Of a stretch of DNA of 32,000 nt, positions 1 to 32,000 are shown in pieces. Location of the stretch: positions 254,307-286,306 of the forward strand of contig JAKUPL010000003.1 of NCBI GenBank assembly GCA_022449455.1, in the 5' to 3' direction. Numbering within the stretch: position 1 is the first letter of the stretch; the number at the start of each line of letters is the position of its first letter. A program made the position numbers and the translations under genes. Below the pieces are notes generated by a model. That model saw nothing but the letters and a program-made list of their open reading frames with translations, did not search any database and had not been told where the DNA came from. This DNA comes from Alcanivorax sp. GTDB taxonomy: Bacteria > Pseudomonadota > Gammaproteobacteria > Pseudomonadales > Alcanivoracaceae.

Positions 1-542
1 TCAAAACTGTCCACGTACTGGCGTTTCAAAGGCATATACTCGTGGGCTCGCTCCTCTTCGTAGAGGTCCGCCCGATGCGCCCTAGAGACCACTTTGCCTG
101 GCCACCCTTTTCGCTTCTGCTCACAAGCCGCGTACGCGGCGGCATTGTTCCAATAGCTGTAGATGACGTCCGTTGGATTGTCGGCAAGGAATCGTTTCAG
201 ACGCCTTTCGGCGATTTTAACCTGTGTGGTTTCTTTCAGGGCCAACCAGACGGTGGCCAGCGTCAGTTTTGCTTGCGAGCGAAGATAGCGGACCTCATTT
301 CTGAAAGTAGCGGAGAACAACGCACTGAAAAGCGCGCTGACCATCGCTGCCCTGGGCACTGTTTCGCGAGGCTCCGAAACTTCAAGCCGCTTCGGGACCG
401 GCCTGGGCTCACCGGCTCCCAGGGCCGGCAAAATGCGGATGTCCTGGAAACCGCTATCGGCCCAATACCCGATTTCATCTTCCAGAAACTGTTCTCCCGG
501 GGGATACGGGTAATTAATGGTCAGCAACAGCAGACTTGCCAC
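1..542 (-). CDS. Glycosyltransferase (GT-B/GT4-like), N-terminal part only; gene continues past the left edge
   Basis: Absent from the ORF track because there is no stop inside the window. The minus-strand frame is open from 542 to 1. The translation VASLLLLTINYPYPPGEQFLEDEIGYWADSGF...VIYSYWNNAAAYAA...KVVSRAHRADLYEE looks like a GT-B N-terminal domain. The putative GTG start at 542..540 lies 4 nt after the wbpB stop. The + strand ORF 42..701 is its antisense shadow. Confidence 0.5.
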   Translation of the reverse strand, partial: MASLLLLTINYPYPPGEQFLEDEIGYWADSGFQDIRILPALGAGEPRPVPKRLEVSEPRETVPRAAMVSALFSALFSATFRNEVRYLRSQAKLTLATVWLALKETTQVKIAERRLKRFLADNPTDVIYSYWNNAAAYAACEQKRKGWPGKVVSRAHRADLYEEERAHEYMPLKRQYVDSF

Positions 543-546
543 CCGA

Positions 547-1497
<951 letters not shown>

Positions 1498-1501
1498 CTA
1501 C

Positions 1502-2662
1502 TTAGTGCAGTATCCGGCGGGCCAGTACCGCGTAATCCAGCTTGTTCCGGGCCAGCGCTTCCGCCCTGCCCTTCATGGCGTCCAGATCGGCGGCGCCGGA
1601 TTGAATCTCTTGCAGTGCCGCGACGATACCGGCCTGATCGGTCACCCGCCAGCCGGTTCCGTCGGTATAGATTTCGTGCCCTTCCATGTCTTCCAGAATC
1701 AGCGCGCAGCGGCAGCACAGGCTGGTCTGCATGGTGGACGACTGGCTGCCCGGCTGCAGGTAGACGTCGGCGGCGCACAGCAGCGCTTTCAGTTGCGCCG
1801 GGCTTTGCCAGCCCAGGAAGCGCACCCGGGGGTCCACCTGAATCAGGGCTTCCGCTTCCTCCCGGACCTCCTCCAGCAGGGAGCCGGCGATCACCAGGCG
1901 GAAGTCCGGGTCCGGCACTTCGGCAAAGGCCCGCAGGGCCTCCAGAATCTTCTTGTGCGAGGCCTGCTTGCCGGACTGCACGAACAGGGTGCCGTGGGCG
2001 GGCACCGCCAGGTCCGCCCGGATGGTCTCGCGCAGCCGCCGGTACTCGTCATCGGGCACCGGATGACCGCCCAGGGGGTAAAATTCCAGCTTGCTGTCCG
2101 GTACGCCATAGAAGTCCCGGGCGAACCGGCCGGTGAGCGCGGAGATGTACAGGACCCGGTCGATCGCGTTCAGGCAGCGGTGCACGATGGGCCGGTAATA
2201 CAGATAGTGCAGGCCCCACTTGGACACCGGCCCCCGGGCGCTGTTGATAAAGTCCGTGTGGGTGTCCACGTAGAACTTCACCTCCGGGTGCGCCTGCTTG
2301 TAGCGGCGCACAGTGAGCAGCTCCCAGCCGCACATGCCGTGGAACAGGATGGCATCCGGGGCGAACGCTTCCAACAGTTGGTAGACACCGCGATGCACCC
2401 GCAGGCTTTTCGCCAGACGGTGGGGCAGCGCCGGGTGATACGGTAACCGCACCACGTCCACGCCGTGGTCATTGCGGTAGCGCCCGGGCGCCACAAACTC
2501 CCGCTGGCGCTCGGTGTTGAGCACCTGGGTGGAGGCGATCACCAGCACCTGGTGGCCCTGGCGGGCGTGTTCCTCAATCAGCTCGTTTTCCTGGTAGGCG
2601 CGGTCGTCCATGTAGTAGTTGGACAGACACAGATGCGCCACTTTCATACTCGTCCCGGTCAT
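1502..2662 (-). CDS. Glycosyltransferase family 4 (GT-B)
   Basis: 386 aa. The N-terminus (MKVAHLCLSNYY...) and two-domain layout are typical of GT4. The ATG at 2662 forms an ATGA overlap with the wbpE stop. An alternative start at 2647 (MKVAHL) is possible. Confidence 0.75.
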   Translation of the reverse strand: MTGTSMKVAHLCLSNYYMDDRAYQENELIEEHARQGHQVLVIASTQVLNTERQREFVAPGRYRNDHGVDVVRLPYHPALPHRLAKSLRVHRGVYQLLEAFAPDAILFHGMCGWELLTVRRYKQAHPEVKFYVDTHTDFINSARGPVSKWGLHYLYYRPIVHRCLNAIDRVLYISALTGRFARDFYGVPDSKLEFYPLGGHPVPDDEYRRLRETIRADLAVPAHGTLFVQSGKQASHKKILEALRAFAEVPDPDFRLVIAGSLLEEVREEAEALIQVDPRVRFLGWQSPAQLKALLCAADVYLQPGSQSSTMQTSLCCRCALILEDMEGHEIYTDGTGWRVTDQAGIVAALQEIQSGAADLDAMKGRAEALARNKLDYAVLARRILH

Positions 2663-3747
2663 GCCAGGGCCCCGGCCAGCGCCTCCACCACCCGGCTCAG
2701 ATCGTCGTCTTCCAGGTAGGGGTGCATGGGCAGGCTCATCACCTGCCCGGCCATGGCGTCGCCCACCGGCAGGCGGGCGTCCGGGTCCGCCACCGCCGGC
2801 TGGCGGTTCAGCGGGACCGGGTAATGCACCGCGGTGGGGATGCCCGCTTCCTTGAGGCGGGCCTGCACCCGGTCCCGCTCCGGCACCCGCACGGTGTACT
2901 GGGCCCAGGCGCTGACGTTGTGGGCTTCCACCACCGGGGTGGTGTCCAGGCCGGCGACGTTAAGCTTGCCGGTGTAGGCGGCGGCCACCCGGTCCCGACG
3001 GGCCAGCTCGTCTTCGAAGATCTCCAGCTTGGCCAGCAGGATGGCCGCCTGCAGGGTATCCAGGCGGCTGTTCAGGCCCACCCGGGCGTGGTGATAGCGG
3101 CGGTCCTGGCCGTGATTGGCGATCTGGCGGATGCGCTCCGCCAGCGCCTCGTCGCTGGTGAACAGGGCGCCCCCGTCCCCGTAGGCCCCCAGCGGCTTGC
3201 TGGGGAAGAACGAGGTAGTGGCGATGTGGCTCAGGTTGCCGGAGCGGCGGCCCTTGTAGGTGGCGCCCAGGCTCTGGGCGGCGTCCTCGATCACCACCAG
3301 GCCGTGGCGTTCGGCCACCGCGTTGATGGCGTCGAAGTCGGCGCACTGGCCGTACAGAGACACCGGAATAATGGCCTTGGTGCGCTGTGTGATCAGCGCT
3401 TCCAGGCCGGCCGGGTCCAGGTTGTAGGTGCGCGGGTCGATGTCCGCGTACACCGGGCGGGCACCGGTGACGGCCACCGCTTCGGCGGTGGCGATAAAGG
3501 TAAAGCCGGGGGTAATCACCTCGTCGCCGGGGCCGATACCCACGGCCATCAGGGCGATCTGCAGGGCGTCGGTGCCGTTGCCCACGCCAATACAATGGCC
3601 GGCGCCGGTAAAGGCGGCCAGCTTGTGTTCCAGCTCGGCCACTTCCGGGCCCTTGATGTACTGGCCGTGGGCCAGTACGGCCTGGATATTAGCGTCGACG
3701 GCGGCCTTGATGCGCGCCTGCTGGGCATGGAGATCAATAAACTGCAT
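2659..3747 (-). CDS. wbpE: UDP-2-acetamido-2-deoxy-3-oxo-D-glucuronate aminotransferase (WbpE/WlbC-like, DegT family)
   Basis: Trimmed from track ORF 2659..3978 to M78 ([14 protein letters not shown]...). From that point the protein follows the WbpE pattern (GNGTDALQIAL, SFFPSKPLG with the PLP lysine, HGQDRRYHH). The upstream 77 aa are Arg/Gly-rich high-GC read-through. This ATG shares one base with the wbpD stop (TGATG). Confidence 0.85.
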   Translation of the reverse strand: MQFIDLHAQQARIKAAVDANIQAVLAHGQYIKGPEVAELEHKLAAFTGAGHCIGVGNGTDALQIALMAVGIGPGDEVITPGFTFIATAEAVAVTGARPVYADIDPRTYNLDPAGLEALITQRTKAIIPVSLYGQCADFDAINAVAERHGLVVIEDAAQSLGATYKGRRSGNLSHIATTSFFPSKPLGAYGDGGALFTSDEALAERIRQIANHGQDRRYHHARVGLNSRLDTLQAAILLAKLEIFEDELARRDRVAAAYTGKLNVAGLDTTPVVEAHNVSAWAQYTVRVPERDRVQARLKEAGIPTAVHYPVPLNRQPAVADPDARLPVGDAMAGQVMSLPMHPYLEDDDLSRVVEALAGALA

Positions 3748-4328
3748 CAGCCAGCCTCTTTGGTCAGGGCCTTGCCGCGCAGTACATAAACCGCGCCGGT
3801 GTGCGGACACACCGCCCGGCCCTCGCCGTCCAGGGGCAGGTCCAGCTGCGCGCCGAACTCGCTCATCCAGCCGATCTGCCGGCCGGGCACGCCCACCACC
3901 AGGGCGTAGGCCGGCACATCCTTGTTGACCACGGCGCCGGCGCCGACAAAGGCGTGAGCGCCCACGGTGACCCCGCACACGATGGTGCAGTTGGCGCCCA
4001 GGGTGGCGCCGGTGCGAATCAGGGTGTCGCGGTATTCATCCTTGCGCTGGATAAAGGAGCGCGGGTTGTAGACGTTGGTGAACACCATGCTGGGGCCGCA
4101 GAAGACGCCATCTTCCAGGTGCACGTTGTCGTAGATGGACACGTTGTTCTGGATCTTGCAATCGTCGCCGATGGTCACTTTATTGCCAACGAACACGTTC
4201 TGACCCATGGACACATTGCGGCCCACCCGGGCACCGCCGCACACATGCACGAAGTGCCAGATGCGCGAGCCACTGCCGATTTGCGCGCCCTCATCGACGA
4301 TGGCGCTGTCGTGTACCTGATAATCCAT
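3747..4328 (-). CDS. wbpD: UDP-2-acetamido-3-amino-2,3-dideoxy-D-glucuronate N-acetyltransferase (WbpD/WlbB-like, left-handed beta-helix)
   Basis: Trimmed to M48 ([29 protein letters not shown]...). Shows hexapeptide repeats and the conserved FTNVYNPRS and [14 protein letters not shown] stretches that I recall from WbpD. Confidence 0.8.
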
Positions 4329-4369
4329 GAAACTGTCCGCCCCGAATAACAACCGCCTAGGGTACCAGC

Positions 4370-4386
4370 GGGCCCGGTCCGGGCCC
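4370..4386. other. Perfect 17-bp GC palindrome GGGCCCGG-T-CCGGGCCC upstream of wbpD
   Basis: Read directly from the sequence. It lies 42 nt upstream of the wbpD ATG and downstream of the GT remnant stop. There is no U-tract on the minus strand. Confidence 0.3.
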
Positions 4387-4470
4387 AGTCTCACGTCAAA
4401 GCCGCAAGCCCAAGCAGGAGGAGCGGTGAACGAGACGCTTTCCAAGGCCCGACCACTAAGGCCAAACATC

Positions 4471-4549
4471 TTACAGGCAATCCAGAGCCGCCCGCACCAC
4501 CAGGCGCTCGTCGAACTCCGCCTCGATGCGGCCGCGGGCCGGCACTGCT
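4471..4549 (-). pseudogene. 3'-terminal remnant of a GT4 paralog (encodes ...[23 protein letters not shown])
   Basis: About 72 bp align at roughly 83% identity (hand alignment) with 6573-6645, the 3' end of the intact GT at 6552..7667 (...RRRIDAEFAQRLGVRGGLDCLAGACP*). The remnant has an in-frame stop at 4471-4473 and no upstream gene body. Confidence 0.6.
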
Positions 4550-4564
4550 GTCAGTGATCATAAT

Positions 4565-4599
4565 TTGACCTGTTGCAGGCGTGTGAAACCTGCTATAAT
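4565..4599 (+). promoter_or_regulatory. Candidate sigma70 promoter with extended -10 (TGcTATAAT) for the small ORF/GNAT cassette
   Basis: TGCTATAAT lies at 4591-4599, 35 nt upstream of the ATG at 4635. TTGACC at 4565-4570 is 23 nt away, too far to serve as the -35. TTGCAG at 4573-4578 is a weaker -35 candidate. Confidence 0.4.
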
Positions 4600-4634
4600 A
4601 GGGCGCTCGACCACCCATTAAGAGGAGCTGCCGC

Positions 4635-4814
4635 ATGGCCACCGCATCCTTTGAAAAACGCTTTGTGGTCAAAGATAAGGAATCCATTGACCGGATTCAC
4701 CAGGACTTGGCGACCCCCCGCCTTGTCAAGGTCAGGAGACGCGACTACAGAGCCGAGAACGCACGGGGGATTCAGCTATTAAAACGACAATTGTCCAACT
4801 CGGAGACCTCTTAA
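4635..4814 (+). CDS. Small basic protein (59 aa), candidate antitoxin/regulator of the downstream GNAT gene
   Basis: Below the track size cutoff. The ATG is preceded by AGAGGAG with 7-nt spacing. Translation: MATASFEKRFVVKDKESIDRIHQDLATPRLVKVRRRDYRAENARGIQLLKRQLSNSETS. Its stop codon overlaps by one base the AAGGAG Shine-Dalgarno of the next gene. I do not recognise a family. Confidence 0.45.
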   Translation: MATASFEKRFVVKDKESIDRIHQDLATPRLVKVRRRDYRAENARGIQLLKRQLSNSETS

Positions 4815-4826
4815 AGGAGCTTGGTG

Positions 4827-5353
4827 ATGACGATACCGCCAGGCTCCTTACTGCGTTCTCGTGCAATCGAAACAGAGATGTAGAAAACTTCCTCACCCAC
4901 CCCTCCAAAGCCATCCGCTTCGAAAAAACGGATAACGCACGAACTTATCTGATCCTTGATGACGAGACCGGCCATATTCTTGGGTACTTTTCCATTTCGT
5001 TTAAAGAACTCGTCCTGGAAGACCTCCAGATCAGCAAATCCAAGGTAAGGCGCCTTGACGGCATCTCAAAAAATGCGGAACGCATCCGTGCTTTTTTGAT
5101 TGGTCAATTGGGAAAGAACACATCCATCGCTCAAAACCCGATCACTCTCGAGATAATTCTGGAAGAAATCTACGCGGTTATTTCGGAAGCACGGAATCTG
5201 ATCGGCGGCCGTATTATTATTCTGGAATGTGAAGATTCACCCCAGCTTATTCAGTTGTATGAGCGCAACGGGTTCTCCCTGATCCAAACCGCGGATGAGG
5301 CACAAGCTGAGCTACGCACCATGTATATACACGTGGCGGAGTGCGTGGATTAA
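4827..5353 (+). pseudogene. GNAT-fold acetyltransferase resembling TacT/AtaT-type toxins; start region out of frame (frameshift, sequence error or non-canonical initiation)
   Basis: The track reports only the TTG-initiated C-terminal fragment 5096..5353. The same frame is open back to 4691 and reads ...DDDTARLLTAFSCNRNRDVENFLTHPSKAIRFEKTDNARTYLILDDETGHILGYFSIS...IRAFLIGQLGKN...GGRIIILECEDSPQLIQLYERNGFSL, but it has no ATG, GTG or TTG before 5096. AAGGAG plus ATG at 4827 is in another frame and stops at 4881-4883. A 1-nt indel just after the ATG would join the two frames. Confidence 0.55.
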
Positions 5354-5367
5354 GCTCCAGTATGAAT

Positions 5368-5395
5368 ATCTGGACGGATGCCAGATCTATTTTTC
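5368..5395 (+). terminator. Candidate Rho-independent terminator of the GNAT cassette
   Basis: ATCTGG-acggatg-CCAGAT is a 6-bp stem with a 7-nt loop, followed by CTATTTTTC. It starts 15 nt after the stop at 5353. Confidence 0.4.
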
Positions 5396-5404
5396 AACCA
5401 AAAA

Positions 5405-5460
5405 ATCCAGCCCCGTGCGCGGCATCCCCTCCCGGTAGGACGGCAGCACCAGCACATGGC
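5405..5460 (-). pseudogene. Internal remnant of the same or a similar GT4 paralog (encodes ...HVLVLPSYREGMPRT...)
   Basis: About 55 bp align with 6811-6865 of the intact GT (ESHVLVLPSYREGMPRTVLEAAS). The 38-bp core is about 90% identical by hand alignment. The frame ends shortly after (..GLDFLVEK*). Confidence 0.55.
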
Positions 5461-5478
5461 AAGCGCCGGCGGTGATGA

Positions 5479-6057
5479 TCAGCTAACCAGGAGCTGTTCC
5501 GCCTTTTGCATTAATTCGGGGGCAGCGGCACGGCTCTGGTGGTATTCCTTGGTGCTGTTCAGCATTCGTATCGCGGAAGCCAGCGTGATAAGCGATTGCG
5601 CGGGCTCTGGTGTCGCCTGAATTTTCCGGTTTTCCATCATCCATGCGAGAACTTCATCCGCGTGCCAAAGGGGGGTACCTCCGGATACCCGAGGCGATGG
5701 GAATCGCGTGGCGGTTCTTTTCACTTCACCTTTCGCATACTTACGCATCGCCTGCCGGGTGACTTTTGCCAGCCTGTCCGTCATCAGCTCGGCGAGCTCA
5801 GATAAATTAAGCAAATCCGGCCCTGCAGAGACCAATCGCGCTTCTGGGATAGCCGTTTTTACGTCTCGCACGGCGGTTTGCAACGCTTCCCAGGCGGTCG
5901 GCGCTTCTCGGTTGAAGTCGAGGGACAGATAGCCGTGGGAGGCGAGGCCGACCAAGGCATCGTCACAGCCTGCCTCGAACAGAGCGTCCAGCCAGAGTTC
6001 GGGGTCGGCCTCGCCGTCAGGAAGCTGAAAATGAAGCTGGAATTCAAACGTACTCAT
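5479..6057 (-). CDS. Two-domain DNA-binding protein: HicB-like alpha/beta N-domain plus helix-turn-helix; candidate antitoxin
   Basis: 192 aa. The N-terminus (FEFQLHFQLPDGEADPELWLDALFEAGCDDALVG...) is followed by LLNLSELAELMTDRLAKVTRQAMRKYAKGE...TPLWHADEVLAWMMENR, which looks like an excisionase/MerR-like HTH. Its ATG forms an ATGA overlap with the upstream small gene. Confidence 0.55.
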   Translation of the reverse strand: MSTFEFQLHFQLPDGEADPELWLDALFEAGCDDALVGLASHGYLSLDFNREAPTAWEALQTAVRDVKTAIPEARLVSAGPDLLNLSELAELMTDRLAKVTRQAMRKYAKGEVKRTATRFPSPRVSGGTPLWHADEVLAWMMENRKIQATPEPAQSLITLASAIRMLNSTKEYHQSRAAAPELMQKAEQLLVS

Positions 6058-6311
6058 TCCCCACCTCCGGTGTACTTACACTTTTCCACCCATTTATTGA
6101 TAGCTCGCGCATGGGCCTCGGCGTTCCTGGGCGTGGACCAGATCCCATTTCGGCAGAACTTGCCACAACGGCACTCCGGGTCGTTATTCGGGCACTCGAG
6201 AACCCCCCAGGCGTGTGCACTTTTGCCGGCCTTTCGCACCGTCCACCCTCTGGCTTCAGCATACTGAAGCGCCTTTTCGATGGCCGCCTTGGGATGCTTT
6301 CCACGCGCCAT
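6054..6311 (-). CDS. Small Cys-rich protein with a HicA-like N-terminal pattern; candidate toxin
   Basis: Trimmed to M16 (MARGKHPKAAIEKALQYAEARGWTVRKAGKSAHAWGVLECPNNDPECRCGKFCRNGIWSTPRNAEAHA...). GGGGGAAG lies upstream of this ATG, and the predicted -35 overlaps the longer track start at 6356. I recall the HAWG...CP.N...CRCG.FC...IWSTP pattern as a conserved hypothetical family found next to HTH proteins. Confidence 0.5.
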   Translation of the reverse strand: MARGKHPKAAIEKALQYAEARGWTVRKAGKSAHAWGVLECPNNDPECRCGKFCRNGIWSTPRNAEAHARAINKWVEKCKYTGGGE

Positions 6312-6327
6312 ATTGATCTTCCCCCAA

Positions 6328-6356
6328 AACCTATCGTTTCTTATTTTTGTTGTCAA
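6328..6356 (-). promoter_or_regulatory. Candidate sigma70 promoter for the HicA-like/HTH pair
   Basis: On the minus strand, TTGACA (6356..6351) is followed by a 17-nt spacer and TAGGTT (6333..6328), 16 nt upstream of the ATG at 6311. Confidence 0.4.
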
Positions 6357-6457
6357 GTGACAACAAACTCAATGAGATCGAGCCTTAGAGAATCAGGTCC
6401 CAGATCCCGCACCATCTCCTTGTGCGCGAACAGCAGTTTGTAGTCGGAACGCTGATC
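6357..6457 (-). pseudogene. N-terminal fragment of an Rpn/YhgA-like (PD-(D/E)XK) recombination-promoting nuclease/transposase
   Basis: The minus-strand frame reads DQRSDYKLLFAHKEMVRDLGPDSLRLDLIEFVVT* with no start codon. The DYKLLF.H.EMVRDL motif matches the N-terminus I recall for Rpn-family proteins of gammaproteobacteria. Only about 33 codons remain. Confidence 0.35.
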
Positions 6458-6539
6458 TTATGAACAGTATAAAGAGCGAGCGGACCGGCATCTGTCAGTC
6501 AGAACGGAAAAGGATGTAAGCCTAAGCGGACGCAGGCTT

Positions 6540-6551
6540 GGGGGGGGGGGG
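6540..6551. repeat. G12 homopolymer (C12 on the coding strand) abutting the stop codon of the GT at 6552..7667
   Basis: Counted directly: g at 6540 through g at 6551, followed by tta (stop, minus strand) at 6552-6554. Confidence 0.95.
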
Positions 6552-7667
6552 TTACGGGCAGGCGCCCGCGAGGCAATCCAACCCCCCCCGCACCCCCAGG
6601 CGCTGGGCGAACTCCGCGTCGATGCGCCGGCGGGCGGCCTGCCCCGCCGCCGCCAGGGTCTCGGGGGGCAGCGCCAGGCAGTCCTCCATGCAGGCGGCCA
6701 GGGACTCGGCGCTCTTCACCTCACACAGCCAGCCGGTTTCGCCGTTCACCACCGCCTGGCGGCAGCCGGGCACGTCGGTGACGATGGCGGGGCGGCCCAT
6801 GGAGGCGGCTTCGAGCACGGTGCGGGGCATGCCTTCGCGGTAGGAGGGCAGCACCAGCACATGGCTCTCGGCCAGCCAGGGGCGCACGTCCTCCTGCTCG
6901 CCCAGGTACTCCACCACGCCCTCGCTCTGCCATTGGGCCACTTCATCCAGATGGATGGCGCTGCTGTTGCTCACCCCCAGCGGGCCGATCAGCAGAAAGC
7001 GGGCGTCCGAGTGCCGCCGGGCCACCTGCCCCGCCGCCGCCACGTACTCGCGCACGCCCTTATCGGCGATCATCCGCGCCACCATCACAAAGGTGAACGG
7101 CCCCTCGTGGGGCAAGGTGCTGAACGGAAAGCGCAGGGTGTCCATGCCCGAGCCCGGCAACAGCACCGTGGGCGTGCCCTTCAACAAGCCGGTGGCGTTG
7201 AACACCTGCAGGTCTTCCTCGTTCTGGAAGAACACACAGCGCGCCCCGCGGTTGGCGAAGGCATACAGCGAGCGCACCCGCCGATACAGCCAGCTATCGT
7301 GAATAAACGCCGTGCCCAGGCCAGACACATTGTTCGCATAGGGAATGCGCAGCAGACGGCACACCAGGCCGGAATAGATGTTGGCCTTCACGGTGAAATT
7401 GAACACGAACGCCGGCCGCAGCCGGCGTAACGCAAAAAACAGCCGCAACAGGCTCAGCGCCTCGCCCAGCAGACGCGTGCCCTTGCCATCCAACTGCAAC
7501 GGCACGAACTCCACCCCCAGCTCTTCCACCAGCTTGGTGGCATAGCGATCCGGCGGCGCCATGGTGACCACGCGATGGCCCTGGGCCACCAGCTCAGCCA
7601 GGGTGCCGCGACGGAAGTTGTAGAGATACCAGGCGGTGTTGGAGACGAGAACGATGGGCGCGATCAT
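6552..7667 (-). CDS. Glycosyltransferase family 4
   Basis: 371 aa. Has SNTAWYLYNFRRG at the N-terminus and the GT4 C-terminal signature LPSYREGMPRTVLEAASMGRPAIVTDVPG. Its ATG forms an ATGA overlap with the wzy stop. Confidence 0.8.
   Translation of the reverse strand: MIAPIVLVSNTAWYLYNFRRGTLAELVAQGHRVVTMAPPDRYATKLVEELGVEFVPLQLDGKGTRLLGEALSLLRLFFALRRLRPAFVFNFTVKANIYSGLVCRLLRIPYANNVSGLGTAFIHDSWLYRRVRSLYAFANRGARCVFFQNEEDLQVFNATGLLKGTPTVLLPGSGMDTLRFPFSTLPHEGPFTFVMVARMIADKGVREYVAAAGQVARRHSDARFLLIGPLGVSNSSAIHLDEVAQWQSEGVVEYLGEQEDVRPWLAESHVLVLPSYREGMPRTVLEAASMGRPAIVTDVPGCRQAVVNGETGWLCEVKSAESLAACMEDCLALPPETLAAAGQAARRRIDAEFAQRLGVRGGLDCLAGACP
6582..6589 (-). repeat. C8 (+) / G8 (coding strand) homopolymer inside the last 12 codons of the GT gene
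   Basis: Counted directly. It encodes part of ..GVRGGLD... The remnant copy at 4471-4549 has agccgccc at the equivalent position. Confidence 0.95.
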
Positions 7668-8713
7668 GAAGCGAAGGGGTACATTTGGTAGGGGAGCCAG
7701 GCATCTGCATTCGCGGCGAAATTCAACCAGACAAGCTGTACCAACGCATAGTAAAAAACCGTGCCTATAACGATAAGGGCTCTTGAATACCCATCAGACG
7801 AGACAGTATAAAGCCTGGAAAAAACATACAATTGCAGCGGAATTAAATACAAGGCTACTCGATCAGTGGCCGTAGACGAAACAACGACCAGAGGAATACA
7901 AGCCAACGAAAATATAGAAATCCAACGCCAGAGCTTAAAATCTTGCTCAGTAGAAACAATACGGCGCCCTACAAAAAGAAAAATTAGCGCCGGTACAGAA
8001 TTCATTAGAACTCGGACCAAGCCGCCCTGCGATTCGTACTCAGCAGTAACGTAATTGGCCCATAGTTTATCCACCGAATCGAGAACGAAAAAATAAGCCG
8101 CCAATAGCGAAATAACACCGACCCAAAAAAAATTCCAAGCTCTATGCTTGGAGGCAGACAGGGCAGCAACGGGCAACATCAAAACTACGGACTTGTGGAA
8201 CGTTGCACCCAACAACACCCAGAAAAAAAAATTTATGCTTTTACCTCTAGACAAAGATGCCAGACCCAAAAAAAGGAAACCTAGCGCCGCAGACTGTCTT
8301 GTGTACCCCATGGAGACCACAATTATTAAATAAGGTACCGCCACAACTAAACACAACCAAGCCTTTGGCTGATCCAAGGAAAACCGGACAACACCAGTCA
8401 TTACAATCATAGCGCAAATCAGATTCACCCATACTATGCCGCCGCCCAAATGATTGACTATATAATTAATTAGATAATAGCCTTGATCTCCCGATATCAA
8501 AACCTCCCAAAGATCTCGCCCGCCCCTCGATTCCAAATGATCCAAGTATGTAAACCAATCGCCGCCAACCTCCTGGCGACAACCGATAACCAGAACAAAA
8601 ATGACCCAAGCGAGACACCAAAGGATTAAATTTGCGCTGCGACCAAGCCGAAAGCTAAACAGCAAACCCAAAAAAGGTATAAGGAAAAGAATCCAATAAA
8701 CAATCACAAGCAA
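7664..8713 (-). CDS. wzy: Polytopic membrane protein, EpsG-like putative repeat-unit polymerase (Wzy)
   Basis: 349 aa and very hydrophobic, with multiple predicted TM segments. Contains the RQEVGGDWFTYLDHLE motif that resembles the EpsG family. Low GC. Located among GTs in a wzx-containing cluster. Confidence 0.6.
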   Translation of the reverse strand: MLVIVYWILFLIPFLGLLFSFRLGRSANLILWCLAWVIFVLVIGCRQEVGGDWFTYLDHLESRGGRDLWEVLISGDQGYYLINYIVNHLGGGIVWVNLICAMIVMTGVVRFSLDQPKAWLCLVVAVPYLIIVVSMGYTRQSAALGFLFLGLASLSRGKSINFFFWVLLGATFHKSVVLMLPVAALSASKHRAWNFFWVGVISLLAAYFFVLDSVDKLWANYVTAEYESQGGLVRVLMNSVPALIFLFVGRRIVSTEQDFKLWRWISIFSLACIPLVVVSSTATDRVALYLIPLQLYVFSRLYTVSSDGYSRALIVIGTVFYYALVQLVWLNFAANADAWLPYQMYPFAS

Positions 8714-8761
8714 TACTCAACAAACAAAGGAAAAAGATATCCGGCACTTAATTCTTTGTTA

Positions 8762-9823
8762 TTAAACATCAAACCTAAGCCCGATAAGCCATTCTTGCAT
8801 GCGATCCGCCCAGGAAGCACGAATATTTACGCCACGGTATTCAGCTCGCATTGAATCAAGAAACTTTATAATTTGCTCTCGAGCGACCTCAGGGTCAGCA
8901 AAGTCAACACTAAAGCCCACCCGGTGACGCTCAACCTCATCGCTGTAACCCAAAGTGTTACTCTGCGCCGCAATGAATCGCTCATTCACGATGTAGTCGT
9001 ATAGCTTCAAAGGGCTTCCGGGGCTAATCCTGTTCGCCTTGACTGGCAGCAGGCAAACGTCAGCCGCACGAATCAAATCTGCACAACCGCTTTCTTCCAA
9101 CGGAGTTATGTTAATACAGTTCTCAGAACCTTCATAACGAGAAATATCGCCACCACCAACAACAATTTTTATATTATCACCATACTCATTGAATTTTTTC
9201 TGTAACGACAGAAGATAGTCTACGCCATGCCACTCCGACGCCCCTCCGGTAAAAACCAAATAAACGGCATCTTGAGATAAGCCAAATTTTTCTCTGGCTC
9301 TTTCCTTTGACAAGGATGATCTTGACCTCACATCAAACCCATTGTACGTAAAAAAATCAGACTCACTCCCGACACCATTAGATCGATACCAAGTCAACAG
9401 GTCGGGATGATTATAAATCCTAACATCCGACTTTTTATTAGTCCAATCAGCGACTATCGCCAAACCATGTACAACCATTCTTTTCACGCCATGAAATCTT
9501 AATAACTTAAGCTCCCCCAGCGTATCGGCATGAACCTCCCTAACCGTTTTTACATTAAGAACTTTAGCAAAACCAACTGAAAGAAACCCAACATGTCCTC
9601 TACTTATAAATATACTGGGCCGCCAAAAAATCAGGTACGCTAAGACAAGCGCCTCTATCAGAAAAATCTCCATAAATCTCAAAGGTTTCGATCGCATGTT
9701 CGCACTTAGCACCTTAAAATCATCAACGATTAAACTAAGAGCTTCCAATTTCTGCCTCGTTGCACGATCTTTCCCTGAAGAAGATTGTTTTAGATGAAAA
9801 TCGCAGGCGTACAACACTTTCAT
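8762..9823 (-). CDS. Glycosyltransferase (GT-B, GT4-like)
   Basis: 353 aa. The C-terminal domain carries VFTGGASEWHGVDYLL...SPGSPLKLYDYIVNE, which is reminiscent of the GT4 E-x7-E region. Low GC. Confidence 0.55.
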   Translation of the reverse strand: MKVLYACDFHLKQSSSGKDRATRQKLEALSLIVDDFKVLSANMRSKPLRFMEIFLIEALVLAYLIFWRPSIFISRGHVGFLSVGFAKVLNVKTVREVHADTLGELKLLRFHGVKRMVVHGLAIVADWTNKKSDVRIYNHPDLLTWYRSNGVGSESDFFTYNGFDVRSRSSLSKERAREKFGLSQDAVYLVFTGGASEWHGVDYLLSLQKKFNEYGDNIKIVVGGGDISRYEGSENCINITPLEESGCADLIRAADVCLLPVKANRISPGSPLKLYDYIVNERFIAAQSNTLGYSDEVERHRVGFSVDFADPEVAREQIIKFLDSMRAEYRGVNIRASWADRMQEWLIGLRFDV

Positions 9824-9862
9824 GATTCTTAAACCTTCACATGTTTGGATTTTCCGAAGGCA

Positions 9863-10999
9863 TTATTTGAAACTTGAAAAATAATTAAGACCAGCTTTAG
9901 TATTCGTGCAACCAGAAACAGCCTCAAAAGATCGTTTCAAAACATGCATCTTATCAACGTCTGATAGCGACAGAAAACGACTTATCTTATTTGCTATATC
10001 CACGGCATCAGCAGCACCAACCAAATACCCGTTAAAACCATCTACAACAATGCCATCTATTCCTTCCCCCACATGACCGATCACCAAACACCCCATAGCC
10101 ATCGCTTCCAAGTAAGCCAATCCGAGAGTTTCCGGTTTGCTAGGCATTATGTATATGCAAGAATCTTTTAAGAAATCAAAAACCTCTTCTTTTCTTCTCC
10201 AACCCGTAAAAAAAACACAATCGCCCAGGGCGAGATTGCAAACAAGCGACTTTAACTTTTTTAAATCTGGACCATCCCCCACTATCATTAAACTAGCCGA
10301 GACGCCGCGCTCATGTAATATCGGTAACGATTCGATTATTTTATCCACATTTTTTAAAGGCAACAAAGCGCCACAAAAAATCAATTTCACTACTTTAGAC
10401 TTACTGCAGAGATAACGCCCATCAAAGAGGTTTCTACTTCTGCCTGCCTCAATAAGCTTATCATCAATCCCCGAGTACACTACGCCCTTGACTTCGATAT
10501 TTCCGAATCGATCAAGCAATTTTCTTTTTATTGAGTCTGATCTAGCAAAAACACCATCATTATTTTCGATGGAAAGCTTTAAAGTTTTCTGGAAGAAATC
10601 CCCTTGATGAACCACAAGATAGTGACGTTTCGTGTTCAATGGTAATATCTTATTTGCGCGATAGTAACTCATCGACATGTGCGATATCACCGAATCATAC
10701 TGAGAAGCTGGCAGATACTTCCTTACAAAAAGCTTTGAGAGAAACGAAAGAAATCGAGTTCTATACCCAAAGATAGGGATATCGATTATTTTAACATTAC
10801 CTACGTAGCTAATTCCTATCTTTAAACGAATTTCTTTTGAAATAACTTGATTAAATCGAAGTACACCAACCACCATCATTCCGCCCTGAATGGCACTTTC
10901 GACCAAATCTTTCACTGCGTGCGTTTGATGGCCTCTTTCTCTGGTATCGGTATCGGGGTACAAATCCGTGCAAATCAAAAATCTAGTTGCATTCGTCAT
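9863..10999 (-). CDS. Glycosyltransferase family 4
   Basis: 378 aa. Carries the classic motif IYIMPSKPETLGLAYLEAMAMGCLVIGHVGEGIDGIVVDGFNGYLV. Confidence 0.75.
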   Translation of the reverse strand: MTNATRFLICTDLYPDTDTRERGHQTHAVKDLVESAIQGGMMVVGVLRFNQVISKEIRLKIGISYVGNVKIIDIPIFGYRTRFLSFLSKLFVRKYLPASQYDSVISHMSMSYYRANKILPLNTKRHYLVVHQGDFFQKTLKLSIENNDGVFARSDSIKRKLLDRFGNIEVKGVVYSGIDDKLIEAGRSRNLFDGRYLCSKSKVVKLIFCGALLPLKNVDKIIESLPILHERGVSASLMIVGDGPDLKKLKSLVCNLALGDCVFFTGWRRKEEVFDFLKDSCIYIMPSKPETLGLAYLEAMAMGCLVIGHVGEGIDGIVVDGFNGYLVGAADAVDIANKISRFLSLSDVDKMHVLKRSFEAVSGCTNTKAGLNYFSSFK

Positions 11000-11044
11000 T
11001 AATCCTAACTCCTGACAATGGAGTTGTTTGGCAAACCCTTCTTG

Positions 11045-12232
11045 TTACCCATCACAGGATTTCAAAACAGAAGCCAATAATTGGGTTGTTTTTCTTTCTA
11101 TTTGTTCCCAACCCCGCATTCCCATCAAGATTTCTCTATTCGTATTTCGTTCAGAACCAGAAAGCATTGAATGTAAAATTCCTGGATTATGCGTAATATC
11201 AGATGTTGAATTTATAAATACACCTCTTTTTTTATAGTACTCAAAAAAAGGGTTCTCTTCATTTAAGAAAACTCTAGCGCCCATATAAAGCGCTGAAGCG
11301 ATATTGGCGCCCGCTTGTTGCCTTTTATGATTCATGACCACAACAGAGCATGTTGAAATAATATCTATATAGTCCGAAAACTCTAAAAAATCGATCAGAG
11401 GCTTGAATTTTTTTCCAAAGTAGCGACGCCCTTCTTCCACGATAATCTCTCGATATCTCTCGTCTCCATAGCTCAACGGAACAATTATTTCGACATTTTT
11501 GTCATCCAAATGTGCATTCATTAATTCGAAAACATCTGAATGATTATTGGTTGGCGTAGCACTGTTACCAATCAGTATATTATTACCATTTGGAGCTGTA
11601 TACTTCTTGAGGCCATCGAACGACTTGGCTGATATGCCGTAGTTCCAGTCAAGATACATCGGAAAACTTTCACCATGATACATCTTTCTAACCATTTCAT
11701 ATTCCGATTCAAGCACAGGCGCGAACCATTTAATATTTTTTATGGTCTTCTTTTTATTTCTCCCTCCTTTATACACAATATAACGTAAAAATCTCTTCAG
11801 CTCCTTTACGCAGCTTTTTTTCTTCGGATTCATGGCACCAACGATTGATCGAGTCCGAGGCATCAACATATCTTCAGAATCTTTATATATTAAATCGTAA
11901 TAGTCAAACCCCATCCCAACCCATAAGAAATCAACCCTACAACCACAACGTGCAACGAGCTCGAGATTAAAAGCATTAAGCCCATGCAGAATCACGACAT
12001 CATAACTTTGAAGTTTTTTTATAAATTTAGAGCTCAGAAAGGAAAATTTCGACACTCTAATTGGCAAGATACTTTTTAAATGTTTTATTCTTTTACTTTT
12101 GTCTGGAAGATAATAATCGCTGCACGAAGGCGCTACTTTTTCGAATACATCATAAGCCGTATCGGGAAACTTCTCATCTCGGATAATATGTGCAATTCTT
12201 AAATCTGAGAAGCCTTCCATATTACATATCAT
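11045..12232 (-). CDS. GT56-family transferase (WecF-like, TDP-4-amino/acetamido-4,6-dideoxyhexose transferase)
   Basis: 395 aa. The C-terminal half matches the pattern I recall from E. coli WecF: ILIGNSATPTNNH (WecF ILVGNSGDRSNEH), VPLSYG, LEFSDYIDII, HKRQQAGANIA (WecF ARQQGIGTL), LNEENPFF (WecF LNRENPFW). An alternative start is M5 at 12220. Confidence 0.7.
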   Translation of the reverse strand: MICNMEGFSDLRIAHIIRDEKFPDTAYDVFEKVAPSCSDYYLPDKSKRIKHLKSILPIRVSKFSFLSSKFIKKLQSYDVVILHGLNAFNLELVARCGCRVDFLWVGMGFDYYDLIYKDSEDMLMPRTRSIVGAMNPKKKSCVKELKRFLRYIVYKGGRNKKKTIKNIKWFAPVLESEYEMVRKMYHGESFPMYLDWNYGISAKSFDGLKKYTAPNGNNILIGNSATPTNNHSDVFELMNAHLDDKNVEIIVPLSYGDERYREIIVEEGRRYFGKKFKPLIDFLEFSDYIDIISTCSVVVMNHKRQQAGANIASALYMGARVFLNEENPFFEYYKKRGVFINSTSDITHNPGILHSMLSGSERNTNREILMGMRGWEQIERKTTQLLASVLKSCDG

Positions 12233-13046
12233 AACCTAAAAGTTCCGCTTCTTTTGAACACATTCTTTTAATGGTTTGATAGTTTTCAGCAAAAAAACAC
12301 TTAGTATCTATCTTTGAATTGCCTTTACTTTGATACTGCTTATCTAAAAAGGCAGATATATCATTATTTACCTGCAAGCCAACCTCGTTCGCCAGCTGTT
12401 TAACATAAGCGTCCTTGTTAATTAAAAAATCTTCGTACTTCAAGAGCACAAAATTTTCTTTATTTTCTAAATATGTTCTTGCTCCAACTTTCCATCTATA
12501 AGCCAAAGCATCAACATAATTAGACGCCACATACCCCATCCATCTAGTATCCAAGTTAATTCTCCATGCAGGGGATTCTTTGACCAATGGATAACTTTCA
12601 ATGTCTAATGTTTCCAAGTCACCAGGCACTCTCAACCTATTTAATATGCTTCTAATGTTATCCATTGGGTGCCGGACGATCATAACGAATTTGGCTCGAG
12701 GGAAAACTCGGGATAACTCTTTGTAAAAAAAAGTAAGGCCGGGCTCTTTAATGATTTCTTTCTTAAACGATTCTCGATACTTATAAATATACTCTTCAAA
12801 AGATCCAATTCCGTATTGGATAAGAACTTTCCATTCAGGATGACGGATCGAGCGCAGCACATCCAGCGTAGCATCTTTACCTACGGCTTGAGCCAACAAG
12901 GCAGATATCGCCGTTGTTCCAGATTTTTGGACGCCGAGTATTATAACAGGAGCATCTCCTGATAAGGATCGGCAAAAATCGATAGCCTTTTTCTTTTGAT
13001 GGATATCCCACTCTGATTGCAGCTTATTCATTGCCCTTCGAATCAT
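12222..13046 (-). CDS. Sulfotransferase (PAPS-dependent)
   Basis: 274 aa. Has the 5'-PSB-like loop VIILGVQKSGTTAISALL and the 3'-PB-like FVMIVRHPMDNIRSILNR. Its ATG forms an ATGA overlap with the wzx stop, and its 3' end overlaps the GT56 start. Confidence 0.7.
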   Translation of the reverse strand: MIRRAMNKLQSEWDIHQKKKAIDFCRSLSGDAPVIILGVQKSGTTAISALLAQAVGKDATLDVLRSIRHPEWKVLIQYGIGSFEEYIYKYRESFKKEIIKEPGLTFFYKELSRVFPRAKFVMIVRHPMDNIRSILNRLRVPGDLETLDIESYPLVKESPAWRINLDTRWMGYVASNYVDALAYRWKVGARTYLENKENFVLLKYEDFLINKDAYVKQLANEVGLQVNNDISAFLDKQYQSKGNSKIDTKCFFAENYQTIKRMCSKEAELLGYDM

Positions 13047-14482
13047 GACTTCCTCTTATTAAAGAAATATTTGACTGTAGCCAGCAGTTTCGGATCCATA
13101 AGAGTAGAAAGAGAAATATAAAGAATCACAAAAGAAATACTGGAAAAAACGACATAAGCTGCGTCCCCGATTACGTTGTTCGACCCGATGTAAAAAACCA
13201 AGAGGCCTAGGAATAGCGACAATGAAAATGGAAGCTTTATATCTCTCCATTGCTCCATCAGCGTATAGTCAATAAGCTTTTCAGAATAGTACTTATTTGG
13301 ATAGTACGAAATTACCGAATTTATGATTTGCGCCCATAACACTCCCAATATTCCAAACCTGATTCCAATCCATAAGGTAAGTGCCAGAAGAGCTTTTTTG
13401 AATATTTGCAAGCCAAGCAGTAAATCTGAGCGGCCAAGGACTCTTAGTATGTTTAAATTTATCGAATGGAGCGGTAACAGCAGCGCGGCGATACATAAGA
13501 GCTGGAAATAGAAGTGAGCATGGTGCCATTTTTCTGGCAACATCAATGTGTATAACGGTTTAGCCAAAGCGGCAAGGATAGCCACAGAAGGGAAATAAGC
13601 AAACACAGTGACTCTTATAACTTTACGATAATCACTCTTCAGCTTTACAAGATCATCCTGTTGCTTTGATAGCGCTGGATAGCTGACCTTTTGTATTGAG
13701 TTTATTATTTGTCCTGTTATTAATTCTTTCATTCTCTCCGCAAAGAAGTAAAGGCCTGCCGTGTGCGCGGAGAAAACTTTCGCTATAATAACGACATATA
13801 TATTCTTAAAAACTGTTTCTAGTGCCCCCGACAAAAAGAGCTTATAGCCAAAAGAATACATTTCTTTTAAAGAGGTGAAACTGAATGATAATCCGGGAAG
13901 CCATTTATTAAGAATCCAAAGGAACAAAGTTTGGAAAAGAGCGGCCATCAGCATTTGTATGACCAGGGCCCAAACGCCAAAACCCTCTTTCGCTAAAAGT
14001 ACAGCGATTACCCCGGATAACAGAACGGCAGGAAAAGTAGCTTTTAATTGAGTTTTGAAATCTAGTTTTCTGCTTAGATCAGCGATCTGAACCACCTGGA
14101 AGGAATTTATCAGTATCGCTATTGAAGAAACGCGAATCAGAATTTCTAGATTAGGCTCATTGTAAAAGGCCGAGATAGCAGGGGCACAAATATAGAGAAG
14201 AGCATATGACACCACCCCCAGACCAATATTTGAGTAAAAAGCTGTATTATAATCTTCTTCTTTTGCATTCTTTTTTCGGATTAGAGCTTGTGTGAAGCCT
14301 GAATCCATTAATGACTGACCTAGCGCCAGGAATATCGCCATCATCGAGATAAGCCCGAAATCTTCCGGCGTCAACAACTTAGCTAAAATTATTGTTATGA
14401 TGATCCCCATTCCACGACGAGCCAACTGCTCTAGAAAATTCCAGATCACTCCGATGACCGTACGATTTGAGATACGTAGCAT
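13043..14482 (-). CDS. wzx: Wzx-type flippase (MOP/polysaccharide biosynthesis protein family)
   Basis: 479 aa and polytopic. The N-terminus GVIWNFLEQLARRGMGIIITIILAKLLTPEDFGLISMM is typical of Wzx/RfbX proteins. Confidence 0.8.
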   Translation of the reverse strand: MLRISNRTVIGVIWNFLEQLARRGMGIIITIILAKLLTPEDFGLISMMAIFLALGQSLMDSGFTQALIRKKNAKEEDYNTAFYSNIGLGVVSYALLYICAPAISAFYNEPNLEILIRVSSIAILINSFQVVQIADLSRKLDFKTQLKATFPAVLLSGVIAVLLAKEGFGVWALVIQMLMAALFQTLFLWILNKWLPGLSFSFTSLKEMYSFGYKLFLSGALETVFKNIYVVIIAKVFSAHTAGLYFFAERMKELITGQIINSIQKVSYPALSKQQDDLVKLKSDYRKVIRVTVFAYFPSVAILAALAKPLYTLMLPEKWHHAHFYFQLLCIAALLLPLHSINLNILRVLGRSDLLLGLQIFKKALLALTLWIGIRFGILGVLWAQIINSVISYYPNKYYSEKLIDYTLMEQWRDIKLPFSLSLFLGLLVFYIGSNNVIGDAAYVVFSSISFVILYISLSTLMDPKLLATVKYFFNKRKS

Positions 14483-14576
14483 TGGGTTCAGTTATTTAAA
14501 CTCAGAAAATTTTATACGCCGCATTTTCAGAAATCTCTAACAACACGGAGCAACCATGAATTCAAGAAAGTGGAAT

Positions 14577-15407
14577 CTAATAATTCAGCCAAGTCAGTTG
14601 CTTCTCGGCGATAGCATTAAATTCATTTATATTTGAATCGCTCAACTCAGATTTAAAACCACCAATCCGTCCAGGGTCCAACCCCTCAAGAGTCTTGGCC
14701 TTCCACTGCAGGAACTCTTTCGGCTCATCGTTATTACGCTCATAACCGAGCATAAGCGGATGAAAATCCAATCCCAAATGACGACAAACGTACCTTAAAG
14801 TTTCTTCCGGAGATACCAAAAGATCCTCATATTTGATAAAAATCGCGCCTTCCTTTACTGAAGCCATCATTATGTCGACACTATCTGCCCATTCCATGGC
14901 AATTTCTGCGATATCATTCTTAAGTATAGGCCTATACTTCGATACGATGTTTTTCTCAGACAACTTCCTGTACGAACAGGCCACGTCTCTACCATCTCGG
15001 ACAATAAATATCTTTTTTGACCCACTGAAGTATTTCTTTATTAGGTCCATGTTATTTATATAATAGTTATTTTTATCACCAACGATCTCTGCGTTCTTCT
15101 CTGTTTTTCTTGCATATGCAAGATACACGCAGCGACAAAGGCCTGCATAGTTTTTCGGTTGATTCCTTTGAATCTGATCATCTATAGCATCAAAATCCAG
15201 CCCCCATGTTTCAAATTTTCTAGTATTCAACACATCCATAATGTAATTATATGTTTGTGTGTCTTCGAACTCACCTTTGTATCGATCTGCCAACCATAGA
15301 GCAAAACCACACTCCGGGGGAACGGTGATAGATGGATGACTATTTAAAATTAAACGAAATAATGACGTTCCGGATCTTGGGTTTCCTAGTATAAAAAAAT
15401 CAGCCAT
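14577..15407 (-). CDS. Sulfotransferase (Sulfotransfer_3-like, PAPS-dependent)
   Basis: Trimmed to M37 ([27 protein letters not shown]...). Has the 5'-PSB PRSGTS and the 3'-PB IFIVRDGRDVACS. The ATG at 15407 overlaps the aminotransferase stop by 8 nt (ATGGCTGA). Confidence 0.75.
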   Translation of the reverse strand: MADFFILGNPRSGTSLFRLILNSHPSITVPPECGFALWLADRYKGEFEDTQTYNYIMDVLNTRKFETWGLDFDAIDDQIQRNQPKNYAGLCRCVYLAYARKTEKNAEIVGDKNNYYINNMDLIKKYFSGSKKIFIVRDGRDVACSYRKLSEKNIVSKYRPILKNDIAEIAMEWADSVDIMMASVKEGAIFIKYEDLLVSPEETLRYVCRHLGLDFHPLMLGYERNNDEPKEFLQWKAKTLEGLDPGRIGGFKSELSDSNINEFNAIAEKQLTWLNY

Positions 15408-16500
15408 CTTGTTGCTCCTTAACAACAAACACAATTGTTTCAGAGATATCCTCTGGCATTGAAGAATACATAGGGAAGCAAAGAATGCGTTTTGACAAAT
15501 CTCGACTGACAACAAAAGCCGCAGGAGTATCCGAAAAGTTCAACAGATCCAAGGAAGGGTAAAAATATCTTCTTGGATGAATCTCCAATTTCCCTAAAAT
15601 ATTTATTAAATCCCTAACTTTATGCTTGCTTTCAAATGCAGCAGGAAAGTAAGTGTAATTATTGTCACAATGAACATTTCTTTTTTGTAGTTGAGCAACA
15701 TCCTCAATTCCGAACTTATACCTATCCCATATTCCTTGGCGAGATTTCAGGTGCTCGGCCATTTCATCCAACACACAAAGTCCCATCGCCGCTTGGAATT
15801 CATTCATCTTAGCGTTGATTCCAAGCTCATCGATCTGCTCAGGCCCGGAAAGCCCGAAGTTGATCATTAATTTCGCTTTTTCCAGGTCCTCTTTGCGTTT
15901 GAAGACGATGGCACCACCTTCCACTGTGTGAAAGAGTTTTGTGGCGTGGAAACTGAGTGTTGCCGCGTCGCCATGTTTCAGCAGGCTTTCACCTTTATAG
16001 GTCACGCCAAAGGCGTGGGCACCGTCGTAAATCACCTTAAGATTGTGCTTGCGGGCAATTTCATTGATGGCTTCTACCTCGCAGGCATTGCCGAATACGT
16101 GCACAGGCACGATAGCTCGAGTACGTGAGGTGATGGCCGGTTCAATGTTCGCCGGGTCCAGGCACCAGGTGTCCGGATCGATGTCGGCGAACACTGGCTC
16201 CACACCTTCCCACTTCAAAGAGCTCGCCGTGGCAACAAAAGAAAACGGTGTGGTGATAGCTTCCGCGGGGGTGTCAGAAGCCTGCCCTGAGACGCCCAGG
16301 ACCCGGTAGGCGATCTGCAGCGCCAAGGTGCCATTGGCGACCAGTAACAGGTTTTCAACGCCCAGGTACTCTTCCAACCTCCGGGTCAATTCCTGAACCA
16401 GGGGGCCGTTATTGGTCAGCCAGTTCCGTTCGTATATGCCGTCGATGTAGCGATCCAGCTTCTTCCGGTCAGGCAGATAGGGCTTAGTGACTGGAATCAT
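15400..16500 (-). CDS. DegT/DnrJ/EryC1-family PLP aminotransferase, probable dTDP-4-keto-6-deoxyhexose 4-aminotransferase (VioA/WecE-like)
   Basis: 366 aa. Contains [43 protein letters not shown] and LSFHATK (PLP lysine). It lies directly downstream of rmlB-rmlA with no 3,4-isomerase, so a 4-amino product is the simplest reading. Confidence 0.75.
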
Positions 16501-17365
16501 GCTCTTCCACCAGATCGAGAAGGTATTTCCCGTAACCGTTCTTCGCGAGGCTATCGCCGATTACGGCCACTTCCTTGGCGCTGAGCCAGCCGTTGTAGAG
16601 AGCAATTTCTTCCAGACAGGCGATTTTGTAGCCCTGGCGCTTCTCTACGGTCTCCACGAACTGGGCGGCTTCCAGCAGGCTTTCGTGGGTACCGGTGTCC
16701 AGCCAGGCAAAGCCACGACCCAGCACTTCCACGCTCAGGTCGCCTCTCTCTAAATAAGCCTGGTTGATACTGGTGATTTCCAGCTCGCCACGATGAGAAG
16801 GCTTGACCGCCTTGGCCATCTCGATCACATCGTTGTCGTAGAAATAGAGCCCGGTTACCGCAAAGTGTGACTTCGGCTTATCCGGCTTCTCTTCAATGGA
16901 CACAGCCTTCTTGTTGTCGTCGAATTCGACCACGCCAAAGCGCTCGGGGTCTTTGACCTGATAGCCAAATACCGTAGCGCCGGATTCTCTGGCAGCCGCT
17001 TCTTTCAGCTTGGGCGAGAAGCCTTGTCCGTAGAAGATGTTGTCGCCCAGCACCAGACAGACCCGATCATCGCCGATAAAGGATTCACCCAGGATAAACG
17101 CTTGAGCGAGCCCGTCCGGGCTGGGCTGTTCTTTATACGTCAGGTTGATGCCGTAACGGCTGCCATCGCCCAGCATGCGCTGAAAGCCGGACATGTCCTC
17201 CGGCGTGGTAATGATCAGAATGTCGCGGATACCCGCCAACATGAGCACCGACAATGGGTAGTAGATCATCGGCTTGTCGTAGATCGGAAGAAGCTGCTTG
17301 GAGACACCCATGGTGATGGGATAAAGGCGGGTTCCACTGCCGCCTGCGAGAATGATGCCTTTCAT
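16484..17365 (-). CDS. rmlA: Glucose-1-phosphate thymidylyltransferase
   Basis: 293 aa. Starts with [57 protein letters not shown], the canonical RmlA/RfbA N-terminus. Confidence 0.93.
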
Positions 17366-18450
17366 GCGCTTTCCCTCTGGCCGGTACCCAGCCGTTCACG
17401 TTGATAGCTTCCATCTTGCACCCGGGCACACCAGTCGTGGTTGTCCAGGTACCATTGCACGGTTTTCTTTAATCCCGTTTCGAAGGTCTCCTGAGGCACC
17501 CAGCCCAGCTCCCGGTCGATCTTGCCGGCGTCGATGGCGTAGCGAAGATCATGGCCGGGGCGGTCCTTCACAAAGGTAATCAGGTCGCGGTAGTGGTTTA
17601 CCGATTCAAGTCTGGCATTGTCACCCGGCGGAACCAGCTCCTGGAGAAGATCGCAAAGCGTGTGCACCACCTCAATGTTCTGCATTTCGTTGTGGCCACC
17701 GATATTGTAGGTCTCTCCCACCGCACCTTCAGTAACCACTTTGTAGAGCGCGCGGGCGTGATCTTCCACGTAGAGCCAATCGCGAATCTGGTTGCCTTTC
17801 CCATAGACCGGCAAAGGCTTGCCTTCCAAGGCGTTGAGGATCATCAGTGGAATCAGCTTTTCGGGGAAATGGTAGGGCCCGTAGTTATTGGAGCAATTCG
17901 TGACCACCACCGGCAAACCGTAGGTGCGGTTCCAGGCCCGCACCAGATGATCGGAGCTGGCTTTGCTGGCCGAGTAAGGGGAACTCGGCGCATAGGAAGT
18001 CAGCTCAGTGAACAGCCCGTCCGGGCCTTCCAGATCGCCATAGACTTCGTCGGTGGAGACATGGTGCAACCGAAAGCGGCTACGCTGTTCATCTTCCAGC
18101 CCGTTCCAATAGTGGCGGCAGACTTCCAGCAGCGTGTAGGTGCCGATGATGTTGGTTTCGATAAAGGCGGCCGGGCCGTCAATGGAGCGGTCCACATGGC
18201 TCTCCGCCGCCAGGTGCATCACCGCATCTGGCTTGTGCTCGCTGAAGACACGTTCCAGCGACGCCCGGTCGCAGATATCAACATGCTCGAATTGGTAGCG
18301 GCCATCCGTGGAGACCGTCGCCAGGGATTCAAGATTGCCGGCATAGGTCAGCTTGTCCACATTGACGACGCTGTTACCGGTATTACCAATAATATGGCGC
18401 ACGACGGCGGAACCGATAAACCCGGCGCCGCCTGTTACTAATAATTTCAT
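17362..18450 (-). CDS. rmlB: dTDP-glucose 4,6-dehydratase
   Basis: 362 aa. Has [14 protein letters not shown], the SDR catalytic [10 protein letters not shown], and the typical RmlB C-terminus. Its stop forms an ATGA overlap with the rmlA start. Confidence 0.93.
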
Positions 18451-18549
18451 ACCGTAATGCCCATCTTTTCTTCCAATATAAGTATCCCAAACGCCTCAAA
18501 AAAAATTTTCCAACATTATGCGGCTTTCATTAAGCGACAGCATCGATCC

Positions 18550-20556
18550 TTATAATTTAAAATCCAAAGCCTCCATTATTTTGCCAACAACTTTGGCACT
18601 GCCTTTACCGTTAATATGATTATTGTCAGAATATAATGGCATTCCATTCTCAGCAACTACGCAGCGATCAGGAACAATCGAGTCACAGAAGATATTCTCC
18701 GGATAAACTCTTTTAAGTTTTTTGCTATCAGGAATTTGATCCAAAAGCGAATTTGTGACTTTAGCTCTATCTATAAATACTTTATGACTGGTTGACAAAT
18801 CTTTTTGGTCAACTCCTAAGAATTGTATTTCTTTTGCCATATAAATAGGCACATCCCATCCGGCTTCAGGAACAGGATAAACCAACACCACCTGTTTACC
18901 CGCAGCTATCAACTTTTCTACCGTTTGCGCGTAGAGGGCGCCCATTTCCCCATACCTTTCCGGATTCTCGATAAACCTTCTCCCCTTACCAACGGGCAGC
19001 CCATACACTTCTCTGTAGGGCTCTTTCCCACCTTCATGATTGTCGAAAGTTCGACCCATAGTTTTCAAGATATACCTTCCATGGAGCACCACTACTTTGA
19101 TTTCATTACTTTTAACTAAATATTGATAAACTTTATTGTTATATTCAACACAACGATCCAATTTTTCAAAATTATAATAATTCAAAACCGGCAGACAGCT
19201 GCTGTAACTGAACTCCCTGAGACCGTAACCTTTACCATTTAACGCCGCACCCAGTTCATCAGCAATAGTCATGGCATGGCTGTCACCCCAAATAGCGACA
19301 GCGACATTATTATTATCACCATAGACACATGAATCATTCGGCTCTACGAACTTTCCTGGTGTGGAAAAACACTCTGACTTGCGCCGGTTATCATCACCAC
19401 TATATTGAAGAACTTCTAGCGACCTCTTCTCAAAGCGCCCAGGGTACCCATCAAAAAAATTTATCATTAGGCCTATAAAAATCAGGGCCGCTGTGCCTGC
19501 CGCGCCACTTTTGAATATGGACGATCTCCCGTAACGCTTCCTATCACGGAACGGTTGCTCGCAAAAACGCCATGACAGATATGCCACGACAAAAGATACC
19601 AAACATAGCATCAACAAGTTCATATCGGATGGTTCGCTCACACTTCTGATACGTGCAAACGCAATAATCGGCTGGTGCCATAAGTAAGCGCTATAACTAA
19701 TAAGTCCAACAGCAACTAAAGGTTTACAACTTAGAATTTTCCCAATCCAAGTATCAGATCCTGAGCAAGCAATTAGCCCCATCACTCCCAGAACGGGCAA
19801 TAAGGCATACAAACTGGGAAACCGAACACTTCCGTCAAAGATCAGAACACTGGCCGCTATTGCAGCCAAACCCAGGATGGAAATTATTTGTCTCAACCAG
19901 TAACTTCCAACTGTTTTTCCAGCTACAGTGAGGGCCATTATCGCACCAGCCCCCAACTCCCAAGCCCTTGATGGAAGAAGAAAGAAATTTGCAGACACAA
20001 GGGTTCTCGATAGCAATTCCGCCAGTGCCAGGCTTAACAAAGTAAGTATTGCTATCACTGTAACGACAGTGTTTTGCTTGGCTTTACCTATAATCAAAAG
20101 GAGAATTGGAAAAAGCACATAGAATTGCTCTTCCACCGCCAAACTCCATGTATGCAGCAGCGGATTCAGCTCAGCCTCGGTGGCGAAATACCCAGATTCA
20201 TGCCAAAACAATACATTGGAAGAGAAAATCCCAACGGCAGCCATGCCCCGGCCAAACTCTTTGAAATCTTCTGGAAACTGCCATAAATAAGCAAAGAACA
20301 AGGAAACAAAACACATCAAAAAGAGCGCAGGCAATATCCTCCGCGCACGTCTTTCATAGAAATTCACTATAGAGAAGCTTTTCTCTCTTATTTCATCGTA
20401 AATTATTCCCGTTATCAGATATCCGCTGATAACGAAGAATATGTCAACACCGATAAAACCGCCGGAAAAACCTTCAAACCCCGCATGAAAAAAAACGACC
20501 GGAATCACAGCGAGAGCACGCAGCCCATCTATCTCCGGCCTGTATTTAATAGACAC
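18550..20556 (-). CDS. Membrane acyltransferase_3 fused to a C-terminal SGNH domain (OafA/YrhL-like polysaccharide O-acetyltransferase)
   Basis: 668 aa with a GTG start. RPEIDGLRALAVIPVVFFHAG...GVDIFFVISGYLIT is the AT3 signature. It has about 10 TM segments followed by a soluble domain (WGDSHAM). Low GC, with AT-rich flanks on both sides. Confidence 0.85.
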   Translation of the reverse strand: MSIKYRPEIDGLRALAVIPVVFFHAGFEGFSGGFIGVDIFFVISGYLITGIIYDEIREKSFSIVNFYERRARRILPALFLMCFVSLFFAYLWQFPEDFKEFGRGMAAVGIFSSNVLFWHESGYFATEAELNPLLHTWSLAVEEQFYVLFPILLLIIGKAKQNTVVTVIAILTLLSLALAELLSRTLVSANFFLLPSRAWELGAGAIMALTVAGKTVGSYWLRQIISILGLAAIAASVLIFDGSVRFPSLYALLPVLGVMGLIACSGSDTWIGKILSCKPLVAVGLISYSAYLWHQPIIAFARIRSVSEPSDMNLLMLCLVSFVVAYLSWRFCEQPFRDRKRYGRSSIFKSGAAGTAALIFIGLMINFFDGYPGRFEKRSLEVLQYSGDDNRRKSECFSTPGKFVEPNDSCVYGDNNNVAVAIWGDSHAMTIADELGAALNGKGYGLREFSYSSCLPVLNYYNFEKLDRCVEYNNKVYQYLVKSNEIKVVVLHGRYILKTMGRTFDNHEGGKEPYREVYGLPVGKGRRFIENPERYGEMGALYAQTVEKLIAAGKQVVLVYPVPEAGWDVPIYMAKEIQFLGVDQKDLSTSHKVFIDRAKVTNSLLDQIPDSKKLKRVYPENIFCDSIVPDRCVVAENGMPLYSDNNHINGKGSAKVVGKIMEALDFKL

Positions 20557-20677
20557 TTACAAGCACCTTTTAATCCATTTATTTATTTGCGCTAACAACA
20601 GCTTAACCTTACAAATTTTTTAACGCTTCAAAACCTTGTTCAATCTCTGAAGAATATGCTGATCAAAAGCGGATTTC

Positions 20678-22132
20678 TTATCTCTTCCAGGGAACCTCAA
20701 TCTCCACCGCCCTGCCCTTCTCCTCATACCTGCGCCGGAGCGCCCCGGCCAGTGTCCGTTTGGCCTCGCTGTCACCATGCACGATCTTGATCTGTTCCGG
20801 CCAGTGGTCCATGCCGGTGACGAACTCGATCAAGCCGGTCTGGTCGGCGTGGGCGGAGTAGCCGCCGAGGGTTTCGATGCCGGCGCGGATGGTGTGGCGC
20901 TCGCCGTCGAGCTCCACGTAGCCGCCTTGGGGGCCGTGGGTCTGGATGTCGCGGCCGGGGGTGCCGGCGGCCTGGTAGCCAACGAACAGCACGTTGTGGC
21001 GCGGGTCGCTGAGCATCGCCTTGAGGTAGTTGACGATGCGGCCGCCGGTGCACATGCCGCTGGCGGCGATGACGATGGCCGGGCGGCGGCTGTCGGCCAG
21101 GTGGCGGACCATGCGCTGGTGGGCGCTGTGGTCATCCACGGTGAGCCGTTGTTCAAAGGCGAGCGGTTTGCGGCCGGCGGCGATGCGCTCGCGGGCCTCT
21201 TCGGGCCAGAAGCGCTCCAGGTCGCGGTAGACGCGGGTGAAGCGGCTGGCCAGGGGCGAATCCAGGATCACCGGCAGTTGGTTCCAGGGCAGGCCGTCGG
21301 CGGCTTCCTGGTGGCCGCGCCGGTGGATGATCTCTTCGAGCTCATAGAGCAGCTCCTGGGTGCGGCCAATGCTGAAGGCGGGGATCAGAACCGTGCCCTG
21401 GTCTTGCAGGGCGCGCTGGATCACCGCTTCGAGGCGTTGGCGGCGGGTGTCGCGGTGTTCGTGTTGGCGATCGCCGTAGGTGCTTTCGATCACCAGGGTG
21501 TCGCAGTGTTCGGGCGGCTGGGGCGGGTTCAATAGTGGCGCGTGGGGGGCGCCCAGGTCGCCGGAGAAGACGATTCGCTTAGTGTTCAGTTTTCGGTTTT
21601 CAGTGTTCAGTGGGGCGGCGCCTTCGGCGACCGGCCCGGTTACTTCGCATTCTATGTAGGAGGAGCCCAGGATGTGGCCGGCGCGTTGTAGGCGGATGCG
21701 GGCGTTTTGGTGGACGCTGTGCCATTGGTTGTAGGGGATGGCGATCAGGCGTTCGTCGATCAGTTTCAGGTAGTTTTCCACCGCTTCGGTCTGCCGGCTG
21801 AGGCTGAGTTTGAAGGCGTCTTCGAGCACCAGGGGCAGCAACCTGGCGGAGGGCTCGCTGCACAGGATCGGGCCTTTGAAGCCGGCCGCCAGCAACCAGG
21901 GTATGCGGCCCACGTGGTCGATGTGCACGTGGGTCACCAGCAGGGCGCGCACGGTGCTGATGTCGAAGCCGATGGCCAGTTCGTCGGGGCCGCCGCGTGG
22001 GGCGGCGTCGTTGCCTTGGAACAGGCCGCAGTCGATCAGCAGGCTGGCGTCCGGGGTCATGACCAGTTCGTGGCAGGAACCGGTGACGCCGTTGATTGCG
22101 CCGTGGTGGAGAATGGTTTGTTCGGGTTGCAT
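20678..22132 (-). CDS. MBL-fold beta-CASP hydrolase (COG1236-like putative RNA-processing nuclease)
   Basis: 484 aa. Has the HxHxDH motif (VTHVHIDHVGRIP), ESTYGDR, and the C-terminal LGGYSAHADQ and IKIVHGD motifs typical of beta-CASP proteins. High-GC backbone composition. Confidence 0.8.
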   Translation of the reverse strand: MQPEQTILHHGAINGVTGSCHELVMTPDASLLIDCGLFQGNDAAPRGGPDELAIGFDISTVRALLVTHVHIDHVGRIPWLLAAGFKGPILCSEPSARLLPLVLEDAFKLSLSRQTEAVENYLKLIDERLIAIPYNQWHSVHQNARIRLQRAGHILGSSYIECEVTGPVAEGAAPLNTENRKLNTKRIVFSGDLGAPHAPLLNPPQPPEHCDTLVIESTYGDRQHEHRDTRRQRLEAVIQRALQDQGTVLIPAFSIGRTQELLYELEEIIHRRGHQEAADGLPWNQLPVILDSPLASRFTRVYRDLERFWPEEARERIAAGRKPLAFEQRLTVDDHSAHQRMVRHLADSRRPAIVIAASGMCTGGRIVNYLKAMLSDPRHNVLFVGYQAAGTPGRDIQTHGPQGGYVELDGERHTIRAGIETLGGYSAHADQTGLIEFVTGMDHWPEQIKIVHGDSEAKRTLAGALRRRYEEKGRAVEIEVPWKR

Positions 22133-22325
22133 GGTTTGGGACTTCCTTTTCCCGGTTGGTTCGATGTTCAGTTGCGTTGCGTTGGCGCGCAGCGCGCCGG
22201 AGGCGAAGGTCCGGCGAGTTGGCAGCCTGACTTGGTGTTTGGGTGAGGCCTGTCGTTGGCTAGGCGGAATGCCGCCCAGCCTCGCCTACATGAAGATAAA
22301 ACAAAAGCTGAATAAAGCCAGGGCG

Positions 22326-23348
22326 TTAGCCTAGGCTGTCTTTGTACCAGGGCATGGCGACGGCGAGGCCCTGGCCGACGCTGTGGCTGGGGGCGTAGCC
22401 GAGTTTCTGGGCGGCTTTGCCGATGTCGGCCTGGGAGTGGCGCACGTCGCCGGGCCGGAAGTCGGCGTAGCCGGGCTTTTTGTCGTAGCTTACGTCAAGC
22501 GTGGCGAGTTCCCGGGCGATCAGGTCGAACAATTCGTTGAGGCTGGTGCGGGCGTTGCAAGCCACGTTGTAGACCTGATTCTTGCTGTCTTCGGCGGCGG
22601 TGGCGGCGAGCAGGTTGGCTTGCACAGCGTTGTCCACGAAGCAGAAGTCCCGGCTGGTTTCGCCGTCGCCGTTGATGCGCACTGTCTCGCCCTGGATCAT
22701 TGCCGCCGTCCACTTGGGGATCACCGCCGCGTAGGCGCCGTTGGGGTCCTGGCGGGGGCCGAAGACATTGAAGTAGCGCAGGCCGATGGTCTTGAAGCCG
22801 TAGGTGCGGGCGAACACGCCGGCGTATAGCTCGTTGACGTACTTGGTCACGGCGTAGGGCGAGAGCGGGTTGCCGATCTTGTCTTCCACCTTGGGCAGGT
22901 CCGGGTGGTCGCCGTAGGTGGAGCTGGAGGCCGCGTAGGTGAAGCTGTCCACGCCCTCGTCCTTGGCCGCCACCAGCATGTTCAGGAAGCCGTCGATGTT
23001 GGCCTGGTTGGTGGCGATGGGGTCGGCGATGGACCGGGGCACCGAGCCCAGAGCGGCCTGGTGCAGCACGTGGTCGGCGCCGCGTACCGCCAGGCGGCAG
23101 GTGTCCAGGTCGCGGATATCGCCTTCGATAAAGCTGAACCGCTGCCAGGCGCCCTCGCCCACGTTGTCCCGCACCTCATCCAGGTTGTGCTGGTGGCCGG
23201 TGGCGAAGTTGTCCAGGCCGACCACGGTCTGGCCCAGGCCCAGCAGGGTTTCCAGCAGGTTGGAGCCTATAAAGCCGGCCACGCCGGTGATCAGCCAGGT
23301 TTTGGGGTGGGCTTGGAGGTCGGCTTTGACTTGTTCGTATTTGCTCAT
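22326..23348 (-). CDS. wbpP: UDP-GlcNAc/UDP-GlcNAcA C4-epimerase (WbpP/TviC-like SDR)
   Basis: 340 aa. Contains [42 protein letters not shown] plus YAVTKY, matching the WbpP/TviC pattern as I recall it. Confidence 0.85.
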
Positions 23349-23427
23349 ACGGGGATTTGGGCTCCGTTGAGGGGGTATTTTCGCGGTTGAAACCGCTCCT
23401 ACATGAGGGAGGGGTAAGAGCGAGGAG

Positions 23428-24696
23428 TTAGAGGCGGAGGTCCACCGCTTCCTTGGGCAGGATGTATTTCAGGTCGTAGAGTACGTGGTCGTCGCGGCCC
23501 AGGCGGCGGATGGCGTCGGCGCCCATGTCCTTGAACTGCCGGTGGCCCACCGCCAGCACGATGCCGTCGTAGTCGCCGTCCCGGGGGGCCTCGATGGGCT
23601 GGATGCCGTATTCGTGGTGGGCTTCGTCCGGGTTGATCCAGGGGTCGTAGACGTCCACGCGCACGTTGTATTCCGCCAGCTCCTTGACCACGTCCACCAC
23701 CCGGGTGTTGCGCAGGTCCGGGCAGTTTTCCTTGAAGGTCAGGCCCATCACCAGCACGCGGGCGCCGTTTACCTGGATGCAGCGGGCCAGCAGGGCCTTG
23801 ACCAGCTGGCTGGCCACGTAGCGGCCCATGCCGTCGTTGATACGCCGGCCGGAGAGGATCACCTGGGGGTGGTAGCCGATGGCCTCGGCCTTGTGGGTCA
23901 GATAATAGGGGTCCACGCCGATGCAGTGGCCGCCCACCAGGCCGGGCCGGAACGGCAGGAAATTCCATTTGGTGCCGGCGGCTTCCAGGACTTCCTGGGT
24001 GTCGATGTCCAGGCGGTTGAAGATCATCGACAGCTCGTTGATCAGGGCGATGTTCAGGTCGCGCTGGGTGTTCTCAATGACCTTGGCCGCTTCCGCCACC
24101 TTGATGGACGAGGCCTTGTGGGTGCCGGCGGTGACGATGGAGGCGTACAGGTCGTTGACGATGTCCGCCACTTCCGGGGTGGAGCCGGCGGTCACCTTTT
24201 TGATGGTGGTGACGCGGTGTTCCTTGTCGCCCGGGTTGATGCGCTCCGGGCTGTAGCCGGCGAAGAAGTCCTGGTTGAAGGTCAGGCCGGAGACCCGCTC
24301 CAGCACCGGCACGCAGTCTTCCTCGGTGGCGCCGGGGTAGACGGTGGACTCGTAGACCACGATGTCGCCTTTTTTCAGGGTCTTGCCGATGGTCTCGGAG
24401 GCGCGGATCAGAGGCGTCAGGTCCGGCTGGCGGTGCCCGTCGATGGGGGTGGGCACGGTGACGATGTAGACGTTGCAGTCCTTCAGGGCGTCGGTGTCGG
24501 CGCTGAAGGTCAGGCCGCCCGCTTCCGCCAGCTCCTCGTCGGACACTTCCAGGGTGCTGTCGTGGCCGTCCTGCAGGGCACGGATGCGCCGGGTGTTGAT
24601 GTCGAACCCCACCACCGGGCGGTGTTTACCGAATTCCACGGCCAGGGGCAGGCCAACGTAGCCGAGGCCGACCACGGCCAGTTTGAGGTTGTCCAT
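23428..24696 (-). CDS. wbpO: UDP-N-acetylhexosamine 6-dehydrogenase (TviB/WbpO/CapL-like)
   Basis: 422 aa. Contains [46 protein letters not shown] and the catalytic-region [12 protein letters not shown]. Confidence 0.85.
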
Positions 24697-24713
24697 GCGG
24701 GGCTTCCTTGAGG

Positions 24714-26924
24714 TTAATCCTTGCTGTCGTACTTGTAGGCGTAGTAGCCGTATTCGTTGGAGGCGCGGCGTTCGATGCAGTTGAGGATCACGCCCTTGAT
24801 CTCCACCTTGTTCTGGTCGAAGCGGTTGATGGATACATCCACTTCCTTCACCGAGTTCTGCCCGAAGCGGGCCACCAGCAGGCTGGTGCCGGCCAGTTGG
24901 CCGATGATTGAGGCGTCGGTCACCGCCAGCACCGGCGGGGTGTCCACCAGCACCAGGTCGTAGCGCTCGGATAGATCTTCCATAAGCTGCTTGAAGCGCG
25001 GGTGCATCAGCAGCTCGGAAGGGTTGGGCGGCACCTGTCCCCGGGGCAGGAAATCCAGGTTCTCGATGTCGGTGCCCGCCATCACCGCGTCCAGGTCGGC
25101 CTGGCCGGACAGGATCGTGGACAGCCCCTGCTGGCCGTTGAGGCCGAAGTAGCGGTGCAGATGGCCCTTGCGCATGTCCGCGTCCACCACCGCCACCTTC
25201 TGGCCCACCTGGGCCAGCACCGTGGCCAGGTTGGCGGTGATAAAGGACTTGCCCACTTCCGGGCTGGGGCCGGAGATCATCAGCACCTTGTTGCTGGCTT
25301 CCATGGTGGCGAAATGCAGGCTGGTGCGCAGGCTACGCAGCGCCTCCACCGCCAGATCGCCGGGGTCGTTCACCGCCAGCAGCGGCACCGGGTCGCCGTG
25401 GGCGCGGCGTTTGCGGCGGCGCAGCATGTCGGCGATGCGGTCGCGGCGGGCCTGCTCCTCGGACAGGGGCACGGCGGCGTACACCGGAATGCCCAGTTCC
25501 TCCAGTTCGTCCGGGGACTCGATGCCCCGGCGCAGCAGGCCGGCGGCCAGCACGTAGCCGGCGGTCAGCAGCAAGCCCAGGGCGGTACAGAGCGCCAGGA
25601 TCAGCCCTTTTTTCGGCGCCACCGGCGACGGGTAGACCACGGCGTCGTCGATGATGCGCACATTGCCCACGGTGCTGGCCTTGAGAATGCGCAGCTCCTG
25701 AGCCCGGTTGAGCAGGCTCACATAGAGCTGCTGGTCCACTTCCACGTCGCGCATCAGACGCAGGATTTCCTGCTGGGTCTCGGGCAACTCGCCGATCTGA
25801 TCGTTGATCTGCGCTTTCTGGGCTTCCAGGGAGCGGCGCTGCTCCAGCAGGGTGCGGTAGGCCGGGTGCTCCCGGGTGTAGCGGGCGGCCACCTCGCTTT
25901 CCTTGATCTTCAGATCGTTGAGCTTGGCGTCCATCTGCACCAGCCGGCCGAGCAGGGACTGGGTCTCCATGTTGATGTCCACGGAGTCGCTGCTGGCCCG
26001 ATAGGCGTTCAGCTTTTCCTCGGCCTCATTGAGCGTCTCGCGCACCTCGGGGAGCTGCTCGTTCAGGAATTCCAGGCTGTTCTCCGCCTCCGCCGCCTGA
26101 CGCTTCACGTTCTGCATCAGGTAAGCCTGGCTGATGGCGTCCAGGATGGCGCGGGCGCGGGCCGGGTCCGGGCCGGTCAGGCTGACGTTGAGCATGCCGG
26201 TGTCGCGGCCCTGCTCTTCCACGGTCAGACTGCCGCGGATGCCGTTGACGGCGGACAGCATGGACAGGCGCGCCAGGTTGAAGGTCTCGCCGGCGGGCTC
26301 CCAGGTGGCCAGTCGCAGCACCACCTGGCCGTTCTCGCCGGTGAGCGGCTGGTCGGCGGGGCCGCTGGCGATCATGCGGTCGCCCAGGTACAGGGCCGGC
26401 TGGCCGCCGTCACCGGGGCGCAGCTGGAAGGTCTGGCCCCGGTACGCCTCCGGCACCTGGAACTCCGCCACCACCACGGTGGCGTCGCCGTCGCGGACGC
26501 TGGCGGGCACCGCCCCGCCGGCGTCGTCCACCACACCGGGCGCGAACTGAAAGCGGCCGATCAGCGGCAGGGGGTCCGGAGTGATGCGGGTGTCCAGGCG
26601 CAACTGGTCCACCACCTCGCCCAGCACCATGCGCGAGCGGAGAATGGCGATTTCCGCCGCCGTGGGGGATTCGGCGCCGCCCAGGGCCCGGTCAAGCTGA
26701 TCCAGGCCGAGCATGCCGCCCTGCTTCTTTTCGATCTGCAGCAGGGCCTCCGCCTGGTAAATCGGCACCGCGCACTGCACATAGGCGAACCCCAGCAGGA
26801 AGGCCAGCAGTGCCGCCCCCAGGATCAGCCAGCGGCCATCCACCAGCAGCGCCCACAGCCGCTGCAGATCGACTTCATCATCCCTGGTGGCCGGGCGTCC
26901 CCGAGAAGCGTGCTGGTCAGTCAT
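24714..26924 (-). CDS. wzc: Polysaccharide co-polymerase / tyrosine autokinase (PCP-2a, Wzc)
   Basis: 736 aa. Has two TM segments flanking a large coiled periplasmic domain, Walker A ([11 protein letters not shown]), [14 protein letters not shown], and a Tyr-rich tail ([14 protein letters not shown]). Confidence 0.9.
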
Positions 26925-26942
26925 TCCTGCGTTTTCCTTTTT

Positions 26943-27374
26943 CTAGAGTTTGGCGGCCCAGGCGGCCACCGCGTCGCGGATCATGGGATAGATGCGTTCG
27001 TGCACCTCCCGGGACTGGCGGAACGGGTCGGGAATGTCGTGGCCGCCGATCCAGTGGGTGAGCAGCATGGTCTTGCCGCTGGCTTCCGGGAAGCGCTGGA
27101 TAATGCGCTCGCGCTGGCGGCCTTCCATCACCAGGATCAGGTCTGCCTGGCGGCACAGCTCACCGCTGAGTTTGCGGGCCCGGTGCCGGTCGCCGCCTTG
27201 CAGGCCTTGGGCCTCGGCCACCGCCAGAGCGGTGGCGTCCATGCCGTGGCCCTCCAGGCCCACCAGGCCGGCGGAGGTGACCTCCACCCCGGGCTTGTGC
27301 TCGGCCAGCAGGCCGGCGGCGGTGGGACTGCGGCAGACATTGCCGTCGCAGACCATCAATACACGCTCGAACAC
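26943..27374 (-). CDS. wzb: Low-molecular-weight protein-tyrosine phosphatase (Wzb)
   Basis: 143 aa. Has the CX5R(S) P-loop VLMVCDGNVCRSPTAAG and a downstream DPF motif. Confidence 0.9.
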   Translation of the reverse strand: MFERVLMVCDGNVCRSPTAAGLLAEHKPGVEVTSAGLVGLEGHGMDATALAVAEAQGLQGGDRHRARKLSGELCRQADLILVMEGRQRERIIQRFPEASGKTMLLTHWIGGHDIPDPFRQSREVHERIYPMIRDAVAAWAAKL

Positions 27375-28499
27375 CTAATCGTCCTGCAGCTCTCTTTCCG
27401 CACGACCGCCCAGATAGAGGGCGGCCGCCGTCGGTACCACCAGGCTCAGCACCCGGTTCCAGCGGGCCAGCGGCGCGGCGGTGACATAGACGATGTCCCG
27501 GGACTGAAGGGTGAAGCTGTCCGCCAGCACCAGGGCGGCGGCGTCCTTGGCGTTGAGCTGGTAGACGTCGATGCCGTGGTCGGCGCCGGCCGGCGCCTTG
27601 CGGAACACGAACACCCCGGAGGCGTCGGAAGTGGACGGGTCCAGGCCGCCCTTCTCGGACAGGGCCTCGGCCAGGGTCATGCCATTGCGGCCCATGGGCA
27701 GGCTCGAGGGTCGCCGCACCTCGCCGAGCACGAACACCTTGTTCTCTTCCGCGCGGGCCACGTTGATCACGTCGCCGGGCTGCAACAGGATGTTCTGCGC
27801 CGCGTTGCCGTCCTGGTAAATGTTGCGCAGGGACAGGCTGTAGTCACGACCGTCCCGGGTCAGCAGCACGTTGGACCAGTCGGCGGTTTCGCTGATGCCG
27901 CCGGCGGCGCTGATGGCGTCCACCAGGCGCAGGGGAATGTTGGTAATCGGGTAGGTGCCGGGCTGGCCCACGGAGCCGGTGACGTAGACCTTCTTGCTGC
28001 GGAAGGCGGCCACGGTCACGTCCACCTGGGGGTTCTCGATGTACTGGCCCAGGCGCCGGGTGATCATGGTGCGGATTTCGTTCACGTTGAGGCCGGCCAC
28101 CTCCACGGTGCCCACATAGGGATAGAAGATGGTGCCGTCGTTGTGCACCCAGTTGCCGGATTCCGTGGAACTGCGCTGGGAGCCGGCGGGGATGGTCAGC
28201 TCCGGGTGGTCCCAGACGGTGACGTTGAGCACGTCGCCGGGGCCCACTTGGTAGTCGTAGTCCTCGGACACCGACTCCAGCCCTTCCGGAGTGCCGATGG
28301 CGGTGTCGGTTTTGGGGTCATTGAGGATGGCGGTGCTGATCTGGTGCACGCGGATGATGTCCGGCAGCGCCTCGGCGTCGGCGCCGTCGTCCTCGGCGAA
28401 CCAGCCGGGGGACTCGGAATGGTGGGATCCGGGCACCACCGTGCAACCGCCCAACAGCAGTACCGGCAGCGCGGCGGAGAGTAACCGTAATGCGTTCAT
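27375..28499 (-). CDS. wza: Outer-membrane polysaccharide export lipoprotein (Wza/OPX)
   Basis: 374 aa. Has a lipobox (LLLGGC), the PES motif region (YQVGPGDVLNVTVWDHPEL), and repeated soluble-ligand-binding-like segments. Confidence 0.9.
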   Translation of the reverse strand: MNALRLLSAALPVLLLGGCTVVPGSHHSESPGWFAEDDGADAEALPDIIRVHQISTAILNDPKTDTAIGTPEGLESVSEDYDYQVGPGDVLNVTVWDHPELTIPAGSQRSSTESGNWVHNDGTIFYPYVGTVEVAGLNVNEIRTMITRRLGQYIENPQVDVTVAAFRSKKVYVTGSVGQPGTYPITNIPLRLVDAISAAGGISETADWSNVLLTRDGRDYSLSLRNIYQDGNAAQNILLQPGDVINVARAEENKVFVLGEVRRPSSLPMGRNGMTLAEALSEKGGLDPSTSDASGVFVFRKAPAGADHGIDVYQLNAKDAAALVLADSFTLQSRDIVYVTAAPLARWNRVLSLVVPTAAALYLGGRAERELQDD

Positions 28500-28544
28500 G
28501 TTCCCTGAATCACTCCGTTGGTTGTCTTTTTTCAGCGGCCAGGC

Positions 28545-30059
28545 TTACCAGGCAAAACTGCGTTGCCATTGGGCCATGGCGGTGACCCGCTCACGCTCGC
28601 CGTCAAAGGTGTCGATGGGGTCGTCGCTGGCGGCCAGGGCCCAGGTCATGCGCCCGCCCAGCAGGCCGTGTTCCAGGCGCAGCTCGGCGACCACCACGTC
28701 CTGTTCGTCCACCGCCTGCAGGATCTCGGCGCCGCCGTCAGCGATTACGGTGTTCTTGCGACCCTGAGCATTCAGCGTAGCACTCGTGAGCGCGGCGGTG
28801 GCCACCCAGCCGCTGCGGAAGAACTGCTGCAGCCCCAGCGTCAGGGTGCGGGCGTCCCCTTCGAAGGTGGTGGCCAGATTACGGCCGTAATAGCGGAAGC
28901 CACTCCGATAGGTGCTGTGCTCGTAAGCGACGTTATAACGGGCGTCGCTGAAGGTGCGGCCGGCCACGGTGTCCGAGGCTTCCAGGAACAGGCGCTGGTG
29001 GCCCTCGCCCAGGCCGGTGAGCAGGTCCAGGCCCGCCAAGGTGGAGAATTTGGACGGCAGGCCGCCGGCTTCGTCCTCGCCCATGGCCTGGCCGTAGAGG
29101 CCGGTGGGCACGCCGAACACCGGGAAGCTGGCGCGGAAATCCAGACCCGCGATCTGGTTGCCTGGATCGGTCTCTGTGGTCAAGCCGGAACTAAGACCGT
29201 TATCTTTGCCGGCCAGTGCGTCGCTGAAAGAGTCCCAGCTCTCCGGGCGCCCTTCCCCACCCCACTGGAACAGCCGGGTCAGGCCGATCTGCAGAAAATT
29301 CGCCGGGCGGAAGGTGAAGCGGCCACCGATCAGCTTGGCATCGGGCACCGCCCGGTCCTGTTCCAACTGGCCGGCGAAGCCCTGGAAGTCCCAGGGACCG
29401 ATCCAGGACAGCCAGCGGGAGCGCGGCGCATAGGGCGTTTGCCGGCCAAACCACAGGCCGGTGACCGGGCGGGCGTTGTTGGACAGCGCCAGGGAGCTGT
29501 GCCAGCCCGGGCCCCACCAGCGGTCGATGGCACCGGCGCCGAGCTGCCAGTTGCCGAAGCGGCCGGCCACGTAGCTGCCGTCCAGGCGCGCTTCCCGGTC
29601 TTCCCGGTCGTTGTCCACGTATTGGGCGCGCACCCGGGCGGCGAAGCGGCGGCCGGTGACGCTCACCGCGGCGGAGGCGTCGGCCTCGCCCCGGGGCTGG
29701 TCGCCGTAGTGGCGGAACAGGGGTTCGTCGTTGGCGCCGCCGACGGTGAGCGTGGCGGTGCGGCCGGCGGTCTTGGCGCGGTCCAGACGGGCGCGCAGCC
29801 AGGTGGCGTGTTCGGAGGCCAGGCAGGCGTCGCTGGCGCCATTGAGGCCATGGGCCACCGCCGACCAGTTGAGCGGCCAGGTCAGGGTCAGGCCGTCGAA
29901 GCAGCCCTGGGCGGACAGCGCTTCAATATGATGACGGGCCTGCAGGTCGCCGGTTTCCACCCAGGGGGCGGTCCAGGAGGCGGCGCCGGCGGCGCCGCTG
30001 AGGCCGATGCCCATGCTCAGCAGAAAAGCCGTCTTCCATCTGTTACCCGGGTTCACCAC
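28545..30059 (-). CDS. wzi: Capsule assembly outer-membrane protein Wzi
   Basis: 504 aa with a GTG start preceded by AGGAA, and a signal peptide. The N-terminal ETGDLQARHHIEALSAQGCFDGLTLTWPLNW resembles the Wzi helical bundle and is followed by beta-barrel-like sequence. The gene sits immediately 5' of wza-wzb-wzc, as in group 1 capsule loci. Confidence 0.75.
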   Translation of the reverse strand: MVNPGNRWKTAFLLSMGIGLSGAAGAASWTAPWVETGDLQARHHIEALSAQGCFDGLTLTWPLNWSAVAHGLNGASDACLASEHATWLRARLDRAKTAGRTATLTVGGANDEPLFRHYGDQPRGEADASAAVSVTGRRFAARVRAQYVDNDREDREARLDGSYVAGRFGNWQLGAGAIDRWWGPGWHSSLALSNNARPVTGLWFGRQTPYAPRSRWLSWIGPWDFQGFAGQLEQDRAVPDAKLIGGRFTFRPANFLQIGLTRLFQWGGEGRPESWDSFSDALAGKDNGLSSGLTTETDPGNQIAGLDFRASFPVFGVPTGLYGQAMGEDEAGGLPSKFSTLAGLDLLTGLGEGHQRLFLEASDTVAGRTFSDARYNVAYEHSTYRSGFRYYGRNLATTFEGDARTLTLGLQQFFRSGWVATAALTSATLNAQGRKNTVIADGGAEILQAVDEQDVVVAELRLEHGLLGGRMTWALAASDDPIDTFDGERERVTAMAQWQRSFAW

Positions 30060-30225
30060 AAGCGCGTTCCTGCTGCCAGTTCGTTGATGTTCTGTTGCTG
30101 CCGTTCCGAAGGAGGCATTTTACATGCCGGCTACTGAATTGCGACACGCATTGCCCGGCGTCGGGTTTTGCTATCGGCGGCGGCGACGGATCCTTGAGCC
30201 GGCCCTGCCGCCAGCGGCCTCCGGG

Positions 30226-30237
30226 CACGCTACCGCC
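30226..30237 (-). promoter_or_regulatory. ops (operon polarity suppressor) element, RfaH loading site
   Basis: The minus strand reads GGCGGTAGCGTG, an exact match to the ops consensus GGCGGTAGnnTG. It lies in the 255-nt leader between the rfaH stop and the wzi start. Confidence 0.8.
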
Positions 30238-30283
30238 ACGGGGTTGGCCGTCGATTCCCCGGGAACGGTCCTTCTTTGCCAGG

Positions 30284-30301
30284 GGCGCGGCGGGCCGCGC
30301 C
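30284..30301 (-). promoter_or_regulatory. GC-rich hairpin between rfaH and ops (7-bp stem, 4-nt loop); possible attenuator or terminator without a U-tract
   Basis: The minus strand reads GGCGCGG-CCCG-CCGCGCC, starting 13 nt after the rfaH stop. Confidence 0.35.
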
Positions 30302-30314
30302 GGTTGTCGCCGCC

Positions 30315-30827
30315 TCAGTGGCCCGCCAGCGGGCTCACGTCCTTCAGGGCCAGATTCAGGCGGTGCTGTTTGTGCAGCATTTCCAGCAGCACAATGGCCC
30401 GCTGCTCGCCATCATAGGCCTGGAAGGTGGCTTCCAGGTTGGCGAAGGGGCCGTTTTCAATGCGTAGCCGATCGCCGGCGCGGATCGCCGGGCGGCTGTC
30501 CTGGTCGTCGTTATCGTCACGGGTGCGCTGGATCAGCGCGTCCACCACCCCGTCGGGGACCCGCGCCGGCTGATCGCCGAACGCCACCAGCCGGTTGACG
30601 CCGCGGGTGGAGCGCACGGTATGCCAGCTGGGGCCGTAATCCTGGAATTGGACGAACAGATAACCGGGAAACAGGGGTTCGGTGCGGTGGGTGCGCCGGC
30701 CGGCGCGCAGTTTCTCAACGCGGAGGCACGGCTGGAAGCAGGTGAAGCCTTGGTTCTCCAGGTTTTCCTGTGCGCGGAAATTCTGGTTGGCGCGGCATTG
30801 GACCACGTACCAGGCATTGCTACTCAT
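30315..30827 (-). CDS. rfaH: RfaH-type NusG paralog (operon-specific transcription antiterminator)
   Basis: Trimmed to M21 (MSSNAWYVVQCRANQNFRAQENLENQGF...EPLFPGYLFVQF...STRGVNRLVAFGDQPARVP...). It tracks E. coli RfaH (WYLLYCKRGQ..., EPLFPNYLFVEF, ATRGVSHFVRFG..PAIVP) along the NGN domain and has a KOW-like C-terminus. Confidence 0.85.
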   Translation of the reverse strand: MSSNAWYVVQCRANQNFRAQENLENQGFTCFQPCLRVEKLRAGRRTHRTEPLFPGYLFVQFQDYGPSWHTVRSTRGVNRLVAFGDQPARVPDGVVDALIQRTRDDNDDQDSRPAIRAGDRLRIENGPFANLEATFQAYDGEQRAIVLLEMLHKQHRLNLALKDVSPLAGH

Positions 30828-31162
30828 ACCCTGCTTCCATAAGTGGGTGTGTCCGGGGGAGCCGGACGATTCCGTTAACCAAAACAATTACCGCGGAAGC
30901 TTAGCGCGAAATGGACGGCTCCGCCGCTTTCTTCACGCCCAGATTTGTTGGCATTGTTTTACGGCCCCCCGTAAGAAGACACGATGCTAGTGCAGTTTAT
31001 TTCGGCGATCAATACGACGTCCCAGTCTCCAGGACGCTTCGCCGGCAGCATGAAAACACGGTCTTCACGACGTTCGCCACCGTCTTGCGGCGGAACCATC
31101 TTTTCGTCCGAGCTCCGGCCATTCTTTCTACCTAGACCTGTATGGACAACCGCGCCGGCCCG

Positions 31163-31573
31163 TTATTGCGTCGGGTAACGGCTGGCCTGGAGTTCCAGGT
31201 TCAGTTCCTCCCGGGTGAACTCCAGTTCCAACTCCTCGTCTTCCTCGGAAAAGTCCCGCAGGGCGTCGCCGATGCTGGCGGTGGGGAAGGCGCGCCCAAT
31301 CTCGCGGATCACGGCCAGCAGCTGCGCCGGGCCCTGGTCCGCGTTCGGGGCGCGGTAGAGCATTTCCAGGCCGTGGCCGTCGGGCACGATGGTGGTATAG
31401 GGATCGACCAGGCCGCTGTCGTCCTCCGGGTCCGGGTATTCGATCACCGGGGTGGCGTAGCGATCAACGCCCTCAATCTCCAAATCGTCGCGGTGGGCGA
31501 TAAACGCTTCCATGTCGGGCACCGGGTCAGCCCCTACGGGGAAACGAACTTGCATCCAGACTGTGTAGGCCAT
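31163..31573 (-). CDS. Hypothetical acidic protein (136 aa)
   Basis: Trimmed to M12 (MAYTVWMQVRFPVG...), which is preceded by a strong GGGAGGAGAG Shine-Dalgarno. The C-terminus is highly acidic (SEEDEELELEFTREELNLELQ). I do not recognise a family. Confidence 0.5.
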   Translation of the reverse strand: MAYTVWMQVRFPVGADPVPDMEAFIAHRDDLEIEGVDRYATPVIEYPDPEDDSGLVDPYTTIVPDGHGLEMLYRAPNADQGPAQLLAVIREIGRAFPTASIGDALRDFSEEDEELELEFTREELNLELQASRYPTQ

Positions 31574-31749
31574 GGTTCTCTCCTCCCTGATTGTTATTGT
31601 ATCCACCGACCTTCAATGGCGACCGACACAATAGTGCCAAAATGCTATCGCCACGCCAAGCCGGAATCCCATACCCGGATTATGGTTCCTCCCCGGGCCG
31701 CGTTTTTCAATGCGCGCGGCCCCCTTCGCCCGGCTTTTCGGCGTGCCGC

Positions 31750-32000
<251 letters not shown>

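Follow-up and report, generated by a model that had tools for sequence, protein, structure and literature searches.

Alcanivorax is an oil-degrading marine bacterium. A stretch of 32,000 nucleotides from an Alcanivorax metagenome-assembled genome (the window; positions are counted from its first letter) carries two sulfotransferase genes, here called ST1 and ST2, which raises the question of what each of them sulfates and at which step. The original prediction took both for operon-embedded, equivalent decorators of a surface polysaccharide. Both ORFs were found on the minus strand within positions 12222-15407, where that prediction had placed them, and both proteins are already annotated "sulfotransferase" in NCBI.

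Organization of the capsule locus

The window is a capsule (K-antigen-type) operon in which rfaH, ops and wzi-wza-wzb-wzc are followed by a low-GC serotype region that is exchanged horizontally (Table 1). The wzi, wza, wzb and wzc genes all lie in one operon, as expected of a group-1-type capsule, and both a flippase and an EpsG-type polymerase (PF14897, 6.1e-58) are encoded. The RfaH/ops antitermination signal is present: rfaH adjoins the operon and the ops sequence GGCGGTAG, located in the wzi leader, matched only once in a scan of the entire window. No match to an initiating phosphoglycosyl transferase (Bac_transf or WecA type) was obtained among the scanned window proteins; the locus runs past the left edge and the gene may lie beyond it. 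Promoter and terminator counts between 6 and 21 kb equalled those of shuffled controls, and the 94-nt gap between ST2 and wzx was empty. A terminator-like hairpin (6539-6518) directly follows the last glycosyltransferase gene. A literature search on Alcanivorax capsules returned reviews only.

Table 1. Features of the capsule locus within the window.
Feature	Position	Strand	Basis or remarks
Two GT4 (one per block end), weak GT1-like protein, EpsG-type polymerase	6552..10999	-	profile matches
WecF-like GT56 glycosyltransferase	11045..12232	-	PF07429 4.8e-14; NF002756 5e-42, under cut-off
ST1 sulfotransferase, coupled to wzx and GT56 gene; proposed O-sulfotransferase	12222..13046	-	274 aa; PF13469, PF00685, PF17784
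wzx flippase	13043..14482	-	PF13440 2.7e-85
ST2 aminotransferase-coupled sulfotransferase; proposed amino-sugar N-sulfotransferase	14577..15407	-	276 aa; PF13469, PF00685
DesI-like C4 sugar aminotransferase (DegT_A)	15400..16500	-	PF01041 1.8e-86; best NCBIfam match TIGR04427 (DesI)
rmlB and rmlA (predicted route to dTDP-4-keto-6-deoxyglucose)	16484..18450	-	sequence; RmlB 97% identical to N3-2A
AT3-SGNH O-acyltransferase, low-GC insertion	18550..20556	-	PF01757 and PF19040; GC 43-48%
TviB-equivalog UDP-GlcNAc 6-dehydrogenase and TviC-like 4-epimerase	22326..24696	-	NF011729, NF011728
wzi, wza, wzb, wzc (export/assembly)	24714..30059	-	PF14052, PF02563/SLBB/Wza_C, PF01451, Wzz/GNVR/P-loop domains
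ops element	30230..30237	-	rfaH-wzi gap; 255-nt wzi leader; operon strand
rfaH-like NusG paralogue	30315..30827	-	PF02357 1.7e-24; 170-aa gene call taken from contig L001
cysC (APS kinase), 3' end	31750..32000	-	translation; 82 residues and stop codon at 31750-31998

The TviB-equivalog scored 683 bits against NF011729 (cut-off 592) and the TviC-like protein 486 bits against NF011728, under its cut-off. The AT3-SGNH O-acyltransferase gene is missing from the syntenic locus of Alcanivorax N3-2A. By sequence, the aminotransferase upstream of ST2 groups with C4 enzymes; its best PDB match was 2PO3 (2.7e-52), which we take to be DesI, followed by perosamine synthases. The GT56 protein, over the Pfam cut-off and far under the WecF equivalog cut-offs, is the predicted transferase for a 4-amino-4,6-dideoxyhexose derivative.

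Plausible PAPS supply and comparison with sulfated capsules

The cysC fragment lies on the same strand as rfaH and, as originally proposed, is a plausible supplier of PAPS; one small ORF (31163-31606) separates the two genes. The window was extended by an exact-sequence look-up of wza, which led to a contig (L001) that is 100% identical over 14.6 kb; an equivalent look-up of a 147-aa ORF gave no match. Past the right edge, this contig carries a complete, stand-alone cysC of 205 aa (NCBIfam NF003013, 307 bits, cut-off 163), then a 23S-rRNA-IVP-type gene and an SLC13/DASS permease with TrkA_C domains. The original prediction had proposed a check for cysD/cysN or a cysNC fusion in that region, and none of these was found past the right edge on L001; a cysNC fusion was rejected because the gene there is the stand-alone cysC. 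The view of CysC at the locus head as a plausible PAPS source gained from the presence of APS-kinase genes within 10 kb of ST2 relatives in 17 of 80 loci, and in three of the ST2 loci (L013, L046 and L082) an SLC13 permease is found near cysC, as it is here.

The prediction of a sulfated capsule is well supported, because two PAPS-type sulfotransferases are coupled within a capsule operon and cysC and the SLC13 permease lie beyond its edge. To call such polysaccharides uncommon, however, was an overstatement, considering the NCBI names, the ST2 relatives confirmed at 365 stretches in a scan of 185,579 species genomes, and the excerpts of two reports in which the combination of PAPS and sulfotransferase genes within a capsule cluster is presented as a hallmark of sulfated CPS (PMC11641403, PMC11766843). 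As described in those excerpts, the CPS clusters of Vibrio sp. KMM 8419 and Cobetia marina KMM 1449 resemble the window in belonging to marine gammaproteobacteria and combining sulfotransferase with PAPS-supply genes, that of C. marina including a sulfate permease too. They differ in relying on ABC-transporter (kps) export rather than Wzx/Wzy and Wza-Wzb-Wzc-Wzi, in having cysD/cysN and cysC where only cysC and a permease are present in our locus, and in their products, O-sulfated rhamnose; the excerpts describe no aminotransferase-sulfotransferase pair. Their sulfated products are chemically proven; sulfate in the polysaccharide of our locus is a prediction. Sulfated capsules have been put forward before in the literature on other marine bacteria, and the new point is ST2. 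On a conservative reading only, the locus would be another predicted sulfated marine capsule, of help in mining for sulfated polysaccharides and not new in kind.

Features and gene coupling of the two sulfotransferases

ST1 matched PF13469 at 6.5e-15 (56.4 bits, cut-off 27) and likewise exceeded the curated cut-offs of PF00685 and PF17784, and ST2 matched PF13469 at 2.7e-27 (96.9 bits, cut-off 27) as well as PF00685. The PAPS-binding motifs initially noted were found in both proteins, and family alignments of 35 sequences each place them on conserved columns. In the 5'-PSB loop of ST1 (QKSGTT), K41, G43 and T45 are at least 90% conserved, and R125, P127, R132 and S133 of its 3'-PB motif (VRHPMDNIRS) are invariant. 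The corresponding motifs of ST2, PRSGTS and VRDGRDVACS, include invariant P10, R11, S12 and G13 and invariant R137, D138, D141, V142 and S145, respectively. The arginine and serine are 8 residues apart in both proteins (R125 and S133; R137 and S145). A sulfotransferase fold is predicted for both: the AlphaFold2 models reached pLDDT values of 93.7 (ST1) and 95.4 (ST2), and all 50 Foldseek PDB matches listed for each had the PAPS-binding sulfotransferase fold, among them TPST1/2 and the CurM ST. Lack of such a fold would have refuted the original prediction, and this check did not refute it. The ST1 family has no invariant histidine, and the near-invariant E101 and D62 are candidate catalytic bases only. 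In the ST2 family, 34 columns are invariant, including a PPE motif (P30, P31, E32) whose E32, a candidate base, aligns with the PPE of the CurM ST. Among solved proteins, tyrosylprotein sulfotransferases (TPST) and the CurM/OLS sulfotransferase domains come closest in fold and sequence, with aligned PRSGT, PPE and RDxRDxxxS motifs, but structural alignments give only about 16-21% identity and these enzymes sulfate the hydroxyl of a tyrosine or the beta-hydroxyl of a polyketide rather than a sugar.

The gene overlaps reported originally can be read directly in the sequence, although those on the ST1 side depend on the choice of start codon. Between the aminotransferase and ST2 genes the overlap is 8 nt, and AAGGAG precedes the ST2 start codon. 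The wzx stop and ST1 start form an ATGA, and ST1 shares 11 nt with the GT56 gene. In NCBI, ST1 is modelled with 269 aa, which would fit the second ATG (13031), with an 11-nt gap replacing the ATGA, and for the GT56 gene a second ATG, 1 nt past the ST1 stop, is an alternative start. The ST1 start at 13046 is favoured because of the upstream AAGAGGAAG and a 277-aa homologue in N3-2A. This translational coupling within the operon bears out the claim that both genes are integral to repeat-unit synthesis. The order wzx-ST1-GT56 is preserved in N3-2A despite a different N-substituent module, and in a Phaeodactylibacter genome (L077) DegT, ST2, GT56 and ST1 genes are contiguous. ST1 seems to be an O-sulfotransferase of a more generic kind.

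Of the proteins with solved structures, the CurM activating sulfotransferase gave the best sequence match to ST2, which could suggest that the enzymes add a transient activating sulfate that is later eliminated, or else that they act on a non-glycan substrate or are inactive passengers. We regard all of this as highly improbable, given that the residues for PAPS binding and the candidates for catalysis are all intact and show no variation, that the genes are translationally coupled and that their synteny persists across lineages. The idea of passenger genes was rejected on the basis of the gene overlaps and synteny.

Pairing of ST2 with a C4 aminotransferase

Pair statistics were obtained from the 80 closest genome loci of ST2 relatives, 77 of which could be evaluated for adjacency. 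A DegT gene (DesI-like C4 aminotransferase) was directly upstream and co-directional in 60 of the 77, usually at a distance of -8 to +30 nt, and lay no more than 4 genes away in 73 of 78 loci. The adjacent pair occurs in Gammaproteobacteria, Bacteroidota, Nitrospiraceae, Geobacter, Treponema, Saccharimonadales, Rickettsiales and one archaeal (Methanosarcinaceae) MAG. The gene directly 3' of the ST2 relative mostly encodes a glycosyltransferase (GT2, 34/54; GT56, 4/54). Hexapeptide acyltransferases were near ST2 relatives in only 5 of 78 loci and N-acyltransferase families were absent from the 25 commonest neighbour families listed; neighbour calls relied on crude ORF finding and on phmmer with a panel of 10 proteins, so GNAT- or formyl-type N-acyltransferases outside positions -2/+1 may be missed in these figures. 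The ST2 family is widespread and is paired almost always with an amino-sugar-making aminotransferase, while N-acyltransferases are almost absent nearby.

These findings bear on the model proposed at the outset, in which ST1 and ST2 are polymer- or repeat-unit-level O-sulfotransferases for two positions or two sugars, with no special link to an amino sugar. Both genes are embedded in a repeat-unit operon, the contexts of the ST1 family are loose and Wzx-centred, and published sulfated CPS clusters are so described in the excerpts cited above (PMC11641403, PMC11766843). Nevertheless, the model leaves unexplained why ST2 relatives adjoin one aminotransferase clade in otherwise unrelated clusters and why their family keeps its invariant residues across loci with different polymers, and we consider it improbable. 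The two enzymes are not equivalent, ST2 being tied specifically to the C4 aminotransferase in an N-acyltransferase slot. Conservation of the family despite differing polymers (Wzx/Wzy or ABC transporter, GT2 or GT56) fits a shared small substrate better than a variable polymer.

The nature of that slot is apparent in N3-2A, whose locus is syntenic with the window (flanking proteins 91-97% identical). Between its aminotransferase gene and wzx, in the position of ST2, there is an N-acylation module consisting of a hexapeptide acyltransferase, KASIII and ACP. Elsewhere, DegT-HexAcT-GT56 cassettes (L092, L106, L101) parallel DegT-ST2-GT56 cassettes (L007, L008, L050, L077, L083). The ECA-type dTDP-Fuc4NAc module of Enterobacteriaceae (RmlA/RffH, RmlB/RffG, WecE, WecD and WecF) offers a further comparison. 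Like the window, it comprises a thymidylyltransferase, a 4,6-dehydratase, a C4 aminotransferase, an amine modifier and a GT56 transferase, and the RmlA, RmlB, aminotransferase and GT56 set is complete in the window. The ECA aminotransferase is WecE-like rather than DesI-like, the GT56 of the window is no WecF equivalog by score, and the amine modifier is the N-acetyltransferase WecD where the window has a sulfotransferase. No acyltransferase was found inside the rml-aminotransferase-ST2-GT56 cassette, where ST2 fills the slot; the only hexapeptide acetyltransferase of the window (3747-4469) is 11 kb away and adjoins a second DegT-family aminotransferase, whose best PDB-related match is WbpE-type. 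The tie of ST2 to the C4 aminotransferase and the N-acyltransferase slot suggests sulfation at the nucleotide-sugar level, possibly directed to nitrogen.

Proposed pathway and the site of sulfation

RmlA and RmlB would produce dTDP-4-keto-6-deoxyglucose, which the DesI-like aminotransferase would convert to a dTDP-4-amino-4,6-dideoxyhexose, probably D-Qui4N. Translational coupling and the slot of an N-acyltransferase in related pathways argue that ST2 acts on this product with PAPS, the likeliest target being the new 4-amino group, to form a sulfamate. The WecF-like GT56 may then attach this sugar to the repeat unit carried on undecaprenyl, and ST1, coupled to wzx and GT56, would O-sulfate the lipid-linked unit before flipping. 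PAPS would come from the stand-alone CysC, with the SLC13 permease, at the locus head. That ST2 N-sulfates the dTDP-amino sugar and ST1 adds an O-sulfate is put forward tentatively, at a little under even chances. The analysis establishes the enzyme families with their folds and motifs, the coupling of the genes and the conserved pairing of aminotransferase and ST2; acceptor, regiochemistry (N- or O-) and timing are the parts we infer. More guardedly still, ST2 may be the founding member of a nucleotide-sugar N-sulfotransferase family, widespread in bacteria and archaea, that turns C4-aminotransferase products into 4-sulfamino-4,6-dideoxyhexoses, and the combined action of ST2 and ST1 could yield a residue that is N,O-disulfated in a manner recalling heparin.

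O-sulfation by both enzymes is a strong rival. In that case the same 4-amino-4,6-dideoxyhexose would be sulfated by ST2 at a hydroxyl such as O-2 or O-3, while still nucleotide-bound or directly after its transfer, with the amine left free or acylated by an enzyme encoded elsewhere and ST1 taking a second position. O-sulfation is the usual chemistry, by far commoner than N-sulfation, and is equally compatible with the aminotransferase coupling; moreover, the closest solved relatives of ST2 (TPST and the CurM ST) are O-sulfotransferases. Cassettes combining DegT, WbqC, a different sulfotransferase and GT56 (L100, L132, L146) count against N-sulfation by ST2 as well, since they indicate that a sulfotransferase can accompany another modifying enzyme. 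A 2-O-sulfated, N-acylated Qui3N from Idiomarina abyssalis, known here from a title cited in PMC9695755, indicates that O-sulfated amino-dideoxyhexoses do occur in that genus. On the other hand, an aminotransferase makes no hydroxyls, and the strict cross-lineage pairing and the swap with an N-acylation module would be left unexplained; on balance we consider this rival less likely than N-sulfation.

If ST2 is amine-directed, its counterpart would be NDST, the heparan sulfate N-deacetylase/N-sulfotransferase, which also performs PAPS-dependent N-sulfation of amino sugars. The substrate of NDST is a Golgi polymer, whereas in the proposed pathway an aminotransferase would newly install the amine on a nucleotide sugar; ST2 has no N-deacetylase domain, and no NDST chain appeared among the 50 structural matches listed. 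We know of no sugar N-sulfotransferase outside animal glycosaminoglycan synthesis, and an amine-directed ST2 would be the first; literature searches yielded neither N-sulfated sugars from glycans of bacteria nor nucleotide-sugar N-sulfotransferases, which also counts against N-sulfation by ST2. Sulfate would then be a fourth cap for sugar amines beside acetyl/other acyl, formyl and methyl groups, and the family would provide a soluble prokaryotic enzyme for N-sulfo sugars, of relevance to heparin-like bioengineering.

Comparison with Idiomarina zobellii KMM 231

The rmlB-rmlA-aminotransferase-ST2-GT56 cassette and wzx are shared with I. zobellii KMM 231 (L008), at identities of 73% (RmlB), 80% (RmlA), 70% (aminotransferase), 50% (ST2), 44% (GT56) and 48% (wzx). 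The I. zobellii locus differs in its wzz/wzy O-antigen layout, as opposed to the wza-wzc capsule layout of the window, and has a different second sulfotransferase and no ST1 homologue. From established behaviour, an O-sulfate on Qui4N would be obvious in NMR, and an N-sulfate is expected to withstand base. Section 2.7 of a review describes a KMM 231 polysaccharide with D-Qui4N, carrying no N-acyl group, and L-GulNA, both with free amino groups, and mentions no sulfate (PMC3210612). A homologous cassette together with a Qui4N that lacks an N-acyl group speaks for N-sulfation by ST2. This silence weighs against O-sulfation by ST2, which should have shown in the spectra. Mild base treatment preceded the structural study, and as an N-sulfate should have survived it, the authors would have had to overlook one by NMR, which counts against N-sulfation. 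The intact Qui4N of this related polymer, as reported there, makes elimination unlikely, and CurM-like activating sulfation was rejected on that ground.

Should N-sulfation by ST2 hold, bacterial glycans reported with free amino groups would merit re-examination, as some of the sugars published as "free amino" may carry an N-sulfate in vivo, an acid-labile and NMR-inconspicuous sulfamate having been overlooked. The main case would be the Qui4N of KMM 231, and perhaps also its GulNA, in view of a second sulfotransferase near pathway genes. A 332-aa protein adjoining this sulfotransferase had no match in Pfam, PDB or NCBIfam. The second sulfotransferase gene itself lies two genes upstream of that for a UDP-ManNAc dehydrogenase, which is presumably linked to the GulNA pathway.

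Sulfotransferases of the Capsule Locus

The window belongs to a metagenome-assembled genome of Alcanivorax sp. Database entries 100% identical to ST1 and ST2, from a 320,791-bp contig, already carry the NCBI name "sulfotransferase". Both proteins scored above the Pfam sulfotransferase thresholds. The motifs from which two operon-embedded sulfotransferases had originally been predicted occupy columns that are invariant or nearly so in alignments with 35 relatives per protein, and the Arg-to-Ser spacing of the 3′-phosphate-binding motif is 8 in both, as is typical. AlphaFold2 models built on these 35-relative alignments had pLDDT values of 93.7 (ST1) and 95.4 (ST2). Foldseek searches of the PDB returned sulfotransferases at all listed ranks for both, with TPST1/2 and the CurM sulfotransferase domain in the lead, and the fold on which the original prediction depended is thus predicted for the two proteins. 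By sequence, ST2 matched the CurM domain (4.3e-09), with both the PRSG loop and a PPE motif in the match; ST1 is more remote. The gene overlaps were as first described. Alternative start codons convert the ATGA overlap into an 11-nt gap and the 11-nt overlap into a 1-nt gap, and the predicted coupling of both genes to their neighbors is tight whichever starts apply. ST1 and ST2 are very probably both active sulfotransferases that sulfate this capsule. Vibrio sp. KMM 8419 and Cobetia marina are known to have sulfated capsules whose gene clusters include both PAPS genes and sulfotransferases (PMC11641403, PMC11766843), and the combination is called a hallmark in the Vibrio paper (PMC11641403). 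In view of these precedents, the sulfated capsule predicted here is not new in kind, and the database names of its genes are already correct.

The genes of interest in the capsule locus all lie on the minus strand (Table). The GC content is 60–70% in the window flanks and about 36–48% at 8–16 kb and 18.5–20.5 kb, the usual pattern of an exchanged serotype-specific region. The AT3-SGNH gene, which is missing from the syntenic locus of Alcanivorax sp. N3-2A, was probably acquired and likely encodes an O-acetyltransferase that acts on the polysaccharide. A single copy of the ops element, GGCGGTAG, was found in the window. Since about 1.3 ops-type matches are expected by chance anywhere in the window, it is the position of this copy in a 255-nt leader, and not its mere occurrence, that makes it meaningful; there it implies RfaH-dependent antitermination of the operon of about 24 kb. 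A promoter and terminator scan inside the cluster detected nothing above the shuffled expectation.

Table. Features of the capsule locus and of other contigs and loci (L-numbers)
Feature	Position	Strand	Remarks
cysC, 3′ end	31750-32000	-	rightmost gene in window
Acidic ORF, 136-147 aa	31163-31606	-	between cysC and rfaH; without family match
rfaH-like gene, then wzi, wza, wzb, wzc		-	left of the 147-aa ORF
ops element	30230-30237	-	between rfaH-like gene and wzi
TviB-equivalog UDP-GlcNAc 6-dehydrogenase and TviC-like epimerase	22326-24696	-	
beta-CASP/RMMBL metallo-hydrolase, RNase-J-like	20678-22132	-	inside capsule locus; N3-2A counterpart 96% identical, at the same position
AT3-SGNH acyltransferase	18550-20556	-	43-48% GC; between beta-CASP gene and rmlB
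rmlB, rmlA, DegT-family aminotransferase		-	left of AT3-SGNH gene, right to left
ST2, wzx, ST1, GT56 (WecF-like) transferase		-	left of aminotransferase, right to left
GT4, weak GT1-like protein, EpsG-type polymerase, second GT4		-	left of GT56, right to left
Terminator-like hairpin	6539-6518		trails last GT4
Stretch of ~2 kb	4470-6550		54-57% GC; short ORFs only, without Pfam match
GFO oxidoreductase, second DegT-family aminotransferase, hexapeptide acetyltransferase	547-4469		
SLC13/DASS permease (593 aa, TrkA_C domains), small 23S-rRNA-IVP-type gene, cysC	L001:3876-6750	capsule strand	permease and IVP-type gene upstream of cysC
wzz, rmlB (73%), rmlA (80%), aminotransferase (70%), ST2 (50%), GT56 (44%), wzx (48%), wzy	L008		in this order; identities to window
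Two GT4s, second sulfotransferase, 332-aa protein, UDP-ManNAc dehydrogenase equivalog	L008		onward from wzy
Second, distant sulfotransferase (322 aa) to UDP-ManNAc dehydrogenase equivalog	L008:16964-20158		
WbqC-like cassettes	L100:6140-9900, L146:378-3000, L132:423-4200		GT56 last gene
Distant aminotransferase-like gene and ST2-like sulfotransferase (349 aa)	L011:776-2897		Arcobacteraceae

ST2 Holds the Place of an N-Acyltransferase

The genomic context of ST2 was surveyed in the 80 closest loci of 365 stretches encoding a confirmed relative, from a collection with one genome per species; neighbors were crude ORF calls labelled by a panel of window proteins. A homolog of the window aminotransferase lay directly upstream of ST2 and co-directional with it in 60 of the 77 evaluable loci, mostly at a gap of −8 to +30 nt, and no more than four genes away in 73/78. 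The adjacent pair occurs in Gammaproteobacteria, many Bacteroidota, Nitrospiraceae, Geobacter, Treponema, Saccharimonadales, Rickettsiales, and one Methanosarcinaceae MAG. A glycosyltransferase gene mostly comes 3′ of ST2 (of 54 loci, 34 have a GT2 and 4 a GT56), and the gene 5′ of the pair varies (ABC/Wzt, FkbM methyltransferase, Wzx, RmlA). The commonest families listed before the pair or after ST2 included no N-acyltransferase family, and a hexapeptide acyltransferase was near ST2 in just 5 of 78 loci. The best PDB matches of the window aminotransferase were 2PO3 (2.7e-52), which we take to be DesI, and then perosamine synthases. Because the enzyme is closest to DesI and rmlA and rmlB are directly upstream, its product should be a dTDP-4-amino-4,6-dideoxyhexose, which is probably the substrate of ST2.

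The N3-2A locus is syntenic with the window (MBL 96%, RmlB 97%, and last GT4 91% identical; inner genes 49–78%). Its gene order is rmlB, rmlA, aminotransferase, hexapeptide acyltransferase, 191-aa protein, KASIII, ACP, wzx, ST1, GT56, and the N-acylation module stands exactly where ST2 stands in the window. The same alternation recurs elsewhere: the order DegT–hexapeptide acyltransferase–GT56 was found in L092, L106, and L101, and DegT–ST2–GT56 in L007, L008, L050, L077, and L083. The enterobacterial ECA module consists of the aminotransferase WecE, the N-acetyltransferase WecD, and the GT56 transferase WecF; the ST2 cassettes, that of the window included, have the same layout but with a sulfotransferase at the WecD position. 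No description of a conserved aminotransferase–sulfotransferase pair, or of its hold on the N-acyl slot, was found in the literature searched. The pair in this slot is the new point, and the reading is testable and potentially important.

A third kind of sulfotransferase (271–332 aa) was observed in cassettes comprising a DesI-like aminotransferase, a WbqC-like protein (PF08889), the sulfotransferase, and GT56, with one more unannotated gene between the WbqC-like gene and the sulfotransferase in L132. These enzymes form a further sulfotransferase lineage, linked with the same sugar module as ST2. In L011, the distant ST2-like gene starts inside the distant aminotransferase-like gene, and the same contig bears a canonical DegT–ST2 region, so the pairing may reach past the ST2 family.

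Target of ST2

The locus of Idiomarina zobellii KMM 231 (L008) has one sulfotransferase, ST2, within the Qui4N gene block, and a second one two genes ahead of the UDP-ManNAc dehydrogenase; this dehydrogenase presumably belongs with the L-GulNA pathway. The intervening 332-aa protein had no match in Pfam, NCBIfam, or PDB. The polysaccharide of this strain has a Qui4N-GlcA-GlcNAc-GulNA-FucNAc pentasaccharide repeat; according to the review describing it, the amino groups of D-Qui4N and L-GulNA are both free, un-acylated Qui4N had not been found earlier, and mild base treatment preceded the analysis of the polymer (PMC3210612). Locus and structure together tie the cassette to D-Qui4N without an added N-acyl group, and the tally is two sulfotransferases and two "free" amines. 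N-sulfate is expected to survive mild base. Sulfamate on these amines could have been overlooked, since it is acid-labile and its NMR signals lie close to those of a free amine. O-sulfate is conspicuous by NMR.

The last point bears on the alternative that ST2 is an O-sulfotransferase, as are its closest solved relatives. O-sulfated amino-dideoxyhexoses occur in I. abyssalis, according to work cited in PMC9695755, and DegT–WbqC–sulfotransferase–GT56 cassettes exist. However, an O-sulfate on the KMM 231 polymer would have stood out, and section 2.7 of the review mentions no sulfate (PMC3210612); we regard O-sulfation by ST2 as a strong rival, though somewhat less probable than N-sulfation. Every enzyme class that we know to follow a sugar aminotransferase in a coupled arrangement acts on the newly formed amine. 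This regularity, the exchange with N-acylation modules, the scarcity of acyltransferases, and the I. zobellii chemistry favor the nitrogen, which we tentatively propose as the ST2 target overall. It speaks against the nitrogen that the literature searched gave no example of a sulfamate in a bacterial glycan.

The contexts of ST1, counted in 35 metagenomic loci of at least 6 genes each, were looser than those of ST2 (Wzx nearby in 11/35, DegT aminotransferase in 9/35, GT56 in 7/35). ST1 accompanies DegT–hexapeptide acyltransferase–GT56 modules in several loci (e.g., L092, L096, L099, L101, and L106), N3-2A keeps it with wzx and GT56 despite a different N-substituent, and in the Phaeodactylibacter genome L077 DegT, ST2, GT56, and ST1 are contiguous. 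ST1 would act as an O-sulfotransferase on the same sugar module or the lipid-linked unit, irrespective of the nitrogen substituent.

PAPS Supply and Locus Edges

Contig L001, from another sample, matches the window at 100% identity for 14.6 kb and adds 6.5 kb past its right edge. On it, cysC encodes a complete stand-alone APS kinase of 205 aa (NF003013, 307 bits); cysD/cysN or a cysNC fusion, which had been envisaged past the edge, did not appear in the 6.5-kb extension. An APS-kinase gene was found within 10 kb in 17 of 80 genome loci of ST2 relatives. The chance of finding a single-copy gene in a given 20 kb is well under 1%, so this linkage is genuine and speaks for a PAPS-supply module. 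A permease of the SLC13/DASS kind was near the APS-kinase gene in three of the 17 (L013, L046, and L082), as in L001, where the permease and cysC may form a module dedicated to sulfate uptake and PAPS supply. The acidic ORF next to cysC was seen only on contigs of the window's own lineage (L001 and L002).

At the left edge, the trio at 547–4469 presumably resembles WbpB/WbpE/WbpD. Together with the TviB- and TviC-like genes, it suggests acetamido uronic acids in the polymer, possibly 2,3-diacetamido sugars, and such residues would give the capsule a strong negative charge even if it carried no sulfate. The stretch between the trio and the last GT4 lies just past the terminator-like hairpin, and the equivalent place in N3-2A is occupied by an AbiEi/AbiEii pair.

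Follow-up and report, generated by a model that had tools for sequence, protein, structure and literature searches.

Described Qui4N pathways with a capping enzyme begin with RmlA, RmlB and a VioA/DesI-type aminotransferase, and then use a tailoring enzyme (a VioB-type LbH protein, an N-formyltransferase, WbqC or an ATP-grasp enzyme) followed by a dedicated glycosyltransferase. In the E. coli ECA segment (rffG-rffH-wecD-wecE-wzxE-wecF-wzyE), rmlB/rmlA paralogues and a sugar 4-aminotransferase stand with genes for Wzx and a GT56 enzyme, and in ECA the 4-amino-6-deoxyhexose is linked α-1,4 to a uronic acid. Sulphation of a sugar amine to a sulphamate is the reaction of the heparan NDST, which is PAPS-dependent, uses a Glu as general base and works on polymer in the Golgi. 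In bacteria, rhizobial NodH/NoeE and mycobacterial Stf0 carry out PAPS-dependent decoration of surface glycans, and to our knowledge the described bacterial carbohydrate sulfotransferase cases all concern O-sulphates. Sulphated marine polysaccharides include the CPS of Vibrio sp. KMM 8419 and the I. abyssalis O-antigen, and sulfotransferase genes are found within polysaccharide clusters (PMC11641403). The literature searched held neither a bacterial carbohydrate O-sulfotransferase as conserved partner of a sugar aminotransferase nor a described pathway product for a sulfotransferase in the Qui4N tailoring slot.

The stretch analysed here (the window, 32,000 nucleotides of DNA from a marine Alcanivorax sp.) shares with the Qui4N pathways the predicted first three steps and the succession of aminotransferase (AT), tailoring enzyme and glycosyltransferase, but its enzyme in the tailoring position is a sulfotransferase of the PAPS type (ST1). 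ORF listing and Pfam/NCBIfam scans place the genes of the block (Table 1) on the minus strand, in the order rmlB, rmlA, DegT-family AT, ST1, wzx, a second sulfotransferase (ST2), a GT56-like gene, and then three more glycosyltransferase genes and an EpsG-type wzy, in agreement with a sequence-only reading of the same DNA. As that reading also noted, the ATG of ST1 (15407-15405) overlaps the region of the AT stop codon (TGA, 15402-15400; overlap sequence ATGGCTGA). An AAGGAG Shine-Dalgarno sequence lies 7 nt upstream of this ATG. Further overlaps are those of ST2 with the wzx stop (4 nt) and of the GT56 gene with ST2 (11 nt). Every ORF of at least 80 aa between 11045 and 18450 is accounted for, except antisense ORFs within rmlA and rmlB. 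The block has a G+C content of 38-45%, an island in a genome of 63-71% G+C, and Wza/Wzb/Wzc are encoded in the flank.

Table 1. Features of the polysaccharide locus, in window coordinates.
Feature	Coordinates	Strand	Evidence
rmlB, dTDP-glucose 4,6-dehydratase	17362..18450	-	TIGR01181 510 bits, cut-off 365; 97% protein identity to Alcanivorax sp. N3-2A
rmlA, glucose-1-phosphate thymidylyltransferase	16484..17365	-	TIGR01207 510 bits, cut-off 361; 100% protein identity to N3-2A
AT, DegT-family sugar 4-aminotransferase, DesI/VioA-like, predicted maker of dTDP-4-amino-4,6-dideoxy-D-glucose	15400..16500	-	PF01041 1.8e-86
Divergent 3' third of AT gene; recombination junction of variable region	15400..15757	-	blastn vs N3-2A
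ST1, PAPS-type sulfotransferase, 276 aa, candidate for dTDP-4-amino sugar (N favoured, or O)	14577..15407	-	PF13469 3.9e-27
wzx flippase	13043..14482	-	PF13440 2.7e-85; 62% identity to N3-2A orthologue
ST2, second sulfotransferase	12222..13046	-	PF13469 6.5e-15, PF00685 4.4e-09
GT56-like glycosyltransferase, divergent WecF relative	11045..12232	-	PF07429 4.8e-14 (residues 217-338 only); NF002756 144 bits, 5e-42, cut-off 457
GT4 glycosyltransferase	9863..10999	-	PF00534 1.3e-30
Probable glycosyltransferase, weak GT1 match	8762..9823	-	PF00534 2.6e-05, below cut-off
EpsG-family polymerase, Wzy role	7664..8713	-	PF14897 6.1e-58
GT4 glycosyltransferase, conserved end of variable region	6552..7667	-	PF13692 4.9e-28; 91% identity to N3-2A
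AT3+SGNH acyltransferase, OafA-like, directly upstream of rmlB	18550..20556	-	PF01757 2.3e-30, PF19040 7.9e-44
Second DegT aminotransferase (2659-3978) overlapping LbH acetyltransferase (3747-4469)	2659..4469	-	PF01041 1.1e-122, PF00132 3e-19
GFO-type oxidoreductase	547-1491		near second DegT/LbH pair

No GNAT or LbH gene was found between 6.5 and 20.6 kb, which bears out the earlier statement that the block encodes no N-acyltransferase. The sole LbH gene overlaps a second DegT gene, and the two are by position WbpE/WbpD-like and would serve an amino-sugar pathway of their own, encoded in the high-G+C flank; the sequence-only reading had assigned wbpD to a separate uronate pathway. An AT3+SGNH gene, absent from the gene list of the sequence-only reading, lies upstream of rmlB; it is a strain-specific insertion, missing from N3-2A between the beta-CASP gene and rmlB, and members of its family are O-acyltransferases. 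The description of the block as an ECA-like module stands in so far as rmlB, rmlA, AT, Wzx and GT56 are present, but the AT is not WecE-like, the polymerase is EpsG-type rather than WzyE, no WecD is encoded in the block, the GT56 match to WecF covers the C-terminal half only (144 bits, cut-off 457) and the sugar is probably gluco (Qui4N) where that of ECA is galacto (Fuc4N). The proposed equivalence of the ST1 and WecD slots does not hold positionally, because wecD lies 5' of wecE whereas ST1 lies downstream of the AT.

The AT is, by sequence, a C-4 type, DesI/VioA-like enzyme. Its best NCBIfam model is DesI (TIGR04427, 258 bits, below the cut-off of that model) and its closest PDB entry is DesI (2PO3, 2.7e-52). 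It is not WecE-like: the WecE model reaches 178 bits (cut-off 375), and PDB 4PIW matches at 2e-29. An AT of this type makes dTDP-Qui4N (viosamine) the probable sugar, and not Fuc4N; the 70% identity of the AT to its orthologue in Idiomarina zobellii KMM 231T, a strain with a D-Qui4N-containing O-polysaccharide, leads to the same assignment, as does the ORF listing of the block, which contains no 3,4-ketoisomerase.

ST1 looks catalytically intact. In 26 homologues, the 5'-PSB motif PRSGT(S/T), the 3'-PB motif R137...S145 (RDGRDV..S) and Glu32 of the PPE motif (PPE(C)GF) are invariant; the family-specific invariant motifs are PPECGF, GDKNNYY and EP..F..WK. The AlphaFold2 model (pLDDT 95.7) has the TPST/CurM-ST fold. 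The closest solved structures are the CurM/olefin synthase (OLS) sulfotransferase domains and TPST1/2 [4GBM, 5e-22 by profile; TPST by Foldseek, 5.6e-12, TM about 0.67], which have the PRSGT(S/T) loop in common with ST1 and, for CurM and the OLS domains, a PPE Glu that aligns with Glu32; their substrates, however, are β-hydroxyacyl-ACP or a tyrosine hydroxyl and the sequence identity is only 16-21%. NoeE is a weak match (7.3e-09), and no heparan N-sulfotransferase occurs among the sequence or fold matches listed. Nothing in the ST1 sequence separates N- from O-sulfotransferases. Its chemistry would be that of NDST only if N-sulphation is right, with the difference that the proposed substrate is a nucleotide sugar. 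ST2 is barely related to ST1 (24.6 bits only).

The sister strain Alcanivorax sp. N3-2A carries the same site (flanking proteins 91-100% identical, AT 78% identical). There ST1 is replaced by genes for an LbH protein, a 191-aa protein, KASIII and ACP, and this acylation cassette is followed by wzx (62%), ST2 (55%) and GT56 (49%). By blastn the two strains are 96.7% identical over window positions 18451-15757 and homology ends beyond, so that the breakpoint of the swap lies within the AT gene at about 15757. The presence of ST2 in this sister strain, which N-acylates instead, shows that ST2 and the amino sugar do not depend on each other; an ST2 homologue also occurs in a locus (L090) without an adjoining aminotransferase, and the target of ST2 is probably a hydroxyl on another part of the repeat unit.

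The pairing of AT and ST1 recurs widely. Among 81 non-redundant loci of the ST1 family (flanks up to 10 kb), 80 have an AT homologue within the flanks, and in 61 it is the gene immediately upstream of ST1, in the same orientation and at a median distance of 4 bp. These loci come from at least 12 phyla (Bacteroidota; Gamma-, Alpha- and Betaproteobacteria; Campylobacterota; Desulfobacterota; Verrucomicrobiota; Acidobacteriota; Nitrospirota; Planctomycetota; Chloroflexota; Patescibacteria; and one Methanosarcinaceae archaeon) and from three assembly contexts, namely Wzx/Wzy, Wzm/Wzt ABC transporter and flagellin glycosylation islands. The glycosyltransferase downstream of ST1 differs by locus (GT2, GT56, giant flagellin transferases) but the AT does not; as the AT is the most constant partner found, ST1 is argued to act at the nucleotide-sugar level. 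GT56 follows ST1 in 10 family loci, and the GT56-like enzyme is predicted to be the transferase for the modified 4-amino sugar. PAPS-supply genes (CysC, CysD, CysQ, sulphate permease) occur in several related loci.

As a control, we scored 68 metagenome loci encoding AT homologues (47-68% identity) without an adjacent ST1. The gene directly after the AT encodes an amine-capping enzyme in 47 of them (WbqC, 18 loci; LbH acyltransferase, 17; ATP-grasp ligase, about nine; sugar N-formyltransferase, three); ST1 takes this slot in none of the 68. AT-LbH-GT56 and AT-formyltransferase-GT56 trios in this set parallel AT-ST1-GT56. Within the flanks of the ST1 loci amine-capping genes are rare: LbH occurs in 11 and never directly after the AT, WbqC in four, and ATP-grasp and a formyltransferase-like gene in one each, and no GNAT family is among the 25 families commonest in short proteins neighbouring ST1. 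The swap, the phylum-spanning gene pair and the control set thus uphold the earlier placement of a sulfotransferase in the amine-capping slot, on stronger evidence than the ECA analogy.

On this basis RmlA and RmlB, from their family membership, would make dTDP-4-keto-6-deoxy-D-glucose, which the DesI/VioA-like AT would convert to dTDP-4-amino-4,6-dideoxy-D-glucose (dTDP-Qui4N). ST1, PAPS-dependent and probably translationally coupled to the AT, would act on dTDP-Qui4N in place of an N-acyl-, N-formyl- or N-aminoacyltransferase, most likely converting the 4-amino group to a sulphamate (dTDP-Qui4NS). The GT56-like enzyme would place the modified sugar on the lipid-linked repeat unit, which Wzx would flip and the EpsG-type polymerase join to others, with Wza/Wzb/Wzc from the flank; ST2 would act independently, probably O-sulphating another position. 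The coupling between ST1 and this amino sugar has good support and is very probable. Nitrogen as its acceptor atom is the most parsimonious choice and the one we favour, with about an even chance of being right. Taken as a whole, ST1 sulphating the Qui4N amine to a sulphamate is the best explanation, to which we give roughly half of our confidence.

I. zobellii KMM 231T has the same module (rmlB-rmlA-AT-ST1-GT56-wzx, proteins 44-80% identical to those here; ST1 50%, GT56 44%) and a second sulfotransferase, which has 322 aa, adjoins WecC and WecB and differs from ST2 of the window. A sulphamate has upfield H/C shifts like those of a free amine and is acid-labile (as in heparin GlcNS), and base degradation spares it; an O-sulphate is conspicuous by NMR. 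According to PMC3210612, which summarizes Kilcoyne et al. (2004), the O-polysaccharide contains D-Qui4N, joined α-1,4 to a uronic acid, and GulNA, both without N-acyl groups and with amines reported free, also after base degradation of the polymer, and no sulphate is reported. Free amines after a treatment that spares sulphamates speak against N-sulphation; we infer that an N-sulphate was overlooked in this polymer.

The alternative that best survives, though we consider it unlikely, is that ST1 O-sulphates the same 4-amino-6-deoxyhexose, for instance on O-2 or O-3, either while this is still a nucleotide sugar or once it is lipid-linked, and that its amine is free (zwitterionic) or acylated by an enzyme encoded elsewhere. 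The AT-ST1 pairing fits it equally well, the nearest solved relatives of ST1 sulphate hydroxyls, and the title of a paper cited in PMC9695755 describes an I. abyssalis O-antigen with 2-O-sulphated, N-acylated Qui3N. One Flavobacterium MAG locus (L022) has a single AT and, downstream of it, ST1, a further sulfotransferase and the LbH/191-aa/KASIII cassette known from N3-2A, where it stands in for ST1; uniting AT, ST1 and N-acyl cassette, it is what N-acylation plus O-sulphation of one sugar should look like, and it favours O-sulphation. A capping gene would, however, then be expected beside the AT in most ST1 loci, as in 47 of the 68 controls, and there is almost none; the acyl cassette of N3-2A replaces ST1 instead of joining it; and the I. 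zobellii polymer, as published, has no O-sulphate on Qui4N or any other residue (PMC3210612).

Less probable still is that the AT adjacency reflects operon packaging, with ST1 acting on another residue, on a site that is terminal or only sub-stoichiometrically sulphated, or on some other glycan, and the Qui4N amine free. Many related loci do hold several sulfotransferases of other families (ST_other, Sulfotransfer_4, ST338-type), and the Bacteroidota loci use the Wzm/Wzt pathway, where chain length is known to be controlled by terminal modifications; the free-amine Qui4N reported for I. zobellii (PMC3210612) would also fit. Adjacency this tight across so many phyla and three pathways is nevertheless difficult to account for unless ST1 and the AT share a substrate, and it is the downstream glycosyltransferase that varies while the AT stays constant. 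Very improbable is N-acetylation by an enzyme that the block does not encode (the LbH protein 10 kb away, the AT3-SGNH protein beside rmlB, both in the window, or an unlinked GNAT) with both sulfotransferases acting on hydroxyls, since the LbH gene is paired by overlap with an aminotransferase gene of its own, AT3-SGNH is of an O-acyltransferase family and strain-specific, N3-2A has a dedicated Qui4N acyl cassette, which argues, assuming a shared flank, that this amine is not a substrate of enzymes from the flank, and the Qui4N of I. zobellii, whose module is the same, has no N-acyl group (PMC3210612).

The recurrence of the AT-ST1 pair points to an undescribed, possibly nitrogen-linked, sulphation of a bacterial amino sugar. 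If the favoured sulphamate reading is true, ST1 would carry out an undescribed N-linked sulphation of such a sugar, with dTDP-Qui4NS as its product.

The polysaccharide block from rmlB to wzy lies in an island of 38-45% G+C (~7.7-20.5 kb) within a genome of 63-71% G+C, and three metagenome contigs carry the same locus. Gene content and order are as the sequence-only reading gave them, and the ORF listing and family scans find no GNAT gene from 6.5 to 20.6 kb and no gene of the LbH acyltransferase fold within the block; the observation that a sulfotransferase (ST1, 276 aa) follows the DegT-family sugar aminotransferase (AT) in the position of an N-acetyltransferase is therefore confirmed. The overlap of the ST1 start with the AT stop is real: the junction reads ATGGCTGA, with 8 nt common to both genes and AAGGAG 7 nt 5' of the ATG. 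Overlaps are also found between wzx and the second sulfotransferase gene (ST2), and between ST2 and the GT56-like gene. The sole LbH gene of the window, previously assigned to a separate pathway, does stand apart from the block: it overlaps a second DegT aminotransferase gene of its own, which by its position is WbpE-like. The other flank encodes TviB-like and TviC-like enzymes as well as Wzc and Wza, which are separated by a small ORF.

The earlier description did not include a gene for an AT3+SGNH acyltransferase (43-48% G+C), which forms a ~2.2-kb insertion between a beta-CASP gene and rmlB where Alcanivorax sp. N3-2A has only ~80 bp; it is called as 564 aa in contig L001 and 668 aa in L002 and L003. 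In Alcanivorax, Idiomarina zobellii and Marinobacter sp. F4206 alike, the polysaccharide locus is bordered by the beta-CASP/metallo-beta-lactamase (RNase J-like) gene, which seems to be a conserved marker for the edge of the variable region. An AbiEii toxin gene adjoins the locus in L001, N3-2A and I. zobellii, preceded by a DUF6088 gene in the first two; at the corresponding site the window has only a 192-aa ORF without assigned function.

Features of the window and of the loci compared with it (L-numbers are fetched genomic or metagenomic loci, each with its own coordinates)
Sequence	Feature	Coordinates	Strand	Remarks
Window	beta-CASP gene	20678-22132		
Window	AT3+SGNH insertion	18451-20691		
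Window	AT3+SGNH acyltransferase	18550-20556	-	
Window	rmlB	17362-18450	-	above equivalog cut-off of TIGR01181
Window	rmlA	16484-17365	-	above equivalog cut-off of TIGR01207
Window	DegT aminotransferase AT	15400-16500	-	
Window	ST1 sulfotransferase	14577-15407	-	Pfam Sulfotransfer_3, 3.9e-27
Window	wzx	13043-14482	-	
Window	ST2 sulfotransferase	12222-13046	-	
Window	GT56-like transferase	11045-12232	-	
Window	GT4	9863-10999	-	
Window	weak GT1-like gene	8762-9823	-	
Window	EpsG-type polymerase	7664-8713	-	PF14897, 6.1e-58
Window	GT4	6552-7667	-	
Window	192-aa ORF	5479-6057		
Window	LbH gene	3747-4469		high-G+C flank; overlaps second DegT aminotransferase
L001	AbiEii gene	18137-19668		
L004 (I. 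zobellii KMM 231)	beta-CASP gene	1155-2546		
L004	AbiEii gene	2751-4212		
L004	second sulfotransferase and 332-aa protein	16982-18930		
L088 (Alcanivorax sp. N3-2A)	beta-CASP gene	1248-2702		
L088	AbiEii gene	18562-20258		
L089 (Marinobacter sp. F4206)	beta-CASP gene	262-1623		
L089	stretch containing ST338	5669-7421		
L010	giant protein next to flagellin-adjacent AT-ST1	10210-14796	-	
L012	giant protein next to flagellin-adjacent AT-ST1	11427-15254	-	
L015	giant protein next to flagellin-adjacent AT-ST1	8163-12101	-	
L022 (Flavobacterium MAG)	Wzm-Wzt-AT-ST1-sulfotransferase-LbH-191aa-KASIII	8890-14383		
L117	Sulfotransfer_4 gene after AT	3517-4212		
L132	Sulfotransfer_4 gene after AT	3256-3888		

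The 5'-phosphosulfate-binding (PSB) loop of ST1 is PRSGTS (residues 10-15) and the 3'-phosphate-binding motif RDGRDVACS (residues 137-145). Across 26 aligned homologs, which share the loop form PRSGT(S/T), residues P10, R11, S12, G13, R137 and S145 are invariant. Also invariant is Glu32, located in PPECGF [PPE(C)GF across the homologs], which profile comparison matches to the PPE of the CurM and olefin-synthase (OLS) sulfotransferase domains; the Glu following the PSB loop is the catalytic general base in TPST and the CurM sulfotransferase. The best PDB matches of the ST1 profile are the CurM and olefin-synthase domains and TPST1/2. The AlphaFold2 model (pLDDT 95.7, pTM 0.92) has the sulfotransferase alpha/beta fold, and its top Foldseek matches are TPST2 [PDB: 3AP3, 5.6e-12] and the CurM sulfotransferase [PDB: 4GBM, 1.4e-09]. 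Judged by motifs and modelled fold, ST1 is predicted to be an intact enzyme of the PAPS type. Its family comprises 1,488 representatives of clusters at 50% identity (E <= 1e-30), and we found no characterised member in it.

No NDST or heparan sulfotransferase chain occurs among the 45 profile matches or the 50 listed fold matches; ST1 differs from the heparan NDST N-sulfotransferases in lying outside their clade among the matches listed. The sequence-only reading had proposed to place both sulfotransferases relative to known N- and O-sulfotransferases. In sequence and fold comparison ST1 falls near TPST and the CurM sulfotransferase, a position uninformative on the acceptor atom, and ST2, barely related to ST1, has no match in the PDB. 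Long family members (P0296, P0343, P0344, P0331, P0241 and others) were considered as possible AT-ST1 fusions (Rosetta-stone evidence) and rejected; they match sulfotransferase domains only, mostly two or more, with no aminotransferase match. The representative library holds tandem proteins of two to four sulfotransferase domains, at least one of ST1 type [P0241 (1298 aa), P0296, P0343, P0344, P0351, P0376 and P0381].

The best NCBIfam model for AT is DesI [TIGR04427, 258 bits], short of its cut-off of 650; the WecE models score lower, PRK11706 at 178 bits (cut-off 375) and TIGR02379 at 135 bits (cut-off 435). The closest solved relative is likewise DesI [PDB: 2PO3, 2.7e-52], with WecE at 2e-29 [PDB: 4PIW]. 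With every ORF of at least 80 aa accounted for, there is no 3,4-ketoisomerase in 11045-18450, and amination is therefore expected at C-4. I. zobellii KMM 231, the O-polysaccharide of which contains D-Qui4N (4-amino-4,6-dideoxy-D-glucose, viosamine; PMC3210612), has an AT ortholog with 70% identity. Since AT is DesI-like, a ketoisomerase is lacking and an ortholog occurs beside D-Qui4N, the AT product is most likely dTDP-4-amino-4,6-dideoxy-D-glucose and not the galacto sugar of ECA. RmlA and RmlB of the dTDP-viosamine pathway are both present above equivalog cut-offs. The analogy to ECA drawn previously holds in part: unlike the ECA segment, the block has an AT that is not of WecE type, lacks the WecD GNAT N-acetyltransferase and encodes a polymerase of the EpsG family instead of WzyE. 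A GT56 match is present, limited to the C-terminal half of the protein (best NCBIfam WecF model 144 bits, cut-off 457).

The pairing of AT with ST1 was followed in 81 non-redundant loci, assembled from 80 found in a genome scan with an ST1 alignment and two further ones. An AT homolog lies within the fetched flanks of 80 of the 81, and in 61 a DegT aminotransferase is directly upstream of ST1 on the same strand (median gap 4 bp). Represented among the loci are Bacteroidota, several proteobacterial classes, Campylobacterota, Desulfobacterota, Verrucomicrobiota, Acidobacteriota, Nitrospirota, Planctomycetota, Chloroflexota, Patescibacteria and one Methanosarcinaceae archaeon (12 or more phyla overall). 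Settings include Wzx/Wzy clusters, Wzm-Wzt-AT-ST1-GT2 clusters (Bacteroidota) and flagellin glycosylation islands. The gene directly after ST1 encodes a GT2 in 37 loci and a GT56 in 10, the order AT-ST1-GT56 occurring in L004, L008, L042, L066 and L072; several loci also contain CysC, CysD and CysQ genes. AT is the most constant partner found, and ST1 therefore most likely acts on the AT product at the nucleotide-sugar stage.

Flagellin-adjacent AT-ST1 pairs occur in Oceanisphaera pacifica, Halomonas sp. M20 and a Nitrincola MAG (L010, L012 and L015), where they adjoin giant proteins of 1275-1528 aa. The two of these that were scanned (L010 and L012) contain TPR repeats with GT41 and GT56 domains, that of L010 also an FkbM methyltransferase. 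This suggests that the same modified amino sugar is used in flagellin glycosylation. The archaeal contig of the Methanosarcinaceae MAG (L058) encodes RmlA (72% identity), RmlB, AT (62%) and ST1 (39%) in the arrangement seen in bacteria, which suggests that the module as a whole was transferred horizontally.

As a control, an AT alignment was used to scan metagenomes, which gave 80 loci at 47-68% identity, in 68 of which the downstream gene could be scored. Directly after AT are WbqC (18/68), an LbH acyltransferase (17/68), an ATP-grasp ligase (~9/68) or a sugar N-formyltransferase (3/68), so that about 47 of the 68 slots are amine-modifying; ST1 is found in none (0/68). The trios AT-LbH-GT56 (six control loci: L094, L095, L099, L102, L114 and L163) and AT-formyltransferase-GT56 (L093) parallel AT-ST1-GT56. 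Few of the ST1 loci contain an amine-capping gene (LbH in 11, WbqC in four, ATP-grasp and a formyltransferase-like gene in one each), LbH is never directly after AT, and the 25 families that the 111 short neighbour proteins match most frequently do not include GNAT.

Other sulfotransferases occur near aminotransferases of this type. A Sulfotransfer_4 protein (~210-230 aa) directly follows AT in two of the 68 control loci (L117 and L132), and one directly precedes AT-ST1 (gene -2) in the Bacteroidota loci L034, L050, L053 and L078; some loci have three sulfotransferases around one aminotransferase. Another Sulfotransfer_3 family of ~335-370 aa, here ST338, is encoded one or two genes past WbqC or the ATP-grasp ligase downstream of the same AT type (L089, L097, L098, L161, L092, L146 and L147), a hint that an amino-acyl substituent on Qui4N may be sulfated. 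L089 has, in addition, an ST2 homolog and genes for CysC, CysQ and a sulfate permease.

A natural exchange is seen in Alcanivorax sp. N3-2A, which has its locus at the same site as the window. Protein identity to the window is 96% for beta-CASP, 97% for RmlB, 100% for RmlA, 78% for AT and 91% for the terminal GT4. The DNA sequences agree at 96.7% from 18451 to 15757, a point within the AT gene beyond which the match breaks down; the C-terminal third of AT is swapped. ST1 is replaced by genes for an LbH protein (310 aa), a 191-aa protein, KASIII and ACP, followed by wzx (62%), ST2 (55%), GT56 (49%) and EpsG (64%). ST1 and the N-acylation cassette are thus alternative occupants of one slot, and ST2, being kept, is independent of the choice between sulfate and acyl. 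We consider it very probable that ST1 is the dedicated partner of the DesI-like AT, replacing the amine-capping enzyme.

In I. zobellii KMM 231T the cluster is wzz-rmlB-rmlA-AT-ST1-GT56-wzx-wzy, with two glycosyltransferases, a 322-aa second sulfotransferase, a 332-aa protein, WecC and WecB. The O-polysaccharide is reported as ->3)-a-D-Quip4N-(1->4)-a-D-GlcpA-(1->6)-a-D-GlcpNAc-(1->4)-a-L-GulpNA-(1->3)-D-FucpNAc-(1->, with amino groups described as ‘free’ on both Qui4N and GulNA and no mention of sulfate; its FucNAc-Qui4N bond was unexpectedly acid-labile, and a base-treated polymer was also studied, N-sulfate being unreported by the authors (PMC3210612). A role of ST1 as an ‘activating’ sulfotransferase creating a CurM-like leaving group is unsupported, the sugar being plain Qui4N without an eliminated or rearranged position (PMC3210612). 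I. zobellii thus has two sulfotransferase genes, and its polymer two amines without acyl groups and no O-sulfate. The latter would be obvious in NMR spectra; a sulfamate is labile to acid and gives the adjacent H and C shifts much like those of a free amine, as in heparin GlcNS. The lack of O-sulfate, the un-acylated amines and these properties of sulfamates together fit N-sulfation, without proving it. The second sulfotransferase, distantly ST1-like, overlaps the 332-aa protein directly upstream of WecC and WecB. A plausible role of WecC and WecB is to provide the GulNA precursor, GulNA being the second sugar described as having a free amine. The 332-aa protein was considered as a de-N-acetylase and has no significant family match.

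Slot occupancy, the N3-2A cassette swap and the I. zobellii structure give indirect support to the 4-amino group as the acceptor of ST1, the most parsimonious choice, which we put at roughly an even chance of being correct. The main rival, that ST1 O-sulfates the same amino sugar, appears rather unlikely to us; in its favour, the nearest structures (TPST and the CurM sulfotransferase) belong to enzymes that sulfate hydroxyls, with no heparan N-sulfotransferase among the matches listed. It also draws on L022, where the only aminotransferase in the fetched 19.7 kb precedes ST1, a further sulfotransferase and the LbH/191-aa/KASIII cassette known from N3-2A. This is the single clear case of ST1 together with an N-acyl cassette; N-sulfation does not explain it, and it suggests N-acylation plus O-sulfation. 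A chemical precedent for this combination is the I. abyssalis O-antigen, for which a title cited in PMC9695755 gives Qui3N that is both 2-O-sulfated and N-acylated; I. abyssalis is not named among the best 120 matches to the I. zobellii ST1-family protein, only some of which carry names.

The literature searched held nothing relevant on N-sulfated bacterial sugars or a sulfotransferase acting on viosamine, and the sole co-mention of the terms concerned an unrelated cluster in giant viruses; the searchable literature likewise gave no description of such a bacterial nucleotide-sugar pathway, of which the sequence-only reading was not aware. To our knowledge, amino groups of sugars in bacterial glycans are nearly always reported in acylated form, and no prokaryotic equivalent has been described for the N-sulfation that is the hallmark of heparan sulfate.

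We tentatively propose, as a possibility somewhat short of even, that in many bacteria and some archaea dedicated N-sulfotransferases of the ST1 family convert 4-amino-4,6-dideoxyhexoses to sulfamates (N-sulfated sugars) while these are still nucleotide sugars, for use in O-antigens, capsules, ABC-transporter-dependent glycans and flagellin glycans. Such sugars would have escaped detection, since the mild acid used to work up LPS removes the sulfamate, which by NMR resembles a free amine, and the ‘free’ Qui4N of I. zobellii, perhaps also its GulNA (given the second sulfotransferase in the cluster), would be N-sulfated natively. Published ‘free amino’ sugars are flagged for a second look. A soluble bacterial enzyme for N-sulfated (or regiospecifically O-sulfated) amino sugars may be of use in the chemoenzymatic synthesis of heparin-like or zwitterionic glycans. 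The exchange of sulfate for acyl adds a serotype-defining cassette to O-antigen genetics. If the amine is the acceptor, the ST1 family, found in 12 or more phyla and almost always tied to the same aminotransferase, would represent a new way to cap a nucleotide-sugar amine; if a hydroxyl is, the AT-ST1 pair would still make an unrecognised sulfated amino-sugar building block.
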